Shown: positions 1-64,000 of the stretch, piece after piece
Position numbering within the stretch: position 1 is the first letter of the stretch
Layout: every line of letters begins with the position of its first letter
Assembly (NCBI GenBank): GCA_965204745.1
Contig: OZ242010.1
Coordinates: 4,224,001 to 4,288,000 of the forward strand
DNA length: 64,000 nucleotides
Direction of reading: 5' to 3'
From: Candidatus Latescibacterota bacterium
GTDB taxonomy: Bacteria > Latescibacterota > UBA2968
The notes under the pieces: model-generated
Seen by the model: only the letters and a program-made list of their open reading frames with translations
The model's database searches: none
Told to the model about the DNA's origin: nothing
Position numbers and translations under genes: made by a program

Positions 1-127
1 CTTCAACCTTTCTGCCGGGTACCCGCCTCAGGTAGCGGACGATGAAAGGCCTCATTGCATCTCGGTAAATGTCTAAGGCATCAACTACAGCCTTCTTGTT
101 CGGACGCTCAATTATTGCCTTTGCCAT
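1..127 (-). CDS. N-terminus of a gene running off the window; resembles Swt1-like HEPN domain proteins
   Basis: GGAGG at 138-142, ATG at 127, open frame MAKAIIERPNKKAVVDALDIYRDAMRPFIVRYLRR to the window edge; family call from the helical ALDIYRDAMRPFI motif only. Confidence 0.5.
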   Translation of the reverse strand, partial: MAKAIIERPNKKAVVDALDIYRDAMRPFIVRYLRRVPGRKVE

Positions 128-773
128 TTGGCACTAACCTCCATATCAACTTGTAGATCGCTGAAACTTGGGGAGTTGGTGGGTGGATAATCTGTAACAC
201 CAACATTATCGAATTATGTTGCGCCTAAATCAAAGGGTTATTCTAATCTTTGTCAAGAGAAAAATAAAAAATAAAATAATCTGCTGTATAATTCTAAAAA
301 CTCAAAGAGGGCTACCATTGACTTACTGTCTTGGACTTTTGGAAAAACCGATGATTTCGGCAGATTATTATTTTTTAATGTATTATGCCTATCTTTTTGA
401 GACGGTCCATGACAAGTTCGCTATCGAGACTCCGTCACAGCACACAAAAAACGTCGACATTTTACCAGCGTCGCCGATTACCGAAAAAAATACCGCTCCC
501 CACATCGAGAGAGCGGTATCTATGGCGTGCTCTGTGGCGCGTTATGCGTTCGCGGTTTTGTACGGCGCGGTGGCAAGTTGATTTGGTGGGGCAACGTCGC
601 GCACGTACCGACACGGCGAATTTGTTGAGGCAGATCGCTTCGGACGCCCAAGCCCTCATCCAAAATATCCAAGCGGGAACCGCATGACACTCCCAGGCAT
701 TGGAGGTCAAAGATCGGTTTCCGATGCATGGGTTCTCCTCGTGGTCATCAGCCACTTAGCGGAGGTTCTTCAG

Positions 774-1058
774 ATGAACGCAAGTCAAAAGACCATCGAC
801 GCAAATTACACCGCTTTCCGAAAGGTGTTGCCCGAAATTATGCAACGGCAGGCAGGCCGTTTCGCGCTTATGCGGAACGAACAGATCGTGGACTTTTTTG
901 ACACTGCGAGAGATGCGGTTACGGCCGGTGGACATCTCTATGAAGACGGTGAATTTTCAGTCCAAGAAGTGATGCGAGCACCGATCAACTTGGGGTACTT
1001 TTCTTTTTTGTTCGGCGACTGCATCAACGCATCTTTTTTCTGCCTTGCACAAACATGA
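774..1058 (+). CDS. small hypothetical protein (DUF5678-like)
   Basis: GGAGG at 761-765, ATG at 774; NYTAFRKVLPEI...GRFALMRNEQIVDFFDTARDA...FSVQEV pattern. Confidence 0.55.
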   Translation: MNASQKTIDANYTAFRKVLPEIMQRQAGRFALMRNEQIVDFFDTARDAVTAGGHLYEDGEFSVQEVMRAPINLGYFSFLFGDCINASFFCLAQT

Positions 1059-2451
1059 CGGATGGTGCCGGGCCGGGGTCGCACACTTCGTTGAAGGTGG
1101 CGGGTAAGGGTTGGTGGATCACGGCTTGGATGCGCGACCGTTGCAGGGCGACCACATCGGGGTGATCCGCGGCGATGTCGGTGTTTTCGTCTGGATCGGT
1201 TGCGAGATCGAACAACTCTTCTTTTGCTGGATCGTTCAAACTCACCGTGTAATTCCACTGATCATCGCGCACGGATGCGCGGCCCGTTGCCGGGCCATTG
1301 GCAAAACTCGCCCAGCCAATGACGACGTGATCGCGCACGGCCTCTGCATCGCCCGTCACCAGCGGCCAAATATCCACGCCATCCACCGCGCTGCACGGAA
1401 TATCGAGCAGGCCGAGCACCGTGGGCAACAAGTCGTGGGCTTGCACAAAACCGGAAACCCGCTTGCGAACCCCCGGATGCCGTACCATCCAATTCAGGCG
1501 CGTGTTGTATGGATGCAGGCGATCCGGCCCCTTGCCAAATTGCCCGTGATCCAAAACTTGCGTGCCGTGATCCGACAGCAACATCACAATCGTCTCGTCT
1601 TTCAACCCCAGCTCATCGATCCGATTGAGCAGGTGCCCCACCCAGCGATCTACCAGCGTGACCTCGCCAAAGTACAAGGCTCGAATCCGCGCCTTCTCCG
1701 CATCGCTCGCCCCCTCGCCCTCGTTCCCCGCGCCCGGGGAAATAAAATCCTTGCCACTCCAGTTGGACAAATAGCGATCCGCGTAGTCCCGCGGCGGATC
1801 CCAGGGTTCGTGCGGGTCAAAGGAATCGACCCACAGGAAAAACGGCGCGTTGTCCGCGTTCTCGGTCAGCCAATCCGCGGCGCGGCGAAACACCCGGGCG
1901 CAGCTGTAATCCTCCTCGCGCTGCCGAAATTTTTGGTTGAACAGGTATTGCATCAGCCCGGTGTGGCGGTCCCAGTTGATCGGCTCGCGCACATGCGGGC
2001 GCAGCAAGTGTTCAATCGCGTCTCGCGTGCCAAACCGCCAGTTGTCGTTCTCTTGCCCGCGGATGAAATCGTAGGTGACAAATCCGCGCGTGTAGTTCAT
2101 CGTGGGCTTGAACATGTGGTAAGTGTCTGCGACCAACCCGGTCAGGTACCCATTCGCCAGCAGAATTTCCGAGAGGGTATCTTGTTCCGGCGGGATTTTG
2201 TGCCAGCCTGGCGCGTGGTGCCAGTGCCCGCGCCGGTCGAAATTGTAACGCCACGGAAAGGTGCGGCGGCCCGTGAACAAACCGCGCCGGGTCTGCAACG
2301 TGGGTTGGCATTCCCCGAAAGCCCGTTCAAACACCACGGCCTCGGCTACAAACGCATCGAGATGGGGCGTTTCGACAAAACTCAGTTTTTGATTTGGGCC
2401 GACGATATCGGCGCGAAACGTGTCCAAGCAGATACAGATGACGTTCATCAC
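1024..2451 (-). CDS. sulfatase-like hydrolase (alkaline phosphatase superfamily)
   Basis: NVICICLDTFRAD, TPHLD, RRGLFTGR, FDPHEPW, SDHG, ELFDLATDPDE motifs; GGAGG RBS. Confidence 0.9.
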   Translation of the reverse strand: MMNVICICLDTFRADIVGPNQKLSFVETPHLDAFVAEAVVFERAFGECQPTLQTRRGLFTGRRTFPWRYNFDRRGHWHHAPGWHKIPPEQDTLSEILLANGYLTGLVADTYHMFKPTMNYTRGFVTYDFIRGQENDNWRFGTRDAIEHLLRPHVREPINWDRHTGLMQYLFNQKFRQREEDYSCARVFRRAADWLTENADNAPFFLWVDSFDPHEPWDPPRDYADRYLSNWSGKDFISPGAGNEGEGASDAEKARIRALYFGEVTLVDRWVGHLLNRIDELGLKDETIVMLLSDHGTQVLDHGQFGKGPDRLHPYNTRLNWMVRHPGVRKRVSGFVQAHDLLPTVLGLLDIPCSAVDGVDIWPLVTGDAEAVRDHVVIGWASFANGPATGRASVRDDQWNYTVSLNDPAKEELFDLATDPDENTDIAADHPDVVALQRSRIQAVIHQPLPATFNEVCDPGPAPSVMFVQGRKKMR

Positions 2452-2463
2452 AAACCTCCAAAA

Positions 2464-4404
2464 TTAAAAATACAAACTGTGCCCTTGCCCTTGGAAGCAC
2501 AGGGCGTCGATGACAAAGGACGCGCCAGCCGCGGAAAAGTGCCCGACCACGAGGCCCACAAAAACGGGCTTGGCGCGGTTGTAGAGCATCAGGCCGCCGA
2601 AGCGGATCAGCAGCACTTTGATGGCCCAGGCCGCGAACAGGGACAACAACGTCCACTTCACTTGCCCCACAGAGGCGATAGAAAATCCAATGGGATGCAG
2701 GCGCCACCACGCGAACCGATGGCGGCAGTACGTCAGCAAAACCGTCACGAGCGCGCCCAAGGCCAAAAACGCGAAGTGCCCGAAGCGCAGGGTTTCTGCG
2801 GCTTTGATTTTCGCCACGACCGTATCAAAGGGCACTTGGCCGCCGCGCCGAAAAACCCATTCCCCAAAATTGTACGCGCCCGAGGCGTATGCCAGTTTGA
2901 GCGAAAAATAAAAGGACACCATCAAGCTGAGGGCCAGGGCCAAGCCCACGGCGGTGAGGTACGCGCCGCGCGGAAATCGCTGCTCGCTGTGGACGCGGGC
3001 CGCGTTCGCGCCAAAGGGCATAAATGTGGCGATGGGGTCGCACGCCCAGCCGTAGGACAGGCCGAGGCCGGTCATGGTCGCGGCCGTCAAATTCGCCGGG
3101 CCGACGAGGTGCATCGCGTACGCCTGCGGCACGAGCGGGCCGCGCACGAACACCAGCCCGCCTTCGATGACGATGCGCGTGAGGCCCAAATAAAGCGTGA
3201 CAACCGCAAAGAGCAACAGCGAAGCCACGCCCGGCTGGATCCCGATGCGCGTCAGCCAGAACAAAATGTAGAGCGCGCCGAGCGCGATGCCGAGCAGGGC
3301 CGCGCGATAGCCCATGATTTCCTCGCGGTCAGACGCGCCGTCGGCCTTGCCCCGTGCGGTTCGCCACACCCCGCGCAGATGTTCGCGCGCGACCCATATC
3401 CCGCCCATCACGACCGCGACAAAGGCCCCGAACCCCTGCCAGGCCAATGCGGCCGGGCTGACCGAATACACTTCGGACGTGCCGATAGTGAACCCCGTGC
3501 GGTTGAACAGCGCGACCTCGGCCATGTTGAACAGGTTGAAAAACCACACGCTGAAAATCACATCCACATTCACAAAATACGTGATGCCCACCAACGGCAG
3601 GGACAAGTTGGTCGAAATCCCCGGCCAGACCTGCCCGCCCAGGAGGTTCAAGCGGAGGGCCGGGATAGTGGGCCAGCCCTCAAAAAAGTAGCCCGGCACG
3701 TTCCACGCGATTTTGCCCGCGGCAATGCCAAAGCCGATCCAGAACAAGCGACTCCGCATGAATTGCGGTAGCAGGCGATCCTCACCTGCGCCCACCATCA
3801 TCATCAACGGGACGTCGACCAGCGGAAAATTGAGGCGTTCTTTGTCCTCCCACTGCTTGCGAAAAACCGCGATGAGACACGTACAAAGCGTCATGGTGGC
3901 GACGATGACGGACCCCCACCAGAACAGGGGCATGACCCACACGCGCCAGGGGATTTGCGCGCCCGGGGGCAGGCCCTCGAAAAACCACGCCACTTCGCGG
4001 CCTTCGCCGGGCACGGCCCACAAGGGTACATGGCTGTGGATGAACTCGGCCCATCCATTTTCGGTCGTGGCAAAATAAAAGGGCGACGCGGCTACGGAAA
4101 TCACGTAGCCGGTCGCCCCATACGTGGGCACGGATACCGCGACCAACAGCATCATATAGACCACGCCCAACTCATCGCCGGTCAGGCCGCCGCCGCGCTT
4201 TACAGCTTTCAAGATCGGATTGAGCACCACGACGACGAGGATGAACAACGCGGCCAAGCCCAACGGAAAATAATTGGTGGTCAACAGGGTGGATCGCACG
4301 ATCCATTCGGAATACGGCGCCAACAGATTCACCGCAACGACGACGAGAACGCCAATGCCCAATGCCTTTGGCGTGAGGACGGCCGCGGGCGGGGTTTCTG
4401 ACAT
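2464..4404 (-). CDS. polytopic membrane protein, DUF6785/DUF6784-like putative transporter
   Basis: many TM segments; RKQWEDKERLNFPL and WWRLHPIGF motifs; start set at ATG 4404 because the ORF extension runs through a repeat. Confidence 0.75.
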   Translation of the reverse strand: MSETPPAAVLTPKALGIGVLVVVAVNLLAPYSEWIVRSTLLTTNYFPLGLAALFILVVVVLNPILKAVKRGGGLTGDELGVVYMMLLVAVSVPTYGATGYVISVAASPFYFATTENGWAEFIHSHVPLWAVPGEGREVAWFFEGLPPGAQIPWRVWVMPLFWWGSVIVATMTLCTCLIAVFRKQWEDKERLNFPLVDVPLMMMVGAGEDRLLPQFMRSRLFWIGFGIAAGKIAWNVPGYFFEGWPTIPALRLNLLGGQVWPGISTNLSLPLVGITYFVNVDVIFSVWFFNLFNMAEVALFNRTGFTIGTSEVYSVSPAALAWQGFGAFVAVVMGGIWVAREHLRGVWRTARGKADGASDREEIMGYRAALLGIALGALYILFWLTRIGIQPGVASLLLFAVVTLYLGLTRIVIEGGLVFVRGPLVPQAYAMHLVGPANLTAATMTGLGLSYGWACDPIATFMPFGANAARVHSEQRFPRGAYLTAVGLALALSLMVSFYFSLKLAYASGAYNFGEWVFRRGGQVPFDTVVAKIKAAETLRFGHFAFLALGALVTVLLTYCRHRFAWWRLHPIGFSIASVGQVKWTLLSLFAAWAIKVLLIRFGGLMLYNRAKPVFVGLVVGHFSAAGASFVIDALCFQGQGHSLYF

Positions 4405-4464
4405 GGTGCGTTGAATGGATTGTACCACGATGGGATTCTCGGAGTGATTAAGACGGGAGGGGGT

Positions 4465-4574
4465 TAGCCACAAAAGGCACGAGCGGGGTACAACTGGCGA
4501 TAGCCAGTTCAAAGGCACAAAAGGCGAGCAGGATGTGTAGGGGCGATGCCCCTGTGCTCGCCCTAAGATACAAG
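4465..4574 (-). repeat. REP-containing small repeat element, copy A
   Basis: minus strand CT-TGTATCTT, GGGCGAGCACAGGGGCATCGCCCCTAC (GTAG-type REP hairpin), CCTTTGAACTGGCTATCGCCAGTT, TTTTGTGGCTAA; homologous to 18170-18378, 24885-24960, 27238-27291. Confidence 0.85.
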
Positions 4575-4655
4575 GGGAATGGCGAGAGGTGAGAGGCGAG
4601 AGGTGAGGCAACCCCGCCCATCCGCTCCCTTCAGGTAAGATACTCTCTTAAAAGG

Positions 4656-5663
4656 TCAAGGGGTTTTCGGGGTGATTCGATAGAATTTTTCGCCCTCAAA
4701 ATCTTGGTCATGGCGCAACATGCCCCAGATCGAATGGAGCAACTTTCGCATCACCGCAACGATAGCCTGCAAAGGTTTCTTGCCGCGGGCGATGAGTTGG
4801 TCATAGAAGGCTTTGACATGGCCTTCGTGTCTGATGGCCACCCAGGCAGGCATATAGAGGGCATGGCGGAGGTACTTATTCCCGGTTTTCGAGATGCGTC
4901 TTTGTGGATTGGCGGTTCCGGATTGTTTGGGTTTGGGATCCAGGCCTGCATGTGCGACCCACTGGGGCGGTTGCATCTCCTCTGGCAAAAGGGTCAACTC
5001 GGCCAAGAGCCGCAAGGCACTCGTTTGCGCGATGCCAGGCGTCGAGCAGAGGCGTTGGTAGGCACGCTTGAGGGGCTCATCGTGCAAAACGAGATCGAGG
5101 GCTTGGCTTTCCAAGTATGCAATCCGGCGTTTGAAGTGTCGAATATTCACCTGAATATCGCGTGCGATGAGACGTGTGCTGCGGATGTGGTAGCTCTGCG
5201 CGTGGTTGCGGCTCTGTTCGCGGATGATCTCCTGCTTGAGTTGGTCAATGCGTCTGGTGAGGGCTTGCAGTTGAAGCCGTTGCTCGCTCGGCGCTTGCCA
5301 AGGCACAAAAGGCATGCGCTCGGCATAGTCGAGGATCAACAACGCATCCTTCGCATCCGTCTTCGCCCGTTGCATGCAGGCTTGGGCGTACTTGCTCATC
5401 GCTTTGGGATTGACGACCATGACCTTTGTGTGGCGATGCCGATGCAAGGCCAAGGCCACCCCCAAACTGTAAAGCCCGGTCGCTTCGAGGCACACAGAGA
5501 CCATGTGCCCGCCCTTCGTGAGCCACTTCAGCAACCGCTTATGCGCTTGGGGATCATTGGCAAAGGTCGCTTGCATGACAGCTTGTCCGGGTCTGGACAG
5601 GGCAACGGACAACGTGCGGGCACTGACATCAATGCCGGCAAAAGCGGGGTGAGATTTCGACAT
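4656..5663 (-). CDS. IS110-family DEDD recombinase/transposase
   Basis: GIDVS, CLEATG, KTDAKDA (D-E-D-D), QSG serine motif, RISKTGNKYLRHALY, AVMRKLL; AGGAGG RBS before ATG 5663. Confidence 0.95.
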   Translation of the reverse strand: MSKSHPAFAGIDVSARTLSVALSRPGQAVMQATFANDPQAHKRLLKWLTKGGHMVSVCLEATGLYSLGVALALHRHRHTKVMVVNPKAMSKYAQACMQRAKTDAKDALLILDYAERMPFVPWQAPSEQRLQLQALTRRIDQLKQEIIREQSRNHAQSYHIRSTRLIARDIQVNIRHFKRRIAYLESQALDLVLHDEPLKRAYQRLCSTPGIAQTSALRLLAELTLLPEEMQPPQWVAHAGLDPKPKQSGTANPQRRISKTGNKYLRHALYMPAWVAIRHEGHVKAFYDQLIARGKKPLQAIVAVMRKLLHSIWGMLRHDQDFEGEKFYRITPKTP

Positions 5664-5734
5664 GGGGGCCTCCTGTGATGAGGGGGTTGTAAGGGATCTG
5701 GTGCGCGCTCGGGGTCGCGTCCCGACCATTGACG

Positions 5735-5916
5735 CCAAGTCTACCGGTCTTGTATATGCAGCCTCAAGGGGCTTAGATACTCTTCGGCATAGACCCGGCG
5801 GTCGGGGGGCCTATCTTACCTACAAGGTCATCGCCTTCAAGAGGGGCCGGCCTTCCCCGAGCCGGGCATCAAGATGGCTTATCTCGATACGAGGGCGCAA
5901 CTCCTAATTAACCCTT
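5735..5916 (-). ncRNA. predicted IS110 bridge RNA (ends approximate)
   Basis: target loop with guides at 5840-5848 and 5815-5821 around an AAGG/CCUU stem; donor loop with guides at 5775-5783 and 5749-5755 around an AGCC/GGCU stem, closed by GUCUA/UAGAC. Confidence 0.8.
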
Positions 5917-6003
5917 ACTTCCAAGATACAAGAGGGGAGACGTAAGATGCAATTTTAGCCACAAGCCAGGGACAGGGTCTCTGGCTCTTTTTGTGTCATT
6001 TCC

Positions 6004-6200
6004 GCTCCTTCAAATCATAACATCTTGTAACAAATCGTAACAAATCGCACATGTTACGTGAATGCGAAAGAAAGTTGATTTGATAGACGCTTCACAGGGC
6101 GTGCGTCCACGCGCTTACAACCTCGTGTCCGTCTTACAGCACCTCCACGTCCGTTTAGCGACTCGGCAGGGCTTGCCGCGTCGTAGTGTTTCAAATTGAT
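6004..6200 (-). ncRNA. putative omega/reRNA scaffold of TnpB (5' end approximate)
   Basis: position at the element 3' end overlapping the tnpB tail, as established for TnpB elements; structure not computed. Confidence 0.45.
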
Positions 6201-7283
6201 GGCCGCGTTCAAATCGCGGTTGAGGACGAGACCGCAAGACAAGCAGACATAGTCGCGCTGTGATAAATCCATAGCGACTTTGCGTTGTCCACAGCCTGAG
6301 CATGTCTTTGTGCTGGCAAACCACCGGTCGGCTTTTTCAAAAGCCACGCCAGACCATTGGCACTTGTATTCAAGCATGCGAAGGAATCCGCTGATACCTG
6401 CGCGGTGGAACGCACGCGACAGGCTCTTGTTGCGGCGCATACCAGCAACATTCAGCGTCTCGACAATCACCTTGCCAACGGTCGTCGCTTTGACAATCGC
6501 GGAAGTGGCTTTGTGGTGAACATCGTCGCGGATGTTGGTGATGCGCCCAAAGATGCGCTGTCGTTGGTCATACAAGCGTTGCCTGCGGTTACTGCGTTGG
6601 TTCTTGCCATGCGTGTTCTTTGACCGCGCAAGGGCTTTGTCCACACGGCGCAACTTGCGATACTGCGTATCTATCGCGCCCTTGGGATTGTCTATCGTCG
6701 TGCCATCCGAATAGGTTGCCAGCGTTTTCAATCCCATGTCGATGCCGATGGTTTCTCCGTCGCGTTTATCGGGCGGCTCCTGTCCTGTATCGACAGACAA
6801 GCAGACAAACCATCGGCCATGCGTCTTGGTTACGGTGGCTTTGACAATCGCGCCATTAAACCGCAGACGCTCGGCCATCTTGACCCAGCCAATTTTGGGC
6901 AGAAAGACCTTTTTGCCATCCACCTTGACCGTACCGGGCCCGTTATCGGCTTGATACGCACGCTTGCCAGAACGCTTGCGGTGTGTCGGGAAGCGCACGC
7001 GCAGTTTCTTGTTTCGCCAGTTCTTGATGGCTCTGTCAAGGTCGTGGATGGCATTCTTGGATGCGTATTGTGACAACTCGCCAGACCATTCATACTCGGC
7101 CTTTTTGACCACATTGAACTCGCGCTTGAGCGTATAAAGCGACTTGAACACGCCTGTATCCAGGGCGGCCTTGAACGCATTGAGCGCGTGATTGTACACC
7201 ACACGCGCATAGCCACAATGCTTTGAAAACAGCGTTGCTTGGGCTTGCGGGTGCATCAGTGCAATTTTGTGCGTCTTGACCAT
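6054..7283 (-). CDS. tnpB: RNA-guided endonuclease TnpB
   Basis: N-terminal HKIAL...GYARVVYNHAL, RuvC GIDMG / IVETLNV / RDLNAAINL, Zn ribbon CSGCG...CLSCG. Confidence 0.93.
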   Translation of the reverse strand: MVKTHKIALMHPQAQATLFSKHCGYARVVYNHALNAFKAALDTGVFKSLYTLKREFNVVKKAEYEWSGELSQYASKNAIHDLDRAIKNWRNKKLRVRFPTHRKRSGKRAYQADNGPGTVKVDGKKVFLPKIGWVKMAERLRFNGAIVKATVTKTHGRWFVCLSVDTGQEPPDKRDGETIGIDMGLKTLATYSDGTTIDNPKGAIDTQYRKLRRVDKALARSKNTHGKNQRSNRRQRLYDQRQRIFGRITNIRDDVHHKATSAIVKATTVGKVIVETLNVAGMRRNKSLSRAFHRAGISGFLRMLEYKCQWSGVAFEKADRWFASTKTCSGCGQRKVAMDLSQRDYVCLSCGLVLNRDLNAAINLKHYDAASPAESLNGRGGAVRRTRGCKRVDARPVKRLSNQLSFAFT

Positions 7284-7456
7284 TGACCTGTCCAATATAA
7301 AAATCCGCCGATGGTTGTATCCAAAGCAAGGCTTTGCCACCGGCGGAATCAAACAAATACAAAAATGGCCTTGCTTTTGGATACACACCTTAGACGACTA
7401 CAAACGACAAAAGATTCCACCTTTTTGTGCGATTTGTGATGATTTGTTACAAGATG

Positions 7457-7828
7457 TTATGATTTTACCGCACTGTTACTTACCCCTGCTGGCATGTCGC
7501 GCTTGTGAATGTATTCCTGCCTCGCCATCATCGTCAAAATGCCCACCAAAAGACTGAGCAATAGCACCAAGCCCGCGGGCATAAATTTGCGCGTGCGGAC
7601 AAACCGGCTCAGAAAAATGCCCGTGAGCAACAGCCCGACAAGCCCGCCGGTCAAAAATCCAATTTCGGGATCGCGCAGGCTTTGCCAGAAGCCGACCAGT
7701 GCGACAGCGCCGCTGACCGCACCTGCAAACAAAGAGGCAGAACTCCCGGTCTTCACCTTCCCAACGATGCCCCCCGCGATCAACAACGCGCCGTAAATCG
7801 CCAGTGCCACTTGTGCTGTTTCGATCAT
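7457..7828 (-). CDS. TMEM14-family small membrane protein, C-terminus altered by the TnpB element
   Basis: YGALLIAGGIVGKVKTGSSASLFAG and RFVRTRKFMPAGL motifs; GGAG before ATG 7828; stop lies within the element end. Confidence 0.8.
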   Translation of the reverse strand: MIETAQVALAIYGALLIAGGIVGKVKTGSSASLFAGAVSGAVALVGFWQSLRDPEIGFLTGGLVGLLLTGIFLSRFVRTRKFMPAGLVLLLSLLVGILTMMARQEYIHKRDMPAGVSNSAVKS

Positions 7829-7862
7829 TTCATTCTCCAAAATAGCCACTGAAACAGTCGCG

Positions 7863-8314
7863 CCTTATCGGGACCTACCCCCCTAACCCCCGTTACTCGC
7901 TTCGCTTCGTTGTAGGCTACGCCTGTGCCTTAGAGGAAGGGGGAACAGTGAGCGGTTTTGCGAGGGGATTGATGAGGGATTTTCAATCGCTTTATGCCCT
8001 CGCAAAACGCCATCAAAACAACCAGAGCGAGAAGCCATCAAAGAAACTTTACTCCCCTTTCCTCGTAGGAAGGGGGAACAGTGAGCGGTTTTGCGAGGGG
8101 ATTGATGAGGGATATTTAATCGCTTTATGCCCTCGCAAAACGCCATCAAAACAACCAGAGCGAGAAGCCATCAAAGAAACTTTACTCCCCTTTCCTCGTA
8201 GGAAAGGGGCCGGGGGATAGGTCCCCTCACGCAACGCCATCAGAGCAACCTAAGCCATCAAATGACCAAACGCCTTAAATGAGCAAGAAGCAACACAGTT
8301 GCTACTCTGTGCGT
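7863..8314 (+). repeat. MITE-derived repeat without terminal repeats, with a 133-bp internal tandem duplication
   Basis: homologous to 36088-36517 and 49216-49612; 7934-8066 repeated at 8067-8199. Confidence 0.85.
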
Positions 8315-8340
8315 GTGGTCAGTCCGCATGCCTCGCTTCC

Positions 8341-10530
8341 TTACACCATTTGCCCTTCTCGAATTTCCTGACCATAGACGCGCAGGGTTTGGCCGTTGAT
8401 GAGGGCGAGGGTTTCCACCCAGCCGTCGGTTAGGGTCATGGCGCCGGCTTCGGCGTCTGTTTCGCCTTCGGATGCGCGTAGCCAGCCCTCGCCTGCTTCG
8501 GATTGGATGAAGTAGATGTCTCGACCGTCTCGCAGGGCGATTCGCCCGGCGATGCCAAGGCGGTCGTTGTCGCCTGCGATGGGGATGTGTTCGATGTGGA
8601 TGATGGGCGATTCCTCGCCCGGTTTGACGGGGTACAAGATGTAGGTCATGGCGATGGGGCCGTGGCCCGTGGTTTTGAAAATCGCGGTTGGAATGGGTTC
8701 GCACTGATAGGGGCCGCCGCGGGGGATCCAGCCCTGGACGGTCGGTTCTTCTTGACCGCTGACGATGCGTGTGGTGATGGGCGCGGTCGCAAGGGCGCGA
8801 ATGTCCAGATCGCTCTGGTCAGGCCCGTTTTTTGTGATGACCTGCCGCCCATCTATTAAAACGTCTGCATCGTCCGCGTCGAGGTGGAACAGGGCTTCGT
8901 ACTCGTGGGCCGCGTCGTCCGAGGGTTTGAGGATGTCCGTGACGATCCAGAACTCGGGTTTGACGAACAGGATTGACCGCGTGTGCGAAACGGTCTCGTC
9001 CCGGTTTGGGCCGTATCCCAAGTCGTAGGTCGCGGACGCATAATCGCATTTATCATTTGATAGCCACGTATGCGGCAGGGGCTTGGACACCACGTAGTCC
9101 TCGCGGGATTTTCCGCGTTGGTTTTGCTCCATGCCATCCACCATCACCGTATTGTGGGCGCGGGTTGACAGCACGTACGCACGCCATTGGGACGAGTCGT
9201 AGGGATAATTCCCCGGATCGACCACATGCACGCGCCCATGTGCGTAGAGGACGATGTTCAACTTGTCCTCGTGCTGATGCCCATAGCCAAAGGGGCCGCC
9301 GTCGAAAAACAGATAGCGATCATCGGGGTGCCATCCCGAGCGCATGACAAAATGCCCGGCAAAGGGAAACGCGCAGGACAGGGTTTGCGGCTCTGTGCCC
9401 TCGGCGCGTGCAGACGCGACCCATTGGAAGTCCACGCGGTTGGGGAAAAACTTGAACCCGCCGCGCATGTAGGGCGCGATGTCGGTTTGGCCCCCGTCAT
9501 TGAGCGCGGGCAAGCGCAAGTCGGGCATGGCCAAATACAGGTCGTAGTGGTACATCCGCTCCAATTTGGCGACGTAATCCGCGGGCACGGGCAAGTCGTT
9601 CAAGTGCGCGATGGCATAGGCCATCACAAAATTTCGCAGGCTCACTTGATGGTAGCCGCTCGACAACTCGATCTGCGCGCCATCCGGATAGACCTGCGCG
9701 TCCAACTCCCCATAGAGCGAGTGCATCGCGAGTTCGCGCCATTGCGCGGCTTCTTTGAACTCGGGAAACAGCGCGCCGACATGGTATTGCCCATTGGCCT
9801 GCATGGTCTGCCAGTTGCCACCGCGCGGCCATTTCGTGAGGTGGCGCGCATGCTCGACCATGCTCTTTATCATCAAACACACGTCGTCATCCACAAAGGT
9901 TTTGGAGGACAGGAAGTAGTAAAACGCCGCGGGCCAGGTTTGCCCCATCCGAATCCCACATTCAATCGTGCGCCAGCAGTTGGTGCGGGCCGTGCCCATC
10001 TCGGCGTCGTCTTTCCAAGAATTGCCATCCTCATCGATGGGTACGAGCACATGGTCGATCCAGTGCCGCATTTGCCGCACAAACGCCTCGGCGTATTTTT
10101 CGTCGCCGGTTTTCCAATACGCCTGCCCCAGCGTGACCCAAAACGGATGGCGCGACAACTGCCATGTCCATTCCCGGTAATTGATCGGGTCCAGTTCCCA
10201 GTTGATCGCGTCGCCAAACGCTCGTGCCACGTCGCAACTCGTCAGCGTATTTGCCACGATGCGGTCCGCCTTTGCGAGATCGACATCCCGGATCGCGCGA
10301 TCTCCCACGCGCACGAGCTCGACCTCTGCATCCCGGTCTTGTGGCTCGGATCGATTTTGCCAGTCGGAAAACCACTTTGGATTTTTGCGCGTGCGGACGT
10401 GTTGGGCAAACGCGCGCCGCGCCCCGGCCCAATCCCGTTCCTCCACCGCCGCTTTGATCCCCGCCATATCCGTGCGCGACAAATCAAGCGCGTCAAAAAA
10501 CCCCGCATCGCTCAACCGCGGTCCCATCAT
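8341..10530 (-). CDS. heparinase II/III-family polysaccharide lyase
   Basis: WQLSRH, NWQTMQANG, QVYPDGAQIELSSGYH, GHQHEDKL, DPGNYPY, STRAHNTV. Confidence 0.88.
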   Translation of the reverse strand: MMGPRLSDAGFFDALDLSRTDMAGIKAAVEERDWAGARRAFAQHVRTRKNPKWFSDWQNRSEPQDRDAEVELVRVGDRAIRDVDLAKADRIVANTLTSCDVARAFGDAINWELDPINYREWTWQLSRHPFWVTLGQAYWKTGDEKYAEAFVRQMRHWIDHVLVPIDEDGNSWKDDAEMGTARTNCWRTIECGIRMGQTWPAAFYYFLSSKTFVDDDVCLMIKSMVEHARHLTKWPRGGNWQTMQANGQYHVGALFPEFKEAAQWRELAMHSLYGELDAQVYPDGAQIELSSGYHQVSLRNFVMAYAIAHLNDLPVPADYVAKLERMYHYDLYLAMPDLRLPALNDGGQTDIAPYMRGGFKFFPNRVDFQWVASARAEGTEPQTLSCAFPFAGHFVMRSGWHPDDRYLFFDGGPFGYGHQHEDKLNIVLYAHGRVHVVDPGNYPYDSSQWRAYVLSTRAHNTVMVDGMEQNQRGKSREDYVVSKPLPHTWLSNDKCDYASATYDLGYGPNRDETVSHTRSILFVKPEFWIVTDILKPSDDAAHEYEALFHLDADDADVLIDGRQVITKNGPDQSDLDIRALATAPITTRIVSGQEEPTVQGWIPRGGPYQCEPIPTAIFKTTGHGPIAMTYILYPVKPGEESPIIHIEHIPIAGDNDRLGIAGRIALRDGRDIYFIQSEAGEGWLRASEGETDAEAGAMTLTDGWVETLALINGQTLRVYGQEIREGQMV

Positions 10531-10555
10531 GTCTTTCTCCTTTCCAACTCCTGTT

Positions 10556-11347
10556 TCAGCGGTAAAAACAGAGCTTGGGAACGGCGTCTATCAAACCGAG
10601 TTCCGCGCCGTACGCGTAAAACCGTCGCAACCCCGCCAACTCGGCATCGCCCAAATCGTAGAGAATATTTCGGGTGAGATAATTCGCGTAAAACTCGGGC
10701 GGCATCGTGCGAGTCTGCGCGGCGTAGTCCTCGGCGATTCGGGAAATCATGCACCGGCCCTTTTCCTTGGCGTCGACGAGTTTGGCAACATCGTCTGGCG
10801 TCAACGCGCCAGCTCGCCCGGTCCAACAGGCATAGACAAATGGCAGGCCGGTCATCTGCGTCCAAATTTCGCCCAGGTCCAAGACGCGATAGTGGCGCAA
10901 TTCCAGCGCGGGATCGCCGATCACCAAGGCCGCATCGGCGCGGTTGAGCATCGCGTCGATCTTCGGCGGGCAAAAAAACACCTCGGGCCGAGAACCAAAT
11001 TGCCGCGCCAATGCGATTCGCGCCAGGGCCACAGAGGTGCGCGAGCCCCTGTCTAGTGCCAGCGTTTTAATGGCTTCGGGTTCTGTATTTAGGACGATGA
11101 ACACGCTGCCGACCGCGCCGTTTGACACGATGCCGACCTGTGGCACAATCCGATAGGCTTCGCTGCCGCGGCCAATTTCGATAGCGGGAATGAGGGCCAC
11201 GTCGGTTTCGCCTTTGTGCAATCGGTCGGCGCATCTCGACGGCACATCGTAGTGCAATTCAAAATCGTGCTCTATCGCGACCGTGCGAAACGCCTCGACC
11301 AAGGGCCGCGTATTTAGATATGACACCACGCCCAAACGCACAGCCAT
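10556..11347 (-). CDS. mqnA: chorismate dehydratase (futalosine pathway)
   Basis: VSYLNTRPL, GAVGSV, SRTSVAL, LVIGDPAL, DLGEIW...GLPFVYACW; clustered with mqnC/mqnE. Confidence 0.92.
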   Translation of the reverse strand: MAVRLGVVSYLNTRPLVEAFRTVAIEHDFELHYDVPSRCADRLHKGETDVALIPAIEIGRGSEAYRIVPQVGIVSNGAVGSVFIVLNTEPEAIKTLALDRGSRTSVALARIALARQFGSRPEVFFCPPKIDAMLNRADAALVIGDPALELRHYRVLDLGEIWTQMTGLPFVYACWTGRAGALTPDDVAKLVDAKEKGRCMISRIAEDYAAQTRTMPPEFYANYLTRNILYDLGDAELAGLRRFYAYGAELGLIDAVPKLCFYR

Positions 11348-11357
11348 TGCGACTCCT

Positions 11358-12458
11358 TTAATTGACGATCTCGTACCGCGTATTTCGCCTGATGGGCGCG
11401 TATCCCGCGTCTTTGATGAGGCGTTGCATCTCCTGAAGCGTCATCGCATCCGTATGGCTCGTGCCGGCCGCGCTGACCACATTTTCTTCCATCATCGTGC
11501 TGCCAAAGTCGTTCACCCCGTATTTGAGGCTGACCTGCGCGATCTTGGCGCCCTGCGTTACCCATGACGCTTGAAAACTTTTGACATTGTCCAAGAACAG
11601 GCGCGCGATAGCGATGGTTCGCAAGTAGTCAAACCCACTTGACTTCGCGCCATTCCACCGCGCATCGTCCGCGCCGAGTGCCGTATCATCCGGCTGGAAA
11701 TTCCACGCGATAAATGCGGTGAACCCGCCGGTCTCGTCCTGCAACTCGCGGATGCGCGCCAAGTGTTCAATGCGCTGTTCGATAGTCTCCACGTGTCCGT
11801 ACATCATGGTCGCAGAGGTGTGCATGCCCAAGTCGTGGGCGATGCGATGCACGGCGATCCATTCGTGGACGCGGTCTTTGCGAAAGCCGATGATGTCGCG
11901 CACCTCGTCCGACAGGATTTCCGCGCCCGCGCCCGGGATGGAATCCAACCCGGCGTCGCGCAACCGGCGAATGCAGTCTTCGAGGGACAAGCGCGAGATG
12001 TGCGCGATGTAGATGATCTCGGTGGCGGACAGGCAATGCTGGTGAATTTGCGGATAGCGGTTGCGAATGTCGAAAAAGAGGTCTTCGTAATAATCCACGC
12101 GCAACTTGGGATTCAAGCCGCCTTGCATCAAAATTTCACTGCCCTTGGGCACGTCGCCGCCCACGGCGATGAGTTCGTCAATTTTTTCGAAAATCTGTTC
12201 TTTGGGCAACACATAGCCCTCGTCAGAACCCGGTGGGCGGTAAAACGCACAAAAATCGCATTTCACCCAACACACATTGGTGTAGTTGATGTTGCGCCCG
12301 ATATTGTACGTCACGCGGTCCGCGGGCCATTTGCGCCGGCGCACCACGTCGGCCAACATGCCCAATTCCGACACGTTGGGATGGGCAAACAAGCGCAGGG
12401 CATCGGCTTTGGAAACGCGCTCGGCGCGATAAATTTTTTCCGCAATATCATCGATCAT
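11358..12458 (-). CDS. mqnC: cyclic dehypoxanthine futalosine synthase (radical SAM)
   Basis: RNINYTNVCWVKCDFCAFYR, LMQGGLNP, SIPGAGAEIL, QASWVTQG, DFGSTMMEENVVSAAG. Confidence 0.93.
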   Translation of the reverse strand: MIDDIAEKIYRAERVSKADALRLFAHPNVSELGMLADVVRRRKWPADRVTYNIGRNINYTNVCWVKCDFCAFYRPPGSDEGYVLPKEQIFEKIDELIAVGGDVPKGSEILMQGGLNPKLRVDYYEDLFFDIRNRYPQIHQHCLSATEIIYIAHISRLSLEDCIRRLRDAGLDSIPGAGAEILSDEVRDIIGFRKDRVHEWIAVHRIAHDLGMHTSATMMYGHVETIEQRIEHLARIRELQDETGGFTAFIAWNFQPDDTALGADDARWNGAKSSGFDYLRTIAIARLFLDNVKSFQASWVTQGAKIAQVSLKYGVNDFGSTMMEENVVSAAGTSHTDAMTLQEMQRLIKDAGYAPIRRNTRYEIVN

Positions 12459-13039
12459 CTCGCGTCTCCTTCGGGATACCAAAGTTCGGAGAGTGGGATT
12501 TTCAATCCCGGAAACGAGGTCGGCGCGAACACGCCTGCCCCGGACACAGTCGCCTGAAGCATGGGCACAGTGAGGTCAAACGCCTCTAATACTTTTTGAT
12601 CCGCATCGACAATCCAGTATTCCCGCACGCCAAATTCGGCATAGATTCGCTTTTTTTCGATCCGATCTCTGTGCATGCTTGAAACCGATAGGACTTCGAT
12701 CATCAAATCGGGCGCGCCCGAGATATTGGTTTCCGCGATCAGGTCCAAGCGGTCTTTTGCAATGAATAGGATATCGGGTTGGACGACGGTTTCTGCCCGC
12801 GTGCCCCTGCCCAAGATAACATCTATGGGCGAACTGAAAACCCGCCCGAGGTCATTTTGTTTGACAAAGAGGCGCAACAAACCCGTCAGTTCATCGCAAG
12901 CCCATTGATGCCTCGGTATCGGTGCAGGTGCCACGCTCAATTCCCCCCTTAAAATTTCAAAGTTAGAACTGTCTGGCGGGGTAAGCGCGAGATAATCTTC
13001 GTACGTCCACCGCACTTTTTTTTGAATAGCAACAGCCAT
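12455..13039 (-). CDS. Uma2-family (DUF820) PD-(D/E)xK endonuclease-like protein
   Basis: WTYEDYL, PAPIPRHQ, VQPDILF, GAPDLMIEVLS, YAEFGVREYWIVD; GAGG before ATG 13039. Confidence 0.9.
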   Translation of the reverse strand: MAVAIQKKVRWTYEDYLALTPPDSSNFEILRGELSVAPAPIPRHQWACDELTGLLRLFVKQNDLGRVFSSPIDVILGRGTRAETVVQPDILFIAKDRLDLIAETNISGAPDLMIEVLSVSSMHRDRIEKKRIYAEFGVREYWIVDADQKVLEAFDLTVPMLQATVSGAGVFAPTSFPGLKIPLSELWYPEGDAR

Positions 13040-13055
13040 CGCGCACCTCGATGAA

Positions 13056-13093
13056 TGACCCCTCCCCCGACGCTTCAGCGCGGGGTTCTTCAC
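13056..13093 (+). mobile_element. IS200/IS605-type end hairpin remnant (PATE-like)
   Basis: CCCCGACGCT-TC-AGCGCGGGG hairpin followed by TTCTTCAC, resembling IS200/605 right ends. Confidence 0.45.
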
Positions 13094-13107
13094 ATGGCGA
13101 CCAGTTG

Positions 13108-14256
13108 TCAGGCGATCACGGGGATCGCATCGGCGATTCCAAGGGGCGTTTCCGATTCGATCTCTCGATCTGTGGACAAAACGCGGTAGAGATTGTCGCG
13201 CTCGACCGGGTCGCGTCCGGCCTCGACAATGCGCTCGACGAGTTGTTTGCGCGTGAGCACTTGCCGGGTCTCGTGGTAGGAACGGCGCGTAATCTCGTAT
13301 TCTTGGATGGTGCCGTCGATATCGTCGGCGCCATACCACAACGCCACCTGCGAAATTTCGATGGTGTTCATAATCCAAAAGGTCTTGATGTGCGGGAAAT
13401 TGTCGAGCATCAAGCGGCCCACGGCGATCTCGCGCAAATCCGCAATGCCCGTGGGGCCGGGCAAATGCGCCAACTCGGTGCGCTCGGGGTGAAAGGACAG
13501 GGGGATATACGTCAAAAAGCCGCCGGTCTCGTCTTGTAAGTCGCGCAATCGCACGAGGTGATCGATGCGCTCTTGCGGGTTTTCGATATGCCCATACAGC
13601 ATGGTCGCATTGGTGTGCAAGCCAACTTCGTGCGCCGTGCGCGCCACGCTGAGCCATTGTTCGGAATCCGCCTTGGTCCAAAACAAGTCTTCTTGCACGC
13701 GGTCGCTAAACACTTCCGCGCCCCCGCCGGGAATGGACGACACGCCGGCCGCTTTGAGTTCGGTCATCACGTCTTTCAAGGGCTTTTTTGCAATGCGCGC
13801 AATTTGCACCCATTCGATAGCCGTGAACGCTTTGACCGCCACATCGGGCCGCACGTCTTTGACCGCGCGCACGATGTCGAGGTAATACGAATAGGGGAGT
13901 TTGGGATTGACGCCCGCGACCATGTGGATTTCGGAAATGGGCAGGTGGATGTATTGCAACACGCGCTTTTGGACGTCTTCGGGCGACAACACGTAGCCCC
14001 GTTCGTCTTTGGGCTTCACGTAAAAAGAGCAAAACCGACACAACTTGTTGCACACATTGGTGTAGTTGATGTGCTGATTGCGGACGTACCACGCCACCTT
14101 GCCGCACATGCGTTCGCGCACGATATTCGCCAAATACCCCACGGCATTGAGATCCGGCGTTTCGTACAGGCGCGTGCCATCTTCGGCGGAGAGCCGCTGG
14201 CCCAAGGCCACTTTTTCTTCGATATCTCGAAGTTCGTCTGGAATGTTCCGTTTCAC
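13108..14256 (-). CDS. mqnE: aminofutalosine synthase (radical SAM)
   Basis: HINYTNVCNKLCRFCSF, EIHMVAG, KAFTAIE, PGGGAEVF, NATMLYGHIE, HIKTFWIM, GADDIDGTI. Confidence 0.92.
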   Translation of the reverse strand: MKRNIPDELRDIEEKVALGQRLSAEDGTRLYETPDLNAVGYLANIVRERMCGKVAWYVRNQHINYTNVCNKLCRFCSFYVKPKDERGYVLSPEDVQKRVLQYIHLPISEIHMVAGVNPKLPYSYYLDIVRAVKDVRPDVAVKAFTAIEWVQIARIAKKPLKDVMTELKAAGVSSIPGGGAEVFSDRVQEDLFWTKADSEQWLSVARTAHEVGLHTNATMLYGHIENPQERIDHLVRLRDLQDETGGFLTYIPLSFHPERTELAHLPGPTGIADLREIAVGRLMLDNFPHIKTFWIMNTIEISQVALWYGADDIDGTIQEYEITRRSYHETRQVLTRKQLVERIVEAGRDPVERDNLYRVLSTDREIESETPLGIADAIPVIA

Positions 14257-14274
14257 ACCGCGCTCCTTTGGCGA

Positions 14275-14649
14275 TCAAATCTCTTGTGAGCTGAGGTTAT
14301 GGGCCTCAAATTTTTCGGGATCAAAATAACTGTCAAAGTTCAAATAATGAGACATTTTGTAAATATTGCCTTTTTTGTCTTCAACGCTGGCAAGGACCTC
14401 AAATTTACCCCACACCCAAACTGTCAACTTGCAATTTGGATTTGACAGGCTTCGTTGCACACTTTTGTGCTGAACTTGAAAGGGATGCAGAGTGTATGTG
14501 ACACGTTTGACAAACGGCACATCTGGGCCAGTCAAAAAAATAAAAATTTTGTAGTAACGTCTTTCATTTTTTGACCGGTAATAGACAACGCGTTCTCGAC
14601 CCTTGGGATCAAATGGCGTATCCGCAATCCAAACATTAAGATCTCTCAT
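14275..14649 (-). CDS. prokaryotic YEATS (pYEATS) domain protein
   Basis: YYKIFIFLTG...VKRVTYTLHP...LTVWVWGKFEV pattern; AT-richer than flanks. Confidence 0.75.
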   Translation of the reverse strand: MRDLNVWIADTPFDPKGRERVVYYRSKNERRYYKIFIFLTGPDVPFVKRVTYTLHPFQVQHKSVQRSLSNPNCKLTVWVWGKFEVLASVEDKKGNIYKMSHYLNFDSYFDPEKFEAHNLSSQEI

Positions 14650-14667
14650 GGTATGTCCTTTCGCAGA

Positions 14668-15210
14668 TTAGGTTCTGTTGCCCGATTCGTTTTCATCATC
14701 CCGTCCCGGACTTTCAGGAACATCACTATCCGGTGGCCGAACATCGCCAGTATCATCCTCTTTCTGTTCTGCCTCGCGTCCTACTGAAGTGGTGATGGAT
14801 TCCGCTTTTTTCCCAGCGGCAGATTCGCCAAAATAGTAACCGATAACAGAACCGATAAGCCCACCCAAAGAAGCAACGACAGCATGCAAACCATCCTTAA
14901 ATACCTCGATATCAAAGTCATTGCGCCAAGTAATAAACAATACAGACAAGAGCGCGACTACAAAAACCAAGGTTAAAGTACTCGCCAATAAATGCCTGAA
15001 ATCATTGATAATTTCTATCATGAACTGTGCTACCATATACCGAATAGAAGGTCTGTCATCGCTGTCGGTCGTTGCCTCACTTTTCCGAAAACGCCCCCAC
15101 TTAAAAAGCCATGCGGTCCATTGAATCAACAAGGTCAAAAAAAATAAAATGCCCACAAGCACTGCAAATCCGTGTGTATTTTCACTCAAAAAATCAAGAA
15201 TAGAAGTCAT
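14668..15210 (-). CDS. hypothetical membrane protein (about 3 TM, acidic tail)
   Basis: hydrophobic segments, LGGLIGSVIGYYFG motif; ATG overlaps the recN stop (ATGA). Confidence 0.75.
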   Translation of the reverse strand: MTSILDFLSENTHGFAVLVGILFFLTLLIQWTAWLFKWGRFRKSEATTDSDDRPSIRYMVAQFMIEIINDFRHLLASTLTLVFVVALLSVLFITWRNDFDIEVFKDGLHAVVASLGGLIGSVIGYYFGESAAGKKAESITTSVGREAEQKEDDTGDVRPPDSDVPESPGRDDENESGNRT

Positions 15211-16916
15211 GAAAGTTCCCTTTCTCGCAACATCTCCCGCGCGTGTTGCAGGGTCAGGTCGGAAATTTCCTCGCCGCCCATCATCAAGGCGAGTTCGCCT
15301 GCGCGTGCGTCTTCATCGAGTGGGACGACCCGCGTGACCGTGCGCTGCTCGACCACTTCTTTTTGCACCGAAAAATGCAGGTCCGCCATTTTTGCGATTT
15401 GCGGCAAGTGCGTAATGGAAATGGTTTGATAGGCCGATGACAGATCGCGCAATTTCTTGCCGACCACCTCGGCGATGCGCCCGGAAATGCCGATGTCAAT
15501 TTCGTCAAAGATCAGCACCTGCACGGAATCGGTATGCGCCAGCACGGTTTTCATCGCCAGCATAATGCGCGAAATCTCCCCGCCGGACGCCACTTTCGCC
15601 AAGGGCCGAACCGCTTCCCCCGGGTTGGTGGAGATGAAAAACTCGCCGCGCTCTATCCCGCGTGGGCCGGCTTCAAACCGCTGCCCGTCGCATTCGATCA
15701 ACCCCTGTGGGTCAACGCGCCGCTCGAGTTGCACGTCAAATTGCACATCTGTCATGCCCAGTTCGCGCAGGGCACACACGATGGCTTTGGACAATTTGCC
15801 CGCTGCTTTGTGACGCCCGCTCGAGAGTTTTTCGCAACAGGCCGCAAACGCCTGCATGGCATCGTCAATTTTGACCTGAATCTCCTGCAAAGAGGCTTCG
15901 AGTTCGTCCGACAATGCCAATTCCTCTTCCGCCTTCTCGCGATAAGATATCACCCGAGAGAGATCGCCGCCGTACTTTTTCTTCAGCGCGTTCAGGGTTT
16001 CCAACCGATCCGCGACTTCCATCAGCCGCTCGGGATTGTGCTCCACGCGGTTGGCGTAATCGCCAAAGGAACGGGCCAATTCCTCCGCGCCATAGCGCAG
16101 GCCATTGAGTTCTTCGGCGATAGATCCCAAACTCGGGTCCATTTGCGCGGCCTCGTCCAAGAGGTGCGCGCCTTCGCCGAGTTGGTCCGCCACGGATTGG
16201 TCGCCTTCGTAGAGCACATGCTCGATCTGAACCGCGATCTCGATCAGGCGTTCTGCGTGCGAGAGGATGGATCGTTCTCGTTCCAAGCGCGCGTCTTCCT
16301 CTGTTTCTGGATTTGCCGCCTGGATTTCTGCGATCTGAAATTCCAACAACGCACGGCGTTCGCGCTGGCGTTGGGCAACCGCGGTTTTTTCGATCAGCCG
16401 ATTTTGCAATGCCACCACCTGTTCGTACATTTTTTCGACCTGTGCGCGTGCGAATTGCAAGTTGCCAAACCCGTCCAAAAAGTCCAGATGCCGATCCGTG
16501 TTGAGCAGGGATTGATGGTCGTGTTGCCCGTGCAAATCGACCAAGGCGCGGCCCAAGTCCCGAAGCACGCGCACCGGAATCGCCAAGCCATTGGCATAGC
16601 ACCGGCTACGGCCTTCTGCCAACACGTCGCGGCGCACGATCAACTCGCCCTCGTCTGCGTCAATGCCTATCGCGTCTAACAGGCCGAGCAACGGATGGTC
16701 GGCATACAGTTCAAAAATGGCTTCGACCGTGCATTTTTGTTCGCCCGTGCGGATCACATCCGGACTCGCCCGCATGCCCAGCACCAGGCCCAATGCGCCC
16801 ACGAGAATGGATTTCCCCGCGCCGGTTTCACCGGTAATGATGTTTAGCCCTTTGCCAAATTCGACTTTTAGGTCGTCGATCAGGGCGTAGTTGATGACGT
16901 GCAATCGACACAACAC
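15207..16916 (-). CDS. recN: DNA repair protein RecN
   Basis: ITGETGAGKS, HGQHDHQ, ASGGEISR, IFDEID, ITHLPQIA. Confidence 0.97.
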   Translation of the reverse strand: MLCRLHVINYALIDDLKVEFGKGLNIITGETGAGKSILVGALGLVLGMRASPDVIRTGEQKCTVEAIFELYADHPLLGLLDAIGIDADEGELIVRRDVLAEGRSRCYANGLAIPVRVLRDLGRALVDLHGQHDHQSLLNTDRHLDFLDGFGNLQFARAQVEKMYEQVVALQNRLIEKTAVAQRQRERRALLEFQIAEIQAANPETEEDARLERERSILSHAERLIEIAVQIEHVLYEGDQSVADQLGEGAHLLDEAAQMDPSLGSIAEELNGLRYGAEELARSFGDYANRVEHNPERLMEVADRLETLNALKKKYGGDLSRVISYREKAEEELALSDELEASLQEIQVKIDDAMQAFAACCEKLSSGRHKAAGKLSKAIVCALRELGMTDVQFDVQLERRVDPQGLIECDGQRFEAGPRGIERGEFFISTNPGEAVRPLAKVASGGEISRIMLAMKTVLAHTDSVQVLIFDEIDIGISGRIAEVVGKKLRDLSSAYQTISITHLPQIAKMADLHFSVQKEVVEQRTVTRVVPLDEDARAGELALMMGGEEISDLTLQHAREMLRERELS

Positions 16917-16928
16917 AACGCGCCTCCT

Positions 16929-17789
16929 TCACGCATCTCGACGGTCGAGGCCCCAGTCCAATTTGCGCTGCAACAACTCGTAAAACGTCAACCCCTGCAC
17001 ATTGATAAAGCGCACCGGCTCGGAGGCGCGCTGCACTGTGACGGACTCGCCGACCCCGAGTGAACACACCGTGCGCCCGTCTGTGGATAACATGAATTCA
17101 TCGGAATGCTCGGCTAGCACCTGAATGGTCACGGATTGATCTCCGGGCATCACCATCGGACGCAGGGACAGGGAATGCGGGCATATCGGCGTGGCGACGA
17201 GCACGGACAAATTGGGATGTACAATCGGGCCGCCAGAGGACAGGGAGTAGCCGGTGGATCCGGTGGGCGTTGCCAAAATCAACCCATTGCCGTAAAACGA
17301 ACTCACCGGCGCATCGCCGACGCGCATCACCACTTGCACCAAGCGCGCCGTGACACTGCGTTCAATGACCACTTCGTTGAGGGCAAAGGCTTTGTGCGTG
17401 CGCGTTTGCGCGTGCAGGGCAATCCGCTCTTCTATCGCGTAATCGCCGTTCAACAAGCGGTCGAGGCCATCGTCCAATTCCCGGGGTTCCGCGCCGGACA
17501 AAAAACCCAACCGCCCCAAATTCACCCCCAAAATCGGCGTGCTGTGCGGATGCACTTGGGCGGCGGCGCGCAACAACGTACCATCGCCCCCCATCGCCAC
17601 GATCATATCCGCGCGCTCGGGCAACTGATCGACCGCACAAAACCACCGCGCATCGGATTTGCAGATTGGGCGCAAATTGTCGGCGATCAGCGCGTCGATG
17701 CCCCGCTGGTGGATGCGCGTTGCCAGTTGATCGACCGCAGCACCCATGCCCGGCTGGGTCGGGTTGGAAATCAGACCGATGGACTTCAT
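16929..17789 (-). CDS. nadK: NAD kinase
   Basis: GGDGT, GVNLGRLGFL, ALNE, ATPTGSTGYSLSSGGP. Confidence 0.95.
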   Translation of the reverse strand: MKSIGLISNPTQPGMGAAVDQLATRIHQRGIDALIADNLRPICKSDARWFCAVDQLPERADMIVAMGGDGTLLRAAAQVHPHSTPILGVNLGRLGFLSGAEPRELDDGLDRLLNGDYAIEERIALHAQTRTHKAFALNEVVIERSVTARLVQVVMRVGDAPVSSFYGNGLILATPTGSTGYSLSSGGPIVHPNLSVLVATPICPHSLSLRPMVMPGDQSVTIQVLAEHSDEFMLSTDGRTVCSLGVGESVTVQRASEPVRFINVQGLTFYELLQRKLDWGLDRRDA

Positions 17790-17800
17790 TCGCCTCCAAA

Positions 17801-18040
17801 TTATTCGGTATCCAGCGACACCGGTTCAAATTTTCCATCGCTGTCGCGCAGCAACACATCGACCCGTTGCCGGGCGTCTTCGAGCAAATAGCGGCAATGG
17901 TTGGATGCGGTCAGCCCTTCCTCGAATACTCGCAGGGCTTCGGACAAGGGCAATGTGCCCTCTTCCAACTGCTCGACAGCGGTTTCCAACTGCTTCAACG
18001 CCGCTTCAAATGTGGGGTTTTCCGCTTTCTCTTTCGCCAT
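17801..18040 (-). CDS. xseB: exodeoxyribonuclease VII small subunit
   Basis: FEAALKQLETAVEQLEEGTLPLSEALRVFEEG. Confidence 0.95.
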   Translation of the reverse strand: MAKEKAENPTFEAALKQLETAVEQLEEGTLPLSEALRVFEEGLTASNHCRYLLEDARQRVDVLLRDSDGKFEPVSLDTE

Positions 18041-18127
18041 TGAATTGCCTTTGTGAATTGGGCCGAAGCCGCGTCCCTACACCTCTACACCTCTGCACAT
18101 CCATTGCCTCGGGGTGGAAGGGTGGGG

Positions 18128-18158
18128 ACTGACTACTGACTACTGACTACTGACCACT
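18128..18158 (+). repeat. ACTGAC(T/C) heptamer tandem repeat preceded by a G-rich tract
   Basis: direct reading. Confidence 0.9.
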
Positions 18159-18169
18159 GCATCTCCCCT

Positions 18170-18378
18170 CTTGTATCTTCGGGCGAGCACAGGGGCATCG
18201 CCCCTACACACACCGCTCGCCTTTGAACGGACTATCGCCATACCCCTTTTGTGCCTTTGAACTGGCTATCGCCTTTTGTGCCTTTGAACTGGCTATCGCC
18301 TTTTGTGCCTTTGAACTGGCTATCGCCAGTTATACCCCTTTTGTGCCTTTTGTGCCTTTTGTGGCTAAAATCTCATCT
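18170..18378 (+). repeat. REP-containing small repeat element, copy B, with a 3x 27-bp internal tandem repeat
   Basis: starts CT-TGTATCTT, REP hairpin, (TTTTGTGCCTTTGAACTGGCTATCGCC)x3, ends GTGGCTAAAATCTCATCT. Confidence 0.85.
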
Positions 18379-19560
18379 CACGTCCTCAACCCGGCAGATC
18401 GCCTCGCCTTTTGCGAACTTGATGGACAGGCGTTCTTCGGGCGTCAAGACATGTGCATCGGACACTATCGAACCGTCTTCGCGCTGGATGATGCCAAAGC
18501 CGCGCGCGAGCACGGATAGGGGGCTGAGCGAGCCGAGTTTGCCCGTGAGCCGGCGGTAATCCGCCCATCGCGTTTCCAACAACCGGCGCAAAAGCGCGTA
18601 CAAATCGCCGTGCAATTCGTCGACGTGTTGCGCGTGTTGGTCGATCAAATCGGCCATGCGCCGCATGCCGTAGCTATCTTCGTAGGATTCCAGCAGATCC
18701 GCGTTCTCGTCTAACAACCGCTTTAGGGCATCGCGGGCGCGCAGGGTGAGCCGCCCGACTCGTTCGCGCACCTCCGCCACATCGCGCACCGCAATTTCCG
18801 CGGCAACAGAAGGCGTTGGCGCGCGCACATCTGCGGCGAGGTCCGCAAGCGAGATGTCGATCTCGTGCCCGACGGCTGAAATGGTGGGAATATCGGACTG
18901 GGCAATGGCCCGCACCACGCGCTCGTCATTAAACGCAGCCAAATCCTCTGCGGACCCGCCACCGCGGCCGATGATGAGCACATCGACCTCGCCAAACGCA
19001 TTCAGGTCCGCAATGCCCTGTGCAATTTCCTCTGGCGCGCCCTCCCCTTGCACGCGCGCGTGCCGCAACACGACGCGAACCCCGGCAAACCGTCGGTTCA
19101 ACACATCCAAAATATCCCGAAAAGCCGCGCCGGTTCGAGACGTGACCACCCCAATGCCGCGGGGGTATTCGGGCAGGGGGCGTTTGCGGTCTTGGTCAAA
19201 CAGGCCCTCGTCTGCCAATTTCTGCTTCAATGCTTCAAAGGCGAGTTGCTGTTGCCCCTCGCCTGCGGGCAACAAGTGGAACACATTGAACTGGTACTCG
19301 CCCCGGCGTTCGTACACCGTCAATTGGCCCTGTGCCAACGCGGCCATGCCCAATTCCGGATGAAATCCACCGATGGGACGCGACCGCCACATCACGCAGC
19401 GCAACTGGCTGTCGCTGTCCGAAAGCGTGAAATAGCGATGCCCAGATGAAGGTTGCGAAAACGAGGTCAACTCCCCGAAGACCCACATGGGTGGGAATTG
19501 CGTCTCGAGGGTTTGCTTGACGGCTTGCGTGACTTCGGATACCGAAAGCGCGTGTTCCAC
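18373..19560 (-). CDS. xseA: exodeoxyribonuclease VII large subunit
   Basis: SGHRYFTL, VVTSRTGAA, GRGGGS, SAVGHEID, RAPTPS. Confidence 0.97.
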   Translation of the reverse strand: MEHALSVSEVTQAVKQTLETQFPPMWVFGELTSFSQPSSGHRYFTLSDSDSQLRCVMWRSRPIGGFHPELGMAALAQGQLTVYERRGEYQFNVFHLLPAGEGQQQLAFEALKQKLADEGLFDQDRKRPLPEYPRGIGVVTSRTGAAFRDILDVLNRRFAGVRVVLRHARVQGEGAPEEIAQGIADLNAFGEVDVLIIGRGGGSAEDLAAFNDERVVRAIAQSDIPTISAVGHEIDISLADLAADVRAPTPSVAAEIAVRDVAEVRERVGRLTLRARDALKRLLDENADLLESYEDSYGMRRMADLIDQHAQHVDELHGDLYALLRRLLETRWADYRRLTGKLGSLSPLSVLARGFGIIQREDGSIVSDAHVLTPEERLSIKFAKGEAICRVEDVR

Positions 19561-19561
19561 C

Positions 19562-20350
19562 TTATCCCTCCATCTCGAGGCGCAACCGCTCGATGTGTTG
19601 CGCGCGGCCCGTGCGTTCGTCTATGTCGAGCAACGCCCCGCAGAATTTTATTTTTTTTTCGGCCGGCTCAAAGCGCGCGGGCATCTGCGTCATAAAGCGG
19701 ACAATCGCAGGGCCTTTTTTCGAGCCGATCACGGAATCGTGCGGCCCGGTCATGCCCACGTCTGTGATGTACGCGGTTCCGCGGGGCAAAATCTCTTCAT
19801 CCGCGGTTTGAACGTGGGTATGCGTGCCCAAGACCGCGCTGACTTTGCCATCGATGAAGTGCCCAAACGCGATTTTTTCCGAGGTCGCCTCTGCGTGGAA
19901 ATCCACGAGCACGACATGGGTTTGGGCGCGCAGTCGCGCCGCGACGGATTCCCCGGTTTTGAAGGGACATTCCAAGTTCACTTTCATGTAGGTGCGCCCC
20001 ATCAAGCTGGCTACGCCGACATAACCCCGATTGCGCGTGCGATAAACCGCGGCGCCCACGCCCTTGACCGCTTTGGGATAATTGGCTGCGCGCAAAATTC
20101 GGTCGCCGCGTTGAATGTATTTGACCGAATCCTTTTTGTCCCAAACGTGGTCGCCCATCGTGATCACGTCCGCGCCATAAGCATGAAATTCCCGCGCGAT
20201 TTTCTCCGTAATCCCAAACCCAGCCGCGGCGTTTTCGCCATTGACAATGCAGAAATCCACGCCGTGTTGCTCGATCAGTCGCGGAATCCAATACGCGGTA
20301 GCTCGTCGCCCGGGCCTGCCATAAACGTCGCCGACAAATAAAATTTTCAC
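19562..20350 (-). CDS. ymdB: TIGR00282-family metallophosphoesterase (YmdB-like)
   Basis: FVGDVYG, NGENAAAG, DFHAEATSEK, GTHTHVQTAD, TDVGMTGP; follows rny. Confidence 0.93.
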   Translation of the reverse strand: MKILFVGDVYGRPGRRATAYWIPRLIEQHGVDFCIVNGENAAAGFGITEKIAREFHAYGADVITMGDHVWDKKDSVKYIQRGDRILRAANYPKAVKGVGAAVYRTRNRGYVGVASLMGRTYMKVNLECPFKTGESVAARLRAQTHVVLVDFHAEATSEKIAFGHFIDGKVSAVLGTHTHVQTADEEILPRGTAYITDVGMTGPHDSVIGSKKGPAIVRFMTQMPARFEPAEKKIKFCGALLDIDERTGRAQHIERLRLEMEG

Positions 20351-20419
20351 ATGTACTCCCGTTGGTTGAGATGGTGAATATACACAAAATATTTGTCGCT
20401 TGCAAAGGGCGGCGAAACG

Positions 20420-20567
20420 AGTTGTCAGTTGTCAGTTGTCAGTTGTCAGTTGACTAATTCTAACGAACATAGCGGTGGGGAGCGAGCGGGGGCTGACTAC
20501 TGACTACTTGGGCGGTAGGGTCAGGTGGGGACTGACCACTGACTGCTGTCAGTGGTCAGTAGTCAAC
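20420..20567. repeat. composite heptamer/G-rich intergenic repeat, copy 1
   Basis: (AGTTGTC)n, GACTAATTCTAACGAACATAGCGG, G-tracts, CTGACYA units; near-identical to 33229-33369. Confidence 0.9.
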
Positions 20568-20570
20568 CGC

Positions 20571-22133
20571 TCATCTCGCAAAATTGATCTCGCGGATTTC
20601 GCGGATGACGGTCACTCGGACTTGGCCCGGATACGTCATGATTTCCGTGAGGCGATCCGTGATTTTGGCGGCCAAGCGTTGGATGTCTTCGTCGCTGATC
20701 TGACCGCTGTTGGCGATCACGCGGATCTCTTGGCCCGCTTGCACCACATAGACCTCGCTGACCCCCTCAATCGTTCGGGCGGTTTGCTCGAGGGTTTCCA
20801 ATCGGCGCACGTAACTTTCCAGCACCTCGCGCCGCGCGCCCGGGCGCGACTTGGAGATGGCGTCTGAGGCTTCGACCAGCACGGCAATGGGCGACGCGGG
20901 TTCTGCGTCGTCGTGGATGACTTCAATCGCGTTGATCACGGTGTCGCCTTCGCCGTATTTTTTTGCCAATGCCGTGCCGTTTTGCCCGTGCGTGCCTTCA
21001 AACTCGTGGTCGAGACTCTTGCCGATGTCGTGCAACAGCCCTGCGCGTTTGGCGAGTTGCGCGTCCAGCCCCAGATGCGTTGCCATCATCCCGGCCAAGA
21101 ATGCCACCTCCTTGCTGTGGTTCAACACGTTTTGCCCGTAGCTCGCCTGAAATTGCAAGCGGCCAAGGCATTCGATCAGGCGGTCGTGTACGCCGGGGAG
21201 GCCCATGTTAAAAACGGCCTCTTCGCCCGTTTGGCGGATCAATTCGCGCATGTTCTCTTCGCACTTTTCGACCACCTCTTCGATGCGGCCCGGGTGAATG
21301 CGCCCATCGACGAGGAGTTGGTCCAAAGCGGTCTTGGCAATGGCGCGGCGAATGGGGTCAAACCCGGACAACGTCACGGACTTGGGCGTGTCATCGACGA
21401 TGATATCCACGCCGGTACACATCTCGAACGAGCGGATATTGCGGCCCTCGCGCCCGATGATGCGGCCCTTCATGTCGTCGGAGGACAACGCGACTCGGGT
21501 CACTGTGGAAGAGACCGTGTAATTGACCGCGAGGCGTTGAATTGCGGTGGCGATGATTTCTCGGGCCTCGGCGTGGGCCTTGGCCTGCGCCTCTTCCCGA
21601 ATTTCCTTGACGCGCCATGCCGCTTCGCGCTGGGCTTCGATCTCCATATTTTCCATCAACTCGCGTTTGGCCTGTTGCCGAGTGAGGGCCGCAATGCGTT
21701 CTAAGCGCGTGTTTTGCGCCTCCAACATCGCTTCCAATTCCAGTTCTTTGACCGAAATCTCGTCCTGTTGCTGTACGAGTTGCCGTTCCAATTCCTCTAC
21801 TTGTCCAAATTTTTGGTTGAGCAAATCCGCCCGCCGATTCAATTCGTGCGACTGGTGATTCAACGCCTCTTCTTTGTCCTCCATTTTCTTTTTTCGGTCT
21901 TCGAGTGCTTCTTCGGCTTGCACGCGCTCTTGATGGATCAGGTCTCTGGCTTCTAAGAGCGCGGTGCGTTTTTCGGTTTCCGCTTCTTTTTGCGCGTCTT
22001 CCAACATTTGCTCGACCGAGGCTTCGGCGCGATCAAACCTGCTTTGGGCCGTTCTGTTGCTGCTGATCCATCCCAAAACAAAGCCGAGCACCGAAAGCCC
22101 GATAGCCAATGCGATCACAACTACGGGTTCCAT
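20571..22133 (-). CDS. rny: ribonuclease Y
   Basis: N-terminal TM, coiled coil, KH (KGRIIGREGRNIR), HD (LLHDIGK); AGGAG before ATG 22133. Confidence 0.96.
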   Translation of the reverse strand: MEPVVVIALAIGLSVLGFVLGWISSNRTAQSRFDRAEASVEQMLEDAQKEAETEKRTALLEARDLIHQERVQAEEALEDRKKKMEDKEEALNHQSHELNRRADLLNQKFGQVEELERQLVQQQDEISVKELELEAMLEAQNTRLERIAALTRQQAKRELMENMEIEAQREAAWRVKEIREEAQAKAHAEAREIIATAIQRLAVNYTVSSTVTRVALSSDDMKGRIIGREGRNIRSFEMCTGVDIIVDDTPKSVTLSGFDPIRRAIAKTALDQLLVDGRIHPGRIEEVVEKCEENMRELIRQTGEEAVFNMGLPGVHDRLIECLGRLQFQASYGQNVLNHSKEVAFLAGMMATHLGLDAQLAKRAGLLHDIGKSLDHEFEGTHGQNGTALAKKYGEGDTVINAIEVIHDDAEPASPIAVLVEASDAISKSRPGARREVLESYVRRLETLEQTARTIEGVSEVYVVQAGQEIRVIANSGQISDEDIQRLAAKITDRLTEIMTYPGQVRVTVIREIREINFAR

Positions 22134-22172
22134 GGCGTTCTCCTTTCGCAAAAATAAAATGACAAAAGAAAT

Positions 22173-22217
22173 CCCCACCGCGCTTGTATTCAATTTTGAA
22201 GGACAAACGCGGCGGGG
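22173..22217. other. stable intergenic hairpin between zapA and rny
   Basis: CCCCACCGCGCTTGT ... ACAAACGCGGCGGGG. Confidence 0.6.
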
Positions 22218-22241
22218 TTCATTGCGCGGTGCGGTTGAGCC

Positions 22242-22535
22242 TCACATCCGCATGGTGCGATTGACCGAGGCGGCGAGTTGGTCGGCTTTTTCTCGGGAAA
22301 TCCGATCTATCCGGCGGCCTTCTTCTTCGATCTTAAAAAGCTCATCCGCCAGATTCACGGCGGTCAAGACGGCGATCTTCGAGTGCGTGCGAAGGGAAAA
22401 CGACTGGGCCACTTCGCGCATTTTTTCGTCGATATAACGCGCCACCTCGCGGATGTGCTCGGGATCGGCAGTGCTGACGATGCGATACTTTGATCCAAAT
22501 ATTTCAACGCGCACGTCGGACAAATCGGACATCAC
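22242..22535 (-). CDS. zapA: cell division protein ZapA
   Basis: VEIFGSKY...VARYIDEKM...IAVLTAVNLADELF. Confidence 0.93.
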   Translation of the reverse strand: MMSDLSDVRVEIFGSKYRIVSTADPEHIREVARYIDEKMREVAQSFSLRTHSKIAVLTAVNLADELFKIEEEGRRIDRISREKADQLAASVNRTMRM

Positions 22536-23287
22536 TCATTTCTCTCGGCATTGAGCGCGCTGAGGCTTTCCAACGCGGCTTCGACCTTGTTCAGGATTTC
22601 CGGCTTGTTGTCGATCAGAGGCGCGTTGTCGTTGTAAATCTCTTGCAACCGGTCGCGGTCGCTCCGCAAGTCCACCAGTTCTTCCTCGAGGAGCGAGACA
22701 TCTCCGCGCAAGGTCTGATTTTCCTGCTGCAACTCGACATTTTCGCGCTTCAAATTTTCGATAGTGACAACGGCGCGATCAATTTCCGCGACGAGACGCG
22801 CAACGCCCTCGCTCACGGCTTCGGCGTCACTGCCATCTTCGATCTCGTCCTCGCCGATCTCTTCGTCCTCCGCGTCTTCAGACTCTTCAGACTCATCCTC
22901 CGTTGCATCGTCCTCGCTGACCTCGTCGCCGGCACCCTCATCTTCGTCGTCCACGTCCTCGTCATCTGCATCTTCGACGTCCTCTGCCGTTTCGTCCTCC
23001 GCATCTTCGTCGCTAGACTCGTCGTCCTCGTCTTCGGCGTCGTCCGATTCTGCGGGATCATCGGCGTCTTCGTCTGCGGCGTCTGCATCTTCAACGTCGT
23101 CTGACTCATCGGCGTCGTCTGCGTCTTCGCCGACTTCGTCGGTTGCATCTTCAACGTCGTCTGTCCCTGCGTTACCATCTGCATCTTCGGCAACATCTGC
23201 ATCTGCGCTGACGTCTTCGGCGTCATCCACTTCTTCGACGGCCTGTACATTTTCGGCGTCGTTTGTCGCATGGGTGTTGGGGTCCAT
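22532..23287 (-). CDS. ZapB-like coiled-coil protein with a long Asp/Glu-rich N-terminal extension
   Basis: C-terminal coiled coil (IDRAVVTIENLKRENVELQQEN) directly upstream of zapA; AAGGAG before ATG 23287. Confidence 0.7.
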   Translation of the reverse strand: MDPNTHATNDAENVQAVEEVDDAEDVSADADVAEDADGNAGTDDVEDATDEVGEDADDADESDDVEDADAADEDADDPAESDDAEDEDDESSDEDAEDETAEDVEDADDEDVDDEDEGAGDEVSEDDATEDESEESEDAEDEEIGEDEIEDGSDAEAVSEGVARLVAEIDRAVVTIENLKRENVELQQENQTLRGDVSLLEEELVDLRSDRDRLQEIYNDNAPLIDNKPEILNKVEAALESLSALNAERNE

Positions 23288-23330
23288 ATCCGCTCCTTGG
23301 AAACGATCAAAAACCATTGAATACAAAGCC

Positions 23331-23359
23331 AATTTAATACCATCTTAGCCGAAAGTCAA
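23331..23359 (-). promoter_or_regulatory. sigma70-type promoter for the zapB-zapA-rny run
   Basis: TTGACT-N17-TAAATT. Confidence 0.6.
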
Positions 23360-23376
23360 GCCCGCGATCCACATGC

Positions 23377-23419
23377 AAAAAGCGAAACCCGAACAGCACC
23401 CGGATTTCGCTTTGTTTTT
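23377..23419 (-). terminator. intrinsic terminator after rplT
   Basis: AAAGCGAAA..CCG / CGG..TTTCGCTTT stem with A/T tracts on both sides. Confidence 0.65.
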
Positions 23420-23431
23420 GACATGAGATGC

Positions 23432-23785
23432 TCAAGCGTTTTGCTTAACCCGCTCGGCCAGGGCCGCAAAGGCATTGGCGTCTGTGACGGCCAGATGGGC
23501 CAAAACCTTGCGGTTGAGACCGATCCCCTCGCGCTTCAAGCCCGCCATGAACCGGCTGTACGTCAAGCCGTGTTGCCGGGCCGCGGCATTGATGCGCGCG
23601 ATCCACAAAGCCCTGAAGGTTCTCTTTTTTTGCCTGCGGTCTCGATAGGCGTATTGCAAGGCTCTATCCACGGCATTGCCGGCTGTGCGGAGCAGTTTGC
23701 TGCGTCCTCCGCGATAGCCCTTGGCCCGTTTCAGAATTTTTTTGCGCCTGCGTCTCGAGGCAGGGCTGTTGGTGACTCTCGGCAT
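23432..23785 (-). CDS. rplT: 50S ribosomal protein L20
   Basis: MPRV...AKGYRG...[24 protein letters not shown]. Confidence 0.98.
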
Positions 23786-23818
23786 GTTGATCTCCAGTGA
23801 ACGAATTGATCGACCTCG

Positions 23819-24013
23819 CTAAGACGCCAGCATGCGGCTGACGCGGTCTTTGTCAGCCGCGTGGATAAAGGCCGTCTGACGGAGGCCCCGTTTGCGCTTG
23901 CTCGTCTTTTTGGTCAGGTTGTGCGCTGCGGTGGCTTTGCGATAGCTGATTTTGCCAGAACCGCGTTTTTTGAACCGCTTTTTGGCCCCGCTGTGGGTTT
24001 TCATTTTCGGCAC
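23819..24013 (-). CDS. rpmI: 50S ribosomal protein L35
   Basis: MPKMKTHSGAKKRFK. Confidence 0.97.
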   Translation of the reverse strand: MPKMKTHSGAKKRFKKRGSGKISYRKATAAHNLTKKTSKRKRGLRQTAFIHAADKDRVSRMLAS

Positions 24014-24041
24014 GACAAACTCCTTGTGGGAACTCGGGTGA

Positions 24042-24587
24042 TTACGACTGCGATTTGGGCGCGAAGATCATCACCAACTTTCGCCCCTCGTCGCGGGGAT
24101 GCGTTTCGATCTGCCCGATATTTTGCAAATCGTTTTCGATCCGTTGCAATAAGTTGCGGCCCAGATCGCGGTGTGCATTTTCGCGGCCAAAAAACTCGAT
24201 GGCGATCCGCACTTTGTGGCGCTGGGTCAAAAATCGCTCGGCATGCCTGAGCTTGAATTGATAATCGTGATCGCTGATTCGAACGCGCATCCGAATTTCT
24301 TTTAGCTGCGAGGCAGTGTGGCGATTCTTTCTCGCTTTTTTTCCCCGCTCGTACCGGTATTTGCCGTAGTCCATGATGCGGCACACCGGAGGGCGCGCAC
24401 GGGGCGCGACTTCGACCAGGTCGAGCCCGGCCTGTTGGGCCATGGTCAGTGCTTTGCTCGTTTCGACAATGCCCACTTGAGCACCGGATTCGCCGATCAA
24501 GCGAATTTGCGGAATGCGAATCTGCCGATTCACGCGCGGGCCGAGTTCCCGCCTGGTATCCCGACGACCTCTCGAACTTCTGTTGAT
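24042..24587 (-). CDS. infC: translation initiation factor IF-3 (non-canonical ATC start)
   Basis: LDLVEVAP...PPVCRIMDYGKYRYE; in-frame ATC at 24587 just downstream of GGAGGTGA. Confidence 0.95.
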   Translation of the reverse strand: MNRSSRGRRDTRRELGPRVNRQIRIPQIRLIGESGAQVGIVETSKALTMAQQAGLDLVEVAPRARPPVCRIMDYGKYRYERGKKARKNRHTASQLKEIRMRVRISDHDYQFKLRHAERFLTQRHKVRIAIEFFGRENAHRDLGRNLLQRIENDLQNIGQIETHPRDEGRKLVMIFAPKSQS

Positions 24588-24763
24588 ACGATCACCTCCA
24601 GCAAAGATGGGGTATGTCCCCGTGAGGGTTGGCGGCTTTGGCTAAAAAAATCGCGCCAGGAATTGCCGGCGCGAAAAGTGAACTCCTGGGACTGTTCGGT
24701 TAGCCGTTTTCGCCGCAAGCACCCCTCGGCAATGAGATTGTTAAGACTTTCTAAAGCGCGGTA

Positions 24764-24792
24764 AATTTATCATAACGACAACCGAGTGTCAA
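24764..24792 (-). promoter_or_regulatory. sigma70 promoter of infC-rpmI-rplT
   Basis: TTGACA-N17-TAAATT with TGn extension. Confidence 0.75.
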
Positions 24793-24884
24793 GCGAAAAT
24801 TCTCCTATTGCGCGGGCATCAGCAGGCGAAAAACGCGATAAGACTTCGCCCTAGAGACAGGGAGCCCCCTCATTGTCTCTTTTG

Positions 24885-24960
24885 GACGAGCACCCACACA
24901 CTGCTCGCCTTTGAACGGGCTATCGCCAGTTGTACCCCGCTCGTGGCTCAACTCCCATCT
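24885..24960 (+). repeat. small repeat element, copy C (degenerate)
   Basis: GCTCGCCTTTGAACGGGCTATCGCCAGTTGTACCCCGCTCGTGGCT. Confidence 0.75.
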
Positions 24961-25628
24961 CACCGATACCATTTGCCCAATATTTCATCCGATACCGAGC
25001 ACGTATAGAGCACTCGCAACGCCCACATCTTGACCACTGTGCGGACAAAGCCCTGTTCGCGCCAGCGGCGGGTGGATGTGCAGACTTGGGCATCGAGCAG
25101 CGCGAATTTGCCCAGGCGCGCCACTTGTTTGCAAAACTCGGAATCCTCAAACAACTGCAAGTTGGGAAAGCCGCCCACGGCCTCAAAGGTTTCGCGCCGA
25201 ACATAGATGCCTTGGTCCCCGTAGGTGATCCCCAAATAGCGCGACCGCATGGTGCTCAGGAATGCGACCAACCGAAAGCCGATGGTGTTTTCCGACAAGC
25301 CGAGTCGAAATCGCCCGCCCACCACATCCGGCGCGTGCAGGGATTGGCGGATTAAGGCCAACCCATTGGGGGGCAACAAAGTGTCGGCGTGCAAGAATAA
25401 GAATACGTCGCCCGTGGCCTGTGCGGCGCCGGTGTTCATCTGACGCGCCCGCCCGGTTTCTGCTGTCCGAATCCAGTGCGCGCCGGGGTATGTTTCGACC
25501 ACGCGCCGCGTGCCATCCGTGCTGCCGCCATCGACCACGATCACTTCCACCTCGTCGCAAAATCGCGCCAAGCACACGCCGATGATGCGTTCTTCGTTCA
25601 GAACCGGGATGATGACGCTGATCTGCAC
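24960..25628 (-). CDS. GT2 glycosyltransferase (TIGR04283-like)
   Basis: ISVIIPVLNEE, VDGGSTD, GRARQMNTGA, FLHADT, YGDQG, TSTRRW. Confidence 0.9.
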   Translation of the reverse strand: MQISVIIPVLNEERIIGVCLARFCDEVEVIVVDGGSTDGTRRVVETYPGAHWIRTAETGRARQMNTGAAQATGDVFLFLHADTLLPPNGLALIRQSLHAPDVVGGRFRLGLSENTIGFRLVAFLSTMRSRYLGITYGDQGIYVRRETFEAVGGFPNLQLFEDSEFCKQVARLGKFALLDAQVCTSTRRWREQGFVRTVVKMWALRVLYTCSVSDEILGKWYR

Positions 25629-25641
25629 GCCGCGGCCTCCG

Positions 25642-26211
25642 TCAGTTTTTTAAGATGGCAAAAAAACGCCGCGCATAGCTGAACAGGGAAATGACGAGCA
25701 ACACTATGCTGATGCTGACCAACGCGGGTTTGAGCGCGTCGGCCTCCCAAAAATAGGCCAAGAGCAATGCACTCAACGCGAGCGACGTGGCTTTGCCCCA
25801 AAAATTGGATGCCAACAAAATGCCGCGTCGCCTGACCAAATACATTCCGCCAAAAAAAATCGCGGCATCGCGCACCAACACAGCCGCTAAGAGCCAGACG
25901 GACAAGTTTTTGAAGCATACCAGCGCGATGGCAATGGCGCCGATGCCCACCTTATCGGCTAGCGGATCGAGGATTTTTCCCCACCGAGACGTTTCCCCTC
26001 GCTTGCGCGCCACATAGCCATCCGCCCAGTCACTTAGGATCATCACCGCGACAACGGCAAATGCCTCCCACCTGTACGCCCGCCCCAGCGCGACAAACCA
26101 CACCGCCGGCACGGTCAGCACTGCACGCACCAAACTGATGGCGTTCGATAGGGTCCAAAATCGGTTGTAGTCATCCGTTGCCATAGAGAAAGGTAGGAAA
26201 CGAGAGGTCAT
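25642..26211 (-). CDS. CDP-alcohol phosphatidyltransferase (PgsA-like)
   Basis: SDWADGYVARKRGETSRWGKILDPLADK. Confidence 0.9.
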   Translation of the reverse strand: MTSRFLPFSMATDDYNRFWTLSNAISLVRAVLTVPAVWFVALGRAYRWEAFAVVAVMILSDWADGYVARKRGETSRWGKILDPLADKVGIGAIAIALVCFKNLSVWLLAAVLVRDAAIFFGGMYLVRRRGILLASNFWGKATSLALSALLLAYFWEADALKPALVSISIVLLVISLFSYARRFFAILKN

Positions 26212-26372
26212 ACCAAGCGTATAAATTAACTCTGCATTTTAGCTCATTTTTGCAAACTGCATAACCAAATTGTCGCGTACAAAATAGGCATTCCAAATCT
26301 GATTACATCTGACTGGTATAAGACTTTACACTTCCCATCGGTGTTCATCGGTGATTGCCTTCCGCTGTTTTC

Positions 26373-27191
26373 TCAAACCGTCAGGGTCACGGAATCCCTT
26401 TTCACAATCTCTTTTTCGTACGTATAGGACTGGGTTTCGAGCAGTTCGCACGTTTCGGGTGAAAGCATCGCCAGGACCGACTCGGGAAATTCGTGGAGTT
26501 GGCGATGGTACTGCGGGCGGTAGCGCAAAATCAGAAATCGCCGATCCCGATCTTTGGGTTGCCACGCCAATGCCCCGTGCGTCATCAACTCGGTCGTCAC
26601 CACGACATCGCCCGCCTTTGCCGTCACATTCGTCACGCCCAGGGGCACATCGCTTTCCAACCAACCATCGTTGAATACATCTTGAGGCCGCTTAAAATCG
26701 CCCTTGTGTGACCCCGGCACCAGCAATAACCCACCATCCCCGGGCAACACGTCCGTCAGGTAGATAAACACCACCAGATCATCGCAGTAAATTTTCCCAT
26801 CATCGCAACTATACCGGCAGCTATACGGCCCAAAACTCTCGCGTGAACAATGCAGGCGATGCGCCGGATCCTCGGCCGCGTTGATCCGCACATCGCCGCT
26901 GTTGAGGCGCGGGCGTCTCCCGGACACCTCCAGCACAATGGGCCAAAATGACCGGTGAAAGACCAAGGCTTCCAGTGCCTTGTCAACCGCAAAGGCGTAT
27001 TTGTAGTGCGACCGATTCTCGTCAAATAGCGACGTGGAACGCCCAAACGCCTCGGGCAATTCAGCGGGCGCGGCATTCACATATCGATCCACAGCCTCTT
27101 GCGCGGCTTTCAACTCTGCGCGGCTCAGGGCTTGTTCCAAGTGCAAATACCCCATCACGTCGAACAGATAACGTTGTGCATCTGTCATCAT
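26373..27191 (-). CDS. phytanoyl-CoA dioxygenase (PhyH) family protein
   Basis: QRYLFDVMGYL, YLTDVLPGDGGLLLVPGSHK, KAGDVVV, HGALAW. Confidence 0.85.
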   Translation of the reverse strand: MMTDAQRYLFDVMGYLHLEQALSRAELKAAQEAVDRYVNAAPAELPEAFGRSTSLFDENRSHYKYAFAVDKALEALVFHRSFWPIVLEVSGRRPRLNSGDVRINAAEDPAHRLHCSRESFGPYSCRYSCDDGKIYCDDLVVFIYLTDVLPGDGGLLLVPGSHKGDFKRPQDVFNDGWLESDVPLGVTNVTAKAGDVVVTTELMTHGALAWQPKDRDRRFLILRYRPQYHRQLHEFPESVLAMLSPETCELLETQSYTYEKEIVKRDSVTLTV

Positions 27192-27237
27192 ACTCTCTCC
27201 AAAATTGCCAAAATCGGCGAGCCGTCCTGTTTCCACG

Positions 27238-27291
27238 CGCCTTTGAACTGGCTGTCGCCAGTTGTACCCCGCTCGTGCCTTTTGTGGCTAA
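27238..27291 (+). repeat. small repeat element, copy D (3' half)
   Basis: GCCTTTGAACTGGCTGTCGCCAGTTGTACCCCGCTCGTGCCTTTTGTGGCTAA. Confidence 0.8.
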
Positions 27292-27305
27292 GGGCCGCAC
27301 GCGCT

Positions 27306-27725
27306 TTACTCCGCTTTCCACTCCGCGATCTTTTCCTCTGCCTTGCGGCGCAATTCCCGGCCCTTGTCCGGGGTGGGGTCTTTGACAATGCCGTAAATCT
27401 GGCGGCCTTCGTGGTCTTCGGGCAGATATTCCGTAATGGGCATGCCTTCGGGTGTGACAAAGAGCAAGCAGTGGCAGTATTTGAAAATTTTCATTTCATC
27501 ACACGCGCAAACCCATTCTCGGCTGCGCTCGAGCTCGGCTTTTTTGTCAGGATAAAAATTGCACGGGCAAAGCGGGCGGCCCACGTCATCGATGTTCTGT
27601 GCAAGCCCATTGATGACCGTATCCGCGATCTCGCGGGTCGGATGCGGCGACGTCCCGGTTTTCTCCCAGTACTTGTCCGTGTAAATCTGCATCCTCTTGA
27701 GGTTTTTCTCGGTGGGTTGAGACAT
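27306..27725 (-). CDS. ferredoxin:thioredoxin reductase catalytic (beta) chain
   Basis: GRPLCPC...WVCAC...YCHCLLFVTPE. Confidence 0.88.
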   Translation of the reverse strand: MSQPTEKNLKRMQIYTDKYWEKTGTSPHPTREIADTVINGLAQNIDDVGRPLCPCNFYPDKKAELERSREWVCACDEMKIFKYCHCLLFVTPEGMPITEYLPEDHEGRQIYGIVKDPTPDKGRELRRKAEEKIAEWKAE

Positions 27726-27784
27726 AGGTCATTCCTTTACAAAGAGTTGTTGAGATAGGTCAACGCCAGAAACGTGTGGCACAA

Positions 27785-28858
27785 CTAAGGGGACTGTGTG
27801 GCAGGCCCCAAAAATCGGTTGATCGCGGTCATCAAGGTGAGGGCGATCAAGAGCAGGCTACCCAACTTAATCAGCAAGCGTTGTTCAAGAGCCTTGATCT
27901 CAGCCCGAACCGCTTGAATCTCGTTTCGCAGGGACGACTCGGTTTGCTCCAAATTGCTTTGAACCGCCTGAATCTCACTCCGCAAGGTCGCCTCGGTTTT
28001 CTCCAAATTGCTTTGAACCGCCTGAATCTCACTCCGCAGAGTCGCCTCGGTTTTCCCCAAGTCGTTGCGAACCGCTTGAATCTCGCTCCGCAGAGATGCC
28101 TCGGTCTTCTCCAAATCGCTGCGAACCGCTTGAATCTCGCTCCGCAGAGATGCCTCGGTTTTCTCCAAATCGTCACGCAGGGCTTGAATCTCGCTCCGCA
28201 GAGATGCCTCGGTCTTTTCCAAATCGCCGCGCAAAACCTCAACTTCGCTACGAACCGCTTGAATCTCACTCCGCAGAGATGCCTCGGTTTTCTCCAAATC
28301 GTCACGCAGGGCTTGAATCTCGCTCCGCAGAGATGCCTCGGTTTTCTCCAAATCGCCGCGCAAAACCTCAACTTCGTTGCGAACCGCTTGAATCTCGCTC
28401 CGCAAGGTCGCCTCGGTTTTCTCCAAATCGCCGCGCAAAACCTCAATTTCGTTGCGAACCGCTTGAATCTCGCTCCGCAAGGTCGCCTCGGTTTTCTCCA
28501 AATCGCCGCGCAAAACCTCAACTTCATTGCGAACCGCTTGAATCTCGCTCCGCAAGGTCGCCTCGGTTTTCTCCAAATCGCCGCGCAAAACCTCAACTTC
28601 GCCGCGCAAAACCTCAACTTCGCTACGAACCGCTTGAATCTCACTCCGCAGAGATGCCTCGGTTTTCTCCAAATCGCCGCGCAGGGCTTGCATCTCACTC
28701 CGCAGGGACATCTCGGTCTTCTCCAAGTCATCCCGAGTCGCCATATCCTCGCCGATTCCTTCGGCAAAGATATTCACCAAAGCATGCGCCTGATGCTCGT
28801 CAAAGTCGGCTTCCTCTTGCAACCGCAGGGACGCCTTGAGCGTATCGAATCCAATCAT
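27785..28858 (-). CDS. DUF1640/CCDC90-like membrane-anchored coiled-coil protein
   Basis: FDTLK...QAHALV head, ATRDDL neck, repetitive stalk, C-terminal TM; AGGAG before ATG 28858. Confidence 0.85.
   Translation of the reverse strand: MIGFDTLKASLRLQEEADFDEHQAHALVNIFAEGIGEDMATRDDLEKTEMSLRSEMQALRGDLEKTEASLRSEIQAVRSEVEVLRGEVEVLRGDLEKTEATLRSEIQAVRNEVEVLRGDLEKTEATLRSEIQAVRNEIEVLRGDLEKTEATLRSEIQAVRNEVEVLRGDLEKTEASLRSEIQALRDDLEKTEASLRSEIQAVRSEVEVLRGDLEKTEASLRSEIQALRDDLEKTEASLRSEIQAVRSDLEKTEASLRSEIQAVRNDLGKTEATLRSEIQAVQSNLEKTEATLRSEIQAVQSNLEQTESSLRNEIQAVRAEIKALEQRLLIKLGSLLLIALTLMTAINRFLGPATQSP
27900..28726 (-). repeat. coding tandem repeat with 54/75/96-bp units
   Basis: 13 units LEKTEA(S/T)LRSEIQA(V/L)R.. 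with optional EVEVLRG inserts. Confidence 0.9.
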
Positions 28859-28984
28859 GTGGCTGCTCCTATCCTTTGTACGTTGAACACAGTGATCGCG
28901 CTGAAGGCGATCACCTATCGAACTGTCTTCATGGTACAGCAAAAAAACCCCATGAGCAAGAACAAATGTTCTTTTTTCGCGCTC

Positions 28985-31036
28985 TCACTCCTCACACCTC
29001 GCTTCTACCTTCGCCAAGTGGGGCAGATAGCCTTGTCGCTGGAGCGTGTGAATCAGGGATTCGGGTTTTATCGCGGCATTGAGAGACGCGGTGGTGGGTG
29101 AAACGCGCACGCCCAAAGCCCGTGCGACTCGGGGTTGGGCATAGAGTTCGTCGAGCAATTCACGCGACGCGGTTTTGACGAGCCCACTGTCCGGGATGAT
29201 CTCGATCTCGCCGTATTTGTCGGCGCACTCCGCGATGAGGGCTTTGACCACGTCTGGCAAACCGGCCGCGCTGTGTTGGGTCAAAAACGCTTCTATCTCC
29301 TCTCCGGACAAACCGCGTGCGAGGGCGCGGCGAATCGAATCGCGGGATAGATGAAAGCACGCCATCACATCCTGCGTCTTGAGATCGCCCAAAACACACA
29401 TGTCGAGATAGTGCGCGCAGGGAAAATCCGGCGGTAACAAAACCTCAAAATTGGGCTGCACAACGCATTTTGCATCTGCATTTTGCACGGGGACCTGTTC
29501 GAGCAGGGCGTCCTCTCGCACATCGTGCAACAGTGCGTACCCCGCGTTTGTGATCTGAAAGACCGCGGGTTTGCCTCGCTTTCGAGGTTCTGAAAACGCG
29601 CCAAAATTGCCCACGCGCACAATGCCCATCCACATCAGCGCGCCGCTGATGACGCGGCGCAACAACTCGTCGTCGGTGGTGCCGCTGCGCGTTGGGTTTT
29701 CGGCAAAATGGCGAAACGGCTCTGAAAAGCGCGTCAAAAATTGGTAATACGAAGAATACGTCATCCAGGTATCCGCGGGGCAACGCCGCAGGCTTCGCAC
29801 GATTTCCCGGCGGAGATTTTTGAGTTCGCTCATGCGCGTGCTGTCCGCTCGCGTGCGATCCGCGGACCACTCATTCCAGCGGTCGCTTTGAAACCAAAAC
29901 GCAAAACACGCCTTGCGAATGGCGATGATCTGTTCCAGCCGCGCCCCCGCATCCGCAACCACGTACCAAGCCGTGTCGCAGAGTTCCACCAGCCGATATG
30001 TTTCGGCAAAAAGCGCGAGAAACTCGACATAGCCCGGCTCGTTCTGGATGTGGCAGAGCTTGCCCGCATCTCGCAAATCGCTCTTGGAAATCCCCCCGTG
30101 CTTGAGCCTGCGCGGCAACCGGCGCGCAAAAGTGCCGAGCAATGTGGTCAAGTCGCGGATGAGATGGGCCGTGTTTTCGCGGATGGACGTAGGCGGGGAA
30201 TCCGGTGTTTCGATGAGGTCGTCCAGACGGCTTTCGAGTTGCCCGCCCCGCGCCTGCGCGATTTTGGACAAGGCCACGCGCAGGTCGGACGCCAAGCAGA
30301 TGGGGGCATCGGCCGTGGTCAGTTCCCGGTCTGGCGCGTAAAAGATCGGCATTTTCCAGCGCATGTCCTCCAACTCGCGCGTTGCGGCTTCCCCTAATTT
30401 TTTTGCGACTTTGCGCCGCGTGAGCGCGTTGTCAGCCAAGAACAAATCCAAGATGGCGCGGCGTTCTTCGCTGAGCGTGTCGAGAAAGGCGTGCAGGGTT
30501 TCGGGCGCGAGCAGGGCATTGGCAATCGCGTGGCCCACGATGGGTTTGCGCGTGTCCAAAAGGCGCAGGCCAATTCGATCTGCAAACGCGCGCAACAACC
30601 CCACGGATACGGGTTTGACCAGGGCGCGCAATCGGCCCTGATCCGCGGCGGGAATGGGAATGGATTTGAGAAGGGATTCCGGAATGCCGATCAAAACATG
30701 GGCATCGCCCAAGGTGTGCGCGTCCCGAAACACCAGCCCGGTCAACGCGCTGACTCGGGCGTGCAACCGGGGCAAAAAACCATTGGCGTAAATATCAACG
30801 GCCTCTGCCTCCAACAACTCACCCCCTTCAGCCGCGAGATTCCGCACCATCGCACGTTGCTCCTCCGACAAGGCACAAAGTCGCTCGGCCACCCGCTCGG
30901 GTTCGGGCAACACGCGACAAAGCACATCCACGAGGAAGGTTTTGTTATTCCCTCGGTCCAATACGACGCCCGCATCGCGTGCGAGTTGACGCAACGTACT
31001 GACCGGATACTGGGTAAGCGCGGCGCGAAGGGTCAT
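28985..31036 (-). CDS. helicase-associated domain protein (XPB/Ssl2 partner type)
   Basis: C-terminal VVQPNFEV...FHLSRDSIRRALARG...FLTQHS...LPDVVKALIAECADKYG; no Walker motifs seen. Confidence 0.75.
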   Translation of the reverse strand: MTLRAALTQYPVSTLRQLARDAGVVLDRGNNKTFLVDVLCRVLPEPERVAERLCALSEEQRAMVRNLAAEGGELLEAEAVDIYANGFLPRLHARVSALTGLVFRDAHTLGDAHVLIGIPESLLKSIPIPAADQGRLRALVKPVSVGLLRAFADRIGLRLLDTRKPIVGHAIANALLAPETLHAFLDTLSEERRAILDLFLADNALTRRKVAKKLGEAATRELEDMRWKMPIFYAPDRELTTADAPICLASDLRVALSKIAQARGGQLESRLDDLIETPDSPPTSIRENTAHLIRDLTTLLGTFARRLPRRLKHGGISKSDLRDAGKLCHIQNEPGYVEFLALFAETYRLVELCDTAWYVVADAGARLEQIIAIRKACFAFWFQSDRWNEWSADRTRADSTRMSELKNLRREIVRSLRRCPADTWMTYSSYYQFLTRFSEPFRHFAENPTRSGTTDDELLRRVISGALMWMGIVRVGNFGAFSEPRKRGKPAVFQITNAGYALLHDVREDALLEQVPVQNADAKCVVQPNFEVLLPPDFPCAHYLDMCVLGDLKTQDVMACFHLSRDSIRRALARGLSGEEIEAFLTQHSAAGLPDVVKALIAECADKYGEIEIIPDSGLVKTASRELLDELYAQPRVARALGVRVSPTTASLNAAIKPESLIHTLQRQGYLPHLAKVEARCEE

Positions 31037-31092
31037 GGGAAATTTCGGAAAAAAATTAAGACACCTACGACCCGTAAGTGCCTAAAAAAAAG

Positions 31093-31165
31093 TGGAGCCG
31101 AGCGGGATCGAACCGCCGACCTTTTGACTGCCAGTCAAACGCTCTCCCAGTTGAGCTACGGCCCC
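31093..31165 (-). tRNA. tRNA-Ala(GGC), CCA not encoded
   Basis: GGGGCCG acceptor with G3:U70, anticodon loop CTGGCAG, GGTTCGATCC T-arm. Confidence 0.97.
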
Positions 31166-31186
31166 ACTGCTGTGATGTGTGGTTCA

Positions 31187-31215
31187 AGAGTAACAAAATG
31201 AGAGGCCAATGTCAA
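31187..31215 (-). promoter_or_regulatory. promoter of tRNA-Ala
   Basis: TTGACA-N17-TACTCT with TGn. Confidence 0.7.
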
Positions 31216-31234
31216 GCAAAAAGCCGAACCGGGC

Positions 31235-33369
<2,135 letters not shown>

Positions 33370-34555
33370 GGCGTTGTTGCATAAATAGCAATTTCCTGCA
33401 AGTTGGGATAGCAAAAAGACAGGCTCCTTCGTAGATTGGGCATATAGATCACCAAACACCACTCACCCTTTCTCACCAGGAACCTGTCATGCCCAAGATA
33501 ACCGCTTCCCTGACCGCTGTCAAGTCCCCGCGTCGCCCGCGTCGCCCGCGCTGTGCGCCTGTCTATCGGGTCCGGAACTGGGCGGCCTACGAGGCCGGTC
33601 TCAAGCAGCGGGGCAGTCTGACGTTTTGGATTACGCCGCAAGCTCTTCGGGGGTGGTACCATCAAGGGCCAACGCAACGGGGGAGGCAAAACACCTTTTC
33701 AGATTTGGCTATTCAAACGGCGTTGATGGTGCGCTTGGTCTCTGCCTTGCCCCTGCGTCAAACCGAGGGGTTTCTCACGTCCATCCTGGCGTTGATGGGG
33801 GTGGCTTTGCGCGTGCCCGATCATACGACCCTCTGCCGGCGACAGGGCGATTTGAATGTGGATTTACCTGTCCAATCCCATCATGCGCCGATCCACTTAG
33901 TGGTGGATTCCACCGGCCTGAAAGTGTATGGCGAAGGCGAATGGAAGGTGCGTCAACACGGCTTTTGCAAGCACCGGACTTGGCGCAAATTGCACATCGG
34001 CGTCGATGAGGCCACCGGCGAGCTTGTCGCACAGACCCTGACTTCGGCAAGCGTTGATGACGCTTCGCAGGTCAACCCCTTGCTCGATCAAGTCCTGGCC
34101 CCTGTCCATACGATGGGTGCAGATGGCGGCTATGACAAACGCAAGGTCTTCAACACATGCGCCGCCCCCAAACAAGGAGCACCCATCCGACCTCTGATTC
34201 CCCCGCGCCATGACGCGAAAATTGAACAACACGGAAACAGGAAGGGCCCTCCCTTGGCCCGCGATGAAATCATCCGAGCCATCCGGCGTCAAGGCCGCCG
34301 ACAGTGGAAACGCACCCGTGGCTATCATCGTCGCTCGGTCGTTGAAACCCAACTATGCCGCTACAAACAACGCATTGGGCGGCAGTTGCGTGCGCGAAAT
34401 CAGGAGAACCAAGAAACGGAAGCGCGGTTGGGATGTGCGGTGCTCAATCGCATGATGAGGATCGCGAAACCCGTGTCCTATCCCAGAGAAAGAGGGGCTT
34501 AAATCTCGCGGGAAAGGGACGAACTTTGCCACGACAACATTTATGCAACAACGCC
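33370..34555 (+). mobile_element. IS5-family (IS903 group) insertion sequence
   Basis: perfect 17-bp TIRs GGCGTTGTTGCATAAAT / ATTTATGCAACAACGCC enclosing a transposase. Confidence 0.93.
33489..34502 (+). CDS. IS5-family (IS903 group) DDE transposase
   Basis: NWAAYEAGLKQRGSLTFW, PDHTTLCRR, VDSTGLKVYGEGEW, WRKLHIG, ADGGYD, GYHRRSVVET. Confidence 0.95.
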   Translation: MPKITASLTAVKSPRRPRRPRCAPVYRVRNWAAYEAGLKQRGSLTFWITPQALRGWYHQGPTQRGRQNTFSDLAIQTALMVRLVSALPLRQTEGFLTSILALMGVALRVPDHTTLCRRQGDLNVDLPVQSHHAPIHLVVDSTGLKVYGEGEWKVRQHGFCKHRTWRKLHIGVDEATGELVAQTLTSASVDDASQVNPLLDQVLAPVHTMGADGGYDKRKVFNTCAAPKQGAPIRPLIPPRHDAKIEQHGNRKGPPLARDEIIRAIRRQGRRQWKRTRGYHRRSVVETQLCRYKQRIGRQLRARNQENQETEARLGCAVLNRMMRIAKPVSYPRERGA

Positions 34556-34635
34556 ACTGACTACTGACTACTGACTACTGACTACTGACTACTGACTACT
34601 GACTACTGACTACTGACTACTGACTACTGACTACT
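34556..34635 (+). repeat. (ACTGACT) about 11x heptamer tandem array
   Basis: direct reading. Confidence 0.95.
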
Positions 34636-34708
34636 CTCGTTTGACCTCAAATGAAGGGCGTATTATTCTCATGCCGCGACTATGTATCACCACAGGAGGG
34701 AATGGGCG

Positions 34709-35740
34709 ATGATCATCACACAACTCCGCGCAGTGCAACCCCATGCGAACCGGGCGCCGCAGGGATGGCGCGGCACACTCGGACAAATTCTCGTGCGGGT
34801 CGATACAGACGATGGCCTGTGCGGATACGGCGTTGGCGGGGGCGGTGCGGCCGGCATTCACGTCGTCGAGACCGCGTTGCGCGAAGTGCTCATCGGCGCG
34901 AATGCCGAAGATGTCGAGGGCTTGTGGGACGCGATGTATCGCCACACCGCGGCGTATGGGTACAAGGGCATTGCGATGATGGCGCAAAGCGGCGTGGACT
35001 TGGCATTGTGGGATCTGCGGGGCAAGCGCACGAACGAGCCCCTCGTGGAAGTGCTCGGCGGCGCGCCCAAAGCCGTGCCCTCGTATCGCACGGGCGCGCG
35101 GCGCGGCCTTGAGGAAGCCCTCGCGCAGGGGTACAAGGCCGTCAAGTTCGGCATTGGCGCGATGGACCCCCACGCGGAATTGGACGCCATCGCCGAGTTG
35201 TTTGCCGACATTCGAGCGGTGGCAGGGCCGGAGATTCAAGTGATGTGCGATGCGTCTATGGGGTGGGATGTGGAAGGCGCGTTGCGCGCTGCGGAGCGGT
35301 TGGTCGAGTTCGACTTGGCGTGGTTGGAAGAACCGCTTTTGCCCGAGGAGTTTGCGGGCTATGAACGGCTGATGCGCGAAAGCCCCATCCCCATTGCCAG
35401 CGGCGAGCACGAATACACGGCGCGGGGGTTTGAAGCCCTGATGCAACGGGGCTTGCACGCGATTTATCAACCCGATGTGTGTTGGTGCGGCGGCTTGACC
35501 GAGTTGGTCAAAATTTACGACTTGGCAAAACGCTACAATGTATCGGTCTGCCCCCACCGAGGCGGCGAAGTGTGGGCACTGCACGCGATTGTCGCGCTCG
35601 ATCCCGATCCCTTAGCGGAAAGCGGCCGCCCGTGGATGACATGGGTGCAAAATCAACCCCGCGTCACAACTGGCAACATCGCCCCCAATGATGCGCCGGG
35701 CTTCGGCGTTTCATTTGCCGATGACCTGTGGGCGCGATAA
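34709..35740 (+). CDS. mandelate racemase/muconate lactonizing enzyme family protein
   Basis: SGVDLALWDLRGK, KAVKF, MCDA, WLEEP, SGEHE, QPDV; AGGAGG RBS. Confidence 0.9.
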   Translation: MIITQLRAVQPHANRAPQGWRGTLGQILVRVDTDDGLCGYGVGGGGAAGIHVVETALREVLIGANAEDVEGLWDAMYRHTAAYGYKGIAMMAQSGVDLALWDLRGKRTNEPLVEVLGGAPKAVPSYRTGARRGLEEALAQGYKAVKFGIGAMDPHAELDAIAELFADIRAVAGPEIQVMCDASMGWDVEGALRAAERLVEFDLAWLEEPLLPEEFAGYERLMRESPIPIASGEHEYTARGFEALMQRGLHAIYQPDVCWCGGLTELVKIYDLAKRYNVSVCPHRGGEVWALHAIVALDPDPLAESGRPWMTWVQNQPRVTTGNIAPNDAPGFGVSFADDLWAR

Positions 35741-35768
35741 CCCTATCCACCCGTGTAAAGGCGGTTTG

Positions 35769-35797
35769 TTGACGCTCTTTTGAATTTCGGCTATATT
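35769..35797 (+). promoter_or_regulatory. promoter of hicB
   Basis: TTGACG-N17-TATATT. Confidence 0.65.
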
Positions 35798-35827
35798 GCA
35801 CAACGGAAATGGCGTTAGGAGGTCAAG

Positions 35828-36031
35828 ATGAAATTGAAAATTTTGATTTATGAAGCCGAAGAAGGTGGGTACTGGGCAGAAGTGCCGGCTTTGCGGGGAT
35901 GTGTCTCGGAGGGCGAAACACTGGACGAGACCTTGATGAACATTAAAGAAGCCGCATTGGGTTGGCTGGAAACAGCGTCTGAAAGGCATCAACCCATTGA
36001 AAAAGCACGCCTCGCAGAGAAGAGATATTAA
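35828..36031 (+). CDS. hicB: HicB-family antitoxin
   Basis: AEEGGYWAEVPALRGCVSEGETLDETLMNIKEA. Confidence 0.88.
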   Translation: MKLKILIYEAEEGGYWAEVPALRGCVSEGETLDETLMNIKEAALGWLETASERHQPIEKARLAEKRY

Positions 36032-36084
36032 CAGTGCCAGTACACGGAAATAGGGATCTCAAAAAAGGAACGCTTGGAAAATGA
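36022..36084 (+). pseudogene. C-terminal remnant of a HicA toxin
   Basis: frame reads EILTVPVHGNRDLKKGTLGK*, the HicA C-terminal motif, with no start or N-terminal half. Confidence 0.7.
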
Positions 36085-36087
36085 TTA

Positions 36088-36517
36088 GGTTCTGTTGACA
36101 TTTACGAGCAAAGCAACTGGCTTGATCGGTTTATCGAGAAAATCAAGCCCTATCGCAGAATATGCTCTCGGTTTGAGAAACTGGAATAGTCTCTCCTTAT
36201 CGGGACCTACCCCCCTAACCCCCCTTCCTGCGAGGAAGGGGGGAACTGTGAGCGGTTTTGCGAGGGGATTGATGAGGGTTTAATCGCTTTATGCCCTCGC
36301 GCAATGCCATCAGAGCAACCAGAGCGAGAAGACATCAAAGGGACTTTACTCCCCTTTCCTCGTAGGAAAGGGGCCGGGGGATAGGTCCCCTCGTGCAACG
36401 CCATCAGAGCAACCAGAGCGAGAAGACATCAAAGGACCAAACGCCTTAAATGAGCAAGAAGCAACACAGTTGCTACCTCTGTGCGTAACGTGAAAAAAAT
36501 GAAATGTCAACACGACC
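36088..36517 (+). mobile_element. MITE derived from an IS5-family (IS427-type) element
   Basis: imperfect TIRs GGTTCTGTTGACATTT / AAATGTCAACACGACC flanked by TA; internal transposase-like relic NWLDRFIEKIKPYRRICSRFEKL. Confidence 0.8.
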
Positions 36518-36621
36518 TAAAAGATTCGAGATTGAATTTAGGCTGATTCATTCCCTGCTGAAATGCTTTTATTTTTTGTGACGATGCAAGGCGTGACCAC
36601 TTCTTGCGCTGATCGAACAAT

Positions 36622-36660
36622 AAAAACCCCGGTATCATCTTTCGATGACGCCGGGGTTTT
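36622..36660 (-). terminator. intrinsic terminator after trxA
   Basis: AAAAACCCCGG...CCGGGGTTTT. Confidence 0.75.
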
Positions 36661-36684
36661 GTGTTGTGAATGGGTCTGGTTGCA

Positions 36685-37011
36685 TCAGGCGAGGACCGCT
36701 TTGAGCTTGTCTTCTATCGCGCTTTTGGGCACCGCGCCGATGAGTTGATCCGCTTGTTTGCCATCCTTAAAAATGAGCAAGGTGGGGATGCTGCGAATGC
36801 CGAACCCCCCTGCGGTCTGTTGCGCGTGATCCACATCCACTTTGCAAACCTTCACGCGGCCTTCGTATTCTCGAGCGAGTTCTTCGATGCTCGGCGCGAC
36901 CATCCGGCACGGGCCGCACCAAGTCGCCCAAAAATCCACCAGCACTGGAATGTCTGAATCGACGACCTCTGACTGGAAATTTTCATCTGTAATATTCAAT
37001 GGACTGCCCAC
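36685..37011 (-). CDS. trxA: thioredoxin
   Basis: VDFWATWCGPC, IRSIPTL. Confidence 0.96.
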   Translation of the reverse strand: MGSPLNITDENFQSEVVDSDIPVLVDFWATWCGPCRMVAPSIEELAREYEGRVKVCKVDVDHAQQTAGGFGIRSIPTLLIFKDGKQADQLIGAVPKSAIEDKLKAVLA

Positions 37012-37080
37012 TTTGAAACTCCTTTCGAATTGGGGTTGGTGTGCGAGGGTGTGTTAAACTACCAAGTTTGTATCGGATTG

Positions 37081-38094
37081 TCAAGGGGATGCGCGGCAAA
37101 TGCGGTACGCGAGGTGGGCGAGAATTTCGTGCGGTGGGCCGCCGCTGGATTTGAGGCGATTGTCCGCGTCGAGCAAGATCTCGTGGGCCTGCCAGAGGGT
37201 TTGATCGTCAAAATTGCGGACCTGATCCAGATAGTTCTGGGCGAAAAACGCGGGCACTTTGAGACGCGACGCCATCGCACTTCTAGACAGCCGTTGACCC
37301 GATACCCAGTGCGCGCGCCGCAAAATCCCAAAGTGACGCACGAGCAGGGCGACCGTGCCGGCCGGGTGTTCCCCCTGTTCGCGCAACCGCCCAATGATGG
37401 CCTGCGCCTTGCCCAACTGCCGGTGCCCGAGTGCGTCTGCGAGTTCAAACACCGTGACTCCGCGCGTGTTGTCGATCACCTCTGCGACGTGTTCCCGCGT
37501 GATGGACTTGTCGGCCGTGGCGACGAGGAGCTTTTCGATTTCGCTGTTCAACTCGCGCAGATTTGACCCGATGCTCATGTGGAGCAAATGCGCTGCTGCC
37601 GGCGCGATCTGCCTGCCCAGGGTTTTGACGTGCGTCTGGATCCATCCCGGGATTTTATTGTCATAAGGCGGGCGAAACTCGATGGCAACCGCGCGTTTTC
37701 TCAGTTCTGAAAACAGTTTTTTGCGCCCATCGGGTTTGGTCGCCGTGACGATAAACGCCGTCGTTTCGGGAGGCGATGCGAGGAGGGGCACGAGTTCGGG
37801 AGTCGCTGAATCGAGCAAGCGATCCGCGTTTTTGAGCACGACCACGCGGCGCGGCGCCATCATGGGAAAGGTGAGAGCCTGCGAAATGACCTGCGAAATC
37901 TCGGCCTCTTCGGCCCGATAAATGTCGAGGTTGAACGTGCGAGCTTCGGGTTCGACCAAGGCGTCAATAAGCCCGTCGACGAGTTGATCGCGCTGGAAGT
38001 CTTCCCGTCCATAAAAATAATACAGCGGCGCGACCGTGCCCTTTTTGACCGCGTCGAGCACCTGAGCGGGCGATATTTTGCGCGAGCGTTGCAT
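37081..38094 (-). CDS. holA: DNA polymerase III subunit delta
   Basis: LYYFYGRE, FNLDIY, PMMAPRRVVV, ELNSEIEKL, VFELADAL, DNRLKS. Confidence 0.9.
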   Translation of the reverse strand: MQRSRKISPAQVLDAVKKGTVAPLYYFYGREDFQRDQLVDGLIDALVEPEARTFNLDIYRAEEAEISQVISQALTFPMMAPRRVVVLKNADRLLDSATPELVPLLASPPETTAFIVTATKPDGRKKLFSELRKRAVAIEFRPPYDNKIPGWIQTHVKTLGRQIAPAAAHLLHMSIGSNLRELNSEIEKLLVATADKSITREHVAEVIDNTRGVTVFELADALGHRQLGKAQAIIGRLREQGEHPAGTVALLVRHFGILRRAHWVSGQRLSRSAMASRLKVPAFFAQNYLDQVRNFDDQTLWQAHEILLDADNRLKSSGGPPHEILAHLAYRICRASP

Positions 38095-38233
38095 GAAGTT
38101 GTCCAATGAGTTTGCGAATCTACGGAATGGAGTACATAGCGATTGGGTGGTTGGGCGGCCTCTCCCGTCTTGCCTCTCCCGTCTTACCCGTAGCTAGGGG
38201 TTGGGCGAAGACTGACCACTGACCACCGCCGAT

Positions 38234-38419
38234 CTAAAGGTCTTTGAAATCCGCGTCTTGAATCTGCGACTCGTCAATGTCGCGCAAGGGTTCTTTCTTT
38301 TTGGCCTCTCGCGCAAAGGGCCGCATCAACATCGCGCGAACCAACCGCCCCACAAATCGCAACAAGAGAATGACGAGCAAGGCGATGAGAAAGATGCGAA
38401 GCAACATAAATATCTCCAT
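38234..38419 (-). CDS. small membrane protein
   Basis: N-terminal TM, C-terminal IQDADFKDL. Confidence 0.65.
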   Translation of the reverse strand: MEIFMLLRIFLIALLVILLLRFVGRLVRAMLMRPFAREAKKKEPLRDIDESQIQDADFKDL

Positions 38420-38430
38420 GCCTTAACGGT

Positions 38431-38709
38431 TTAAGTGATATCCGTTTCAACCAAATGTTTGTAGTACGCTCCTTTGGACATCGTGCAGGTCGCAATTTGA
38501 TGGTATTGAGTTTTTGAAACATGTAGTTGCATGCGAATTGCTTTCAGCAGGCCCTCGCCAATATCTCGGTTGCCGCGGCTGACATAAGTCGTCACACACA
38601 ATCTGCCGGTAGCTGCGTCTTCGAGTACCCATCGCTCGTGCTTTGTACCTTTGCGTTTCACAAAATTGAGTTTTCTGAGAACCTTTCTGCGGTGTTCGTT
38701 AAAATTCAT
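38431..38709 (-). CDS. HicA-like putative toxin
   Basis: basic 92 aa; LNFVKRKGTKH...VSRGNRDIGEGLLKAIRMQL resembles the HicA fold. Confidence 0.55.
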   Translation of the reverse strand: MNFNEHRRKVLRKLNFVKRKGTKHERWVLEDAATGRLCVTTYVSRGNRDIGEGLLKAIRMQLHVSKTQYHQIATCTMSKGAYYKHLVETDIT

Positions 38710-39082
38710 GGCGAAAAACTTTCTCCAAAAAACTGCGGCGATTTTTCATATACGGCGTGATATTGTCTCCATATTCCCGAATCGTCTGGAGTTCATCACT
38801 GGCGTTTGTCATAAGATTGTGCAACGACGCCATCCAGTTGTCATTGCTACCGGCAATGATACTGTGATCAGCCTCAAAATACGCGGCCCACGAACCGTCA
38901 CCAAACCCTTCGAGCACGATGGGCCACTGCCCAGAGGGCAAGGGCAACTTGAATTGCAAACAAAAAAGCGGGTCATCGGAGGATGGATCTTCTCGCGTTG
39001 CCTCCGTAGAGTTGAACGTCAAGAGATCATCCGTGAGGACGACATGACCTGTTACAGGACTGTGCAAAGGTTTGAGATCCAT
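38699..39082 (-). CDS. hypothetical protein, putative antitoxin partner
   Basis: acidic 127 aa overlapping the toxin-like gene; AT-richer than flanks. Confidence 0.5.
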   Translation of the reverse strand: MDLKPLHSPVTGHVVLTDDLLTFNSTEATREDPSSDDPLFCLQFKLPLPSGQWPIVLEGFGDGSWAAYFEADHSIIAGSNDNWMASLHNLMTNASDELQTIREYGDNITPYMKNRRSFLEKVFRHEF

Positions 39083-39100
39083 CTCATTTCCTTTCCAAAA

Positions 39101-42100
39101 TCAATCCGCGGCACTGTGGCGATAGGCGGTGTCGCGGGTTGTCGATTCGATCTCCGGCGTGCCAAACCACCGCCAGATCAGGCTGATCAACACCGCACGA
39201 TGACCAGTGTGAGGGCCGTGGCAAATGCGAGCCCAAAGATGACGGCCACGCCCATTGGCCCCCACCACTGGCTGCTGCGCCCCCCAATTTCCCACGAAAA
39301 GGTAAAAAAGTCAAAACTAATGCCGGTGGCAAGGGGCAACAACCCGAGAATGGTGGTCATGGCCGTGAGAATGACGGGGCGAAATCGGACGACGCCTGCG
39401 CGTATGATTGCGTCTCGCGCCGAAAGCCCGCGCTGGCGCAACTGCGCGGTATAGTCGATCAAAACAATCGCGTTGTTGACCACCACGCCCGCAAGGCTGA
39501 TCACGCCAATGCCCGTCATGAGAATCCCAAAAGGCGTTCGCGTGACGATCAGGCCAATCAGCACGCCGATCAAAGACAAGACGACGGACGTGAGAATGGC
39601 AAAGGGCAGGGTCAGGGAATTGAATTGCGTAATCAAAATCAGCGCGATGCCGGCCAAGGCCACGAGAAAGGCTTTGGACAGGAAGGCGATGGCTTTTTGC
39701 TGTTCTTCATTTTCACCCGCATAGCTGATTTGGTAGCCCGGTGGCAAGGGAAAATCGGACAGGGCAGCCTGTACGTCGCGCATCGCCGCATCCGAGGTGC
39801 GGTCTTGAACTTTGCCTTCGATGGCGATCACGCGCTTGAGGTCTTTGCGCCGAATGCTACCAAATCCCCCGCCTGTCTCGATGCGCGCAACCGCGCTGAT
39901 GGGCGTGATTTTGCCGTCTTTTTCGATGGTGATGCGCGCGAGGTCCGCAAGGGTATTGCGCTCGTCCGGCTCGAAGCGCACCCGGATGTCGTATTCGTCT
40001 TCGCCCAGCCGATATTCAGAGGCGTCTGTGCCGTAGATGGCCGAGCGCACCGTAGAGGCGATCAAGCGCGTATTGAGGCCCGTCAGCGCCGCGGCTTCGC
40101 GGTCGACGACGATGCGGATTTCGGGGCGCCCGCGGTCGTAATCGTCTTTGAGATCGACGATGCCGGGCACGTCGGCCACCAGGCGTTTGATGCGCGCGGC
40201 CAATTCGCCCAAAACCTCGAAGTTTTCGCCGGAGACCTCGACGCTGATGGGCGCGCCCACCGGAGGGCCGGCGCGTTCTTTGGTCAACTCGATTTCAGCG
40301 CCGGTCAGGTCTCGGAGTTTGCCGCGGATTTCCTCGATAGTCTCAAAAGAGGATTGCCGGCGCAGGCTTTCGTCGACGAAGTCGATGGAAATGCGACTGG
40401 CGTGGGAAACGCCTTCGCCGCCGGCAAAACCACCTCCACCCGCCACCCCCACGTTGGCGACGTAAGTTTCAACATCGGGCATATCGGCGAGAATGGATTC
40501 GATCTGGCGCGCCAACCCATCCGATGTTTCGAGATTTGTGCCCGACGGGGCGCGCACGTCAATATAGGCGGTATTGGGTTCGATCTCGGGGAAAAATTCG
40601 ATGCCTCGGCCCAAAAAGATGTACGCCACGACCACGAGCATGAGGGCGGTTGTCGCCCCCAACAGGGTTCGCACCGGGAAATGAAGTGCGGTTTCGAGGC
40701 CATGCCGATAGGCGTTGAGCACGCGCTGCTGCGCGGGTTTTTCGACCGGGGCGCGCACGGTCATAAAAGACGCGCAAAAGGTGGGGTTGATAACGAGGCC
40801 CACCAAAAGAGATGAAAACAGGGTGATGATCAAGGTGATGGGCAAATATTTCATAAACTCGCCCATGATTCCGGGCCAGACGATCATGGGGGCAAACGCG
40901 CACAAGGTCGTCAGCGTTGAGGTCACCACGGGCCAAGCGACTTCGCCCGTGCCTTCCAAGGCGCCCCGGAGATGGGATTGGCCTTCTTGCCGGTGGCGGT
41001 AGATATTTTCCACGATGACTATGGCATTGTCCACGAGCATGCCCAAGGCGAGGATCAGGCTAAACAAAACGATCATGTTGAGGGTCATGCCCATCAGTGA
41101 AATCGCGACAAAAGAGATGAGCATGGAAAGGGGAATGGCGATGCCGACAAAAAAGGCATTGCGAACCCCCAAAAAGAAAAAGAGCACCAAAATGACGAGG
41201 ATCAAGCCGGAGACGATATTGTTTTCGAGGTCTTTGACCATCATGCGAATGTCTTCGGATTGATCGCCCAAAATGGTGACCCGCGTGCCCGCGGGCAAGG
41301 TGGGGATCAAGTCGTCGAGCAGGGTTTTGATGTGATCGGCGATGGCGATCAAATTTTCGCCGCTGCGCTTGACGATTTCGAGGCTCACGCTGGGTTTCTG
41401 GTTGAGGCGGGCGAAAGTTGCGCGCTCCTTAAACCCATAGACGACCTCGGCCACATCGCGGATATAGACCGCGCGGCCCTGCCGCGCTTTGATGAGCAGG
41501 TCGCCGATTTGGGAAACGGATTCGAGTTCGCCGGGCACGCGCACGGCGTATTTGTACGCGCCCATAGCCACGCTGCCGCCGGGCAGGGTCAAATTTTCGC
41601 GCCGAATGGCGTCGATCACGTCTTGGATGGCGAGTTTGTACGCGCTGAGGCGGTCGGGGTCCACATCGACTTGGACTTCGCGTTCGAGCCCGCCTGCTAC
41701 GCGCACTTCGAGGATGCCGGGGATGGTCTCAATTTGGTCCGCGAGGTCTTCGGCGATTTTTTTCAGGCGAACGAGGCCGTAATCCCCCGACAATGCGACC
41801 AGCATCATCGGAATATTGGAAAAGTTGATTTCAAAAACAGCGGGATCGTCTGCGTCATCGGGGAGGTCTGGCTTGGCCAAATCGACCTTGTCTTTGACGC
41901 GCTGAAACGCGTCGTCGAGATCGACCTTGGGATGAAATTCGACCGTGATCGACGAGGCGCCCTCGACCGAACTCGAGCGGATCACCTTGACGTTTTCAAT
42001 GCCTTGAAGCTCTTTTTCCAAGGGGCGAGTGACGAGGTTTTCGACATCCTGCGGCGAGGCGCCGATGTACGGCGTGGTGACGATGATAACCGGAATGGCG

Positions 42101-42219
42101 ATATCGGGCGACGCCTCGCGGGGCAGGGACAAATACGCCGAAGTGCCCGCGATGATCAAGATGCCGACAAAAACGTACACGGTCATGCGGTGTTTGAGCG
42201 CGTATGCGGTGATGGTCAT
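39101..42219 (-). CDS. RND efflux permease (AcrB/CusA superfamily), 1-nt frameshift near 39195
   Basis: GMLVDNAIVIVENI, VNNAIVLID, RFRPVILT; last TM continues in another frame (VLISLIWRWF...). Confidence 0.9.
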
Positions 42220-43265
42220 TTGCTCTGTTCCCGGTATTTGACGATCACGTGGTCGCCATCGATGAGGTCTCGCCCCCCTTTGACGACGAGTTGATCCCCG
42301 AAGGACAAGCCCCGTTGGACGACCACGCGGTCGGCTTCTGCCGCGCCTAGCTCGAGGGGTCGTAGCCGTGCGGTATTGCCGTCAACGACAAAGGCCACGG
42401 GCCCGGTTTCGCGTTCGAGAACGGCTTCTCGGGGGATGACGATGACCTCTCGGTAGATGCGCCGCACGGCTTTGAGCGTGCCGATCATGCCGGGGCGGAT
42501 GCGGCCCGTTGGGTTGGGCAGGTGGACTTCGATGGGAAAAACCCGTTGCGCCGGTTCTGCGGCGGGGCCAACCTGCGCGATAGCACCTGCAAATGTCTCG
42601 CGTGGAAGCGCGTCCAAACCAAGGGTGACGCGGCTGCCTTTGCCAAAATCGACGATTTCGCTCTCGGCCACCCAGGCGGCAACGCGCAGGCTATCGGTTT
42701 GCACCAGCCGAAATGCGGCCCCGCCCTGCGCGATTCGTTGCCCCTGCGCGATGTACCGCTTGGCTATCTGCCCGGAAAAAGGCGCGCGAACACGCCCATA
42801 AGCGATGCGATGCGCGAGGGTTTGCGCCGCTGATTTGGCGCGGTGAAAATCGTATTCTGCGGCAAAATGCGCCCGTTCGGAAATCGACCCCTCCGAGAAG
42901 AGTTTTAGACTGCGGTCGTAATTGTAGGTCTGAAATTTGAGATTGGCCTCGGCTTCGATAAACGCGGCTTCCAAAAGCTCTAAATCGAGTTGTGCGAGCA
43001 CATCGCCGCGTGTGACCCCATCCCCCACCTCTTTGTGAATGGCGATGACCACGCCCGATTCGAGGACGCTGAGGGTCACGTCGCGCCAGGCATTTACCGT
43101 AGCCGAGAGGCGGCTGTATTGGACGAGCGAATCGGGTTTGATCGCCAAGGTCGAGACATTGGTGGCGCGCTCGACGATCCCATTCCTTTGCGCGGCAGAG
43201 TCCTCGCCACAACCCACATGGATCAATAGCAACAGGCAGGGGATCAAAAACTTGTGCGACGTCAT
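42216..43265 (-). CDS. RND periplasmic adaptor (MFP)
   Basis: lipoprotein-like signal, VGDGVTRGDVLA, VRAPFSG, IRPGM. Confidence 0.9.
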   Translation of the reverse strand: MTSHKFLIPCLLLLIHVGCGEDSAAQRNGIVERATNVSTLAIKPDSLVQYSRLSATVNAWRDVTLSVLESGVVIAIHKEVGDGVTRGDVLAQLDLELLEAAFIEAEANLKFQTYNYDRSLKLFSEGSISERAHFAAEYDFHRAKSAAQTLAHRIAYGRVRAPFSGQIAKRYIAQGQRIAQGGAAFRLVQTDSLRVAAWVAESEIVDFGKGSRVTLGLDALPRETFAGAIAQVGPAAEPAQRVFPIEVHLPNPTGRIRPGMIGTLKAVRRIYREVIVIPREAVLERETGPVAFVVDGNTARLRPLELGAAEADRVVVQRGLSFGDQLVVKGGRDLIDGDHVIVKYREQSK

Positions 43266-44665
43266 GGGTTATCCTCTGAAACGTTCGGCTCGCCCAAAAT
43301 GCCCGCGCTGCGTTCCAACTGCACGAGGGCGACCGCGAGATCGCGTCGTGCCCGGGCGAGTTCGGCTTCGGCGCGCTGTAAGGTGAGTTGTCCGTCGATG
43401 ACTTCGAGTTGGGTGCCCACGCCGTTTTCATATCGGGATTCGGCGATTTTCATGCCTTGCCGGGCGAGGTCAACGGCCTGTTGCTGCGCCCGTTTTCTGG
43501 CGAGAAGTTCCAGGACATTGCGCCGCGCTCGCACGACGGTGAACCGCACGTCGCGCTCGGTCTGCTTTCGCGCCAACTCGGCGCGCCGCGTGTCGGCACG
43601 GGCTTGGGCCACCCGCGCACGGGTGCGAAAGCCGTCGAAGATGGGGATTTTGAGGGTGACGCCCGAAAACCAACTCTGGCGAAAATCGCCCTTGGCAAAC
43701 TCAAATTCGTTCTTTTGCGCTTGCCACTGTCCATTGACGATCAAATCCAGGGTCGGGCGCGATTCGGATCGGGCAACGGCCTCCGTGCGTTGGCGCATTT
43801 CGACCTCGAGGCGGCGTTGCCGCGCCAGGGGACGCATGCGCGTGGCGAGATCGATCAGGTCTGCCTCGGTGCCGTGGGATAAAAGATCGGGTTTGTCGCG
43901 AAAAGTCCCGTGCGGCGCGATGGGTTCGCCATGATCGAGGCCGATCTGATTTTTGAACGCAAGTGCCGCCAAGACACGCGCATTTTCCGTGCGGATGGAG
44001 TCCGTCCGCAATTCGGCCACCTGCACCTGTGCGCGCAACAAATCGTAATTTGACACGCGCCCGGCCTCGCGCAACTTTTCCACGCGCCCGAAATTTGCCC
44101 GCGCCCGCGCCACGGCCAATTCGCTGACGCGCACGAGTTCCCAAGCCAGCAACAGATCGTAAAAAGCCGTTTCGACCCGCGTGTGTACGTCCTGTTGCAC
44201 AGCGCGCACCTGCTCCGTTGAAAAGGCCGCAACCAGACGCGCAATCCGCAGGCCGGCGAACGATTTCCCCCCGCCGAAAAGGGGTTGTCGGATGCCGATA
44301 GTACCGCTGAGGTTGTTGTGCGCGCCCACGGTAAATTGTTGTTGGCCCGCTGGTGTGTCAAAGAAAAAGGTGGGCAACAAATAGTTGCGCGTGTACTGCA
44401 AGGTAAGATCGAATTGGGGGAGAAAATCGGCCATGCCTTCGCGGATCTGGAGGCGCGAGTTGTGCAGGTCTTCACGCGCGATTTGCAGATCTTCATTGTG
44501 CGATAGCGCGTGCTGCAAACTCTCTTCGAGCGTCAGGGGGCGGGAATGGGCTTTGGGAAGCCCGAAAGCGAGAATCAGAAGCCCGATGCGATACAGGCAT
44601 CGGCAAACAAAAATGTATGTCATCGGCATTTGGAGAGGTTGGGATTTACGGATGTCGGCATCCAT
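43262..44665 (-). CDS. TolC-family outer membrane channel (start uncertain)
   Basis: LTLEESLQHAL, AFYDLLLA, LKIPIFDG, RYENGVGTQLEV. Confidence 0.9.
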   Translation of the reverse strand: MDADIRKSQPLQMPMTYIFVCRCLYRIGLLILAFGLPKAHSRPLTLEESLQHALSHNEDLQIAREDLHNSRLQIREGMADFLPQFDLTLQYTRNYLLPTFFFDTPAGQQQFTVGAHNNLSGTIGIRQPLFGGGKSFAGLRIARLVAAFSTEQVRAVQQDVHTRVETAFYDLLLAWELVRVSELAVARARANFGRVEKLREAGRVSNYDLLRAQVQVAELRTDSIRTENARVLAALAFKNQIGLDHGEPIAPHGTFRDKPDLLSHGTEADLIDLATRMRPLARQRRLEVEMRQRTEAVARSESRPTLDLIVNGQWQAQKNEFEFAKGDFRQSWFSGVTLKIPIFDGFRTRARVAQARADTRRAELARKQTERDVRFTVVRARRNVLELLARKRAQQQAVDLARQGMKIAESRYENGVGTQLEVIDGQLTLQRAEAELARARRDLAVALVQLERSAGILGEPNVSEDNP

Positions 44666-45518
44666 GCGAGCATAGTCTGTCTGCCAGGGTCAGCGCTTGG
44701 GCGGTTTCTGCGACATCGTGGACCCTCACCATGTGTACGCCTGCGAGGGCGGCGACAGTGGCGGCGGCAAGGCTACCCGCCAAGCGGTGGCGCGGATGGT
44801 CTTGCGGCGCGGTGAACTGCTTGCGCGATGGCCCGATGAGAACCGGGTATCCCAAGGCGTGGAACTCGGGCAATCGGCCGAGGAGGGCGATATTGTGCGC
44901 GTACGCCTTGCCAAACCCCAACCCCGGATCGACTGCGATCTGCGACCGCGCAATGCCTATCGCTATCGCCTCGTCGATTCGCGCCCGCAAAAAATTGGAC
45001 ACATCGACCACCACATCCTCGTAAACCGGATTTTGCTGCATGGTCGCGGGCGTGCCTCGCATGTGCATTAGAATAATCGCGGCTCCCGTGTCTGCGATCA
45101 ACTCGCCCATGCGGGCGTCAAATCTAATGTCGTTGACAATCGTCGCGCCGCTGTCGATGGCCTGCCGCGCGACGGCGGCTTTGGTCGTATCTATCGAAAT
45201 GGGAATGTCGATTTGCGGCGCAATCGCTTTGATAATGGGCAGGATGCGATCCAATTCTTCTCGTGTAGAAACCGGGGCCGCCCCTTTGCCATAAGGCCCG
45301 GCCGGGCGCGAGGATTCGCCCCCAATGTCGATGATGTCGGCCCCTGCTTCGACCAATGCGAGCGCGCGATCAATCGCTTTGCCCGATTCGCAATAAAGGC
45401 CCCCGTCCGAGAACGAATCCGGCGTGACATTGAGCACGCCCATAATCAGCGTGCGCTGACCGAGCGAGAGGGACGCGCCGCAATGGGAAAGTCGGTATGT
45501 GGGACGGAGGTGTTTCAT
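44646..45518 (-). CDS. folP: dihydropteroate synthase
   Basis: MGVLNVTPDSFSDGG, DIGGESSRP, ISIDT, DPGLGFGK, GPSRK, VRVHDV. Confidence 0.96.
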   Translation of the reverse strand: MKHLRPTYRLSHCGASLSLGQRTLIMGVLNVTPDSFSDGGLYCESGKAIDRALALVEAGADIIDIGGESSRPAGPYGKGAAPVSTREELDRILPIIKAIAPQIDIPISIDTTKAAVARQAIDSGATIVNDIRFDARMGELIADTGAAIILMHMRGTPATMQQNPVYEDVVVDVSNFLRARIDEAIAIGIARSQIAVDPGLGFGKAYAHNIALLGRLPEFHALGYPVLIGPSRKQFTAPQDHPRHRLAGSLAAATVAALAGVHMVRVHDVAETAQALTLADRLCSHGCRHP

Positions 45519-45551
45519 AAAATAAAAAGAGATGGCAACCGCCATCTCTTT
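45519..45551 (-). terminator. terminator-like hairpin between ftsH and folP
   Basis: AAAGAGATGGC-loop-GCCATCTCTTT followed by a T-rich tract on minus. Confidence 0.65.
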
Positions 45552-45564
45552 GAGAAGGGGAAGA

Positions 45565-47730
45565 TCAGTCGCCCGATGGCTGTTTTTCTGTTTTCGAGGC
45601 GTCCGTGGCCTCCTCAACTGACGGGGGTTCGTTTTCAGCGGGGGGCGTCTCTGTCGCGTCGGGGCCTTCTTTGGCGCGTCCGTTTGGCGCGGGTTTTTCG
45701 AGCTCCTCGCCCGCCAATAAGTGATCGAGTTGCACGTCGTCTAACGTTTCGTGCTCGAGCAGTGCCGCGGCCAAGCGGTGAACCTCGTCGATATTGTCGC
45801 TGAGCAACTGCTCGGCGCGCGACTCGGCTTTGAGCACGAAACTCTTGATCTCCTCATCGATCATTTCGGCGACCCTGTCGCTGTGATCGCGCCGCTGTGC
45901 CATTTCGCGTCCGAGAAAAATCTCGTCATTTTCCTGCCCGTAAGCAATGGGGCCGAGTTTTGGACTCATGCCCCAATCGCAAACCATCTGCCGCGCGATA
46001 TTGGTCACCGTGCGGTAGTCCTGTTGCCCCCCGGTCGTGATCTCGCCGAAGACGAGCTTTTCCGCAATTCGCCCGCCGAGCGCGTACGCCAAGACCGCCT
46101 CGCAATAACTCTGCGGATAGGTGTGCCGCTCGTCAATCGGCAAGGTGTGCGTCACGCCGAGCGCCCGCCCGCGCGGAATGATCGTCACTTTGTGCAGGGG
46201 GTCGCATTCCGGGATGAGCTTGGCAACGAGTGCATGCCCGATCTCGTGATAGGACGTGAGGCGTTTTTCCTTCTCGGAAATGACCATGCTACGCCGCTCT
46301 GCGCCCATCATCACCTTGTCCTTGGCATCTTCAAAGTCGCCCATCGTCACGCGGTCGCGGTTGTTTCTCGACGCCAAAAGCGCGGCTTCGTTGACCAGAT
46401 TGGCGAGGTCCGCCCCTGACAGGCCGGGGGTGCTGCGCGCGAGCACCTGCAAATTGACGTCGTCCGAAAGCGGCGTGTTGCGGGTGTGAACCTTCAAAAT
46501 GCCCTCGCGCCCGCGCACATCCGGGCGATCCACCACAACTTGGCGGTCAAACCGCCCGGGGCGCAACAGCGCGGGATCGAGCACGTCCGGGCGATTGGTG
46601 GCCGCGATGAGAATGAGACCCTCTTTGGATTCAAAACCATCCATTTCGACGAGGAGTTGATTGAGGGTTTGCTCGCGCTCGTCGTGCCCGCCGCCAATGC
46701 CCGCGCCCCGGTGCCTGCCCACGGCGTCTATCTCGTCGATGAAAATAATGCACGGCGCGTGATTTTTTCCCTGCTCGAAGAGATCGCGCACCCGCGATGC
46801 CCCAACGCCGACGAACATCTCGACAAAATCCGAGCCGCTCATCAAAAAGAAGGGCACGTCCGCTTCGCCCGCAACCGCGCGCGCCATGTGCGTTTTGCCC
46901 GTGCCCGGCGGCCCGACCAAGAGCACGCCTTTGGGAATGCGCCCGCCCAAGCGTTGAAATTTGCGCGGGTCTTTCAAAAACTCGATGATCTCCTGCAATT
47001 CCTGCTTGGCTTCTTCGGCGCCTGCGACGTCTTTGAACGTGATTTGGGTCTTATCTTCCGAGACCAGCTTGGCCTTGCTCTTGCCAAAGCTGAACGCGCC
47101 CTTAGGCCCGCCTTGCATCTGCCGCAAAATAAAAATCCAAAGCCCGATAAACAACAGCCACGGGAGAAAATTGAAAAAGTAATTGAGCCAGTTGGACGGC
47201 TTTTGAAAGCGGAAGTCAACTCCGTAGTTGAGCCACTCTTCGCGGGACGGGGTCTCGGCATCCACCACGCCCAAGTTCACGACAAAATCTTGAAACTTGT
47301 ACTGCTGCGTGCGCCCCGGCCTCGGCGGGGTAAATTCTTCCCCGACCAGGCGACCGTGAAATTCGTTGTCGAGAACAATCGCGCTCTGGATTTTGCCGGC
47401 TTCGAGATAATCTCGGTACTCCTTGTAACTGAGCACGACATCGCTAGAGGGATCGCTGCCGAAAAACTTGGACGCAAAAATCGCCACCAGCAAAAAAAAG
47501 ACCCAGAAAGCCAAGGGCTTTGAAATGCGCCGCCACCGGGGCCGCTCGTCATCATTCGCCTCTCCCTTGCGGTCGGCATTATCCCGCTTGAGCACGGAAA
47601 AATGGGGCCGCCGATCTTTTTTTTCTTCGGGCGCGTCGTCTTTGGGATCTTTGGAATCGCGATCAGGCGTTTCGTCGGACAAAGGCGTTTCTTCATCCGG
47701 TTTCGAATCCCTGTCTTTGGGATCGGTCAT
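45565..47730 (-). CDS. ftsH: ATP-dependent zinc metalloprotease FtsH
   Basis: [26 protein letters not shown]. Confidence 0.98.
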
Positions 47731-47743
47731 GAATGCCTCTTTT

Positions 47744-49144
47744 TTAGTGTGTGATGGTCGATAGCAGGCCACCGCAAAATGTGGCTTTGAGCACGCGCCG
47801 AGTTCCCGATGTGACCGGGGCGATTCGCGCTCGTCTCAGGCCGACGACCCATAAAATCGTCTCGCCGCTGACCAGCAGGGGCATCTCGCCGCGCAAGGGC
47901 CGGGGAATTTTGCTGTCGCCGAGCAACCTGCTCACTTTCTTTTTTCCGTGCATGCCAAAGGGGTAAAACCAGTCGCCGGGCCGGGGTGAACGGAGATGTA
48001 GCGCGTTGTGAGGAAGTCGATCCAAGTCGAAAAAGGCGGTGTGATCCCCTGCGTTTTGCAAGCGTGCAGAATCGACATGTTCCAAAATGTTCACAGAGAA
48101 TTTGCCGTTGATGTGAAGGGCAATGCCGGGTTTGACCAGCAGGTTATACGCCCGTGATGGATGGGCGATGATGAGCGCGTCGCCCGTGCGATGAGCGGAA
48201 ATTTCCGGCGTGATTTGAACGCTGTGCCCAAAAGAAATGTCGAGAATGCGTTCGACAACGCGGAAACCGATGGCGTTTGCACGCGCCCGCAGGGCAAAGA
48301 GTGCCAGCCGAATCAGGCGCCGCCGAAGGGATATATGATAACCGAAAAAACGCCCGATATCAAGGATAATTTTTCGCTCGTCGCGGTGCAACAGGGCTTC
48401 TGAAAACGCTTGTTGTGCAAGGTGTTCGAGATGCGCGTCGTCATCTTGCAACAGGGTTGCCGCGCGTGCGAGAACGCGCTCGATTTGAGGGTTGTAAGCA
48501 CTTTGCAACTGGGGGATCAAGTCTGCGCGAATGCGGTTGCGTAGGAATTTGGGGTCGCGATTGGTCTCATCGTACCGCACCTGCAACTTGCGCGCGCGCA
48601 CGTACTCTTCGATTTCCGACCGGGAAAATGCGAGCATGGGGCGAATCCAACACCCTTGTGACATGGGGCGAATCCCGCCCAAGCCCGTCAGCCCTGCACC
48701 GCGAACGAGGCGCGACAACACGGTCTCTGCTTGGTCGCTCTGCGTGTGCCCCAGCGCGATGCGATGCGCGCCGGTTTGTCGCTTTACCGCGCGGAGAAAG
48801 GCCCGTCGCGCGTCGCGTGCCGCTTCCTCGATTGATCGCTTGTTCTCCTTTGCTCGCCGCGCCACATCTTCCTTTTGGATATACACCGGATAGCTTTGGG
48901 CGATCCGGTTGACAAACGCCGCGTCCGCATCCGCATCGGGCCGCAGTTGGTGGTTGAGATGCGCCACGTAAAGCGCGAGTCGCCACGTCGCCTCGAGCCG
49001 GCAGAGCAGGTCGAATAAGGTCATAGAGTCCGGCCCGCCGGATAGGGCGACGACCACCCCATCCCCCGGCGCGATCAGGCGTTCTTTTTGGATATACGCT
49101 TCAACGCGGGGCAACAGATCAAACATGTGGTCTTTCAAATTCAT
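47744..49144 (-). CDS. tilS: tRNA(Ile)-lysidine synthase
   Basis: [30 protein letters not shown]. Confidence 0.96.
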
Positions 49145-49215
49145 TGCAAAAATTAGACGCCCGGATAGGGGTTGGGGTTTCCCGTATTGAAGTGGTCAGT
49201 GGTCAGTAGTCAGTA

Positions 49216-49612
49216 GGTCGTGTTGACATTTTATTTTTTCACGTTACGCACAGAGTAGCAACTGTGTTGCTTGCTGATTTAAGGCGTTTGGTCCTTTGAT
49301 GGCTTAGGTTGCTCTGATGGCGTTGCGCGAGGGGACCTATCCCCCGGCCCCTTTCCTACGAGGAAAGGGGAGTAAAGTTCCTTTGATGGCTTATCGCTCT
49401 GGTTGATCTGATGGCGTTGCGCGAGGGCATAAAGCGATTAGAAATCCCTCATCAATCCCCTCGCAAAACCGCTCACAGTTCCCCCCTTCCTCGCAGGAAG
49501 GGGGGTTAGGGGGGTAGGTCCCGATAAGGAGCGATTGTCCGAGTTTCTCAAACCGAGAGCCTATTCTGCGATAGGGCTTGGTTTTTTTGCTAAACCGCTC
49601 AAGCCAGTTGCA
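49216..49612 (-). mobile_element. IS427-type MITE copy retaining one TIR
   Basis: TA-GGTCGTGTTGACATTT at 49214-49231; reverse complement of 36088-36517; abuts an AGT(G/A)GTC heptamer run. Confidence 0.8.
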
Positions 49613-49644
49613 GGGCGCGTAGGCGCGTGGGGATTGTTTCTTCC

Positions 49645-51264
49645 TTAAAAATACGTATTCAACCGCATCTCCACGCCTTTGAACGGCAGTACCTGATAGC
49701 ACGTTCCAGAGGTGCAAGCCGTGCCGCCGCGGCGTTCGCCTGCGAAGATGATGGCGTCGAAATGCGTGCCAAACCGCGCGTTGAGATTGAGGGAGTAGAA
49801 CGTGCGGTTGCCCGTTTCAATCTCGAAAGTTTCCACGCGATCCACTTCAAACGGGTCTGTCGTGTGATCGATGGCAAGGGCCGCGCCAAAGCCGCGCCTG
49901 TTGTGGTGGAACGAGAGCACGCCGTACGCGTTGGCAAAGCTCGGTTCGTTTTCAAAGTGGACCGCGCGTTGATATTGCATGTCCAAGCCGAGCGTATGTC
50001 CGTTGCCAAGCGTGGTTTCCAAAACCGCGCCGGTCGTGCGGTGCGCGTCAATGTTGTTGAGATCGTCTTTGCCCCAATTAAAAAAGATCGTGGCATTCAG
50101 ATTGTCGAATTTGTACAGATCAAACGCCAAGTGTCTTTCGTTAAAAAAGGTCTGCACAGTCGGCGCCAAATCATTGCGCGCATAGCTGACATTGGCCGTA
50201 AAATTGCCCAACTCGGGCCGCGTGTACGTGGCTTCGATCTGATAGCCTTGCTCGTTGGTCAGCAACAACACATGCGTGGCGCGGTTGAGCAAAAAGACCG
50301 TATGTTCGCGGATGAGCGAAGGCGGGTCATTGAAGCCCAACGCCATGTTGTCGTAACGCTTGTACTCCACGCTCAACCCCAAGTGCGCGCCGCCCACATT
50401 GCCCGATACGTACAGGCCGTGCCCATCAACGCCGCTTTCCCGCCGAGCGTATTCGCCGTAAAAATTGCCGTACAAGCCCGTGTCGCCTAGCAATGGCGAC
50501 AAGTCGAAATCGGCAAACCCGGACCACGCCCAATTATTTTCCACCAGCGAATCCCTAGGCGCGATGTGAATGCCCGTGCTCCCGATTCTGAAATTGGAAA
50601 AGAGCCGTGCGGCAATTTCGCCGCCCGCGACCCAATCGCCGCGCCGGGAAACACCGCGCGGAGGCCTGCCGGTCTTGGCCCCAGGGGGAATGTCGCTCAG
50701 TGCGGGGCGACCGATCAGGGCTTGGGCCTCCAATCTGTCGCCTGTCCAGGCGGCAATCGCGCCTTCGAGGTCTTGCACAGGGGAATAGCGCAAGCGATAA
50801 CTCGCGCTTTCGAGCACCACGCCGGGCAATTCAAATGCGCGCAAAGTAAGCCCGCGCCCGAGAATCGCGTAGTAATTGCCGATCTCCAAACGCGCAGTGC
50901 CGTTATTCCACCTTGCGTATTTCTGCGTGATCTGATACGTCTCCCGGTCCGCGCCCCAGGTGTTATACACTTCTGCCCGCAACCCGGCCTGCAATCCCCT
51001 TTGCGTGAAGTCGATGTTGAACTGGTTGTAAGCCGTGGAGATGGCCGTGGAATCCGACCCCGGCACTTCCCCGCGTTGCACTTCCGTGAGCCCCGAAAGG
51101 GTCATTTGCGCGGAAACGGGCAGTGCAAAAGCCACGAGCAACCACAGATAACCACAGACAACCGCAGGTGAAAACCGAGCCGTGGCATTCCGTGCATGGG
51201 CAGAATCGACGTTCAGCCCCAACGTCTTGTACCTGTCTGAAAATGGCGACCTACTCGGGTTCAT
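49645..51264 (-). CDS. DUF6029-like predicted outer-membrane beta-barrel protein (start uncertain)
   Basis: GNYYAILGRGLTLRAFE and C-terminal GERRGGTACTSGTCYQV...TYF. Confidence 0.65.
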   Translation of the reverse strand: MNPSRSPFSDRYKTLGLNVDSAHARNATARFSPAVVCGYLWLLVAFALPVSAQMTLSGLTEVQRGEVPGSDSTAISTAYNQFNIDFTQRGLQAGLRAEVYNTWGADRETYQITQKYARWNNGTARLEIGNYYAILGRGLTLRAFELPGVVLESASYRLRYSPVQDLEGAIAAWTGDRLEAQALIGRPALSDIPPGAKTGRPPRGVSRRGDWVAGGEIAARLFSNFRIGSTGIHIAPRDSLVENNWAWSGFADFDLSPLLGDTGLYGNFYGEYARRESGVDGHGLYVSGNVGGAHLGLSVEYKRYDNMALGFNDPPSLIREHTVFLLNRATHVLLLTNEQGYQIEATYTRPELGNFTANVSYARNDLAPTVQTFFNERHLAFDLYKFDNLNATIFFNWGKDDLNNIDAHRTTGAVLETTLGNGHTLGLDMQYQRAVHFENEPSFANAYGVLSFHHNRRGFGAALAIDHTTDPFEVDRVETFEIETGNRTFYSLNLNARFGTHFDAIIFAGERRGGTACTSGTCYQVLPFKGVEMRLNTYF

Positions 51265-51745
51265 CTGAGGTTTCCTCTTCGGGTAACAGGACTTTTAATG
51301 AGTCGATGAGCGGTTGCACATCGGACAGTCCGGCCTGCCGCAACACAATTTCTCGATCAGGCGCGATGAGGAGTGTCGTGGGCAAGGCCCGAACTTGCAT
51401 GCGTTTCATCACCGAGCCATCCGCGTCAATGGCAATGGGAAAGGTGATGTTGCGCCCTTTCAGAAACGGGCGAATCCGGTTCTGACCGCGCGGGCCGTCT
51501 TCGTTGACGCCCAAAACCGTGACCCCTCTCTCGGCGTATTCGGCGTGGATTTTCTCCAACTTGGGCATTCCCTTGATGCAGGGCTTGCACCACGTCGCCC
51601 AAAAGTCGAGAATCACAGGGCCTTTTTCCAACAGCGCGGACAATTTCACCCGCTCGCCATTCGGAGCCGGCAAATTAAAATCGGGCACTTCGGTTGCCTG
51701 CGCCGCAGACGCCATGAACAGGTAGAGAACGAGAACTCGCTTCAT
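51251..51745 (-). CDS. TlpA-family thiol-disulfide oxidoreductase
   Basis: signal peptide, LDFWATWCKPC, ALPTT; GGAGG RBS. Confidence 0.9.
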   Translation of the reverse strand: MKRVLVLYLFMASAAQATEVPDFNLPAPNGERVKLSALLEKGPVILDFWATWCKPCIKGMPKLEKIHAEYAERGVTVLGVNEDGPRGQNRIRPFLKGRNITFPIAIDADGSVMKRMQVRALPTTLLIAPDREIVLRQAGLSDVQPLIDSLKVLLPEEETSDEPE

Positions 51746-51862
51746 GATGCACCTCCAAAAAGAACGATGAACAGGTCGGCCCCCAACCATTGGACGCCAT
51801 CCACCTGTTCATAATTAAGACCATTTACCACCCGATGTCAACCACCTGTTGCCACGTAACGT

Positions 51863-51960
51863 ACTCCCCTTGCTGAATCAGAGGGGATCCTAAAAGCCAT
51901 CCTTCAGCGGAGATTGTCCTATCAACAAGGTATCCCCCCGTTGAAACTGGAGGGTCTTAC
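51863..51960. mobile_element. degenerate IS200/IS605-type paired end hairpins (PATE-like)
   Basis: CCCCTTGCTGAATCAGAGGGG and CCCCCCGTTGAAACTGGAGGG. Confidence 0.35.
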
Positions 51961-52093
51961 GGGCTATTTAGATAACCGCGTATCCGCCCTCTTGCTACCA
52001 AACTTCTCGTGCCATATATTGAAGCAATCCGCCCCATCGCTTGGGGTTGAGGGGCCGGGCGGACTGACAACTGACAACTGACAGGAGATTATC

Positions 52094-53143
52094 ATGACTT
52101 CAATCGGCATTATCGGACTGGGATTCATGGGCATGACGCACTACCGAGGCATTCGACAGGTGCAGGGGGGCGGCGTGGCGGCAATCTGCACGCGCGATCC
52201 CAAAAAGCGAGCCGGCGATTGGCGCGGGTTGGGCGGCAATTTTGGCGAACCGGGTGGCATCGAAGACCTGTCGGGCATTCGCAACTATGATAAAATTGAC
52301 GATCTGCTGTCCGACGAGGCCATTGATCTGGTCGATATTTGCCTGCCGACCGCGCAACACTGCGAGGTCGCCATCGCTGCGATGCGGGCGGGCAAGCATG
52401 TGCTAATTGAAAAGCCCATCGCGCTCAGCCTTGAGGACGCGGATCGCATGGTGCAAGTTTCCGAACAGACGGGACGATTGATGATGGTCGCGCAGGTTTT
52501 GCCCTTTTTTTCCGAGTATGCCTATCTCAAGCAGGTGATCGAAGGTGGGGAATACGGCGACGTGCTCGGCGCGCATTTTAAGCGCGTCATTTCGCAACCC
52601 AACTGGTCGTCCGCATTTGCCAACATGGAAAAGAGCGGAGGGCCGGGCGTGGATTTGCACATCCACGATACGCATTACATCATGGTGGTGTTCGGCCGGC
52701 CAGACCGCGTGGTGTCTTCGGGCAGGTTGGTGCGAGACCGGTATGTGGAATATCTTTCGACGAATTATCAATACGATAGCCAGCCAGCGTTGTGCATCAC
52801 CTGCGCTTCGGGTGCGATTTCGCAACCGGGGCGGGCGTTTACGCACGGGTTTGAGGTCTATTTGGAGCGGGCCACCGTGCTCTACGAATTTTCGACCTTG
52901 CGCGGCAAACCCGTTGTGACCATGCCCGTGACCTTGCTGACCGATGATGGCGAGGTGCGCGAACCCAGCTTGGGCGATGGCGATCCCGTCGTTGCATTCA
53001 CCCGCGAAATCCAAGCCGCTGTCCACGCCGTAGAAACCGGCGAAGTCCCCAGCGAACTATCGGGCGAAAACGCCGCAGACGCCCTCCGCCTGTGCTTCGC
53101 AGAAGTCGAATCCGTCAAACGCAGACGCGCAGTGAGCGTTTAG
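52094..53143 (+). CDS. Gfo/Idh/MocA-family oxidoreductase
   Basis: GIIGLGFMG, HVLIEKP, DLHIHD. Confidence 0.92.
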   Translation: MTSIGIIGLGFMGMTHYRGIRQVQGGGVAAICTRDPKKRAGDWRGLGGNFGEPGGIEDLSGIRNYDKIDDLLSDEAIDLVDICLPTAQHCEVAIAAMRAGKHVLIEKPIALSLEDADRMVQVSEQTGRLMMVAQVLPFFSEYAYLKQVIEGGEYGDVLGAHFKRVISQPNWSSAFANMEKSGGPGVDLHIHDTHYIMVVFGRPDRVVSSGRLVRDRYVEYLSTNYQYDSQPALCITCASGAISQPGRAFTHGFEVYLERATVLYEFSTLRGKPVVTMPVTLLTDDGEVREPSLGDGDPVVAFTREIQAAVHAVETGEVPSELSGENAADALRLCFAEVESVKRRRAVSV

Positions 53144-53185
53144 CAACCAGCCCTTCACCGCTCGTAATTGGCGGTTAATTACAGC

Positions 53186-53290
53186 AATAAGCCAGAATAA
53201 GCCAGAATAAGCCAGAATAAGCCAGAATAAGCCAGAATAAGACAAAATAAGACAAAATAAGACAAAATAAGACAAAATAAGACAAAATAG
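53186..53290 (+). repeat. 10-bp tandem array (GCCAGAATAA x5, then GACAAAATAA/G x5)
   Basis: direct reading; flanked by GGCGGTTAATT direct repeats. Confidence 0.95.
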
Positions 53291-53294
53291 GCGG

Positions 53295-54697
53295 TTAATT
53301 GGCCCTCAAGCGTTTCCACTTAGATCCGTATCCGTGGCCTATAGGAGTAGCCAAGCCCAGTATCCTTAGAGTAGCCAAATCCTCGCGTATCTGACGTTTG
53401 CTAGCTGACAATTCAAGCCGTGCGTGTATCTCGCGCAACGCCAATCCTTTGCGAACCTCGTTCAGCAATGCAAGGATGACCTGTTGCCGCTCAGTCAGGT
53501 CGTGGCCTACTCGCTGGGGCGGCACGTAGCGGCTGGGGCGAAATCGCACGGTTACGCAACCGGATACATCCTCTATCTCAGGTTGCGGTAGTCCGGCAGA
53601 TGTCACTAACTCTGCCATCTTAATCGTCCCACTCCCCCATTGCTCAATAATGCCGCGCCGGTAAAACGCATTGGCAATCAGCGGGTTCCAAGGCTGCGAC
53701 TCATGCGCCATAAAAAGTAACGCAGGCGTTAGCCCAAAGTGCAGGGGACCGGTTGAGGTAATTTCCAAGCGGTCGTCGTAGATGCCCACAGACACTGAAC
53801 CGCCGCCGCTGGTGTAATCCCGGTGACACAGGGCGTTGGCCAAGGCTTCTCGCAACGCCAGTGGTGGGTATAGCGGTTCATCTACCCGCACAAAAGAGTC
53901 TGGCACAACGCGCCCGGCAACGGGCAGGTTCTGGATCAAGAAATGCTCTGCATGGGAGAGAAGCGCGAAGGCATTGCCGCGAAATTGGCGATTGTCGAGA
54001 AATTCAGTGCGACCAACGCCGCGAAACCGAGCGACTCGCAGTAAGCACTGCGGCATCTCGGCTTCTAGCCGGGCGTTGTTGCCAAACAGCACGAGCGCGG
54101 CACGCAAAAGCACGCCATCTTTGACGAGACCCAGGCCGCGCAACAATTCGTTGGGTTCTCGACTAATCGGATTAGCCGTTCTCCCGCGGCGGATGATTCA
54201 TCAACCGTGCGCTGGAGTTCAGCCAGGTCCAAGTCATCAACTGACCAGCCGACAGCAGGCTGGTTTTCCCATCGCTGTTCGCCGTGAACGCGTTCCAGAA
54301 ACATCTGGTCTTCGGCGTCTCGGGGCATACGCCAATTCGTGTTCCCAACGCGCCGATAGGCATTGCCTCGGTATCGGTAGGGAATCATATCCCCGCGATT
54401 CACTCTAACCACCAGTACTTCGCGTCCACCTGCAAGGGGAACCCGGTCAATGCTTGGAAAGGCCGGAGGCTCAATCCGCTGGAACTCCGCGCTTACATCC
54501 TCAATCGTGCGCTCACCCACTTGTTGTCCCGTCACCACGCCTTCCGGTGTGACGCCAATGAAAATGATGCCGCCGCGGTTGTTGAGCATGGCGCAAACCG
54601 TCTTGGCCGCCTCGCGTCGTTCGCCAGTGGTCTTTTTCAACTCCAATGTTTCGGACTCGCCGGCTGCAATTAGTCTTGTAATATCATCGAGCATCAT
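53295..54697 (-). pseudogene. Schlafen/AlbA_2 + HATPase-like + HTH protein, frameshifted near 54197
   Basis: GESETLELK...CAMLNNRGGIIFIG; ALREALANALCHRDY, NPLIANAF, IEQWGSG, C-terminal wHTH; adding one A joins the two ORFs. Confidence 0.8.
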
Positions 54698-54716
54698 CGT
54701 CAATTCTCTCCCGATT

Positions 54717-56117
54717 TCACCGCATTTTGACGCTGGGAATCGCTGTGCCTTGGGCGGCGGCGATAGAGAGGCCGGCGGCTTTGGCAAGGGTCGCGGATAT
54801 GCTTTCTAGGCTTTGCCCGTCAAAGGATTGACCGCCGATGATTTGCGGGCTGACGATGAGTGCGCGGGCCGAGGGTTGGTCGAACAGCGCGAATGTCGCG
54901 CCGTTGCCATAACGCGCCATCGCGCTCATGGCATCGTGAAATTTGGAAATGGCGTCCGCAGACACATCGCTGGCTTTGATTTCCACAAACAGAATGTCGG
55001 GAAGTGCCGCATGCATGGCGGTTCGCGTGACCTGATCGATAAACGCGCTGCCGAGTTTGCGGCTTTCTTCATTGTCCATCAGCACGCCCGAGACCAACTT
55101 GCCGAATGCCTCGTCCTTGATGACCTTTTTGAGTTTGAGGGCTTCTGGCGTCAGTTTGGGTTTGACCATGCGGTCGATATACCGCTGTGACTTGCCCTGC
55201 TCGATGGCAGTGCCGAGTTCTTCTTCGATGATGGTTGCAATTTTTTGTAGGCTTGGGGCATTGACCGCAAAGGGGCTGTACTTGTCCCCATAGCCCTTGG
55301 CTTTGCTGGCCGTGGGCGGAATTTTCTTTTCCCCGGACTGGTAAAACGCGAGCGTGCGCGTGTGCGACCTGTCCTCGATGGCTTTGTTGTGGTATTCAAA
55401 CAGCGAAGGCGCGGCGAGGTTCTTGCCCTTGAGCGCGTTGGGCGATGCCGTTTGCACCGTCGCCATCCAATCGCGGGGATTGTCCGGATATGCCACTTGG
55501 TCGAACAACGCGCCCCTGTAAGTCAAATAGGCCGGGATATGCGACTCGGAGTCCGCGCCGGTAATCGCGACGATGACCAACCCCTTGGACAAACTCTGAT
55601 CCGCCAACACAAACGATTGAACCGCGCGCTCGATCAGCGCGTATTGCGCCGGTGTCAAATCCTCGACCGTGAGCGTGATGCGACTGCCCCTGCCGCGTCC
55701 GCCCTGCCCGCGTCGCCCCTGCCCGCCACCTTGGAGTCCCTGAAACTCGCGGATGACCGCGCCAAAAACCGCGTTAAATTCCGGGCGGGACGTATTGGGG
55801 ATTTTGCGAAAAAAGAGTTCGAGTTGTTGCTGCCGTACCGGAAACAGGTCGTCCCACTTTCTCGCCTGATCCAAAATGTACACCCGAATGGGCGCGGGCA
55901 TCTGATTGAGAATCTGCCCATGGGCTTCGAGGAGCTTTTGGGCATCCCACGGGAAATCCGCGTATTGCCCCCGTCTGCCGGCGCGCAAATCCCCACCACC
56001 GCCACCACCGCGTCCACCGCCGCCACGGCCGCCGCGCTGGGCGAAAACATCTGCCATATCCAAGGCGCACAATGTTGCGCCCATCAACACAATTGAAATC
56101 CATCTCGAAACTCGCAT
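54717..56117 (-). CDS. hypothetical secreted protein with RGG/Gly-rich tracts
   Basis: signal peptide followed by QRGGRGGGGRGG; host-like codon use. Confidence 0.65.
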   Translation of the reverse strand: MRVSRWISIVLMGATLCALDMADVFAQRGGRGGGGRGGGGGGDLRAGRRGQYADFPWDAQKLLEAHGQILNQMPAPIRVYILDQARKWDDLFPVRQQQLELFFRKIPNTSRPEFNAVFGAVIREFQGLQGGGQGRRGQGGRGRGSRITLTVEDLTPAQYALIERAVQSFVLADQSLSKGLVIVAITGADSESHIPAYLTYRGALFDQVAYPDNPRDWMATVQTASPNALKGKNLAAPSLFEYHNKAIEDRSHTRTLAFYQSGEKKIPPTASKAKGYGDKYSPFAVNAPSLQKIATIIEEELGTAIEQGKSQRYIDRMVKPKLTPEALKLKKVIKDEAFGKLVSGVLMDNEESRKLGSAFIDQVTRTAMHAALPDILFVEIKASDVSADAISKFHDAMSAMARYGNGATFALFDQPSARALIVSPQIIGGQSFDGQSLESISATLAKAAGLSIAAAQGTAIPSVKMR

Positions 56118-56171
56118 GTTGCCCCCCTCTTCAGTGGTGAGTCCGCGCCCATCAACCGCAGCCCTGCCGGT

Positions 56172-56957
56172 TCAAAGATTTTGATCGAGCCAGTCCAACA
56201 CATCTGCCCACGCGCTGCCCTGTGCGAGCAAATCGAGGCCGTGCCCCGTGCCCTGATAGCCGATCACAGCGGTGACGCCTTGGGTCAAGCCCGACATGGT
56301 TTGGGACGAGGTATAGGCATAGCCATCGCCAAAAGCCGCCAAAAAGAGAATGTTGCGCGGCGCGAACCCGGGTATGTTCGTCCCGATGAGCACTTCGCGC
56401 GCCTGATTCTCGCGGAAGGAGGGCGACACCGAGACCGTCGCTTTGATATCCGACACCAAGCCCGCGCTCACAAACGCGATGTCCGCGCCGATGTCCGTGC
56501 CCACGACGCCGATGCGGTTGGGGTCTGCCTCCGGGCGGGTTTTGAGAAATGCAACCGCAGCCTCGACATCTAACGGCATCTGGTTGAAGTCCTCGACGGA
56601 AAAGTTTTCGATAGTGAACGCTTGGCCGTTGCGAAAGATGCTGTTGCCATGCCCGCGCAGGTCAAACGCAAGGGCCACGTAGCCCCGCTCCACGACGAGT
56701 TCCGGCACAAAGCCCGCCCATTGACCGTGATTTTCATTAAACGGGTGGATCAAGATCACCGCAGGGCGCGGCCCGGTCAGGTGCGAAGCGGAAAACAGCG
56801 TGCCAAACAACGAGAATCCATCCGCGGTTTGAAACTGCACGGGTTGCAACCGCACAGAACGCACCACGGCGTCAGGCGACATTGTGGGCATCGTCATCTC
56901 CGTACCGCCACATCCCCCCAAAACTGCAACGAGCACAATCCATAACCCGAGGCGCAT
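56172..56957 (-). CDS. alpha/beta-hydrolase-fold lipoprotein
   Basis: LGGC lipobox, VILIH, FDLRGHG, GVVGTDIG, GHG. Confidence 0.8.
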   Translation of the reverse strand: MRLGLWIVLVAVLGGCGGTEMTMPTMSPDAVVRSVRLQPVQFQTADGFSLFGTLFSASHLTGPRPAVILIHPFNENHGQWAGFVPELVVERGYVALAFDLRGHGNSIFRNGQAFTIENFSVEDFNQMPLDVEAAVAFLKTRPEADPNRIGVVGTDIGADIAFVSAGLVSDIKATVSVSPSFRENQAREVLIGTNIPGFAPRNILFLAAFGDGYAYTSSQTMSGLTQGVTAVIGYQGTGHGLDLLAQGSAWADVLDWLDQNL

Positions 56958-57068
56958 GACCAATGTCCTTTTGCTTTCGACTGCGTTTGTGTGTATGTTT
57001 CCCTCGATATATGGCAACATAATGCAATCTAACCGAAATAGCAAGCGGGGACGCCTGCGGAGGAGATT

Positions 57069-57245
57069 ATGCCGGAACTCACGCGCTACGATTTGATTTT
57101 GATGGTCATTACGGGCGGCATTTTTGTGGTGGGTCTGTGGTCCACCATCTTCGCCTTTCTCTATGGATTCTTGAAGCGGTTGGACAAGATCATCTCGCTC
57201 TTGGAACGAGAGGCGAGAGAAGCGACCACAGATGAACGCGAATGA
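57069..57245 (+). CDS. 58-aa single-TM protein absent from the ORF track
   Basis: AGGAG at 57061-57065; MPELTRYDLILMVITGGIFVVGLWSTIFAFLYGFLKRLDKIISLLE... Confidence 0.6.
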   Translation: MPELTRYDLILMVITGGIFVVGLWSTIFAFLYGFLKRLDKIISLLEREAREATTDERE

Positions 57246-57325
57246 CCGGACGGTTTAATCCGCGGAAAAAAAACCTTGCCATCGCGGGTCGGGCGAGCAC
57301 GGGAGGGGGCACTCACTTCTCGCAG

Positions 57326-58090
57326 TTACAGCAGGCGTTCGCGGTCGAGCATGCGGCGGAGGGCGAGGAAGATGCACAAGGCCCCCAACGCGACAATGCC
57401 CACGCGATTGAGGATGACGCGGTTCGTCCACAGGTTGGGATCGAGATTGGAGGGGGGTTCAAAGGGTTTGAGAAAGAGGTCGTAGGCCGAGTTGGTCAAC
57501 GTATTGCCACCTATTTCTACTTCCGATTCCGGCGAGGTCAAAAGCAAAATCGCGATCAAAATGCCCACGGCGATCATGCCCGCTGCATTGCTGCTGCGGC
57601 ACAGGACCGAAAAGAGGAATGTGAGGCCCACCATGAAAAACGCGGGGAACCAGGCATTGAGCCCGCCCCAAATGAAGGGGAACTCGGCAAAGAAAAAATA
57701 GGCGATGGCACTCATCGCCATCAGGGTGGCGAACAACACGGCGCAGATCGTCACGATCCGCACGGACCAGGTGGCGTAGTGGCTGATCGCGGTGCTGAAC
57801 AGAATTTCGAGGGTGTTCTTATCGCGCTCGCCCGCGACCATGTCCATCGTCAAATAGATCGCGAGCACCGTGCCCGGCACTTCGACCAAGACATTGAGGG
57901 CTTGCTCCACGGAAAATCCCTCGCCCGGGTACCAGAGCGCGAACGCGTACAAAATCGCGTAGTAGCTCAAAACGCCACCGCACATAAAAATCACTTTGCG
58001 GTGAAGCGCGATTTGCATGCTCAAGGCGTGCAATTTGCCGACCGAGAAAAGCAACTCACGCCAGGTCAGGTTGTTTGTGTCGGTTGCCAT
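57326..58090 (-). CDS. ABC-2-type permease
   Basis: about 6 TM; MVAGERDKNTLEILFS motif; overlaps the end of the RND-ABC fusion gene. Confidence 0.75.
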   Translation of the reverse strand: MATDTNNLTWRELLFSVGKLHALSMQIALHRKVIFMCGGVLSYYAILYAFALWYPGEGFSVEQALNVLVEVPGTVLAIYLTMDMVAGERDKNTLEILFSTAISHYATWSVRIVTICAVLFATLMAMSAIAYFFFAEFPFIWGGLNAWFPAFFMVGLTFLFSVLCRSSNAAGMIAVGILIAILLLTSPESEVEIGGNTLTNSAYDLFLKPFEPPSNLDPNLWTNRVILNRVGIVALGALCIFLALRRMLDRERLL

Positions 58091-61000
58091 GTCGCAAGAG
58101 GTAGAGGTACGCGTCTTCGAGATTGGGTTCGACCGCCCGCGCTTCGGGAAGCGGAGATGCGGCGAGAAAGCGCGCGCGAATCCCGCCCGGCACGCGCACA
58201 TGGGCAATCAGGTCCAAGTCGCGCTCTAGGGCGTCAAACCGCGATTCGCTCAACAGGGCTTCCCACACCCTGTCGCGGGCGAGTTCGCGCATCGCTAGCG
58301 GCGTGCCCGCGTAGAGGACTTTGCCTCGGTCGAGCACGGCCAAGCGGTTGCAACTGCCGGAAATATCTTCCACGATGTGCGTGGAAAAAATGATGATCTT
58401 CTCTTGGCTAAATCGCGCCAGCAAGTTTCTGAAGCGGATGCGTTCCAGTGGATCCAGGCCCGCTGTCGGCTCGTCCACCACGATCACCTGCGGCAGGTGC
58501 AACAGGGTTTGGGCGATGCCTACGCGCTGTTTCATGCCGCCGGAGAACGCGCCGATAGGGTCGTCTCGCCTGTCCCACAGGTTCACCTGTTCCAAGCACG
58601 CTTGGACGCGCTTGCGCCGTGCTACGGTGTCTTTGAAGCCCTGCAACAGGGCGCGGTATTCCAGATAATCGCCCGCGGACATGTGCGAGTACAGGCCGAA
58701 GTGCTGCGGCAAGTACCCGATCACGCCTCGCATGTTTTGGTGGTTGAGCGGGGTCTTGCCATTGACGAGCACGGAGCCGTAACTCGCGGACAACACCCGG
58801 CACGCGATCCGCATCAAGGTGGTCTTGCCCGCGCCATTGGGGCCCAAAAGCCCGAACATCCCGCGCGGAATATCCAAGCTCACGCCGCCGAGGGCGCAAA
58901 ACTGCGGCCGGGGAACCCCGATGATGGGCACGGCGGCTGCGCCGCGATACGCGATGCCCTTGAGAAAGCCCAATCGCCCCGGCATATTTTCCGGGTTGAC
59001 GCGCCCAGACGCGACTCGGTTTGCCAAGAACGCGGTCAGGTGGTAGAGGAGATAGACCGCCGCGCAGGCAATGGTCAATGACAGCAGGTTCAACCGCCAG
59101 TGGATAAAAGCCACAAAGGACAGCGGCAGGATTGCGCGGGCGAGTTTCAACAGAAATCGGTTTTTGAGCTGAACCCCGCACGTCGTTGCGAAACCGCGCG
59201 CGAGGTGATGGATGAGGCCGCACAGGCCGAGGGCGGTCAGAAAGATCCACATCCCCGCTTCAAAATAAGTCTCCAAATAGACGAGCAGGGCGAGCAAGGG
59301 CAATTTCCACCACAGGCTGTCCCGCTGATCGACGATCAACCGCGCGCCGCGTTGTTCGCGCCGCTTAAACCGATCCCATTCGCGCCTGAACTGCCCGGGC
59401 GCGCCGTAAATTTTCGTGAGGTTGCGGATTTGGAGATATTCCACGTCGCCAATTTGATCGCGGGCCGCGATGCGCGCGCGGTGAACGCGCTGTACCAGCC
59501 ACGCGCCGGTCATGCAGATGATCCACGCGGGCAGGGCCAAGAGGCAGGTCCAGAACAAACTCTGGTAATAATCGTCGACGAAATAGGTCGCCCCCGCGGC
59601 GACTGCGCTGCCCAAAGCAACGCCGACCCAGCCGATGTCTGCCAACCACGCCTTGACTTGGTCGATGCCCATATAGACCACGGGGATGAAAATCAGGGTG
59701 GAGACCATCGAAACCCCCATGCCGCCGAGCACGGTAATGGCGAACGGGGGCCAAATTTCGTAATCCCCGCCGAACTTGAGGGCCAGGGGCAACACGCCCA
59801 AAATGGTGGTGGCCGAGGTCATCAAGATGGGGCGCACGCGGGAGCGGGACGCGGCCAGCACAGCGCGTTCTCGCCTGAACCCGTGCCGGAAGCGCGAGGT
59901 GCTTATCGCGTCTATGAGCACGATGCCATTGTTGACGGCGATGCCGAGCAACACGATGAAGCCGAGGATTGCCATCGGCGCTTCTTGAGACGCGAGGCCC
60001 GTGCCGGACAAGATCAGCGCCCAGCAAGAGCCGATGATCGCCGTGGGCAAGGTGCAAAGGATGATGAGGGGCGCGGAGAGCGATTCGAACAGCGAGGCGA
60101 GGATCATGAAAATCAACAGCGCGGCAATGCCGATCATCCAGTAGTAGATCGTCTCTTCTTCGGCCTCGACGATTTCGATGGCGTAGCCGGTGGGCAACAC
60201 CATTTCGGCGACCACGTCTTGCACGTACGCCCGCGCCGCGTCCAACAGGGGTTGAGACGCCAAAATTTCGTCTGCAAACCGGTAGGACACGATCACGCGC
60301 CGAGATTGGTCGGTCCGCAAAATCATGCTGCGACCTTGGTCCCGACGCACATGCGAGACTTCGGACAGGGGCAAGTGCGTGCCGCCCGCGCCGAGGATCG
60401 GGGTTTGGCGCAAGCCCTCGATGCCGTCGCCCTCTTCTTCCGGATCTTCCACATTGCGAATTTCAATGGGGATTTCCGCGCCGTCCGGGGCGAGAAAGGA
60501 CACAGTGGCGCGCGCGCCGCGCGGGTTGGCGTCGCCCACGGCATTGAGCACGGTTCGCACTTGCAGGCGGCGGTCGAACATGATGGCCTCGTCCGGCAAG
60601 ACGTGGACTTCGGGCGCGCCGCGTTCCGCGTCGGGCTGGATGCTGTTGGGATCGATTTCCTCCACTTCTTCGAGGCGGAAGGCCAGGTCCTCGGCGATCA
60701 TCTGCAGCACGGTGAAATCGTACCCGCGAATCACAGCGGTTTCCGCGGGCGCGCCGCCTTCCAAATTGAACCCGCCGGAGGAGCGCGCGCGACTGCTGCC
60801 GCGAATGCCGCCGCCACCCCCGCCGCGGCCCCCGCCTCGGCCCGTGCGGGCAATCGGCTCGTAGCTCACTATGGCGTTTTCCGCGCCGCCAAACGCGTCG
60901 GTGTCCTCGAGCGTTTCCTTGATGAGATCGACCGAGATGCCGCCGCGGTCCGCCAGGGGCAAGAGCTCGACATTGATGGTGGCCTGCGTTTCCCGGATGC

Positions 61001-62765
61001 TGGTGACAAAGCGTTCGATGCCCTCGGCTTCGCGCACCGCGCTTTCCACCTCGCCGACCGCTGCGTCCAATGCCTCTAAGGTCGTGCCTTCGGGCATGCC
61101 GATGTAAATGGCGAACCGGTTTTGCTCTCGGCGGACGTCGCGTTGCAGCATGAAGATCAACGAGATGATGAGGGTGATGATGAGCGCGCCGGCGATGCCG
61201 AGGGAAACGCCGATGCGGTGGCGCAAGCCGGTTTTGAGGCAGATCGTGTACATCTCGATGAGCCTGCCGGTTTCGGTTGGCGGCCGAGATGCCAGGGACA
61301 GGGTTTTGGACGCAAGGGCCGGCACCAAGGTCAGGGCGACCAAGAGCGAGGCGAGCAGGGGGAAGGTCATGGACAAGGCGAGTTCGCGCAGCAGGTCTTG
61401 ATAATCGCTTTGGATGAAGACCACGGGCAAAAAGACCGTGACGGTTGTCGCGGTGGCCGCGAGCACGGCGCGGGCGACTTCGTCCGTGCCCAAGCGCGCG
61501 GCTTCGTTCGGGGATTTGCCCTGTTCGTAGTGCTTGAAGATGTTCTCCATGACCACGATGCCATTGTCGGTCAACATGCCCACGGCCAGGGCCAAGCCGC
61601 ACAGGGAGAGCACGTTCAGGCTGAGGTCCCACAGGTACATCAAGTTGAACGTGAGCAACAAGGAACAAGGGATGGCGAGGATGAGCACTGCGACAAAGCG
61701 CAGGTTTCGCAAGAACAAGAACAAAACAAAAAGCCCGAGCACGCCCCCCGCGCCCGCGGCTTGTTTGAGGGTGCTGAGGGCTCCGTCCATGATCTCGGCT
61801 TGGCTTTGCGCGATAGCGAGTTGGATGTTTTCCGGGGCGAGGTCCGCATTGACGCGGGCAATCGTGGTTGCGAGTTCTTCTGCGACTGCGATCAGGTTGG
61901 CCTCGTCGTCTTTTTGAATGCGGATGCCCACCGCGGGCTTGCCGTTGATGCGCTGGATGTCGGCGCGTTCCTGAAGGCCGTAGCGAATTTGCGCGATGTC
62001 GCCGAGGTGCAAGGGCAGTTCCGGTTTGATGACGAGTTGGCGGATTTGTACGAGGTCCGTGAATTGCCCGCGGATGCTGACCGCGTACACGCGTTCCCCG
62101 TCGTGAACCTCGCCGAGGTATTGCCTGCGCGTGTTGAACGCCTCGATGCGGTTGCGGACGTCTGACATGGAGAGTTGGTGCGCTTGCAACAGGGCGGGAT
62201 CCGCGATGATTTCGATGGCGGCGCGTTGTCCGCCGAGCACTTGTGCGTTGACCACGCCGTCGACCGCTTCGAGTTCCGGGCGGATTTTCTCTTCGGCAAA
62301 TTCGCGCAGCCAATTTATGTCGCCATCTGCCAAGACGTGAATTTGCATCACAGCGGCCGAGAGGTCGGACGAGTCAAAGCGCTGTACGTCGAGGCGCGTG
62401 CGCTCGGGCAACATCGGTTGGAGGCGCGTCAGCCGGCTTTCGAGTTGTAGCAACGCAAATTTCATGTCCGTATCCGGCGCGTACGCCACGCGCACGCCCC
62501 CGTTGTTTTCGCGGGAAAAGGATTCGAACGCCTCGATGCCCTCGAGTTTGCCGATTTCCTCTTCGATGGGCATGACCAATTCGCGCTCGACCTGTTCGGG
62601 CGAATAGCCCTGTTGCCTGGCCGTGACATAGACTTGGGGCGACACGTATTCCGGAAAAATCTGCACCGGCAATCGGTAGAGGGAGATCGCGCCCATGATG
62701 CCCAATGCCAAAAAAAACATGGCCGTGGTCACGGGCCTTCGCACGGCAAATCCCGCAAGGGTCAT
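58056..62765 (-). CDS. RND permease fused to a C-terminal ABC ATPase domain
   Basis: RND motifs GMLTDNGIVVMENI, RVRPILMT; then GPNGAGKT, YLPQ, FSGGMKQ, VVDEP, FSTH in one 1569-aa frame. Confidence 0.9.
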   Translation of the reverse strand: MTLAGFAVRRPVTTAMFFLALGIMGAISLYRLPVQIFPEYVSPQVYVTARQQGYSPEQVERELVMPIEEEIGKLEGIEAFESFSRENNGGVRVAYAPDTDMKFALLQLESRLTRLQPMLPERTRLDVQRFDSSDLSAAVMQIHVLADGDINWLREFAEEKIRPELEAVDGVVNAQVLGGQRAAIEIIADPALLQAHQLSMSDVRNRIEAFNTRRQYLGEVHDGERVYAVSIRGQFTDLVQIRQLVIKPELPLHLGDIAQIRYGLQERADIQRINGKPAVGIRIQKDDEANLIAVAEELATTIARVNADLAPENIQLAIAQSQAEIMDGALSTLKQAAGAGGVLGLFVLFLFLRNLRFVAVLILAIPCSLLLTFNLMYLWDLSLNVLSLCGLALAVGMLTDNGIVVMENIFKHYEQGKSPNEAARLGTDEVARAVLAATATTVTVFLPVVFIQSDYQDLLRELALSMTFPLLASLLVALTLVPALASKTLSLASRPPTETGRLIEMYTICLKTGLRHRIGVSLGIAGALIITLIISLIFMLQRDVRREQNRFAIYIGMPEGTTLEALDAAVGEVESAVREAEGIERFVTSIRETQATINVELLPLADRGGISVDLIKETLEDTDAFGGAENAIVSYEPIARTGRGGGRGGGGGGIRGSSRARSSGGFNLEGGAPAETAVIRGYDFTVLQMIAEDLAFRLEEVEEIDPNSIQPDAERGAPEVHVLPDEAIMFDRRLQVRTVLNAVGDANPRGARATVSFLAPDGAEIPIEIRNVEDPEEEGDGIEGLRQTPILGAGGTHLPLSEVSHVRRDQGRSMILRTDQSRRVIVSYRFADEILASQPLLDAARAYVQDVVAEMVLPTGYAIEIVEAEEETIYYWMIGIAALLIFMILASLFESLSAPLIILCTLPTAIIGSCWALILSGTGLASQEAPMAILGFIVLLGIAVNNGIVLIDAISTSRFRHGFRRERAVLAASRSRVRPILMTSATTILGVLPLALKFGGDYEIWPPFAITVLGGMGVSMVSTLIFIPVVYMGIDQVKAWLADIGWVGVALGSAVAAGATYFVDDYYQSLFWTCLLALPAWIICMTGAWLVQRVHRARIAARDQIGDVEYLQIRNLTKIYGAPGQFRREWDRFKRREQRGARLIVDQRDSLWWKLPLLALLVYLETYFEAGMWIFLTALGLCGLIHHLARGFATTCGVQLKNRFLLKLARAILPLSFVAFIHWRLNLLSLTIACAAVYLLYHLTAFLANRVASGRVNPENMPGRLGFLKGIAYRGAAAVPIIGVPRPQFCALGGVSLDIPRGMFGLLGPNGAGKTTLMRIACRVLSASYGSVLVNGKTPLNHQNMRGVIGYLPQHFGLYSHMSAGDYLEYRALLQGFKDTVARRKRVQACLEQVNLWDRRDDPIGAFSGGMKQRVGIAQTLLHLPQVIVVDEPTAGLDPLERIRFRNLLARFSQEKIIIFSTHIVEDISGSCNRLAVLDRGKVLYAGTPLAMRELARDRVWEALLSESRFDALERDLDLIAHVRVPGGIRARFLAASPLPEARAVEPNLEDAYLYLLRHGNRHKQPDLA

Positions 62766-64000
62766 GGCGATTTCCCCCTGAGCCGGTCGATCATTTCGTA
62801 CATGGTGGGAATGATGAGCAGGGTCATCAAGGTGGAGGTGACCAAGCCGCCGATGACGGCGATGGCCATGGGCGCGCGCAATTTCGCGCCTTCGCCAAAG
62901 CCGAGGGCCATCGGCAACAGGGCGAGGATGGTGGTCGCGCTCGTCATCACGATGGGCCGAAGGCGATCCTGCCCGCCCTGCAACACGGCTTCCCGCAGGC
63001 CTAGGCCCTCGCGCCGGAGTTGGTTGATGCGATCCACGAGCACGATGGCGTCATTGACCGCGATGCCGCCGAGCATGATGATGCCGATGTAGGCCATCAC
63101 GCTGAGGGGTTCGCCCAAAAAATAGAAGGCGAAGACCACGCCCACGCCGGCCAAGGGCACGGAAAACATGACCGTGAACGGGTGGAGCACGGATTCAAAC
63201 AGGGAGGCCATGACCATGTACACGAGCGCGATAGAGAGGATCAGCGCGAATTTGAGGCTCGCAAAGGATTCCCTGCGCTCGCGCTCTTCCCCGCCGATGG
63301 CGATGCGATAGCCAGAGGGGATGGCCATGGTTTGGATCGCTGCGCGGATTTCTCCGATAGCCTCGCTCAACACGCGGCCCTCGGTCAAGTAGCCGGTGAC
63401 GCGGCCCACGCGCCGTTGGTTTTCCCGTAAAATTTCGCGCGGGCCTTCGATGATATTGAGGTCCGCGATATCGCCCAAGGTCAAGACCGCGCCCTCGGCG
63501 CCATCGATTCGGATGGTTTGCAGGGCGTTGAGGTCGATGTCGCGGTATTTGACGCGAATGTCGCGCGCGCGCTGGTCCTTGGACAATTCGCCTGCGACTT
63601 CGCCGGACAACTGCCGTTCCAAGGTGCGGCTGATGGTTTGCGTGGTCAGGCCAAAGGCGGACGCGACTTCGTCTCGGATAGCGAGATCGACTTCGGGTTG
63701 CCCGCCCTGAAAGCTGGTTCGCACATTGTACACCGCGGGCAGGGATTCCAGGCGCGCTTGGAGTTCTTTTGTGATGCGCGCCAAAATGTCGAGGTTTTCC
63801 CCAGACACCTCCACTTGAATGGGCGCGTCTCGTCCGGCCATGACGCCTTCGAGCGCGGTTTCGTGCAATTTGTACTTGACTTCGATATCGGGCAACGCGC
63901 TCAGTACGGGATCGAGATCGCGCACCAGTTCGCTCACATTGCGCGAGCGGTCCGAATGCAGCGCCACAGAGAGGGTTGCGCGGTTGGGGCCAGAGGGATC
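62762..64000 (-). CDS. RND permease, C-terminal part (gene starts beyond the window)
   Basis: LVYMVMASLFES, VNDAIVLVD, RLRPIVMT, APMAIAVIGGL; ATGA overlap with the next gene. Confidence 0.9.
   Translation of the reverse strand, partial: DPSGPNRATLSVALHSDRSRNVSELVRDLDPVLSALPDIEVKYKLHETALEGVMAGRDAPIQVEVSGENLDILARITKELQARLESLPAVYNVRTSFQGGQPEVDLAIRDEVASAFGLTTQTISRTLERQLSGEVAGELSKDQRARDIRVKYRDIDLNALQTIRIDGAEGAVLTLGDIADLNIIEGPREILRENQRRVGRVTGYLTEGRVLSEAIGEIRAAIQTMAIPSGYRIAIGGEERERRESFASLKFALILSIALVYMVMASLFESVLHPFTVMFSVPLAGVGVVFAFYFLGEPLSVMAYIGIIMLGGIAVNDAIVLVDRINQLRREGLGLREAVLQGGQDRLRPIVMTSATTILALLPMALGFGEGAKLRAPMAIAVIGGLVTSTLMTLLIIPTMYEMIDRLRGKSP

What the first reader, a model, noticed from the sequence alone, without database searches (positions are those of the whole stretch)
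4638..5932. Complete IS110 with a bridge RNA whose four guides are readable and match its own junctions
Seen (minus strand): left junction CTCCCCT-CT-TGTAT, right junction AGAGTAT-CT-TACCT. This gives target CTCCCCT-CT-TACCT and donor AGAGTAT-CT-TGTAT. The non-coding end contains, in order, GGCCCCUCU (5848-5840, 7/9 to target left), AGGUAAG (5821-5815, exact complement of CTTACCT), AGAGUAUCU (5783-5775, 9/9 donor left) and AUACAAG (5755-5749, exact complement of CTTGTAT), each pair flanking an internal stem. Circularisation creates TTGACC-N18-TATCTT. Established: this is the IS621-type bridge architecture; as I recall, the IS621 donor ACAGTATCTTGTAT differs by one base. Inference: an intact programmable recombinase ortholog with a new target specificity.
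Basis: partly seen in the sequence, partly recalled or inferred. Interest (0 to 1): 0.8.

Follow-up and report, generated by a model that had tools for sequence, protein, structure and literature searches.

The report
Active bridge-RNA IS110 targeting heptamer repeats
This is an intact, recently mobile insertion sequence of the known IS110 bridge-RNA type that has spread to about fifty copies by homing into 7-bp tandem repeats, so it is a new member of a known class rather than a new kind of system.

Summary
Window 4638-5932 (minus strand) is a 1295-bp IS110-family element. It has a 335-aa DEDD+Tnp recombinase (NCBIfam "IS110 family RNA-guided transposase") and a 269-nt left end. That end holds four guide segments matching the element's own junctions, with the strand rules published for IS621.

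The independent evidence is strong:
- The genome holds 52 full-length copies, 51 with an intact ORF, all flanked by CT and inserted in (TCTYRCC)n heptamer arrays.
- Across seven guide variants in three genomes, guides co-vary with flanks. The own guide is best or tied in 68 of 74 copies, and the true pairing beats all other 5039 permutations.
- Relatives at 48-64% identity keep the layout. RNA covariation supports two stem/internal-loop/stem modules (14 compensatory pairs against 7.1±1.4 in shuffles).
- A contig from another study carries the precise empty site, skipping 1293 bp.

The recalled IS621 donor is in print, and this donor differs from it by one base.

Expression, circle formation and programmability were not tested. 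Verdict: a new member of a known kind, of moderate interest as a natural case of guide reprogramming.

One thing is unexplained. More than 90 sites resembling IS left junctions (LT-CT-TGTATCTT) are fused to a REP-like hairpin repeat.

The parts
4638..5932 (-). Complete IS110-family element, 1295 bp counting a CT core at each end
   Evidence: 52 full-length copies in the genome all begin and end here. Contigs of runs X1 and X3 start at 4638, and an X3 contig skips 1293 bp between 4636 and 5930.
5933..5939 (-). Left target half (LT), CTCCCCT
   Evidence: Among the 45 copies with the same guides, 34 have CTCCCCT here.
5931..5932 (-). Left copy of the CT core
   Evidence: CT is present at this position in 52 of 52 copies.
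4638..4639 (-). Right copy of the CT core
   Evidence: CT is present at this position in 52 of 52 copies.
4633..4637 (-). Right target half (RT), TACCT
   Evidence: TACCT or TGCCT occurs in 41 of the 45 copies with these guides.
4656..5663 (-). Recombinase gene, 335 aa plus stop; the AGGAGG ribosome-binding site lies at 5674-5669
   Evidence: PF01548 at 1.2e-24 and PF02371 at 4.8e-20. NF033542 at 213.8 bits against a cut-off of 140. ISCro4 at 7.6e-40 and IS621 at 5.8e-36. D12, E60, D103, D106 and S248 align with the IS621 catalytic residues.
5734..5916 (-). Predicted bridge RNA, about 180 nt. The 5' end is inferred from the junction promoter and the 3' end from the end of the donor-loop stem.
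   Evidence: Fold, consensus structure and covariation. The ends are inferred, not measured.
5802..5860 (-). Target-binding loop module: outer stem 5860-5849 with 5811-5802, inner stem 5837-5834 with 5827-5824
   Evidence: Helices 1 and 2 (93.6% and 100% of cells paired), mapped by me from alignment columns.
5840..5848 (-). Left target guide (LTG), GGCCCCUCU. Its last 7 nt are identical to the target top strand, so they pair with the bottom strand.
   Evidence: Variants GGCGCC.., GGTCCC.., CTCGCC.. and GATCCTC.. track their own flanks.
5815..5821 (-). Right target guide (RTG), AGGUAAG, complementary to CT-TACCT. The next two nt, AU at 5814-5813, are complementary to donor positions 7 and 6, which makes them a handshake-guide candidate.
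   Evidence: Variants AAGTAAG, AGGTGAG, AGAAAAG and TAGGGAG track their own right flanks.
5734..5799 (-). Donor-binding loop module: outer stem 5799-5785 with 5746-5734, inner stem 5773-5770 with 5763-5760
   Evidence: Helices 3 and 4. In helix 3, 9 of 13 pairs show changes on both sides.
5775..5783 (-). Left donor guide (LDG), AGAGUAUCU, identical to the right-end terminus plus core
   Evidence: In relative L064 the right end reads GAAAACC and the loop reads GGAAAACC, so the two changed together.
5749..5755 (-). Right donor guide (RDG), AUACAAG, complementary to CT-TGTAT at the left end
   Evidence: It is conserved in the own-genome variants.
4654..4659 (-). -35-like TTGACC in the right end, overlapping the stop codon
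   Evidence: TTGAC/TTGA is kept at a fixed distance from the right end in all 9 distinct relatives (15 nt, against 16 nt here).
5923..5928 (-). -10-like TATCTT in the left end. It forms a promoter with the -35 only after the ends are joined (18-nt spacer here, 17 nt in relatives).
   Evidence: No sigma-70-like site was found inside the integrated left end. The junction-promoter model is from passages of PMC11208160.

Best explanation
This is an autonomous IS110-group insertion sequence that moves by bridge-RNA-guided recombination.

Proposed mechanism:
1. The element excises as a circle. The joined right and left ends (AGAGTAT-CT-TGTAT) form the donor site and bring a -35 box (TTGACC) and a -10 box (TATCTT) together.
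2. That promoter drives a roughly 180-nt RNA from the left end, and behind it the recombinase gene.
3. The RNA has two internal loops. The first pairs with the genomic target CTCCCCT-CT-T(A/G)CCT: its 5' side pairs with the bottom strand and its 3' side with the top strand. The second loop pairs the same way with the donor junction.
4. The DEDD/Ser recombinase exchanges strands at the CT core, which ends up on both sides of the insert.

Because the target is two adjacent units of an abundant 7-bp tandem repeat, the element has multiplied to 52 full copies. Sub-lineages have retuned their target loop to other repeat variants.

Shown here: the anatomy, protein family and catalytic residues, copy number, insertion specificity, guide/target and guide/donor covariation, RNA structure covariation, and a precise empty site.

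Inferred: transcription, RNA ends, circle formation, RNA-protein binding and the strand-exchange chemistry, all by homology with IS621.
For: Anatomy and guides.

Protein:
- PF01548 plus PF02371.
- NF033542 'IS110 family RNA-guided transposase', 213.8 bits against a cut-off of 140.
- The only PDB sequence matches are the bridge recombinases ISCro4 (7.6e-40) and IS621 (5.8e-36).
- The DEDD and Ser residues align with those of IS621 (numbering).

Copies:
- 52 full-length copies among 77 BLAST segments.
- 51 of 52 have an intact 335-aa ORF, and 34 encode the identical protein.
- CT flanks both ends in 52 of 52.

Target choice:
- Exact 14-mer targets with TACCT: 15 occupied, 5 free.
- The G.U-wobble variant with TGCCT: 15 occupied, 55 free. 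Fisher p = 1.8e-5.

Covariation of guides with flanks:
- Seven guide classes, 74 copies, three genomes.
- The own class is best or tied in 68 of 74 copies.
- Mean 9.0 against 6.1 paired positions out of 12.
- 1 of 5040 class permutations reaches the observed score.
- Variant v6 has changes in both guides, and both match its flanks.

Divergent relatives (48-64% identity) keep the layout. Their RTGs match their own right flanks at 6-7 of 7 positions, read by eye. In L064 the donor end and donor loop changed together.

RNA structure:
- RNAalifold gives two stem/internal-loop/stem modules.
- 93.9% of cells are paired.
- 14 pairs have changes on both sides, against 7.1±1.4 in shuffles (0 of 500 reach it) and at most 6 in the slid controls.

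Empty site: an X3 contig joins 4636 to 5930, skipping 1293 bp, which is the element minus one core. X3 also holds near-identical flank contigs.

The strand rules and core inclusion match passages of PMC11208160.
Against: - No RNA evidence: no listed run is on record as RNA, and all runs are kept as contigs.
- No circle junction appeared among the laid contigs.
- Single-sequence folding energy is unremarkable (z = -1.53).
- Rfam gave no match at E <= 1.
- The first two LTG bases do not pair, and the LTG match alone is common in shuffles (6531 of 20000).
- 6 of 74 copies fit another class's guides better. Copy c602780 sits at a site matching variant v6's guides, not its own. Two main-class copies have CCCGT on the right.
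- The guide classes are related by descent and the targets are all similar heptamers, so the statistics overstate independence.
- The empty-site joint rests on one contig with 30 letters on its shorter side, laid at 90% likeness. The tool warns this is borderline in metagenomes.
- The 100% identity among copies in an assembled genome could be partly an assembly or polishing effect.
- The 5' hairpins are not supported by covariation.
Confidence: 0.92

Rival explanations
1. The element is structurally intact but no longer mobile. On this reading, the identical copies reflect an old burst, gene conversion or assembly homogenisation, and the apparent empty site comes from a related strain that never received this copy.
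For: No circle junction or RNA was seen. The empty-site evidence is one short contig. One of the 52 copies has a truncated ORF, and about 20 fragments exist.
Against: 30 copies are 100% identical over 1295 bp, and 51 of 52 ORFs are intact. Within X3, the empty-site contig (depth 45.8) coexists with occupied-end contigs and with near-identical flanks (depths 83.9 and 77.7), so this site is polymorphic for the insertion. Even if the empty allele belongs to a sister strain, the insertion is recent.
Confidence: 0.07
2. The matches between loops and junctions are a by-product of the low-complexity, heptamer-like sequence, and the protein alone chooses the target.
For: The LTG-like match alone is frequent in shuffles. 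All targets are variants of one heptamer, so cross-class scores are high (mean 6.1 of 12).
Against: All four motifs together occurred in 0 of 20000 shuffles. Guide changes track flank changes in seven classes, with 1 of 5040 permutations reaching the observed score. G082 and the more distant relatives insert into sites that are not heptamers, and their guides still match. The solved homologues are RNA-guided.
Confidence: 0.01
3. It belongs to the IS1111 or seekRNA branch, with the guide RNA encoded downstream of the transposase.
For: The IS1111 branch carries the same Pfam domains.
Against: The right end is only 18 nt after the stop codon, while the left end is 269 nt and holds both loops. This is the IS110-group layout described in PMC11208160 (figure legend passage).
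Confidence: 0.005

Closest known systems
IS621 (E. coli) and its bridge RNA (Durrant et al. 2024, PMC11208160; Hiraizumi et al. 2024, PMC11208158)
   Same: - Same two-domain recombinase with aligned DEDD and Ser residues.
- Long left end and short right end.
- An RNA of about 180 nt with a target loop followed by a donor loop.
- The 5' loop sides carry the top-strand sequence and the 3' sides its complement.
- CT core.
- The donor AGAGTAT-CT-TGTAT differs at one base from the IS621 donor printed in PMC13396178.
- An AU handshake candidate follows the RTG, matching the A81/U82 given for IS621.
- A promoter split across the circle junction.
   Different: - The protein is only distantly related (127.6 bits, E 5.8e-36), and there is no DNA-level match in E. 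coli genomes.
- The target is a 7-bp tandem repeat rather than a REP element.
- The RTG reads 7 nt here, whereas the IS621 analysis used a four-base RTG.
- The host is a Latescibacterota genome.
- There are 52 copies, with co-resident guide variants.
ISCro4 bridge recombinase (PDB 9t56)
   Same: It is the best solved-structure sequence match (E 7.6e-40, 140.4 bits, residues 7-326). It has the same domain layout.
   Different: The relationship is distant.
ISPpu9 and ISPpu10 of Pseudomonas putida (PMC12288879; bioRxiv 10.64898/2026.03.19.712850)
   Same: Both are IS110 members present in multiple copies and inserted into a repeated intergenic sequence of the host. I saw the abstracts only (search listing).
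   Different: Their targets are REP or other conserved intergenic sequences, not short tandem repeats. I did not compare sequences.
IS1111-group elements with seekRNA
   Same: Same protein superfamily and the same principle of RNA-guided site choice.
   Different: They have a short left end and a long right end that carries the RNA (legend passage). Here the arrangement is the reverse.

Membership tests
IS110-group bridge-RNA insertion sequence (IS621 type) | Recombinase with an N-terminal DEDD (RuvC-like) domain and a C-terminal Tnp domain | tested here: met
   PF01548 at 1.2e-24 and PF02371 at 4.8e-20, both above the gathering score. NF033542 equivalog at 213.8 bits against a cut-off of 140.
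IS110-group bridge-RNA insertion sequence (IS621 type) | Catalytic DEDD residues and the Tnp-domain serine | tested here: met
   Query D12, E60, D103, D106 and S248 align with the IS621 chain residues. With a constant +2 offset these correspond to D102, D105 and S241 as named in PMC11208158. The numbering of the first D and the E is recalled, not seen in a call.
IS110-group bridge-RNA insertion sequence (IS621 type) | Long non-coding left end and short right end | tested here: met
   The left end is 269 nt (5932-5664) and the right end is 18 nt (4655-4638). The criterion comes from the legend passage. I did not search for terminal inverted repeats.
IS110-group bridge-RNA insertion sequence (IS621 type) | Left-end RNA with two consecutive stem/internal-loop/stem modules | tested here: met
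   RNAalifold on 19 sequences. 93.9% of cells are paired. 14 pairs have changes on both sides, against 7.1±1.4 in shuffles (0 of 500) and at most 6 in the slid controls.
IS110-group bridge-RNA insertion sequence (IS621 type) | 5' stem-loop preceding the target loop | tested here: inconclusive
   Two hairpins appear in the single-sequence fold. The consensus over 7 distinct close sequences is only -4.0 kcal/mol with little covariation. This region does not align among the distant relatives.
IS110-group bridge-RNA insertion sequence (IS621 type) | [quoted passage not shown] The core is included in each pairing. | tested here: met
   Direct reading against the rules. Covariation across 74 copies in 7 classes. 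Relatives support it as well.
IS110-group bridge-RNA insertion sequence (IS621 type) | Site-specific insertion with a dinucleotide core on both sides and a scarless empty site | tested here: met
   CT is at both ends in 52 of 52 copies, with conserved flanks. An X3 contig skips exactly 1293 bp; this is a single contig with a 30-letter side.
IS110-group bridge-RNA insertion sequence (IS621 type) | Promoter reconstituted across the circle junction | tested here: inconclusive
   The sequence fits: TTGACC, 18 nt, TATCTT. The -35 box is conserved at a fixed distance in 9 relatives, and there is no sigma-70-like site inside the integrated left end. Neither the circle nor transcription was observed.
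IS110-group bridge-RNA insertion sequence (IS621 type) | Handshake guides 3' of the RTG and RDG | tested here: inconclusive
   The AU after the RTG is complementary to donor positions 7 and 6 (T, A). After the RDG, the first base (A) pairs with target position 7 (T), but the second (C) does not pair with position 6 (C).
IS110-group bridge-RNA insertion sequence (IS621 type) | The RNA is expressed, binds the recombinase and is required for recombination | not testable with these tools
   No run is on record as RNA, and only contigs are kept.
IS110-group bridge-RNA insertion sequence (IS621 type) | Match to a curated covariance model of the RNA | tested here: inconclusive
   No Rfam 15 family matched 4300-7600 at E <= 1. 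I cannot tell whether Rfam holds a bridge RNA family. The published custom model was not available.
IS1111 group (seekRNA) | Short left end, with a long right end carrying the guide RNA | tested here: not met
   The right end is 18 nt, and both guide loops lie in the left end.

The most novel reading that the evidence does not exclude
The bridge system may not only exploit the genome's short repeats but also have helped to make them.

Observations that fit this reading:
- The 7-bp period of the target arrays equals core plus right target (2+5). It also equals the spacing of the two CTs at the element's left tip (CT-TGTAT-CT).
- GTATCT(T) is repeated at both ends of an inserted copy. An excision or deletion in the shifted register would therefore leave a 7-bp TGTATCT unit.
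- More than 90 sites per genome read LT-CT-TGTATCTT, fused to a REP-like hairpin.
- The arrays are abundant only in the two genomes whose element is tuned to them.

On this reading, the stubs and part of the arrays are footprints of register-shifted or half-match recombination guided by the bridge RNA, or substrates for it.
Probability: 0.1. Interest if true: 0.7.

Novelty: new member of a known kind. Interest (0 to 1): 0.38.

Why it matters
This adds a well-documented natural bridge recombinase from an uncultured phylum, Latescibacterota. The same element also appears in contigs of a run labelled sponge metagenome. Its donor is almost identical to that of IS621, while its protein is distant and its target unrelated.

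Its main value is as a natural experiment. One genome holds 52 copies and several co-resident guide variants, each sitting at matching variants of a 7-bp repeat. Exact-match sites are occupied far more often than wobble sites. This gives in-vivo data on mismatch tolerance and on how target loops drift. It also provides ready-made guide/target pairs for testing in a heterologous assay.

It does not change what is known about the mechanism.

Tried and rejected
- Rfam 15 scan of 4300-7600: no match at E <= 1.
- blastn (distant mode) of the element against E. coli genomes, to fetch IS621 for a direct RNA comparison: no match. No direct RNA alignment with IS621 was therefore made.
- Single-sequence folding energy against shuffles: z = -1.53, uninformative.
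- Consensus for the 5' hairpins: weak.
- Sequencing runs: no RNA holder is listed.
- Laid contigs showed no joint that goes back by about 1293 bp, which a circle or perfect tandem would give. Contigs cannot exclude it.
- Choi et al. 2003 is not held.
- The main texts of the two 2024 Nature papers do not print the donor sequence. Supplements are closed, so I could not check whether this element is already in the published ortholog tables.
- Idea that the TGTATCTT-hairpin repeat is a MITE of this element: only 1 of 68 copies has an IS-like right end within 400 nt.
- Idea that hairpin units without the 7-bp prefix exist as virgin sites: most of the 30 of 74 units lacking the exact prefix carry a degenerate version of it.
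- Co-occurrence of that repeat with the element in 3 of 21 genomes of the genus: the hairpin core itself is confined to the same three genomes, so kinship explains it equally well.
- The TnpB element upstream ends before the insertion point. Similarity among its copies stops at about 6000-6050, so the IS did not insert into it.
Full report
**What is in the sequence**

All positions are read on the minus strand.

- The left junction is CTCCCCT (5939-5933), CT (5932-5931), TGTAT (5930-5926).
- The right junction is AGAGTAT (4646-4640), CT (4639-4638), TACCT (4637-4633).
- Between the ends lies one long ORF, 5663-4656, of 335 aa, preceded by AGGAGG at 5674-5669.
- The non-coding left end is 269 nt. 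The right end is 18 nt.

I shuffled the 259-nt left end 20000 times.

| Motif | Shuffles containing it (of 20000) |
|---|---|
| 9-mer equal to the right-end terminus | 10 |
| 7-mer complement of the left end | 177 |
| 7-mer complement of the right flank | 250 |
| >=7/9 match to the left flank | 6531 |
| All four together | 0 |

The left-target match is weak on its own. The combination is not.

**The protein**

- It carries PF01548 (DEDD_Tnp_IS110, 1.2e-24) and PF02371 (Transposase_20, 4.8e-20).
- It exceeds the cut-off of the NCBIfam equivalog NF033542, 'IS110 family RNA-guided transposase' (213.8 bits against 140).
- Only two distinct PDB sequences match. Both are bridge recombinases: ISCro4 (9t56, 7.6e-40) and IS621 (8wt6, 5.8e-36).
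- In the alignment to the IS621 chain, query D12, E60, D103, D106 and S248 stand opposite the chain's D13, E62, D104, D107 and S243.
- With a constant offset of two, the last three are D102, D105 and S241, the residues named catalytic in PMC11208158 (passages). The numbering of the first two is recalled.

**Copies and target**

- blastn of the element against the window's own 5.48-Mb genome gives 77 segments, of which 52 are full length.
  - 30 are 100% identical.
  - 7 are at 99.1-99.9%, 8 at 96.1%, one at 95.8%, one at 94.8% and 5 at 88.3-89.0%.
- 51 of the 52 keep a 335-aa ORF, and 34 encode the identical protein.
- All 52 have CT on both sides.
- The flanks are units of a 7-bp tandem repeat, (TCTYRCC)n. 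The genome holds 674 arrays of three or more units, up to 48 units long.
- The 45 copies with the window's guides sit mostly at CTCCCCT-CT-TACCT (15) or CTCCCCT-CT-TGCCT (15).
- TGCCT differs from the RTG's perfect partner only by a G opposite U.
- Unoccupied exact 14-mers number 5 for TACCT and 55 for TGCCT.
- Occupancy is therefore 15 of 20 against 15 of 70, odds ratio 11, Fisher p = 1.8e-5.
- This is what a guide that prefers perfect pairing but tolerates a wobble would produce.

**Do guides and targets change together?**

The sub-lineages differ in the two target-loop segments and little elsewhere in the loops.

| Lineage | LTG | RTG | Flanks observed |
|---|---|---|---|
| 88-89% group | GGCGCCTCT (one copy GGTGCCTCT) | AAGTAAG | CTCGCCT (3 of 5; the other two have A where the guide's G could wobble) and TACTT (4 of 5) |
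| 95.8% copy (v6) | GGTCCCTCT | AGGTGAG | CTTCCCT and CACCT; both changes are matched |

The same element occurs at 76-84% protein identity in two complete MAG chromosomes titled Latescibacteria/Latescibacterota. The genome tool places both in the window's genus.

- In one of them (G091) the loop reads CTCGCCTCT / TAGGGAG. The copies sit at CT(C/T)(G/A)CCT-CT-CCCGT.
- In the other (G082) the loop reads GATCCTCCT or GATCCCCCT / AGAAAAG. The copies sit at ..CCTC-CT-TTTCT, which is not a heptamer array.

I scored 7 left and 5 right positions for 74 copies.

- These were the 52 own copies plus 22 of the 25 relatives. Two relatives were dropped because my pattern did not find their right end. One was dropped because the loop pattern failed.
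- A copy's own guide class scores best or ties in 68 of 74.
- The mean is 9.0 paired positions, against 6.1 for foreign guides.
- Of all 5040 ways to assign the seven guide classes to the seven groups of sites, only the true one reaches the observed score.

The classes are related by descent, so this is not a clean probability, but the diagonal is clear.

Exceptions:
- Copy c602780 sits at a site that fits v6's guides rather than its own.
- Two main-class copies have CCCGT on the right.

**More distant relatives**

A protein search of 168 genomes of the phylum finds matches at E <= 1e-40 in 12 of them. Within the genus, 3 of 21 genomes match, counting the window's own.

Elements at 52-64% identity, and one at 48% in a Gemmatimonadota scaffold, all show the same order of parts:
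- a TGTA(T/C)CTT left tip;
- a first loop whose 3' side is complementary to CT plus the element's own right flank. Examples are ACGTTAG with CT-AACGT, AAGTGAG with CT-CACTT, GCGTGAG with CT-CACGC and CCGTTAG with CT-AACGG;
- a second loop carrying the right-end terminus.

In L064 the right end has changed to GAAAAC-CT, and the donor loop reads GGAAAACC accordingly. I read these matches by eye. They were not scored by a script.

**RNA structure**

The single-sequence fold places each guide pair on opposite sides of an internal loop, but its energy is not unusual (z = -1.53).

An alignment of 19 sequences gives an RNAalifold consensus with two modules:
- outer stem, internal loop, inner hairpin for the target loop (window 5860-5802);
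- the same for the donor loop (5799-5734).

Counting pairs on that structure:
- 93.9% of 570 cells pair.
- 14 of 30 pairs show changes on both sides, against 7.1±1.4 in 500 shuffles. None of the shuffles reaches 14.
- Sliding the partners gives at most 6.
- Most of the covariation is in the donor-loop outer stem, where 9 of 13 pairs have changes on both sides.

The region 5' of the target loop does not align among the distant relatives. Among the close ones it gives only a weak consensus, so the 5' stem-loop is unconfirmed.

Rfam has no matching family.

**Comparison with published rules**

Passages of PMC11208160 state the following.
- The 3' side pairs with the top strand over four to seven.
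- The core dinucleotide is part of all four pairings.

The element fits each point.

PMC11208158 defines handshake guides as the two nucleotides after the RTG and RDG.
- Here AU follows the RTG. It is complementary to donor positions 7 and 6, like the A81/U82 of IS621.
- After the RDG only the first base fits.

The donor here differs at position 2.

**Promoter**

- The right end holds TTGACC (4659-4654), overlapping the stop codon.
- Joined to the left end, it lies 18 nt from TATCTT (5928-5923).
- In the nine distinct relatives, TTGA(C) lies 15 nt from the right end, against 16 nt here. That gives a 17-nt spacer.
- No sigma-70-like site is found inside the integrated left end on the minus strand.
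- This fits the published model in which excision rebuilds the promoter (passages).
- It remains sequence-level evidence only.

**Mobility**

Twenty listed runs from eight studies hold the element or part of it. All are kept as contigs, and none is on record as RNA.

I laid four runs from four studies on window 4200-6400.
- One X3 contig joins 4636 to 5930, skipping 1293 bases. This is exactly the element minus one CT.
- The joint has a four-letter ambiguity that covers the core.
- X3 also has contigs matching the unique flanks with 0 and 1 differences: 4200-4434 at depth 83.9, and 5930-6126 at depth 77.7.
- X3 and X1 both have contigs that begin at 4638.

The joint rests on one contig with 30 letters on the shorter side, laid at 90% likeness. 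The tool flags this as borderline. Both sides are unique sequence rather than heptamers.

I read it as an empty-site allele with the predicted boundaries.

**Novelty**

- No held paper contains both IS110 and Latescibacter*, or both IS110 and heptanucleotide.
- A looser search on tandem-repeat terms returned only unrelated papers among those listed.
- The published ortholog tables are in supplements that I could not open, so the element may already be listed there.
- In kind it is an ordinary IS110-group bridge system.

**An unexplained side finding**

Outside the full copies, the genome holds 238 copies of the left-tip octamer TGTATCTT. Of these, 154 are preceded by CT.
- In my rough estimate from base composition, about 6 would be expected by chance.
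- Sixty-eight run into a REP-like hairpin unit (GGGCGAGCAC-GGGGC-ATC-GCCCC-TACA).
- The nine bases in front of them have the consensus CTCCCCTCT.
- These sites therefore look like left junctions of the element without the element.
- One lies 60 nt downstream of this copy, at window 4574-4534.
- Only 1 of 68 has an IS-like right end within 400 nt.

Distribution in the genus:

| Pattern | G000 | G082 | G091 | Other 18 genomes |
|---|---|---|---|---|
| CTTGTATCTTNGGRC | 91 | 105 | 182 | 0-2 each |
| Hairpin core | 76 | 228 | 36 | 0 |
| Heptamer array pattern | 778 | 1 | 310 | at most 6 each |

- The hairpin core is confined to the same three genomes that carry the element, so shared descent explains the co-occurrence equally well.
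- Most units without the exact prefix carry a degenerate version of it.
- An inserted copy has GTATCT(T) at both ends. A deletion or shifted-register excision between them would leave exactly LT-CT-TGTATCT-RT.
- Some truncated copies end at CT-containing pseudo-sites.
- The heptamer arrays are abundant only in G000 and G091, the two genomes whose element is tuned to heptamers.

Whether the element helped to create these repeats, or merely resembles and exploits them, is open.

Noticed in passing
Whole genome G000; in the window for example 4579-4607 (minus strand): The genome holds 674 arrays of three or more units of a 7-bp tandem repeat (TCTNNC[CGT]), up to 48 units long. The commonest units are TCTTGCC, TCTCACC and TCTTACC. 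A three-unit pattern matches 778 times in G000 and 310 times in G091, but at most 6 times in each of the other 19 genomes of the genus.
   Followed up: partly
Window 4534-4574 (minus strand), with more than 90 further sites in G000: A REP-like hairpin unit of about 40 nt begins exactly with CT|TGTATCTT, the element's left tip, and is preceded by a consensus CTCCCCT. It therefore looks like an IS left junction without the IS. It is confined to the three genomes of the genus that also carry the element. Its origin is unresolved.
   Followed up: partly
Window 4469-4516 (minus strand): A second short palindromic repeat (GCCTTTGAACTGGCTATCGCCAGTTGTACCCCGCTCGTG..) has up to about 310 BLAST matches in the genome.
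   Followed up: no
Window 6054-7388 (minus strand): A TnpB-like ORF of 444 aa carries the OrfB_IS605, Cas12f1-like TNB and HTH_OrfB_IS605 domains. It lies 121 nt upstream of the IS left end. Three other copies at about 85% identity exist. Similarity among the copies stops near 6000-6050, so the IS110 element lies outside it.
   Followed up: partly
L093 (G000:C1:1121391-1124382): Two full copies lie head to tail, one 100% and one 96.1% identical to the window copy. They are separated only by CT-TACCT-CT. The second copy inserted into the heptamer unit immediately after the first.
   Followed up: partly
G000:C1:2972659-2972860: A miniature derivative consists of left-end positions 1-185 joined to the last 6-10 nt of the right end, through an AAGA(G) microhomology at the right donor guide. 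It is flanked by heptamers. It keeps both termini and the whole target loop.
   Followed up: no
G000:C1:950644-950704 and 2089406-2089468: Two truncated copies. One ends right after an internal CT (element positions 60-61) and continues as a heptamer unit. The other ends at position 63 and continues as TATCTTTGGGC, the hairpin repeat. Truncated copies that keep the left tip (9 or more) outnumber those that keep the right tip (4).
   Followed up: no
Window about 5708-5722 (minus strand), and the same place in relatives: A short motif just after the donor loop (GGTCGGGACGCGACC here; GGTC(C/G)GGGGACC or GGCGGGAGACC in relatives) is conserved down to 52% protein identity. Its role is unknown.
   Followed up: no
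G000, upstream of several hairpin units: A second kind of 7-bp tandem repeat, (CTGACYA)n, precedes some hairpin units.
   Followed up: no
Runs X6, X7, X9, X10, X14; X6 laid: Runs labelled sponge metagenome hold half or more of the element's sampled words. In X6, IS-internal contigs fit with 0-2 differences. A second, more divergent variant is also present there (26 differences over 272 nt).
   Followed up: partly

Follow-up and report, generated by a model that had tools for sequence, protein, structure and literature searches.

Eukaryotic YEATS domains read acyl-lysine. In prokaryotes, the pYEATS domain (Pfam PF20305) occurs in conflict systems and was reportedly defined by Burroughs and Aravind in J Bacteriol in 2020. 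Among the small transmembrane effectors known from CBASS, Pycsar, Thoeris and type III CRISPR (such as Cap15, SLATT, PycTM and Csx28), a small helical membrane protein that probably disrupts the membrane is governed by a cytoplasmic sensor, and in STAND proteins the effector is supplied or recruited through an N-terminal module. The packing motif GxxxGxxxG of glycine-zipper membrane proteins is linked to channel- and pore-forming helices. Membrane-proximal iSTAND systems are described in the work on ternary systems (Kaur et al., eLife 2020, PMC7159879), and a 2026 preprint from the same school as the definers of pYEATS places pYEATS and FGS among the ligand-binding domains of conflict systems. 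A tested function of any bacterial YEATS protein was not found in the searchable literature.

Here we analyze a pair of genes in a 64,000-nt stretch of a Candidatus Latescibacterota genome (hereafter the window), where they sit on the minus strand within a housekeeping operon. Upstream lies recN (15207-16916, minus strand; NCBIfam equivalog TIGR00634, 528.9 bits against a cut-off of 407.85) and downstream mqnE, encoding aminofutalosine synthase (13108-14256, minus strand; NCBIfam equivalog TIGR03700, 451.3 bits against a cut-off of 434.55). The first gene of the pair (14668-15210) encodes an inner-membrane protein of 180 residues with three helices in its AlphaFold2 (AF2) model, the predicted effector. 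The second (14275-14649) encodes a stand-alone cytoplasmic pYEATS protein of 124 residues, the predicted sensor or adaptor. The membrane-gene start codon overlaps the recN stop codon in an ATGA at 15207-15210, an overlap also found in the relative G016 (locus L002, membrane-gene start at 906, recN end at 909). An 18-nt spacer (14650-14667, minus strand) with a ribosome-binding-like AAAGGA precedes the pYEATS ATG. A further 18-nt spacer (14257-14274, minus strand), which contains AAAGGAG, separates the pYEATS stop codon from the GTG start of mqnE and forms the right-hand junction of the insert. Around the pair, sites resembling promoters (3, with 3.1 expected) or terminators (7, with 7.2 expected) are no commoner than by chance.

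The base composition of the pair is foreign relative to its flanks. GC content in 300-nt windows is 0.41-0.47 across 14200-15249 as compared with 0.52-0.63 on either side. By gene it is 0.40 for pYEATS and 0.44 for the membrane gene against 0.57-0.58 for the flanks, and GC3 is 0.40 and 0.41 against 0.74 and 0.70. The original prediction had described both genes as AT-richer than their neighbors, the first as starting on the recN stop codon and the second as ending 18 nt before mqnE, all of which holds. Its wording that the pair is inserted is equally justified, as recN abuts mqnE with no remnant of the pair in 16 of the 20 own-genus species with a readable junction. In the junction comparison, the 3' end of recN in the window also differs from that of species that never carried the insert.

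The reading of the second gene as pYEATS is borne out by profile and fold alike. PF20305 matches residues 33-104 along its full length (model positions 1-73 of 73) with 52.4 bits (cut-off 26.9, E 4.9e-14), so that the product is a full-length family member, and the eukaryotic YEATS model PF03366 reaches 22.0 bits, at its cut-off. In a genome search PF20305 scored 52.1 bits, without a match in any of 14 control genomes. The AF2 model (pLDDT 89.0, pTM 0.81) has eight strands and is a beta sandwich superimposable on solved YEATS domains. Foldseek returned 34 matches in the PDB at E ≤ 1e-3, all of them YEATS domains among the matches listed, the best being Taf14 (7f4a, 9.5e-5, TMq 0.54), and the family profile matches YEATS2 (5iql, E 5.2e-5). 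The protein thus shares the fold of the eukaryotic readers AF9, ENL, YEATS2, GAS41, Taf14 and Yaf9 (TM-scores 0.47-0.56 among the matches listed), but it differs from them in sequence (14-24% identity) and in setting, its partner being a membrane protein with no chromatin context. It also differs from the pYEATS domain as known from conflict systems in standing alone, with 124 residues, and in being tied to one family of membrane proteins.

Across 56 family sequences, Y33, G41, Y52, H55, N70, G81 and F83 are invariant, and F57, W78 and W80 nearly so (at least 90% for F57 and W80). The positions H55, F57, W80, G81 and F83 align with LHPSY and GWGEF of YEATS2, which we take to be the positions that form the acyl-lysine cage in eukaryotes. 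The combination of a His, two aromatic residues and Gly-x-Phe that marks the pocket of YEATS acyl-lysine readers is accordingly aligned and conserved across the pYEATS family. In the window protein the LHxTF motif is one residue short, between H55 and F57. Close relatives P0004-P0006 have Pro in place of the otherwise invariant His and Arg in place of W78, and the pocket is therefore not always kept.

The membrane protein is predicted with lower confidence (pLDDT 78.9), with helices at residues 12-35, 56-96 and 101-145 followed by a disordered tail, and K+R counts give it an N-out/C-in topology. In alignments A1 and A3 of its family, F71, L75, A76, G120, G124, Y126, F127 and G128 are invariant and G39, D70, H73, G116, G117, Y125, E129 and S130 nearly so. 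Four of these glycines, G116, G120, G124 and G128, are spaced i, i+4, i+8 and i+12 within the predicted helix 101-145 (conservation 0.98 for G116 and 1.00 for each of the others). They form a glycine zipper, at least three glycines in small-xxx-small spacing within one transmembrane helix, that ends in GYYFGES. The likeness to other glycine-zipper membrane proteins is confined to this motif.

No Pfam model reaches its cut-off with this protein, the best being FixQ (14.8 bits, cut-off 29) followed by DUF1673 (14.0, cut-off 30.4) and Yip1 (10.9, cut-off 28.6), and the transmembrane effector families represented there, SLATT among others, give no match above cut-off. The best PADLOC-DB 2.0.0 hit, ZorA2, is below threshold (E 0.098, 9.4 bits), and NCBIfam and PHROGs return sub-threshold rows only. 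The model has no Foldseek match in the PDB at E ≤ 0.001, and a wide VIA-align search returns only generic helical hairpins (Z ≤ 7.4). The protein serves here as the founding member of a conserved family, one without a Pfam, NCBIfam or PADLOC model. Of 1.84 billion cluster representatives, 185 match the family at E ≤ 1e-30, only 'hypothetical protein' clusters are found in the ESM Atlas, and the best 150 representatives measure 125-280 residues, none being long enough to include a pYEATS domain. A search with alignment A2 for longer, fused forms returned none, which is weak evidence. None of 62 pattern matches in viral contigs is related to the membrane protein. We weighed a phage or holin origin but put it aside, since PHROGs gave no match.

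The pYEATS protein matches 0 PADLOC-DB 2.0.0 families. That neither PADLOC, NCBIfam nor PHROGs provides a match agrees with the original prediction, in which the pair was not recognized as a named system. The small transmembrane effectors resemble it in concept only: the membrane protein has no sequence relation to them, its sensor is a separate polypeptide, and the module encodes no nucleotide cyclase or other signal maker.

The pairing of the two genes is strict from both sides. Starting from the membrane gene in genome contigs, a pYEATS reading frame lies directly downstream on the same strand in 56 of 59 loci, and in the other three the contig ends within ~150 nt. Starting from pYEATS in metagenomes, a scan with alignment A5 (13 Bacteroidota sequences, which biased the sample to [IL]WTWGxFx[VI][KRN]) yielded 64 loci, 49 of them high-scoring for the pYEATS subfamily studied here. 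The membrane gene lies directly upstream in all 42 of the high-scoring loci with at least 600 nt of upstream sequence, some of these metagenome contigs being duplicates of genome loci. Among relatives, the pYEATS coding region begins between -8 and +171 nt past the membrane-gene stop codon, and there is no third conserved gene beside the pair across loci. Five carrier genomes have exactly one pYEATS each, and G000 has a single copy of either gene. The pairwise identities of one protein correlate with those of the other (r=0.66, as against at most 0.14 in 1000 label permutations). The proposal of a two-gene unit whose homologs co-occur thus turned out to be far stronger than it had been put. 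A prediction of the complex from alignments A3 and A2, run twice, scored 0.00 each time where the mark was 0.32; as the controls were not folded, this score argues neither for binding nor against it.

Other pYEATS architectures, with the domain at the C terminus of frames of 157-544 residues and in one case with a transglutaminase core, do without the membrane partner. In a few relatives, by contrast, the paired form is extended. At L133 a canonical membrane gene is followed by an 804-residue pYEATS+NB-ARC+TPR protein, at L047 pYEATS is fused to an FGE-sulfatase, at L043 the next gene encodes an FGE-sulfatase, and at L062 it encodes a TIR+FGE-sulfatase protein that is ThsB-like at 5e-31; the NB-ARC and FGE-sulfatase fusions are each known from a single contig. 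The L133 protein resembles STAND/NLR-like proteins (Avs, bNACHT, ternary systems) in carrying pYEATS in the N-terminal slot of NB-ARC+TPR, with the membrane gene directly upstream. The window module differs from these as a minimal two-gene form without NTPase and repeat sensor, and the window does not encode any NTPase of the NB-ARC or NACHT type coupled to a repeat sensor; among the relatives only L133 does, as pYEATS+NB-ARC+TPR. These rare fusions and links suggest that pYEATS is the piece that couples a sensor to the membrane effector.

The distribution of the pair is broad and patchy. Carriers span at least 13 phylum labels, and the tree forces at least three origins for Pseudomonadota and at least two for Acidobacteriota. 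Within groups the pair is rare: it occurs in 3 of 21 own-genus species and in 4 of 168 genomes of the own phylum, among 401 Flavobacteriales genomes three have a pYEATS above cut-off, and among 121 Tenacibaculum genomes three have the membrane gene. The Bacteroidota copies may form one clade, and part of the spread would therefore be vertical. Of four close species in the own genus, two have lost the pair by deletion. One of these, G018, retains only a scar, consisting of the first membrane-gene codons and a 3' spacer homologous to 14257-14274, and in G001 17 membrane-gene codons are joined to the C-terminal half of pYEATS.

Where the pair is kept, both genes are under purifying selection yet diverge fast. 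Between G000 and G016 they are 52% and 60-62% identical as compared with 94% for the flanks, with dN/dS of 0.41 and 0.26, and dN/dS is 0.06-0.28 in relative pairs with unsaturated dS. The latter range, together with homologs in many phyla, indicates that both reading frames are real genes and not chance frames. Near-identical intact copies were also found in contigs from four DNA runs of four studies; in one low-depth contig, from run X5, 477 nt of the membrane gene are missing.

These observations make it very improbable, in our judgment, that the insert in the window genome is a decaying passenger without present function. Its loss in two of four related species, the residue missing from the LHxTF motif of the window pYEATS and the X5 contig would all fit such decay, but both frames are intact, the dN/dS values between G000 and G016 are well below 1, and the near-identical copies in four runs from four studies are intact as well.

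Neighboring genes were surveyed by taking the nearest reading frame of at least 90 residues on each side of 59 loci (109 frames). A clearly defense-type nearest neighbor was found at six loci (L007, L015, L019, L021, L035 and L062) and at none of the other 53, after RecN cross-matches to mad3 had been discounted. They include DpdF at L007 (4e-144), HEC-01A at L035 (2e-145) and IetA (about 1e-61) at L015, L019 and L021, three Tenacibaculum loci that are kin. Most nearest neighbors are housekeeping genes (RecN, PBP1, Lon, IspG, LpxD, S1, Rho, FabI and others), and the pair therefore does not appear to lie in defense islands as a rule. These counts lend no support to the expectation that its homologs would cluster there. 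A transposase is a neighbor at one locus only, L047, and no other plasmid, transposon or phage context was seen. Nor is there support for a meaningful co-expression with a DNA repair gene: the recN linkage is peculiar to the own genus (L005), and elsewhere only L061 has a RecN-like neighbor, which is convergent. A functional link with recN was accordingly rejected.

The predominance of housekeeping neighbors, together with the frequent embedding of the pair in operons, would fit a non-immune accessory module. The membrane protein would then be a small channel or membrane-stress factor tuned by a pYEATS that reads the metabolic state (lysine acylation or an acyl-carrying metabolite), with a physiological benefit that depends on habitat. 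The PspC/toast-rack envelope-stress genes found directly upstream at L029, L057 and L036, the conserved pocket of a fold that reads acyl-lysine in eukaryotes, the lack of the membrane gene in any viral contig and a possible single Bacteroidota clade are in keeping with this. However, one would not expect such a module to be so rare within Tenacibaculum (3 of 121 genomes) and the own genus (3 of 21 species), or to have been lost on two occasions among four close species, and the NB-ARC+TPR and FGE-sulfatase fusions and the TIR neighbor are typical of immune systems. L029 and L057 are moreover close kin, so that the PspC link amounts to at most two independent instances. We consider this explanation unlikely.

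The way in which the pair breaks down bears on another possibility. In none of the 56 loci is an intact membrane gene accompanied by a damaged or missing pYEATS. At L062 a 188-nt out-of-frame deletion has broken the membrane gene but not its partner. In 4 of 42 metagenome loci, too, only the membrane gene is disrupted, and in a fifth, L146, both genes are frameshifted. One-sided breakage thus stands at 0/56 against 5/42 including L146 (Fisher p=0.0125), the two figures coming from different data sources. Frameshifts in metagenome contigs may be assembly errors. One-sided breakage is to be expected if the membrane protein is costly to a cell that lacks its pYEATS partner.

Such an asymmetry is also what would be seen for a selfish, toxin-antitoxin-like addiction cassette, in which pYEATS neutralizes a membrane toxin so that loss of pYEATS alone kills the cell, any effect on defense being secondary. 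Two small genes with tight spacing or overlap, a foreign composition, a patchy and transferable distribution, and membrane genes that are broken alone or lost along with pYEATS all agree with this. Against it, mobile-element context is limited to the L047 transposase and viral contigs gave no match, a YEATS fold with a conserved ligand pocket exceeds the needs of a simple neutralizer, and the NB-ARC+TPR fusion points to regulated activation and not to plain addiction. We hold plain addiction to be quite unlikely, but many abortive-infection systems look alike, and it therefore overlaps with the reading of the pair as a conflict module.

That reading is the one we favor, and we give it about an even chance: the pair would be an obligate, horizontally mobile conflict module, anti-phage or abortive-infection-like, made of a pYEATS sensor or adaptor and a glycine-zipper membrane effector. 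It draws on the fold, family membership, strict pairing, topology signal, distribution, deletions and fusions obtained here. The foreign composition, the single copies in carrier genomes, purifying selection combined with fast divergence, the defense-type neighbors at L007, L015, L019, L021 and L035, the conserved pocket and glycine zipper and the one-sided breakage speak for it as well. The membrane protein would damage or gate the membrane upon oligomerizing. The cytoplasmic pYEATS may dock on its cytoplasmic face and hold or release it according to the ligand or partner sensed in the aromatic pocket. What we infer is that the two proteins touch, that a pore forms, which of them controls the other and that the pair acts in defense. 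The part of the original prediction that ascribed a defense or conflict role to the pair gains indirect support from the patchy, transferable and often-deleted distribution and from the rare NB-ARC+TPR, FGE-sulfatase and TIR relatives, but not from clustering in defense islands. Against a conflict role, the module encodes no signal-making enzyme and no recognizable enzymatic effector, neither protein matches PADLOC, and most neighbors are housekeeping genes. The placement in a housekeeping operon, the possible vertical share of the spread, the pocket changes in P0004-P0006, the possible assembly errors behind the frameshifts and the single-contig nature of the fusions weigh against it too.

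A more specific version of the conflict-module reading seems to us unlikely. Here pYEATS would be an immune adaptor or reader whose conserved aromatic pocket recognizes acylated lysine, or a planar amide like it, on a molecule of the host or the phage; its target might even be the cytoplasmic tail of the membrane partner. Recognition would open a glycine-zipper pore, and the infected cell would die or stop growing. The eukaryotic chromatin acyl-lysine reader would then have its origin in a membrane-linked bacterial defense module that can be plugged into NLR-like sensors. Were this true, it would provide the first function for any prokaryotic YEATS protein.

The pair is a minimal two-gene system that makes the function of a bacterial YEATS protein directly testable. 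It offers a defined partner, pocket and glycine-zipper residues that can be mutated, and natural variants that are NLR-like or linked to FGE-sulfatase and TIR. If it is not defensive, it is still a clean obligate gene pair. If the module proves to be defensive, it would contribute a new type of effector and would be relevant to the bacterial roots of a chromatin reader found in eukaryotes.

The minus strand of the window reads, in order, NAD kinase, recN, a 180-aa ORF, a 124-aa ORF, mqnE, a Uma2-family gene, mqnC and an MqnA/MqnD-type gene. The 180-aa ORF is the membrane-protein gene (14668-15210) and the 124-aa ORF the pYEATS gene (14275-14649), with recN (15207-16916) upstream of the pair and mqnE (13108-14256) downstream. 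The membrane gene starts within an ATGA at the recN stop, 18 nt separate it from the pYEATS ORF, and a further 18 nt lead to the mqnE start. GC content is 0.44 in the membrane gene and 0.40 in the pYEATS gene against 0.57-0.58 in the flanks, and GC3 is 0.41 and 0.40 against 0.70-0.74; the AT-richness, ATGA overlap and 18-bp gap to mqnE had thus all been described correctly in the original prediction. The Uma2-family putative restriction endonuclease gene (12455-13012, minus strand; PF05685, E 7.1e-29) lies between mqnE and mqnC. Because the mqnE-mqnC distance in relatives is bimodal (about 30 nt or about 630-740 nt), it appears as a second small insert of the same operon that is variable within the genus. 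We also noted a perfect 27-nt tandem repeat of 3.1 copies at 18245-18327, a 9-nt repeat of 3.0 copies at 18337-18363 that shares its first 9 bases, and a 7-nt repeat at 18128-18159.

The second gene encodes a member of pYEATS with a YEATS fold. The assignment, made earlier from the sequence, holds up by HMM: the protein scores 52.4 bits against a Pfam cut-off of 26.9 and covers the entire model. An AlphaFold model built from 56 homologues (pLDDT 89.0, pTM 0.81) gives 34 Foldseek matches listed at E≤1e-3, which are solved YEATS domains, and the family profile matches YEATS2 (E 5.2e-5), with the motifs Y-x-L-H-x-T-F and W-T-W-G-x-F aligning on its LHPSY and GWGEF. H55, G81 and F83 are invariant in the family, and conservation of F57, W78 and W80 reaches 90% or more; in eukaryotic YEATS readers these positions make up the acyl-lysine cage. 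The window protein is one residue short between H55 and F57. Three metagenomic relatives 68-75% identical to it (P0004-P0006) retain F57, W80, G81 and F83 and have the His replaced by Pro and W78 by Arg, substitutions that reflect a variable pocket or else its decay inside the closest clade.

The membrane protein matches no Pfam, NCBIfam, PADLOC or PHROGs model at threshold, and fold searches with its model returned nothing specific; it founds an unnamed family that belongs to none of those catalogued. A word-index search found 182 homologues, and a HMMER scan of 1.84 billion cluster representatives yielded 185 at E≤1e-30, 254 at E≤1e-10 and 707 at E≤1e-3, the best 150 ranging from 125 to 280 aa in length. 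In the AlphaFold model (pLDDT 78.9), helices span residues 12-35, 56-96 and 101-145, and the tail is disordered. K+R residues average 6.1 between helices 1 and 2, compared with 0.7 at the N-terminus and 0.6 between helices 2 and 3; under the positive-inside rule, this indicates an N-out, C-in topology. Conserved features are W-G-R-F after helix 1, I-I-N-D-F-R-H-L-L-A where helix 2 begins on the cytoplasmic side, a helix 3 glycine zipper (G116, G120, G124, G128) ending in G-Y-Y-F-G-E-S, and a proline-rich patch in the tail.

The two genes form an obligate pair. A membrane-protein search of the genome contig collection gave 59 loci, and in 56 of them a pYEATS ORF follows immediately on the same strand, its coding start -8 to +171 nt from the membrane-gene stop; the remaining three contigs stop about 150 nt or less past the membrane gene. 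From the pYEATS side, a metagenome search with a 13-sequence Bacteroidota alignment and the pattern [IL]WTWGxFx[VI][KRN] retrieved 64 loci. Forty-nine scored high with the subfamily profile, and in all 42 of these with at least 600 nt upstream the membrane gene lies directly upstream. The expectation that the genes co-occur elsewhere is therefore borne out from both sides, by tests that are not fully independent since some metagenome contigs are the same as genome loci. The 15 lower-scoring pYEATS loci have other architectures and 14 lack this membrane partner. The exception (L152, a weak 31-bit membrane-family match upstream of a 158-aa frame that holds a pYEATS domain) and a locus from the window's own phylum (L088, 1492-2367, minus strand; a 185-aa membrane protein with a partial 26-bit profile match, then a 102-aa pYEATS) are divergent versions of the pair in which the upstream membrane protein bears GYYFG, so the module family is wider than our search patterns. 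No third conserved gene was found at the pair loci. Pairwise identities of the two proteins correlate (r=0.66, permutation maximum 0.14); since kin share history, this demonstrates joint inheritance rather than contact.

The distribution of the pair is sparse and patchy. Of the 21 species of the genus 3 have it, as do 4 of 168 genomes of the phylum; a pYEATS scores above cut-off in 3 of 401 Flavobacteriales genomes, and 3 of 121 Tenacibaculum genomes contain the membrane gene. At least 13 phylum labels are represented among carriers, and the starred branches of a concatenated-pair tree give at least two origins for Acidobacteriota and at least three for Pseudomonadota; the Bacteroidota copies may form one clade in it. 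The recN-mqnE junction is readable in 20 of the 21 species of the genus. In 16 of these recN abuts mqnE with a spacer of 27-72 nt and a different recN end. Two genomes (G000 and G016) carry the pair with an identical ATGA junction, one (G001) retains 17 membrane-gene codons joined to the C-terminal half of pYEATS, and one (G018) only the first membrane-gene codons and the 3' spacer. Since recN is also most similar among these four (86-94%, against 81-85% in other species), we infer from junctions and recN similarity a single insertion followed by two independent deletions. The mqnE homologue of another species of the genus (G015; L084, 1160-2304) is matched by two segments that lie in different frames (residues 1-121 and 115-382), through either a frameshift or a misassembly.

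The flanks of G000 and G016 share 94% identity (dS 0.26-0.39, omega 0.07-0.14), compared with 52% for the membrane protein and 60-62% for pYEATS (dS about 1.0-1.1; omega 0.41 and 0.26). Allele replacement by recombination via the conserved flanks is one possible source of this excess synonymous divergence and of the unameliorated GC3. In other lineages omega is 0.06-0.28, so selection maintains both genes. It is very improbable that the pair is a decaying passenger in this genome.

Breakage at the loci examined falls mainly on the membrane gene. In one locus (L062) only this gene is damaged: 188 nt are deleted internally, out of frame, compared with the near-identical relative L043. It alone is broken in 4 of the 42 pYEATS-ascertained metagenome loci, and both genes are frameshifted in a fifth (L146); no broken pYEATS occurs in the 56 loci that were ascertained by way of an intact membrane gene (0/56 vs 5/42, L146 included; Fisher p=0.0125, the samples being different kinds of data). 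Frameshifts of metagenome contigs may be errors. In DNA run X5, one low-depth contig (depth 4.3; window 14660-15138) lacks 477 nt of the membrane gene, 5 other letters standing in between, and has an 11-nt deletion nearby at 15188; this may reflect a minor strain variant whose membrane gene is broken, or else misassembly. One-sided breakage would be expected of a membrane protein that does harm in the absence of its partner. A selfish toxin-antitoxin-like cassette, a reading that overlaps with that of a conflict module, seems to us unlikely.

Taking the closest ORF of 90 aa or more to either side at the 59 loci gave 109 ORFs, which are mostly housekeeping and variable. A clear defense gene adjoins the pair at 6 loci (raw count): DpdF (L007), IetA in three related Tenacibaculum (L015, L019, L021), HEC-01A (L035) and a ThsB-like TIR fused to FGE-sulfatase (L062). 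By this count the pair does not usually appear to sit in defense islands, clustering in which had been named as a check. A physiological membrane or metabolic-state module is a less likely alternative to the conflict module. In the three Tenacibaculum loci, an IetA-like ATPase gene (about 5240-6550; E about 1e-61) and a further conserved gene separate the pair from S1, which directly follows it in four related loci, so that this site seems to collect accessory systems.

Three elaborated forms of the pair are more informative than its neighbors. A metagenome contig (L133, 1072-4041) carries a canonical membrane gene and, after it, the gene of an 804-aa protein in which an N-terminal pYEATS precedes NB-ARC and TPR repeats; the pair is here elaborated in an NLR-like way. 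NLR-like proteins have an effector or effector-recruiting piece in their N-terminal slot, which fits pYEATS as a coupler to the membrane protein. Elsewhere, pYEATS is fused to an FGE-sulfatase domain next to a DDE transposase (L047, 4468-5907), or an FGE-sulfatase gene follows the pair in the near-identical Saprospiraceae contigs L043 (5036-6154) and L062 (2448-3794, with an N-terminal TIR). A preprint of 2026 counts pYEATS and FGS among the ligand-binding domains found in conflict systems. Another membrane-linked architecture is a 179-aa protein of a Flavobacteriales genome (L094, 1210-1749) in which one N-terminal transmembrane helix is joined directly to pYEATS, adjoining a phage-tail-collar-domain protein and a DUF2975 membrane protein.

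In its working, the pair comes closest to the small sensor-plus-membrane-effector units of CBASS, Pycsar and Thoeris and resembles STAND adaptor-effector pairs; it belongs to none of these, because their defining parts are absent. The 2020 paper of Burroughs and Aravind, reportedly the one defining pYEATS, may already note this gene neighborhood, and we therefore do not claim the pair as categorically new. Our literature search found no experimental work on bacterial YEATS. We give an even chance to a mobile conflict module in which the cytoplasmic pYEATS would control a glycine-zipper membrane effector. The YEATS pocket, or the attached sensor in elaborated forms, would sense the trigger, and the two proteins would presumably make contact, with pore formation and any effect on phages as putative outcomes.

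Follow-up and report, generated by a model that had tools for sequence, protein, structure and literature searches.

A seven-base IS110 end on the 5' edge of an older REP mosaic in a Candidatus Latescibacterota genome, most likely a leftover of the insertion sequence

The window is a stretch of 64,000 nucleotides from contig OZ242010.1 of a Candidatus Latescibacterota bacterium. Its genome is designated G000, and all other G-numbers denote compared genomes. At 18162-18378, in the spacer between xseA, which encodes the large subunit of exonuclease VII, and xseB, it carries a repeat element whose features are all read on the plus strand. According to the repeat listing, a heptamer array, (ACTGACY)n, lies upstream (18128-18159). 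The first ten bases, TCTCCCC-TCT (18162-18171), are of the heptamer-array type and not IS sequence; they equal the left target half plus the CT core (18170-18171) of the IS110 element described below. The following TGTATCT (18172-18178), here called the head, repeats the seven bases with which the left IS110 end begins, i.e. the right-donor half and a second CT, and is the candidate IS110 scar. It precedes the nested REP-A hairpin (18180-18221), for which DNA folding and family counts give an outer stem GGCGAGC/GCTCGCC and an inner stem AGGGGC/GCCCCT with the loop ATC; the reverse complement contains GTAGGGGC. Four 27-nt units (GCCTTTGAACTGGCTATCGCC...) occupy 18222-18336, and the last of them is a complete second hairpin, AACTGGC-TATC-GCCAGTT (18313-18331). 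A 9-nt array, (CCTTTTGTG)n, is listed at 18337-18364. On its 3' side the repeat unit closes with the tail GTGGCTAAAATCTCAT-CT (18361-18378), recognized by comparison of tail modules, and CACGTCC (18379-18385) reads as a heptamer-like right flank. This agrees with the first-pass annotation, which had described a GTAG-type hairpin with 27- and 9-nt units, and no IS body, behind an IS110-like start. With its simple-repeat array, nested hairpin of the GTAG type, 27-nt units ending in another hairpin, 9-nt array and tail, 18162-18378 is one copy of an old, genus-wide intergenic mosaic repeat of the REP/BIME type. Of the properties of that type, a short GC-rich palindrome with a GTAG end, intergenic location, many copies and mosaics were found.

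xseA takes its last codons from the repeat, including the stop at 18373-18375 (minus strand). The ORF of the large subunit ends inside the tail with ..CRVEDVR* (18373-18385), C-terminal residues that G016 and G001 do not share. Therefore, the repeat replaced the 3' end of the gene by a few codons. The aligned stretches on the two sides of the xseA-xseB spacer lie ~26-71 nt apart in G001, G008 and G016, ~330 nt apart in G000 and ~546 nt apart in G018; in relatives outside the subclade that bears the IS (G000, G016 and G018), the spacer has about 30 nt. Diverged repeat remnants are present in this spacer in all three subclade genomes, and the tail is common to G000 and G018. The first-pass annotation had suggested a search for empty sites with a single CT core in related genomes. 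When G001, G008, G016 and G018 were compared with G000, no clean site of this kind was found at the xseA-xseB locus. Among 33 head-bearing loci of G016 (22 regions) compared with G000, four are collinear with a short G000 spacer and too diverged for base-exact ends. A further copy at genome position ~4977272-4977560 was considered as a transposition product and rejected, as it belongs to a duplicated segment. This segmental duplication (genome ~4977272-4978419) comprises the 3' part of nadK, xseB, the repeat element and the 3' end of xseA with 88-98% identity. In public runs, as represented by assembled contigs with flanks that are ~99% identical, contigs stop inside the repeat at ~18094-18145 and restart at ~18337-18380. 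One contig in X3 joins 18381 back to 18170, a joint that other copies of the repeat could equally yield.

The IS110-family insertion sequence of the window is located at 4638-5930 on the minus strand with its left core CT at 5932-5931. It contains a single recombinase ORF (4656-5663, minus strand) with the domains DEDD_Tnp_IS110 (PF01548, 1.4e-24) and Transposase_20 (PF02371, 5.1e-20). The combination of a DEDD RuvC-like domain with Transposase_20 assigns 4638-5930 to the IS110-family bridge-recombinase elements. All 57 PF01548 matches in the genome come from one IS family. Near-full copies number 52 (4638-5930 and 51 other sites), a burst composed of three subfamilies of ~100%, 96% and 88% identity; 33 copies share 99.4% identity or more with that of the window. 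Two copies are arranged in tandem at genome position 1122890-1124190 with one heptamer between them (..GTATCT-TACCTCT-TGTATCTT..).

In the 52 copies, the left flank is variable up to ..CCT-CT, the sequence from TGTATCTT to GAGAGTAT-CT is constant, and TRCCTCT heptamers follow. Position counts in the junction table likewise show constant IS sequence from TGTATCTTGGAAG to ..AAGAGAGTAT-CT and a right flank T(A/G)CCTCT. This means that the IS, which extends from 5930 to 4638, is inserted at a CT core within (CCTCTYR)n arrays. These arrays give 1424 pattern matches in G000, 614 in G018 and only 17 in G016, and all 52 G000 copies are found within them; the G016 IS is programmed for a different target. 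The left end reads TGTAT(C/G)TT in 52/52 copies, with TGTATCTT in 47 and TGTATGTT in the remaining five, which belong to the 88% subfamily. IS relatives as distant as 54% protein identity (G030) retain the donor ends AGAGTAT-CT and CT-TGTATCTT. Hence, the 7-nt unit is intrinsic to the IS.

The left end of the IS also contains the guide segments of a bridge RNA (5749-5846, minus strand). The target loop provides CCCCUCU (LTG, 5840-5846) and AGGUAAG (RTG, 5815-5821), the donor loop AGAGUAUCU (LDG, 5775-5783) and AUACAAG (RDG, 5749-5755), both loop structures being the reading of one fold. An Rfam scan of 4300-6200 with E up to 1 yielded no family match. The target loop can pair with the insertion flanks and the donor loop with the IS ends on either side of a common core dinucleotide, as expected for the non-coding RNA of such an element. 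The target guides covary with the insertion flanks in four IS lineages. The main IS of G000 combines the guides CCCCU-CU/AGGUAAG with the flanks CCCCT-CT/TACCT, its 88% subfamily UGCCU-CU/AAGUAAG with GCCT-CT/TACTT, and the G016 IS UCCUC-CU/AGAAAAG with CC(T/C)C-CT/TTTCT; in the G018 IS, the guide CGCCU-CU corresponds to the flank CGCCT-CT. This is a natural covariation of bridge-RNA target guides with their flanks in four lineages, and the programmed landing pad is a heptamer microsatellite.

The 18-mer TCTCCCCTCTTGTATCTT at 18162-18179 is the reverse complement of 5923-5940 without a mismatch. When up to two mismatches are allowed, it has two matches in the window compared to a mean of 0.00 in 100 shuffled sequences. 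The identity over 18 nt to the left IS110 junction had been noted before, and it was confirmed. Its interpretation as an IS110 end is valid for the part TGTATCTT. It fails for TCTCCCCT-CT, since in the 52 IS copies these ten bases are variable target flank plus the CT core, and only the remainder, TGTATCT(T), is IS left end. At the positions corresponding to 18162-18171, the IS copies display TCTTACC, CCACCCC, TTTCCCC and others, and the LTG of the bridge RNA is CCCCUCU. Outside the head, the 18-nt identity is heptamer-array sequence, the programmed target of the IS.

The conservation of TGTATCTT in IS relatives extends past the 3-5 nt with which the RDG pairs and therefore points to a role other than RNA pairing. 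It is conceivable that the unit on the repeats is kept for a host or element function apart from transposition, for instance as a junction promoter with the -10-like hexamer TATCTT or as a protein-binding site. In a circle junction, TTGACC would stand 18 nt upstream of TATCTT, as predicted from the sequence. The elements are, however, found in either orientation relative to genes, and such a function is considered very improbable.

Within the window, another head-bearing REP-A element, copy A (4465-4574, minus strand), is located downstream of the IS with heptamer units between them. As described previously, it begins with CTTGTATCTTAGGGCGAGC preceded by CCC. CTTGTATCTT occurs 212 times genome-wide compared to ~10 expected occurrences. 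Among 286 TGTATCTT sites of G000, the IS body follows in 53 and REP-A, (T/C/A)GGGCGAGCAC.., in ~93; the REP-B sequence CCTCGTAGGCACAGGCGTAGCC is next in 15-16, AGCAGTCAGCA.. in four and heptamers in a few. This means that the unit is carried by three modules: REP-A, REP-B and the AGCAGTCAGCA module with four copies. The variant TGTATGTT was never found as a REP head, as 5/5 of its occurrences are IS copies.

In the expanded A subtype of G000, 74/113 REP-A units bear the 7-nt head at a CT on their 5' edge, compared to 1/9 in the genus-wide A' subtype of the same genome. At 92 REP-A loci, chosen by the TGTATCTT pattern, C is present at -2 in 84/92 and T at -1 in 90/92. Of 3096 pairwise alignments among these loci, 2590 begin between -5 and -1 relative to TGTATCTT, and many stop at ..CCCATCT. 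Therefore, these are discrete units of ~100-150 nt. Their left ends are IS-like and start at the core, as would be expected from an IS110-derived MITE. The first-pass annotation had named ragged ends unrelated to the CT core as an argument against mobilization; in these alignments, the 5' ends are sharp at the CT core. Headless REP-A units, ..T-CT-TYG-GGCGAGC, correspond to the head-bearing form minus 7 nt. REP-A copies are ~80-83% alike over 44 nt, and no age contrast between head-bearing and headless ones was detected (0.83 vs 0.80).

REP-B provides a pair that differs by exactly 7 nt. In combination with module X (..GGAGAGATGTTATTCCCC-CT-TCCTCG(T/C)AGG..), the empty form CCCC-CT-TCCTCG is found beside the filled form CCCC-CT-TGTAT-CT-TCCTCG. 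Module X occurs in G000 without the unit twice with REP-B downstream and ~20 times with other downstream modules. Thirteen filled copies are listed versus the two empty ones that share the downstream sequence; another pattern yields 16 filled copies. In REP-B, the head lies inside the unit that is repeated. Two of the six G016 IS copies occupy the very CT of module X where G000 REP-B carries the unit.

The hairpin is not confined to genomes with the IS. With the compensatory variant GGCGGGCAC..CACCGCC, it was found in 21/21 genus genomes, including ones that lack a close IS homologue. The IS-free G008 has 75 hairpin copies, and the unit is absent from all 20 that were inspected. Most G008 copies follow a linker ..CC(A/C)AACG behind (GAATAGAC)n arrays, and a second-hairpin homologue comes after them. 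Since this hairpin mosaic exists without a close IS homologue and without the unit, it is older than the IS association. Head pattern and IS protein were searched for in 31 genomes; two genomes of the genus, G031 and G032, were in neither search. Head-bearing copies number 97 in G000, 136 in G016 and 21 in G018 with at most one in each of the 28 other genomes searched, and close IS homologues are encoded in the same three genomes. Copies in genomes lacking this IS110 had been named as an argument against mobilization by it. Heads with more than one match were encountered only in the three IS-bearing genomes of the 31. These three are each other's closest relatives, with identities of 93% and 90% over 2.6 kb compared to 78-82% for the rest, so that the co-occurrence of head and IS in this single subclade counts as one event.

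A RAYT transposase had been proposed as another agent with which the copies might track, and no such tracking was seen. Neither G000 nor G016 has a match to the Y1/RAYT family (PF01797). Four Y1 loci in other genomes of the genus have no REP-A-type hairpin within the ~800 nt scanned on each side, so that a Y1 gene flanked by REPs, as in RAYT-associated repeats, was not found. On the basis of these flanks, the idea that a RAYT had been lost was dropped.

The 7-base head on the 5' edge of the repeat is most likely an IS110 leftover and does not prove that IS110 moves the repeat. The form of this reading that is held with moderate confidence is an IS110-end/REP chimera, in which a 7-bp IS110 scar is inherited by REP subfamilies. 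GTATCTT is present both at the left end of the IS and across the junction of its right end with the flank, i.e. as direct repeats. Deletion of an inserted IS between them would leave LT-CT-TGTAT-CT-RT on the chromosome, which is the observed form. The scar might have been born in founder copies and passed on with the later expansion of these REP subfamilies, through whichever process disperses REP units in the genus. Within the IS110-bearing subclade, it is the dominant REP-A subfamily and one REP-B subfamily that carry TGTATCT, inserted at a CT dinucleotide. In favour of a scar are the filled and empty forms of REP-B with module X, the headless REP-A form that lacks just the 7 nt, the conservation of the IS ends in relatives, the covariation of guides and flanks, the near absence of TGTATCT among array units, ~9 solo CT-TGTAT-CT units in heptamer or target-like contexts, the headless hairpins of the IS-free G008 and the association of the head with the A subtype. 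Several observations speak against such a scar. Three modules contain the unit, and therefore either several scars, each of them amplified later, or module shuffling would be needed. The REP-A boundary coincides with the CT core, which is also how a recombination end would look. None of the 52 IS copies adjoins a REP-A hairpin, the site CT-TYGGG is predicted by none of the four bridge RNAs examined, and the 52 IS copies, all of which keep a TGTAT(C/G)TT left end, include no intermediate of such a deletion. Furthermore, solo scars within arrays are rare. In the literature searched, IS110 scars on REP families are not described. If the scar is real, nature has preserved the trace of an aberrant IS110 event, a footprint of 7 bp (LT-CT-TGTAT-CT-RT) from the duplicated donor GTAT-CT, and this would bear on claims of scarless editing by bridge recombinases.

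The head could also have arisen without the IS. CTTGTAT is a variant heptamer two changes away from the common CTTGCCT and might have been fixed beside REP hairpins by coincidence or convergence. In line with this, the IS ends themselves exhibit heptamer periodicity (..GTAT-CT-TGTAT-CT-T..), and the element edges are of the heptamer type and in phase. Such an origin is nevertheless considered improbable. TGTATCT accounts for only one of 1991 internal array units, compared to 10-33 for other variants. Past the core, 8 nt are identical, and three modules unrelated to each other show this same match. In module X, the additional 7 nt stand at the CT used by the G016 IS, and the head pattern has at most one match per genome in the 28 genomes searched outside the IS-bearing subclade.

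Alternatively, the REP units might hitch-hike, with the head TGTAT-CT serving as right-donor half-site on which the IS110 recombinase and its bridge RNA act in trans by a half-match. The poorly matched CAT-CT tail would then be the other end, and REP units would be copied out or recombined. This proposal is regarded as rather unlikely. The tail module has 189 copies with upstream context, mostly GTGGCTAA-AATCCCATCT or -ACTTCCATCT. As the first-pass annotation had observed, 3' ends at 18361-18383, 24943-24963 and 5963-5941 (minus strand) converge on GTGGCT(A/C)AA..CATCT(C/T)AC. It had also seen in them a loose likeness to donor-left, core and target-right. The shared AT-CT stands, and a left-donor match does not, since only ~3/7 positions of the tail agree with the left-donor guide AGAGUAU. 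Compared with the right end AAGAGAGTAT-CT of the IS, the tail AA(A/C)T(C/T)CCAT-CT has only A..AT-CT in common and thus lacks the similarity to the left-donor half that an IS110-derived MITE should possess at its right end.

In favour of the half-site proposal, the head matches core plus IS left end over 10 nt (CT+TGTATCTT) with its 5' boundary sharp at the core, and tails end in AT-CT like the right IS end, with A at -4 in 109/160. Tail-to-head junctions, ..CCCAT-CT-TGTATCTT, are present, head-bearing subfamilies dominate both REP-A and REP-B, the head is common to three module types and, among the 31 genomes searched, exceeds one match only where the IS is present, and a Y1/RAYT gene is absent from G000 and G016. 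The flanks argue against it. The right flank of the tail begins with C in 99/160 copies versus 6/55 for the IS in G000, and the left flank of G016 REP-A has T at -3 in 25/33, where the G016 IS has C in 6/6, as its guide predicts. Consequently, the flanks do not follow the guides of the resident bridge RNA either in G000 or in G016. In addition, the REP family spreads in other species without this IS, and the identity of REP-A copies, with or without head, is far lower than that of the IS copies. The co-occurrence with the IS in three genomes, moreover, represents one event. Canonical bridge-RNA-guided transposition is not supported, because the tail matches so poorly, the flanks deviate from the guides, the REP-B head is internal and REP-A is diverged. 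This separates the two readings that had been offered at the outset: a chimera of IS110 end and REP, as a unit of 7-8 nt at a CT beside REP hairpins, fits the data, and a MITE mobilized in trans is not supported in its canonical form.

The scar and the half-site might also be combined. Tentatively, the 7-bp scar could have turned an older REP family into a non-autonomous passenger of the recombinase, the right-donor half-site alone being sufficient (half-match copy-out). This would explain why scar-bearing REP-A, REP-B and the third module predominate in an IS-bearing subclade in which two of three genomes are without RAYT. If correct, a single donor half-site is enough to make passengers of host REP repeats.

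Published systems bear on this question. The first-pass annotation knew of no description of such a class, a statement that is out of date, as MITEPpu9/ssr9 of ISPpu9, an IS110-linked MITE-like element that forms transposase-dependent circles, was published in 2025 (PMC12288879). The circles favour mobilization in trans. MITEPpu9 of Pseudomonas putida KT2440 is likewise a small non-coding IS110-associated module in a REP-rich genome, it shares with REP-A a dinucleotide core at the junctions, and copies of both adjoin the IS or lie away from it. However, both MITEPpu9 ends (A'/B' boxes) are closely IS-like and its circles were demonstrated (PMC12288879), whereas REP-A resembles the IS only at its left end (8-10 nt), has an unlike tail and is known from sequence. 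For IS621, a preprint reports that donor arms alone suffice for excision (10.64898/2026.08.31.748434), which would help the half-site proposal; the arms described there are both intact. Donor mismatches are poorly tolerated in IS621 (PMC11208160). For expanded IS110 loci, partial circles are reported that often have a single half-match, mainly on the right-donor side (preprint 10.64898/2026.08.14.744561), again in favour of half-site use. In the two preprints (10.64898/2026.08.14.744561, 10.64898/2026.08.31.748434), the boundaries with one donor half and the preference for the right-donor side resemble the present case. The cases described there lie in or beside IS110 loci and were identified in circles or in reads across junctions, whereas the half-sites found here are dispersed on ~100 old REP units. 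The half-site reading, if true, would extend the MITEPpu9 and half-match findings to genome-wide repeat families.

The mosaic itself resembles REP/BIME mosaics, which are likewise composed of GTAG-type palindromes and short modules in intergenic or intercistronic positions. The BIMEs of E. coli and their RAYT are the familiar standard for this comparison; unlike RAYT-associated REP/BIME repeats, those of G000 have no RAYT (Y1 transposase) gene in the same genome. In the REP-targeting members of the IS110 family (IS621, ISPpu9, ISPpu10), the bridge RNA similarly aims the IS at a component of the host repeat system. Their target is the REP hairpin, while that of the IS in the window is the heptamer array (CCTCTYR)n. 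A likeness of the IS621 donor, ..GTAT-CT-TGTAT, was considered; the string did not occur in the text examined for it, and the likeness was not used as evidence.

The window contains further repeats. Heptamer arrays of the types (CAGTTGT)n and (ACTGACY)n are found at 20412-20560, 33207-33386, 34542-34649 and 49176-49216; some of them are inverted pairs that could form long hairpins. A dispersed family of ~130-240 nt, unrelated to REP-A, occurs in direct and inverted copies (D5, D6, D20, I1-I4) at 7934-8314, 36103-36519 and 49214-49621. Tandem repeats of 54 and 75 nt (families D1 and D2) form a long array at 27852-28787, probably within a coding region. At 53166-53305, a 10-nt tandem array, (AATAAGCCAG)n, turns into (AATAAGACAA)n.

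Follow-up and report, generated by a model that had tools for sequence, protein, structure and literature searches.

A covalent fusion of an RND permease with an ABC-2-class ATPase in a Latescibacterota bacterium, part of a candidate two-engine envelope exporter

Export through the Gram-negative envelope relies mainly on two engines, RND pumps and ABC exporters, which differ in energy source and are described as separate machines. In two-step efflux, inner-membrane pumps of a single component deliver substrate to the periplasm, from which AcrAB-TolC removes it. The ATPase of MacB (type VII) is fused to its own four-helix permease, which has a large periplasmic domain, and YbhGFSR of Escherichia coli is an ABC-2 exporter encoded with an HlyD-type adaptor. 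No published description of an RND::ABC fusion was found in the literature. HAE-1 pumps are described as homotrimers, and rarely as heterotrimers such as MdtBC, in the review PMC8277102.

Our analysis confirmed such a fusion in Candidatus Latescibacterota bacterium (GCA_965204745.1, OZ242010.1). The window, that is, the whole stretch of DNA analysed, comprises 64,000 nt (positions 4,224,001 to 4,288,000, forward strand) and contains the following three genes:

57326..58090, minus strand: ABC-2 (NosY-like) permease, 254 codons plus stop, six predicted membrane helices (Pfam, alignment, hydropathy)
58056..62765, minus strand: fused RND::ABC gene, 1,569 codons plus stop (open-frame call, translation, Pfam, NCBIfam, homolog alignment)
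62762..64000, minus strand: partner RND permease gene, 3' part (final 412 codons), with its 5' end beyond the window (Pfam, alignment)

The fused gene is one uninterrupted frame of 1,569 codons, with no internal stop on translation. The stop codon of the partner RND and the ATG of the fused gene form the sequence ATGA, an overlap of 4 nt at 62762-62765, and the ATG of the small permease at 58090 sits 35 nt within the 3' end of the fused gene; this ATG, rather than the TTG at 58207 of the raw ORF list, is most likely the start of the 254-aa permease. Judged by these overlaps, the three genes are in tight translational coupling. The genes downstream, starting about 280 nt beyond the permease, are an alpha/beta hydrolase and an unassigned ORF. 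We assign a probability of about 0.5 to the reading that the locus forms the 3' end of a two-engine envelope exporter operon, in which a tripartite RND pump, probably heteromeric, is covalently tethered to a complete ABC-2 exporter.

Several described machines share parts with this locus. As in MdtABC-TolC (MdtB2C) of E. coli, two paralogous RND permease genes are adjacent in one operon, both here and in the loci of six relatives, and among solved structures MdtB (9lyq_B) matches TM2-6 and TM8-12 of the fused RND best in sequence. In contrast to MdtBC, the fused paralog has 529 extra residues, made up of six membrane helices and an ABC ATPase. NosDFY (type V) is close to the ABC half: the best fold matches of the ATPase model include the NosF chains 7osf_B and 7o0y_B, with 30% identity, and the permease encoded here has six helices. 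In the ATPase studied here, however, the fold is interrupted by four inserted membrane helices and joined to an RND, and the 64-kb window showed no gene resembling NosD or NosL. MacAB-TolC is similar in that an ATPase-driven exporter is encoded with a membrane-fusion protein (MFP) and an outer-membrane factor (OMF), but in the present case the six-helix permease is a separate protein of 254 aa, the ATPase is joined to an RND, and there is an RND pair besides. The adjoining ABC-2-class ATPase, permease and HlyD-family gene of YbhGFSR have a counterpart in the distant locus L004, although YbhGFSR has neither an RND component nor a fusion.

Comparison of homologous sequences confirmed that the fusion is real and conserved in several bacterial phyla. 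All of the 120 homologs among the matches listed carry both ACR_tran and ABC_tran; 108 of them are at least 1,400 aa long, and the remaining 12 measure 881-1,374 aa. The fused homologs were drawn from many independent assemblies, including contigs of complete size (4.7-8.1 Mb) and cultured isolates, with source names of Gemmatimonadota, Latescibacterota, Acidobacteriota, KSB1 and cultured Bacteroidota (Mangrovibacterium, Gaoshiqia, Sunxiuqinia and Labilibacter), and the fusion is retained across several phyla down to 29-35% identity. The concern of the first-pass annotation that homologs might always be split does not hold for these proteins, and its outline of the locus (an RND, an RND::ABC-ATPase fusion and an ABC-2 permease) was right, as were the single 1569-aa frame with a full RND, extra membrane segments and an intact ATPase, the overlaps with both neighbouring genes and the separation of the first ATPase strand from Walker A by a membrane insert. 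The names under which the fused homologs are currently annotated, 'efflux RND transporter permease subunit' or 'ATP-binding cassette domain-containing protein', conceal the fusion.

Two features were delimited in the RND part of the fused protein:

59646..62765, minus strand: RND permease module, residues 1-1040, 12 membrane helices (Pfam, NCBIfam, hydropathy, alignments to MdtB, CmeB and MexB chains)
60753..60842, minus strand: glycine-rich loop, residues 642-671, in the second periplasmic domain of the RND module (sequence)

Pfam assigns the module a full-length ACR_tran match (E 1.5e-177, in two stretches from residue 4), and with hydropathy it yields 12 membrane helices and two large periplasmic loops; the score against NCBIfam RND_permease_2 is 495 bits, under the cutoff of 1,250 bits. 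The glycine-rich stretch is retained in the family consensus of the homolog alignment. The partner fragment matches ACR_tran at profile positions 609-1020 of 1021 (E 9.1e-96), and is 35% identical to the fused RND across the TM7-12 region. The charged-residue sites of the fused RND are D400-N401 in TM4, N945-N946 in TM10 and R978 in TM11. Alignment to MdtB, CmeB and MexB makes N401 and N945 the equivalents of AcrB D408 and K940, and both asparagines are invariant in the 30 aligned sequences, as are D400 (AcrB D407) and R978 (AcrB R971). Where MdtB has DD in TM4 and K in TM10, the fused RND has DN and NN. Among 108 sequences, DN was found by pattern in TM4 of 106 (a 107th, P0048, is DN by eye) and NN in TM10 of 98. 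The proton relay of the AcrB/MexB type (two Asp in TM4, Lys in TM10 and Arg in TM11) is thus incomplete in the fused RND, only the first Asp and the Arg being present.

The second half of the protein was divided as follows:

59481..59645, minus strand: linker hairpin, two extra helices TM13-14, residues 1041-1095 (hydropathy; model helices 5-27 and 30-62)
59403..59438, minus strand: displaced first beta strand and A-loop YLQIRNLTKIYG, residues 1110-1121, Y1120 invariant (model strand 70-80; profile match 1111-1121)
58911..59393, minus strand: ATPase insert, residues 1125-1285, with a predicted helix, TM15-18 (about 59010-59309) and a connecting helix (hydropathy, model)
58266..58910, minus strand: ATPase core, residues 1286-1500, Walker A through H-loop (Pfam ABC_tran, invariants, Foldseek)
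58059..58265, minus strand: ATPase C-terminal domain, residues 1501-1569 (alignment; model strands 460-494, helix 509-522)

ABC_tran is matched at residues 1294-1435 (E 2.3e-26), and every catalytic motif is invariant in the 30 aligned homologs: Walker A (G1308-K1314/T1316), Q1354, the signature (S1408-G-G-M..Q1413), Walker B (V1429-V-D-E1432), the D-loop (G1436-L-D-P) and H1463. With its motifs complete, the ATPase is predicted to be catalytically competent. Foldseek placed the model of this half closest to TM_1403 (4yer_A, E 1.5e-21) and NosF, and the NCBIfam scores were below the named-equivalog cutoffs for GldA (174.4 against 402.6 bits) and DrrA (157 against 312.45); these matches place it in the ABC-2 (DrrA/GldA/NosF-like) class, outside both the GldA and the DrrA families.

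A contiguous ATPase domain, with the A-loop about 30 residues before Walker A, was not found. The first strand and A-loop (1110-1121) lie about 197 residues ahead of Walker A (1308), with the four-helix membrane insert between them. The hydropathy scan located two extra helices (about 1041-1091) and another four (about 1155-1248), and no recognised family matched these six (TM13-18). The AlphaFold2 model of residues 1041-1569 (mean pLDDT 83.7, pTM 0.68) gives the order two helices, strand, helix, four long helices and ATPase. When the N-termini of 38 ordinary ABC-2 ATPases were made into a profile, its best match in 108 of the 109 fused proteins fell 190-289 residues upstream of Walker A; reversed-sequence controls reached at most -0.5 bits. 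Residues around the junction (W1040, L1116, K1118, Y1120, G1124, E1129 and W1130) are invariant in the 30 aligned sequences. In a variant of the L004 type, the insert is absent and a shorter gap without membrane helices separates the first strand from Walker A.

The small permease shows six hydropathy peaks and no large loop, and is encoded beside its ATPase. Its Pfam scores are just under the cutoffs (ABC2_membrane_2, 27.0 against 27.2; a second match, 26.8 against 31.6), while its homolog in L004 scores 30.2 against 27.2 and several homolog clusters carry PF12679 or PF12698. Some of its 112 homologs bear the NosY-type JGI label 'multi-copper enzyme maturation permease'. It aligns end to end with the gene downstream of the fusion in five loci, and 16 of its homologs are on contigs exactly equal in size to those of fused homologs, eight of them at 6.4-20.5 kb. 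The permease does co-occur with the fused gene, a point on which the earlier interpretation had been made to depend, in all five Bacteroidota loci and on the 16 contigs of shared size. The structure prediction suggested for the three proteins together was run for residues 1041-1569 with the permease, and scored 0.56 against 0.00 for the best of three controls, with contact agreement of at least 76% and partner pLDDT of at least 72. In the benchmark, 58 of 80 solved complexes attained this mark, as did 2 of 110 mismatched pairs, and passing scores at 0.60 or under were given by only 7 of the 80 solved complexes and by both passing mismatches. This is a weak pass, which may reflect likeness only, since solved ATPase-permease structures of this class exist.

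Six distant loci, five from Bacteroidota and L004, encode proteins 29-35% identical to the fused one. The gene order in all five Bacteroidota loci is free ATPase, a protein of 1,111-1,171 aa, OEP, HlyD, RND, RND::ABC and small permease; L004 has the same parts in a different order, with MFP, ATPase and ABC-2 permease together. OEP and HlyD genes accompany the fusion in all six. The MFP and TolC-type genes that were to be sought upstream are thus found in relatives, while those of the Latescibacterota locus would lie past the end of the window, which stops 1.2 kb into the partner RND; its MFP, OMF, free ATPase and large protein are postulated from the distant loci. The large protein of about 1,000 aa is probably permease-like in most relatives: ABC2_membrane_2 is matched at its N-terminus in two of the five Bacteroidota loci, and its extracytoplasmic region has Golvesin_C (5/5) and a weak Peptidase_M1 match. 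The free and fused ATPases are paralogs with 38-45% identity and a C-terminal domain common to both. Given that relatives encode this free paralog and the large protein, the ABC part may be a heterodimer of the two ATPases. The genes that neighbour the operon vary between loci, and at L002 a PMT_2 glycosyltransferase is nearby.

In the exporter that we propose, the two translationally coupled RND paralogs would assemble into one MdtBC-like mixed trimer and act together with a membrane-fusion protein and an outer-membrane factor. The second RND runs on past TM12 into a two-helix hairpin and then a complete ABC-2-class ATPase, anchored at the membrane by the four helices inserted between its first strand with the A-loop and its second strand. 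The six-helix NosY-like permease of the next gene would serve the fused ATPase, and the free ATPase and large protein of relatives would complete an apparently heterodimeric ABC-2 exporter. The ATP-driven half may export the substrate from the cytoplasm or inner leaflet, and the proton-driven RND half may pick it up from the outer leaflet or periplasm and pass it to the outer-membrane duct, the covalent tether holding both machines side by side in fixed stoichiometry. The proposed logic is that of two-step efflux, one pump crossing the inner membrane and the RND the outer, but the known pumps are separate and physically unlinked, whereas here they would share one polypeptide.

A covalent RND::ABC fusion across phyla suggests that, for at least one substrate class, both engines work as a unit. 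It offers a natural and genetically tractable case of a long-discussed question, namely how a substrate that crosses the inner membrane reaches an RND pump, and permits a direct test of whether the RND cycle can couple to ATP. Experiments should be feasible, given that cultured, non-pathogenic Bacteroidota of marine origin (Labilibacter, Mangrovibacterium, Gaoshiqia and Sunxiuqinia) carry the operon.

The fusion might also do no more than secure equal expression, membrane targeting or co-localisation, with no direct transfer of substrate, a reading that we consider unlikely but worth keeping in view. All the parts come from families that work as separate machines, and the fusion is kept both with and without the membrane insert, which suggests that little depends on the precise geometry of the link. 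However, its conservation down to 29-35% identity in several phyla, together with the tight translational coupling of three genes, argues for selection on the physical link.

It is rather improbable that the locus exports a component of the envelope (lipid, glycolipid, lipoprotein or polymer) instead of drugs or toxins, which would make it an envelope-biogenesis exporter. The class of the ATPase is that of NosF, GldA, DrrA and LptB-like exporters, and the extracytoplasmic Golvesin_C and weak Peptidase_M1 matches of the large protein, as well as the glycosyltransferase at L002, are consistent with this role. Against it, no linked biosynthetic genes are present in the window, where the hydrolase and ORF are about 280 nt away, and neighbours differ among loci.

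We think it quite improbable that the fused ATPase, dimerised with the free paralog or with another fused copy, powers or gates the RND itself, pushing through TM12-14 and the inserted helices so as to replace or control the proton relay, with the small permease and TM13-18 as a mechanical or transmission link and not a substrate path. On this reading, a trimer in the MdtB2C ratio, with one fused protomer to two plain ones, would fit a machine that has one fused and one free ATPase. The position of the ATPase directly after TM12, with no intervening membrane helices in the L004-type variant, the asparagines at the D408 and K940 sites in all 30 sequences and the lack of a recognised family for the six extra helices are in its favour. 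Nevertheless, an ordinary OMF-MFP-RND operon in the same window (39187-44665), which has no ABC gene, encodes an RND (39187-42219) that is also DN/NN, and all six unfused partner RNDs are DN in TM4. The substitution is thus a trait of an RND subfamily, not tied to the ATPase, and gives no evidence for ATP drive. D400 and R978 are moreover invariant, and the ATPase has a cognate permease and, in relatives, the free ATPase and large protein that would make a complete ABC-2 exporter. As these RND modules are without equivalents of D408 and K940, ordinary proton coupling is assumed by analogy for the fused RND half.

An assembly chimera, frameshift or lost stop joining two separate genes was rejected as almost certainly wrong, since a few short homologs without the RND part on large contigs stand against 120 of 120 listed homologs with both domains (108 of at least 1,400 aa) from many independent assemblies, isolates and large contigs among them, and a junction conserved from W1040 to W1130. 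These short proteins, P0134 (616 aa), P0135 (639 aa), P0142 (439 aa) and P0217 (548 aa), may represent true split versions.

The gene that joins an RND permease to an ABC ATPase in one chain (RND::ABC) overlaps a gene on either side:

62762–64000, minus strand: partner RND, last 412 residues, truncated by the window end; ACR_tran profile positions 609–1020 (E 9.1e-96)
58056–62765, minus strand: RND::ABC fused gene, a single open frame of 1,569 codons with a stop-free translation
57326–58090, minus strand: small permease, start most likely ATG 58090, 35 nt within the fused gene; 254 residues, six hydropathy peaks

The first-pass annotation had read the frame as a continuous 1,569-residue protein with an RND permease and an ABC ATPase, and this is borne out by the translation and by Pfam, which finds ACR_tran in two stretches, the first from residue 4 (E 1.5e-177), and ABC_tran at residues 1294–1435 (E 2.3e-26). 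In NCBIfam, the N-terminal part matches RND_permease_2 and the C-terminal part is nearest to GldA and DrrA, at scores well under the cutoffs (GldA 174.4, cutoff 402.6; DrrA 157, cutoff 312.45). A hydropathy scan gave the RND helices, two more at about 1041–1091 (TM13–14, a linker hairpin) and four at about 1155–1248 (TM15–18, an insert that splits the ATPase). Both overlaps proposed earlier are present: an ATGA serves as the stop of the partner RND, which shares 35% identity with the fused RND across TM7–12, and as the start of the fused gene, and the small permease begins within the latter. That permease narrowly misses two Pfam cutoffs (ABC2_membrane_2, 27.0 against a cutoff of 27.2; ABC2_membrane_3, 26.8 against 31.6), and a terminator and promoter scan of 56900–57450 found one terminator-like site where 0.5 were expected, an uninformative result. 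The RND module (residues 1–1040) has a glycine-rich loop in its second periplasmic domain, at 60753–60842 (residues 642–671), composed of a G/R run followed by GGFNLEGG; a G-rich stretch at these residues is retained in the family consensus.

The fusion is widespread. A search with residues 1060–1569 against target proteins of 862–2,746 aa gave at least 120 homologs at 40–95% identity, and PF00873 and PF00005 occur together in all 120 of the matches listed, of which 108 reach 1,400 aa or more and 12 measure 881–1,374 aa; homologs are therefore not always split, a prospect that had been raised against the fusion. By source names they come from Gemmatimonadota, Latescibacterota, Acidobacteriota, KSB1 and Bacteroidota, the last including isolates of Mangrovibacterium, Gaoshiqia and Sunxiuqinia, and the source annotations hide the fusion under 'efflux RND transporter permease subunit' or 'ATP-binding cassette domain-containing protein'. 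One fused homolog of 1,579 aa (P0041) has an additional precomputed heavy-metal-associated domain, PF00403, possibly a hint on cargo in its own lineage.

A search for shorter proteins returned mainly fragments from short contigs, as did a length-blind one, and four short homologs on large contigs (P0134, P0135, P0142 and P0217) could be split forms. When residues 1041–1569 were searched without regard to length against 1.84 billion cluster representatives (50% identity), the insert was covered by 39 of the best 150, with at least 1,500 aa in 24 and 451–1,355 aa in 15; RND sequence lies upstream in most of these 15, and P0139, P0265, P0267, P0297 and P0340 are ambiguous. No clear class of stand-alone ATPase with the insert appeared in the shorter-protein search or among the best 150 length-blind matches, taken as sequences without genomic context. 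Nine more fused proteins, all with the RND TM4-type motif, align only from the ATPase core on, so that two fused forms exist, one with the membrane insert and one lacking it. The insert-free form has no TM13–18, a short linker joining RND to ATPase, and is found in:

L004:10001–14314 (a locus of the genome scan): fused gene, 1,437 aa
P0287, P0289, P0298, P0302, P0304, P0318, P0333, P0338 and P0383: the nine representatives, 1,389–1,458 aa

At the junction, residues W1040, L1116, K1118, Y1120, G1124, E1129 and W1130 are invariant in 30/30 sequences.

The ATPase had been described as intact, and the alignment agrees, since Walker A, Q1354 of the Q-loop, the SGGM..Q signature, Walker B with E1432, the D-loop and H1463 of the H-loop are likewise invariant in all 30 sequences. 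An AlphaFold2 model of residues 1041–1569 (33-row alignment; mean pLDDT 83.7, pTM 0.68) predicts, in order, TM13–14, a strand, a helix, the four long helices TM15–18, a connecting helix and a normal ATPase with a beta-rich C-terminal domain. The strand before the insert spans model residues 70–80 (protein residues 1110–1120), and Y1120 occupies the place of the aromatic A-loop residue in ABC ATPases. A profile built from the N-terminal ~20 residues of 38 ordinary ABC-2 ATPases of 275–320 aa, drawn from the length-blind search, had its best match 190–289 residues before Walker A in all but one of the fused proteins (108/109), scoring 7.0 bits in the window's protein (residues 1111–1121) and 2.8 bits in the median; reversed sequences gave any match in 36/109, never above −0.5 bits. 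At the level of sequence, the evidence for a displaced first strand is this steady position, the scores being low. Model and profile together support the earlier proposal that a membrane insert parts the strand from Walker A. A 36-residue piece around the strand matched nothing in NCBIfam at E up to 10, and residues 1040–1290 gave no usable match among ESM Atlas look-alikes. The top Foldseek matches in the PDB were 4yer_A, which is the TM_1403 ATPase (E 1.5e-21), and the NosF chains 7osf_B and 7o0y_B from NosDFY.

The small permease belongs to a small family (112 matches, 47–99% identity), several members of which carry the JGI label 'multi-copper enzyme maturation permease', a NosY-type label. 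It can be aligned over its full length, at 20–24% identity, to the L004 ABC-2 permease and to the gene next after the fusion in each of five Bacteroidota loci, and all share a '..D..(L/I)EIL' motif. Among the matches listed, 16 of its homologs have a longest contig of the same size as that of a fused homolog:

Shared contig sizes: 4699647, 10781, 38542, 14202, 150044, 80034, 8082295, 19508, 57166, 9073, 5136897, 55862, 20538, 9478, 6449 and 9739

Equal sizes are taken to mean one contig holding both genes, and since eight of these contigs measure only 6.4–20.5 kb, the permease appears to be closely linked to the fusion in the window's own clade. Failure of the two to co-occur, the other objection foreseen by the first-pass annotation, is thus contradicted by these pairs and by the Bacteroidota loci. 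A complex prediction for residues 1041–1569 with the small permease scored 0.56 (runs 0.55, 0.56 and 0.59; at least 76% contact agreement, partner pLDDT at least 72), and the best of three controls 0.00. The mark is passed by 58/80 solved complexes and 2/110 mismatched pairs, passing scores of 0.60 or less being those of only seven solved complexes and both mismatches. The prediction lends weak support to the pairing, and the pass may show likeness only, because ATPase–permease pairs of the same class have been solved (NosFY).

The genome scan used generic ABC patterns, and for that reason only 6 of its 80 loci, none of the window's own clade, contain the fusion: L001, L002 (Labilibacter sediminis), L003, L007 and L008 at 33–35% identity, and L004 at 29%. 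In the first five, all from Bacteroidota, the common order is free ABC ATPase, a protein of 1,111–1,171 aa, OEP, HlyD, RND, RND::ABC and small permease, the free-ATPase slot of L003 falling at the locus edge, beyond view. The large proteins beside the free ATPase are at:

L001:893–4228
L002:838–4203
L003:121–3582
L007:673–4188
L008:982–4317

Each ends in a Golvesin_C domain (5/5), and two begin with ABC2_membrane_2 (L008, E 3.2e-10; L001, E 3.4e-5); that of L001 also has a weak Peptidase_M1 match. L004 is ordered MFP, free ATPase, ABC-2 permease, RND, a 922-aa protein, RND::ABC (1,437 aa, without the membrane insert) and OMF. Its 922-aa protein has just a weak ABC-permease match in NCBIfam, and the ~1,000-aa proteins of L002 and L004 are not significantly similar to each other (best E 0.088). 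The free ATPases are 38–45% identical to the fused ones, with the same C-terminal domain and every motif kept in both. In relatives, every kind of part is thus present twice, or apparently so: RND, ATPase and permease-like protein, the last in a small and a large version. This suggests that the RND trimer is mixed and the ABC-2 exporter heterodimeric; for the window, this suggestion draws on the operons of distant relatives.

HAE-1 pumps form homotrimers and, in rare cases of which MdtBC is one, heterotrimers, according to the available part of a review (PMC8277102), where no RND-ABC fusion is mentioned. The nearest RND precedent is MdtB2C, MdtB being the top solved-structure match of the fused RND, and the nearest ABC precedent is NosFY, from the NosF matches and the NosY-type label. 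MacAB-TolC is an ATP-driven exporter with MFP and OMF partners. That ATP-driven exporters can use such partners is also illustrated by YbhGFSR and other ABC-2 exporters whose adaptor is of the HlyD type. None of these systems unites RND and ABC engines in a single chain. Full-text literature searches, with subscription journals and transporter databases (TCDB, for example) outside their scope, returned no description of such a fusion, in keeping with the first-pass annotation, which knew of no functional account.

On the best reading, which has a probability of about one half, the locus encodes a tripartite RND pump that is tethered to a full ABC-2 exporter. Substrate would be brought out of the inner membrane, or across it, by the ABC-2 half at the expense of ATP and ejected via the outer-membrane duct by the RND half, and the covalent tether would set the proximity and stoichiometry of both halves. 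It is rather unlikely that the two machines co-assemble without handing off substrate. Somewhat less probable still is a cargo that is an envelope component and not toxins, a reading that concerns cargo, not mechanism.

The idea that the RND is itself ATP-driven or ATP-gated is more doubtful than either, and the proton-relay residues bear on it. Aligned with MdtB, CmeB and MexB, the fused RND has D400-N401 in TM4 in place of D-D and N945 in TM10 in place of K, and R978 corresponds to the Arg conserved in TM11; all four residues are invariant in 30/30 sequences. TM4 reads DN by pattern in 106 of the 108 fused homologs, and by eye in a 107th (P0048). TM10 reads NN in 98/108 and ND in a single sequence. 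Nine escape the pattern: six have NNGI or the full VNNGI, two have just the tail in truncated form (IFLID, NGIFLID), and P0078 has neither, owing to a length shift. A divergent fused set (P0263, P0274, P0286, P0307, P0325, P0331, P0356 and P0373) has NP in TM10 instead of NN, and its TM4 is unmatched by the pattern in all eight. The window also holds an ordinary tripartite efflux operon with no ABC gene, at 39187–44665:

43262–44665, minus strand: OEP
42216–43265, minus strand: HlyD
39187–42219, minus strand: ACR_tran permease, 1,010 aa

Its permease has DN in TM4 and NN in TM10 like the fused RND, reading GMLVDNAIVIVEN and GVVVNNAIVLIDY, and the unfused partner RNDs have DN in 6/6. Plain unrelated RNDs, where the pattern matched, have K in TM10 (loci L025 and L059) and DD in TM4 (both L059 genes). 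Because the ordinary operon is DN/NN and the partners are DN, the substitution is characteristic of the subfamily and does not mark the fusion, and loss of D408/K940 was rejected as a sign of ATP drive. An assembly or frameshift artefact joining two genes can be dismissed, given both domains in every listed homolog, the two fused forms and the invariant junction.

Elsewhere in the window, on the minus strand, an AlbA_2 (Schlafen-type) ORF (54065–54787) overlaps a HATPase_c_4 ORF (53295–54146). These domains are usually found within one protein, and 53295–54787 may be a single gene broken by a frameshift. A 466-aa ORF (54717–56117, minus strand), downstream of an alpha/beta hydrolase gene (56172–57044), has no match in Pfam or NCBIfam. 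Three transposase-type genes are also present:

4656–5738: IS110 family transposase-type gene
6054–7388: IS605 OrfB/TnpB with a Cas12f1-like TNB domain, transposase-type
33489–34502: DDE_Tnp_1 transposase
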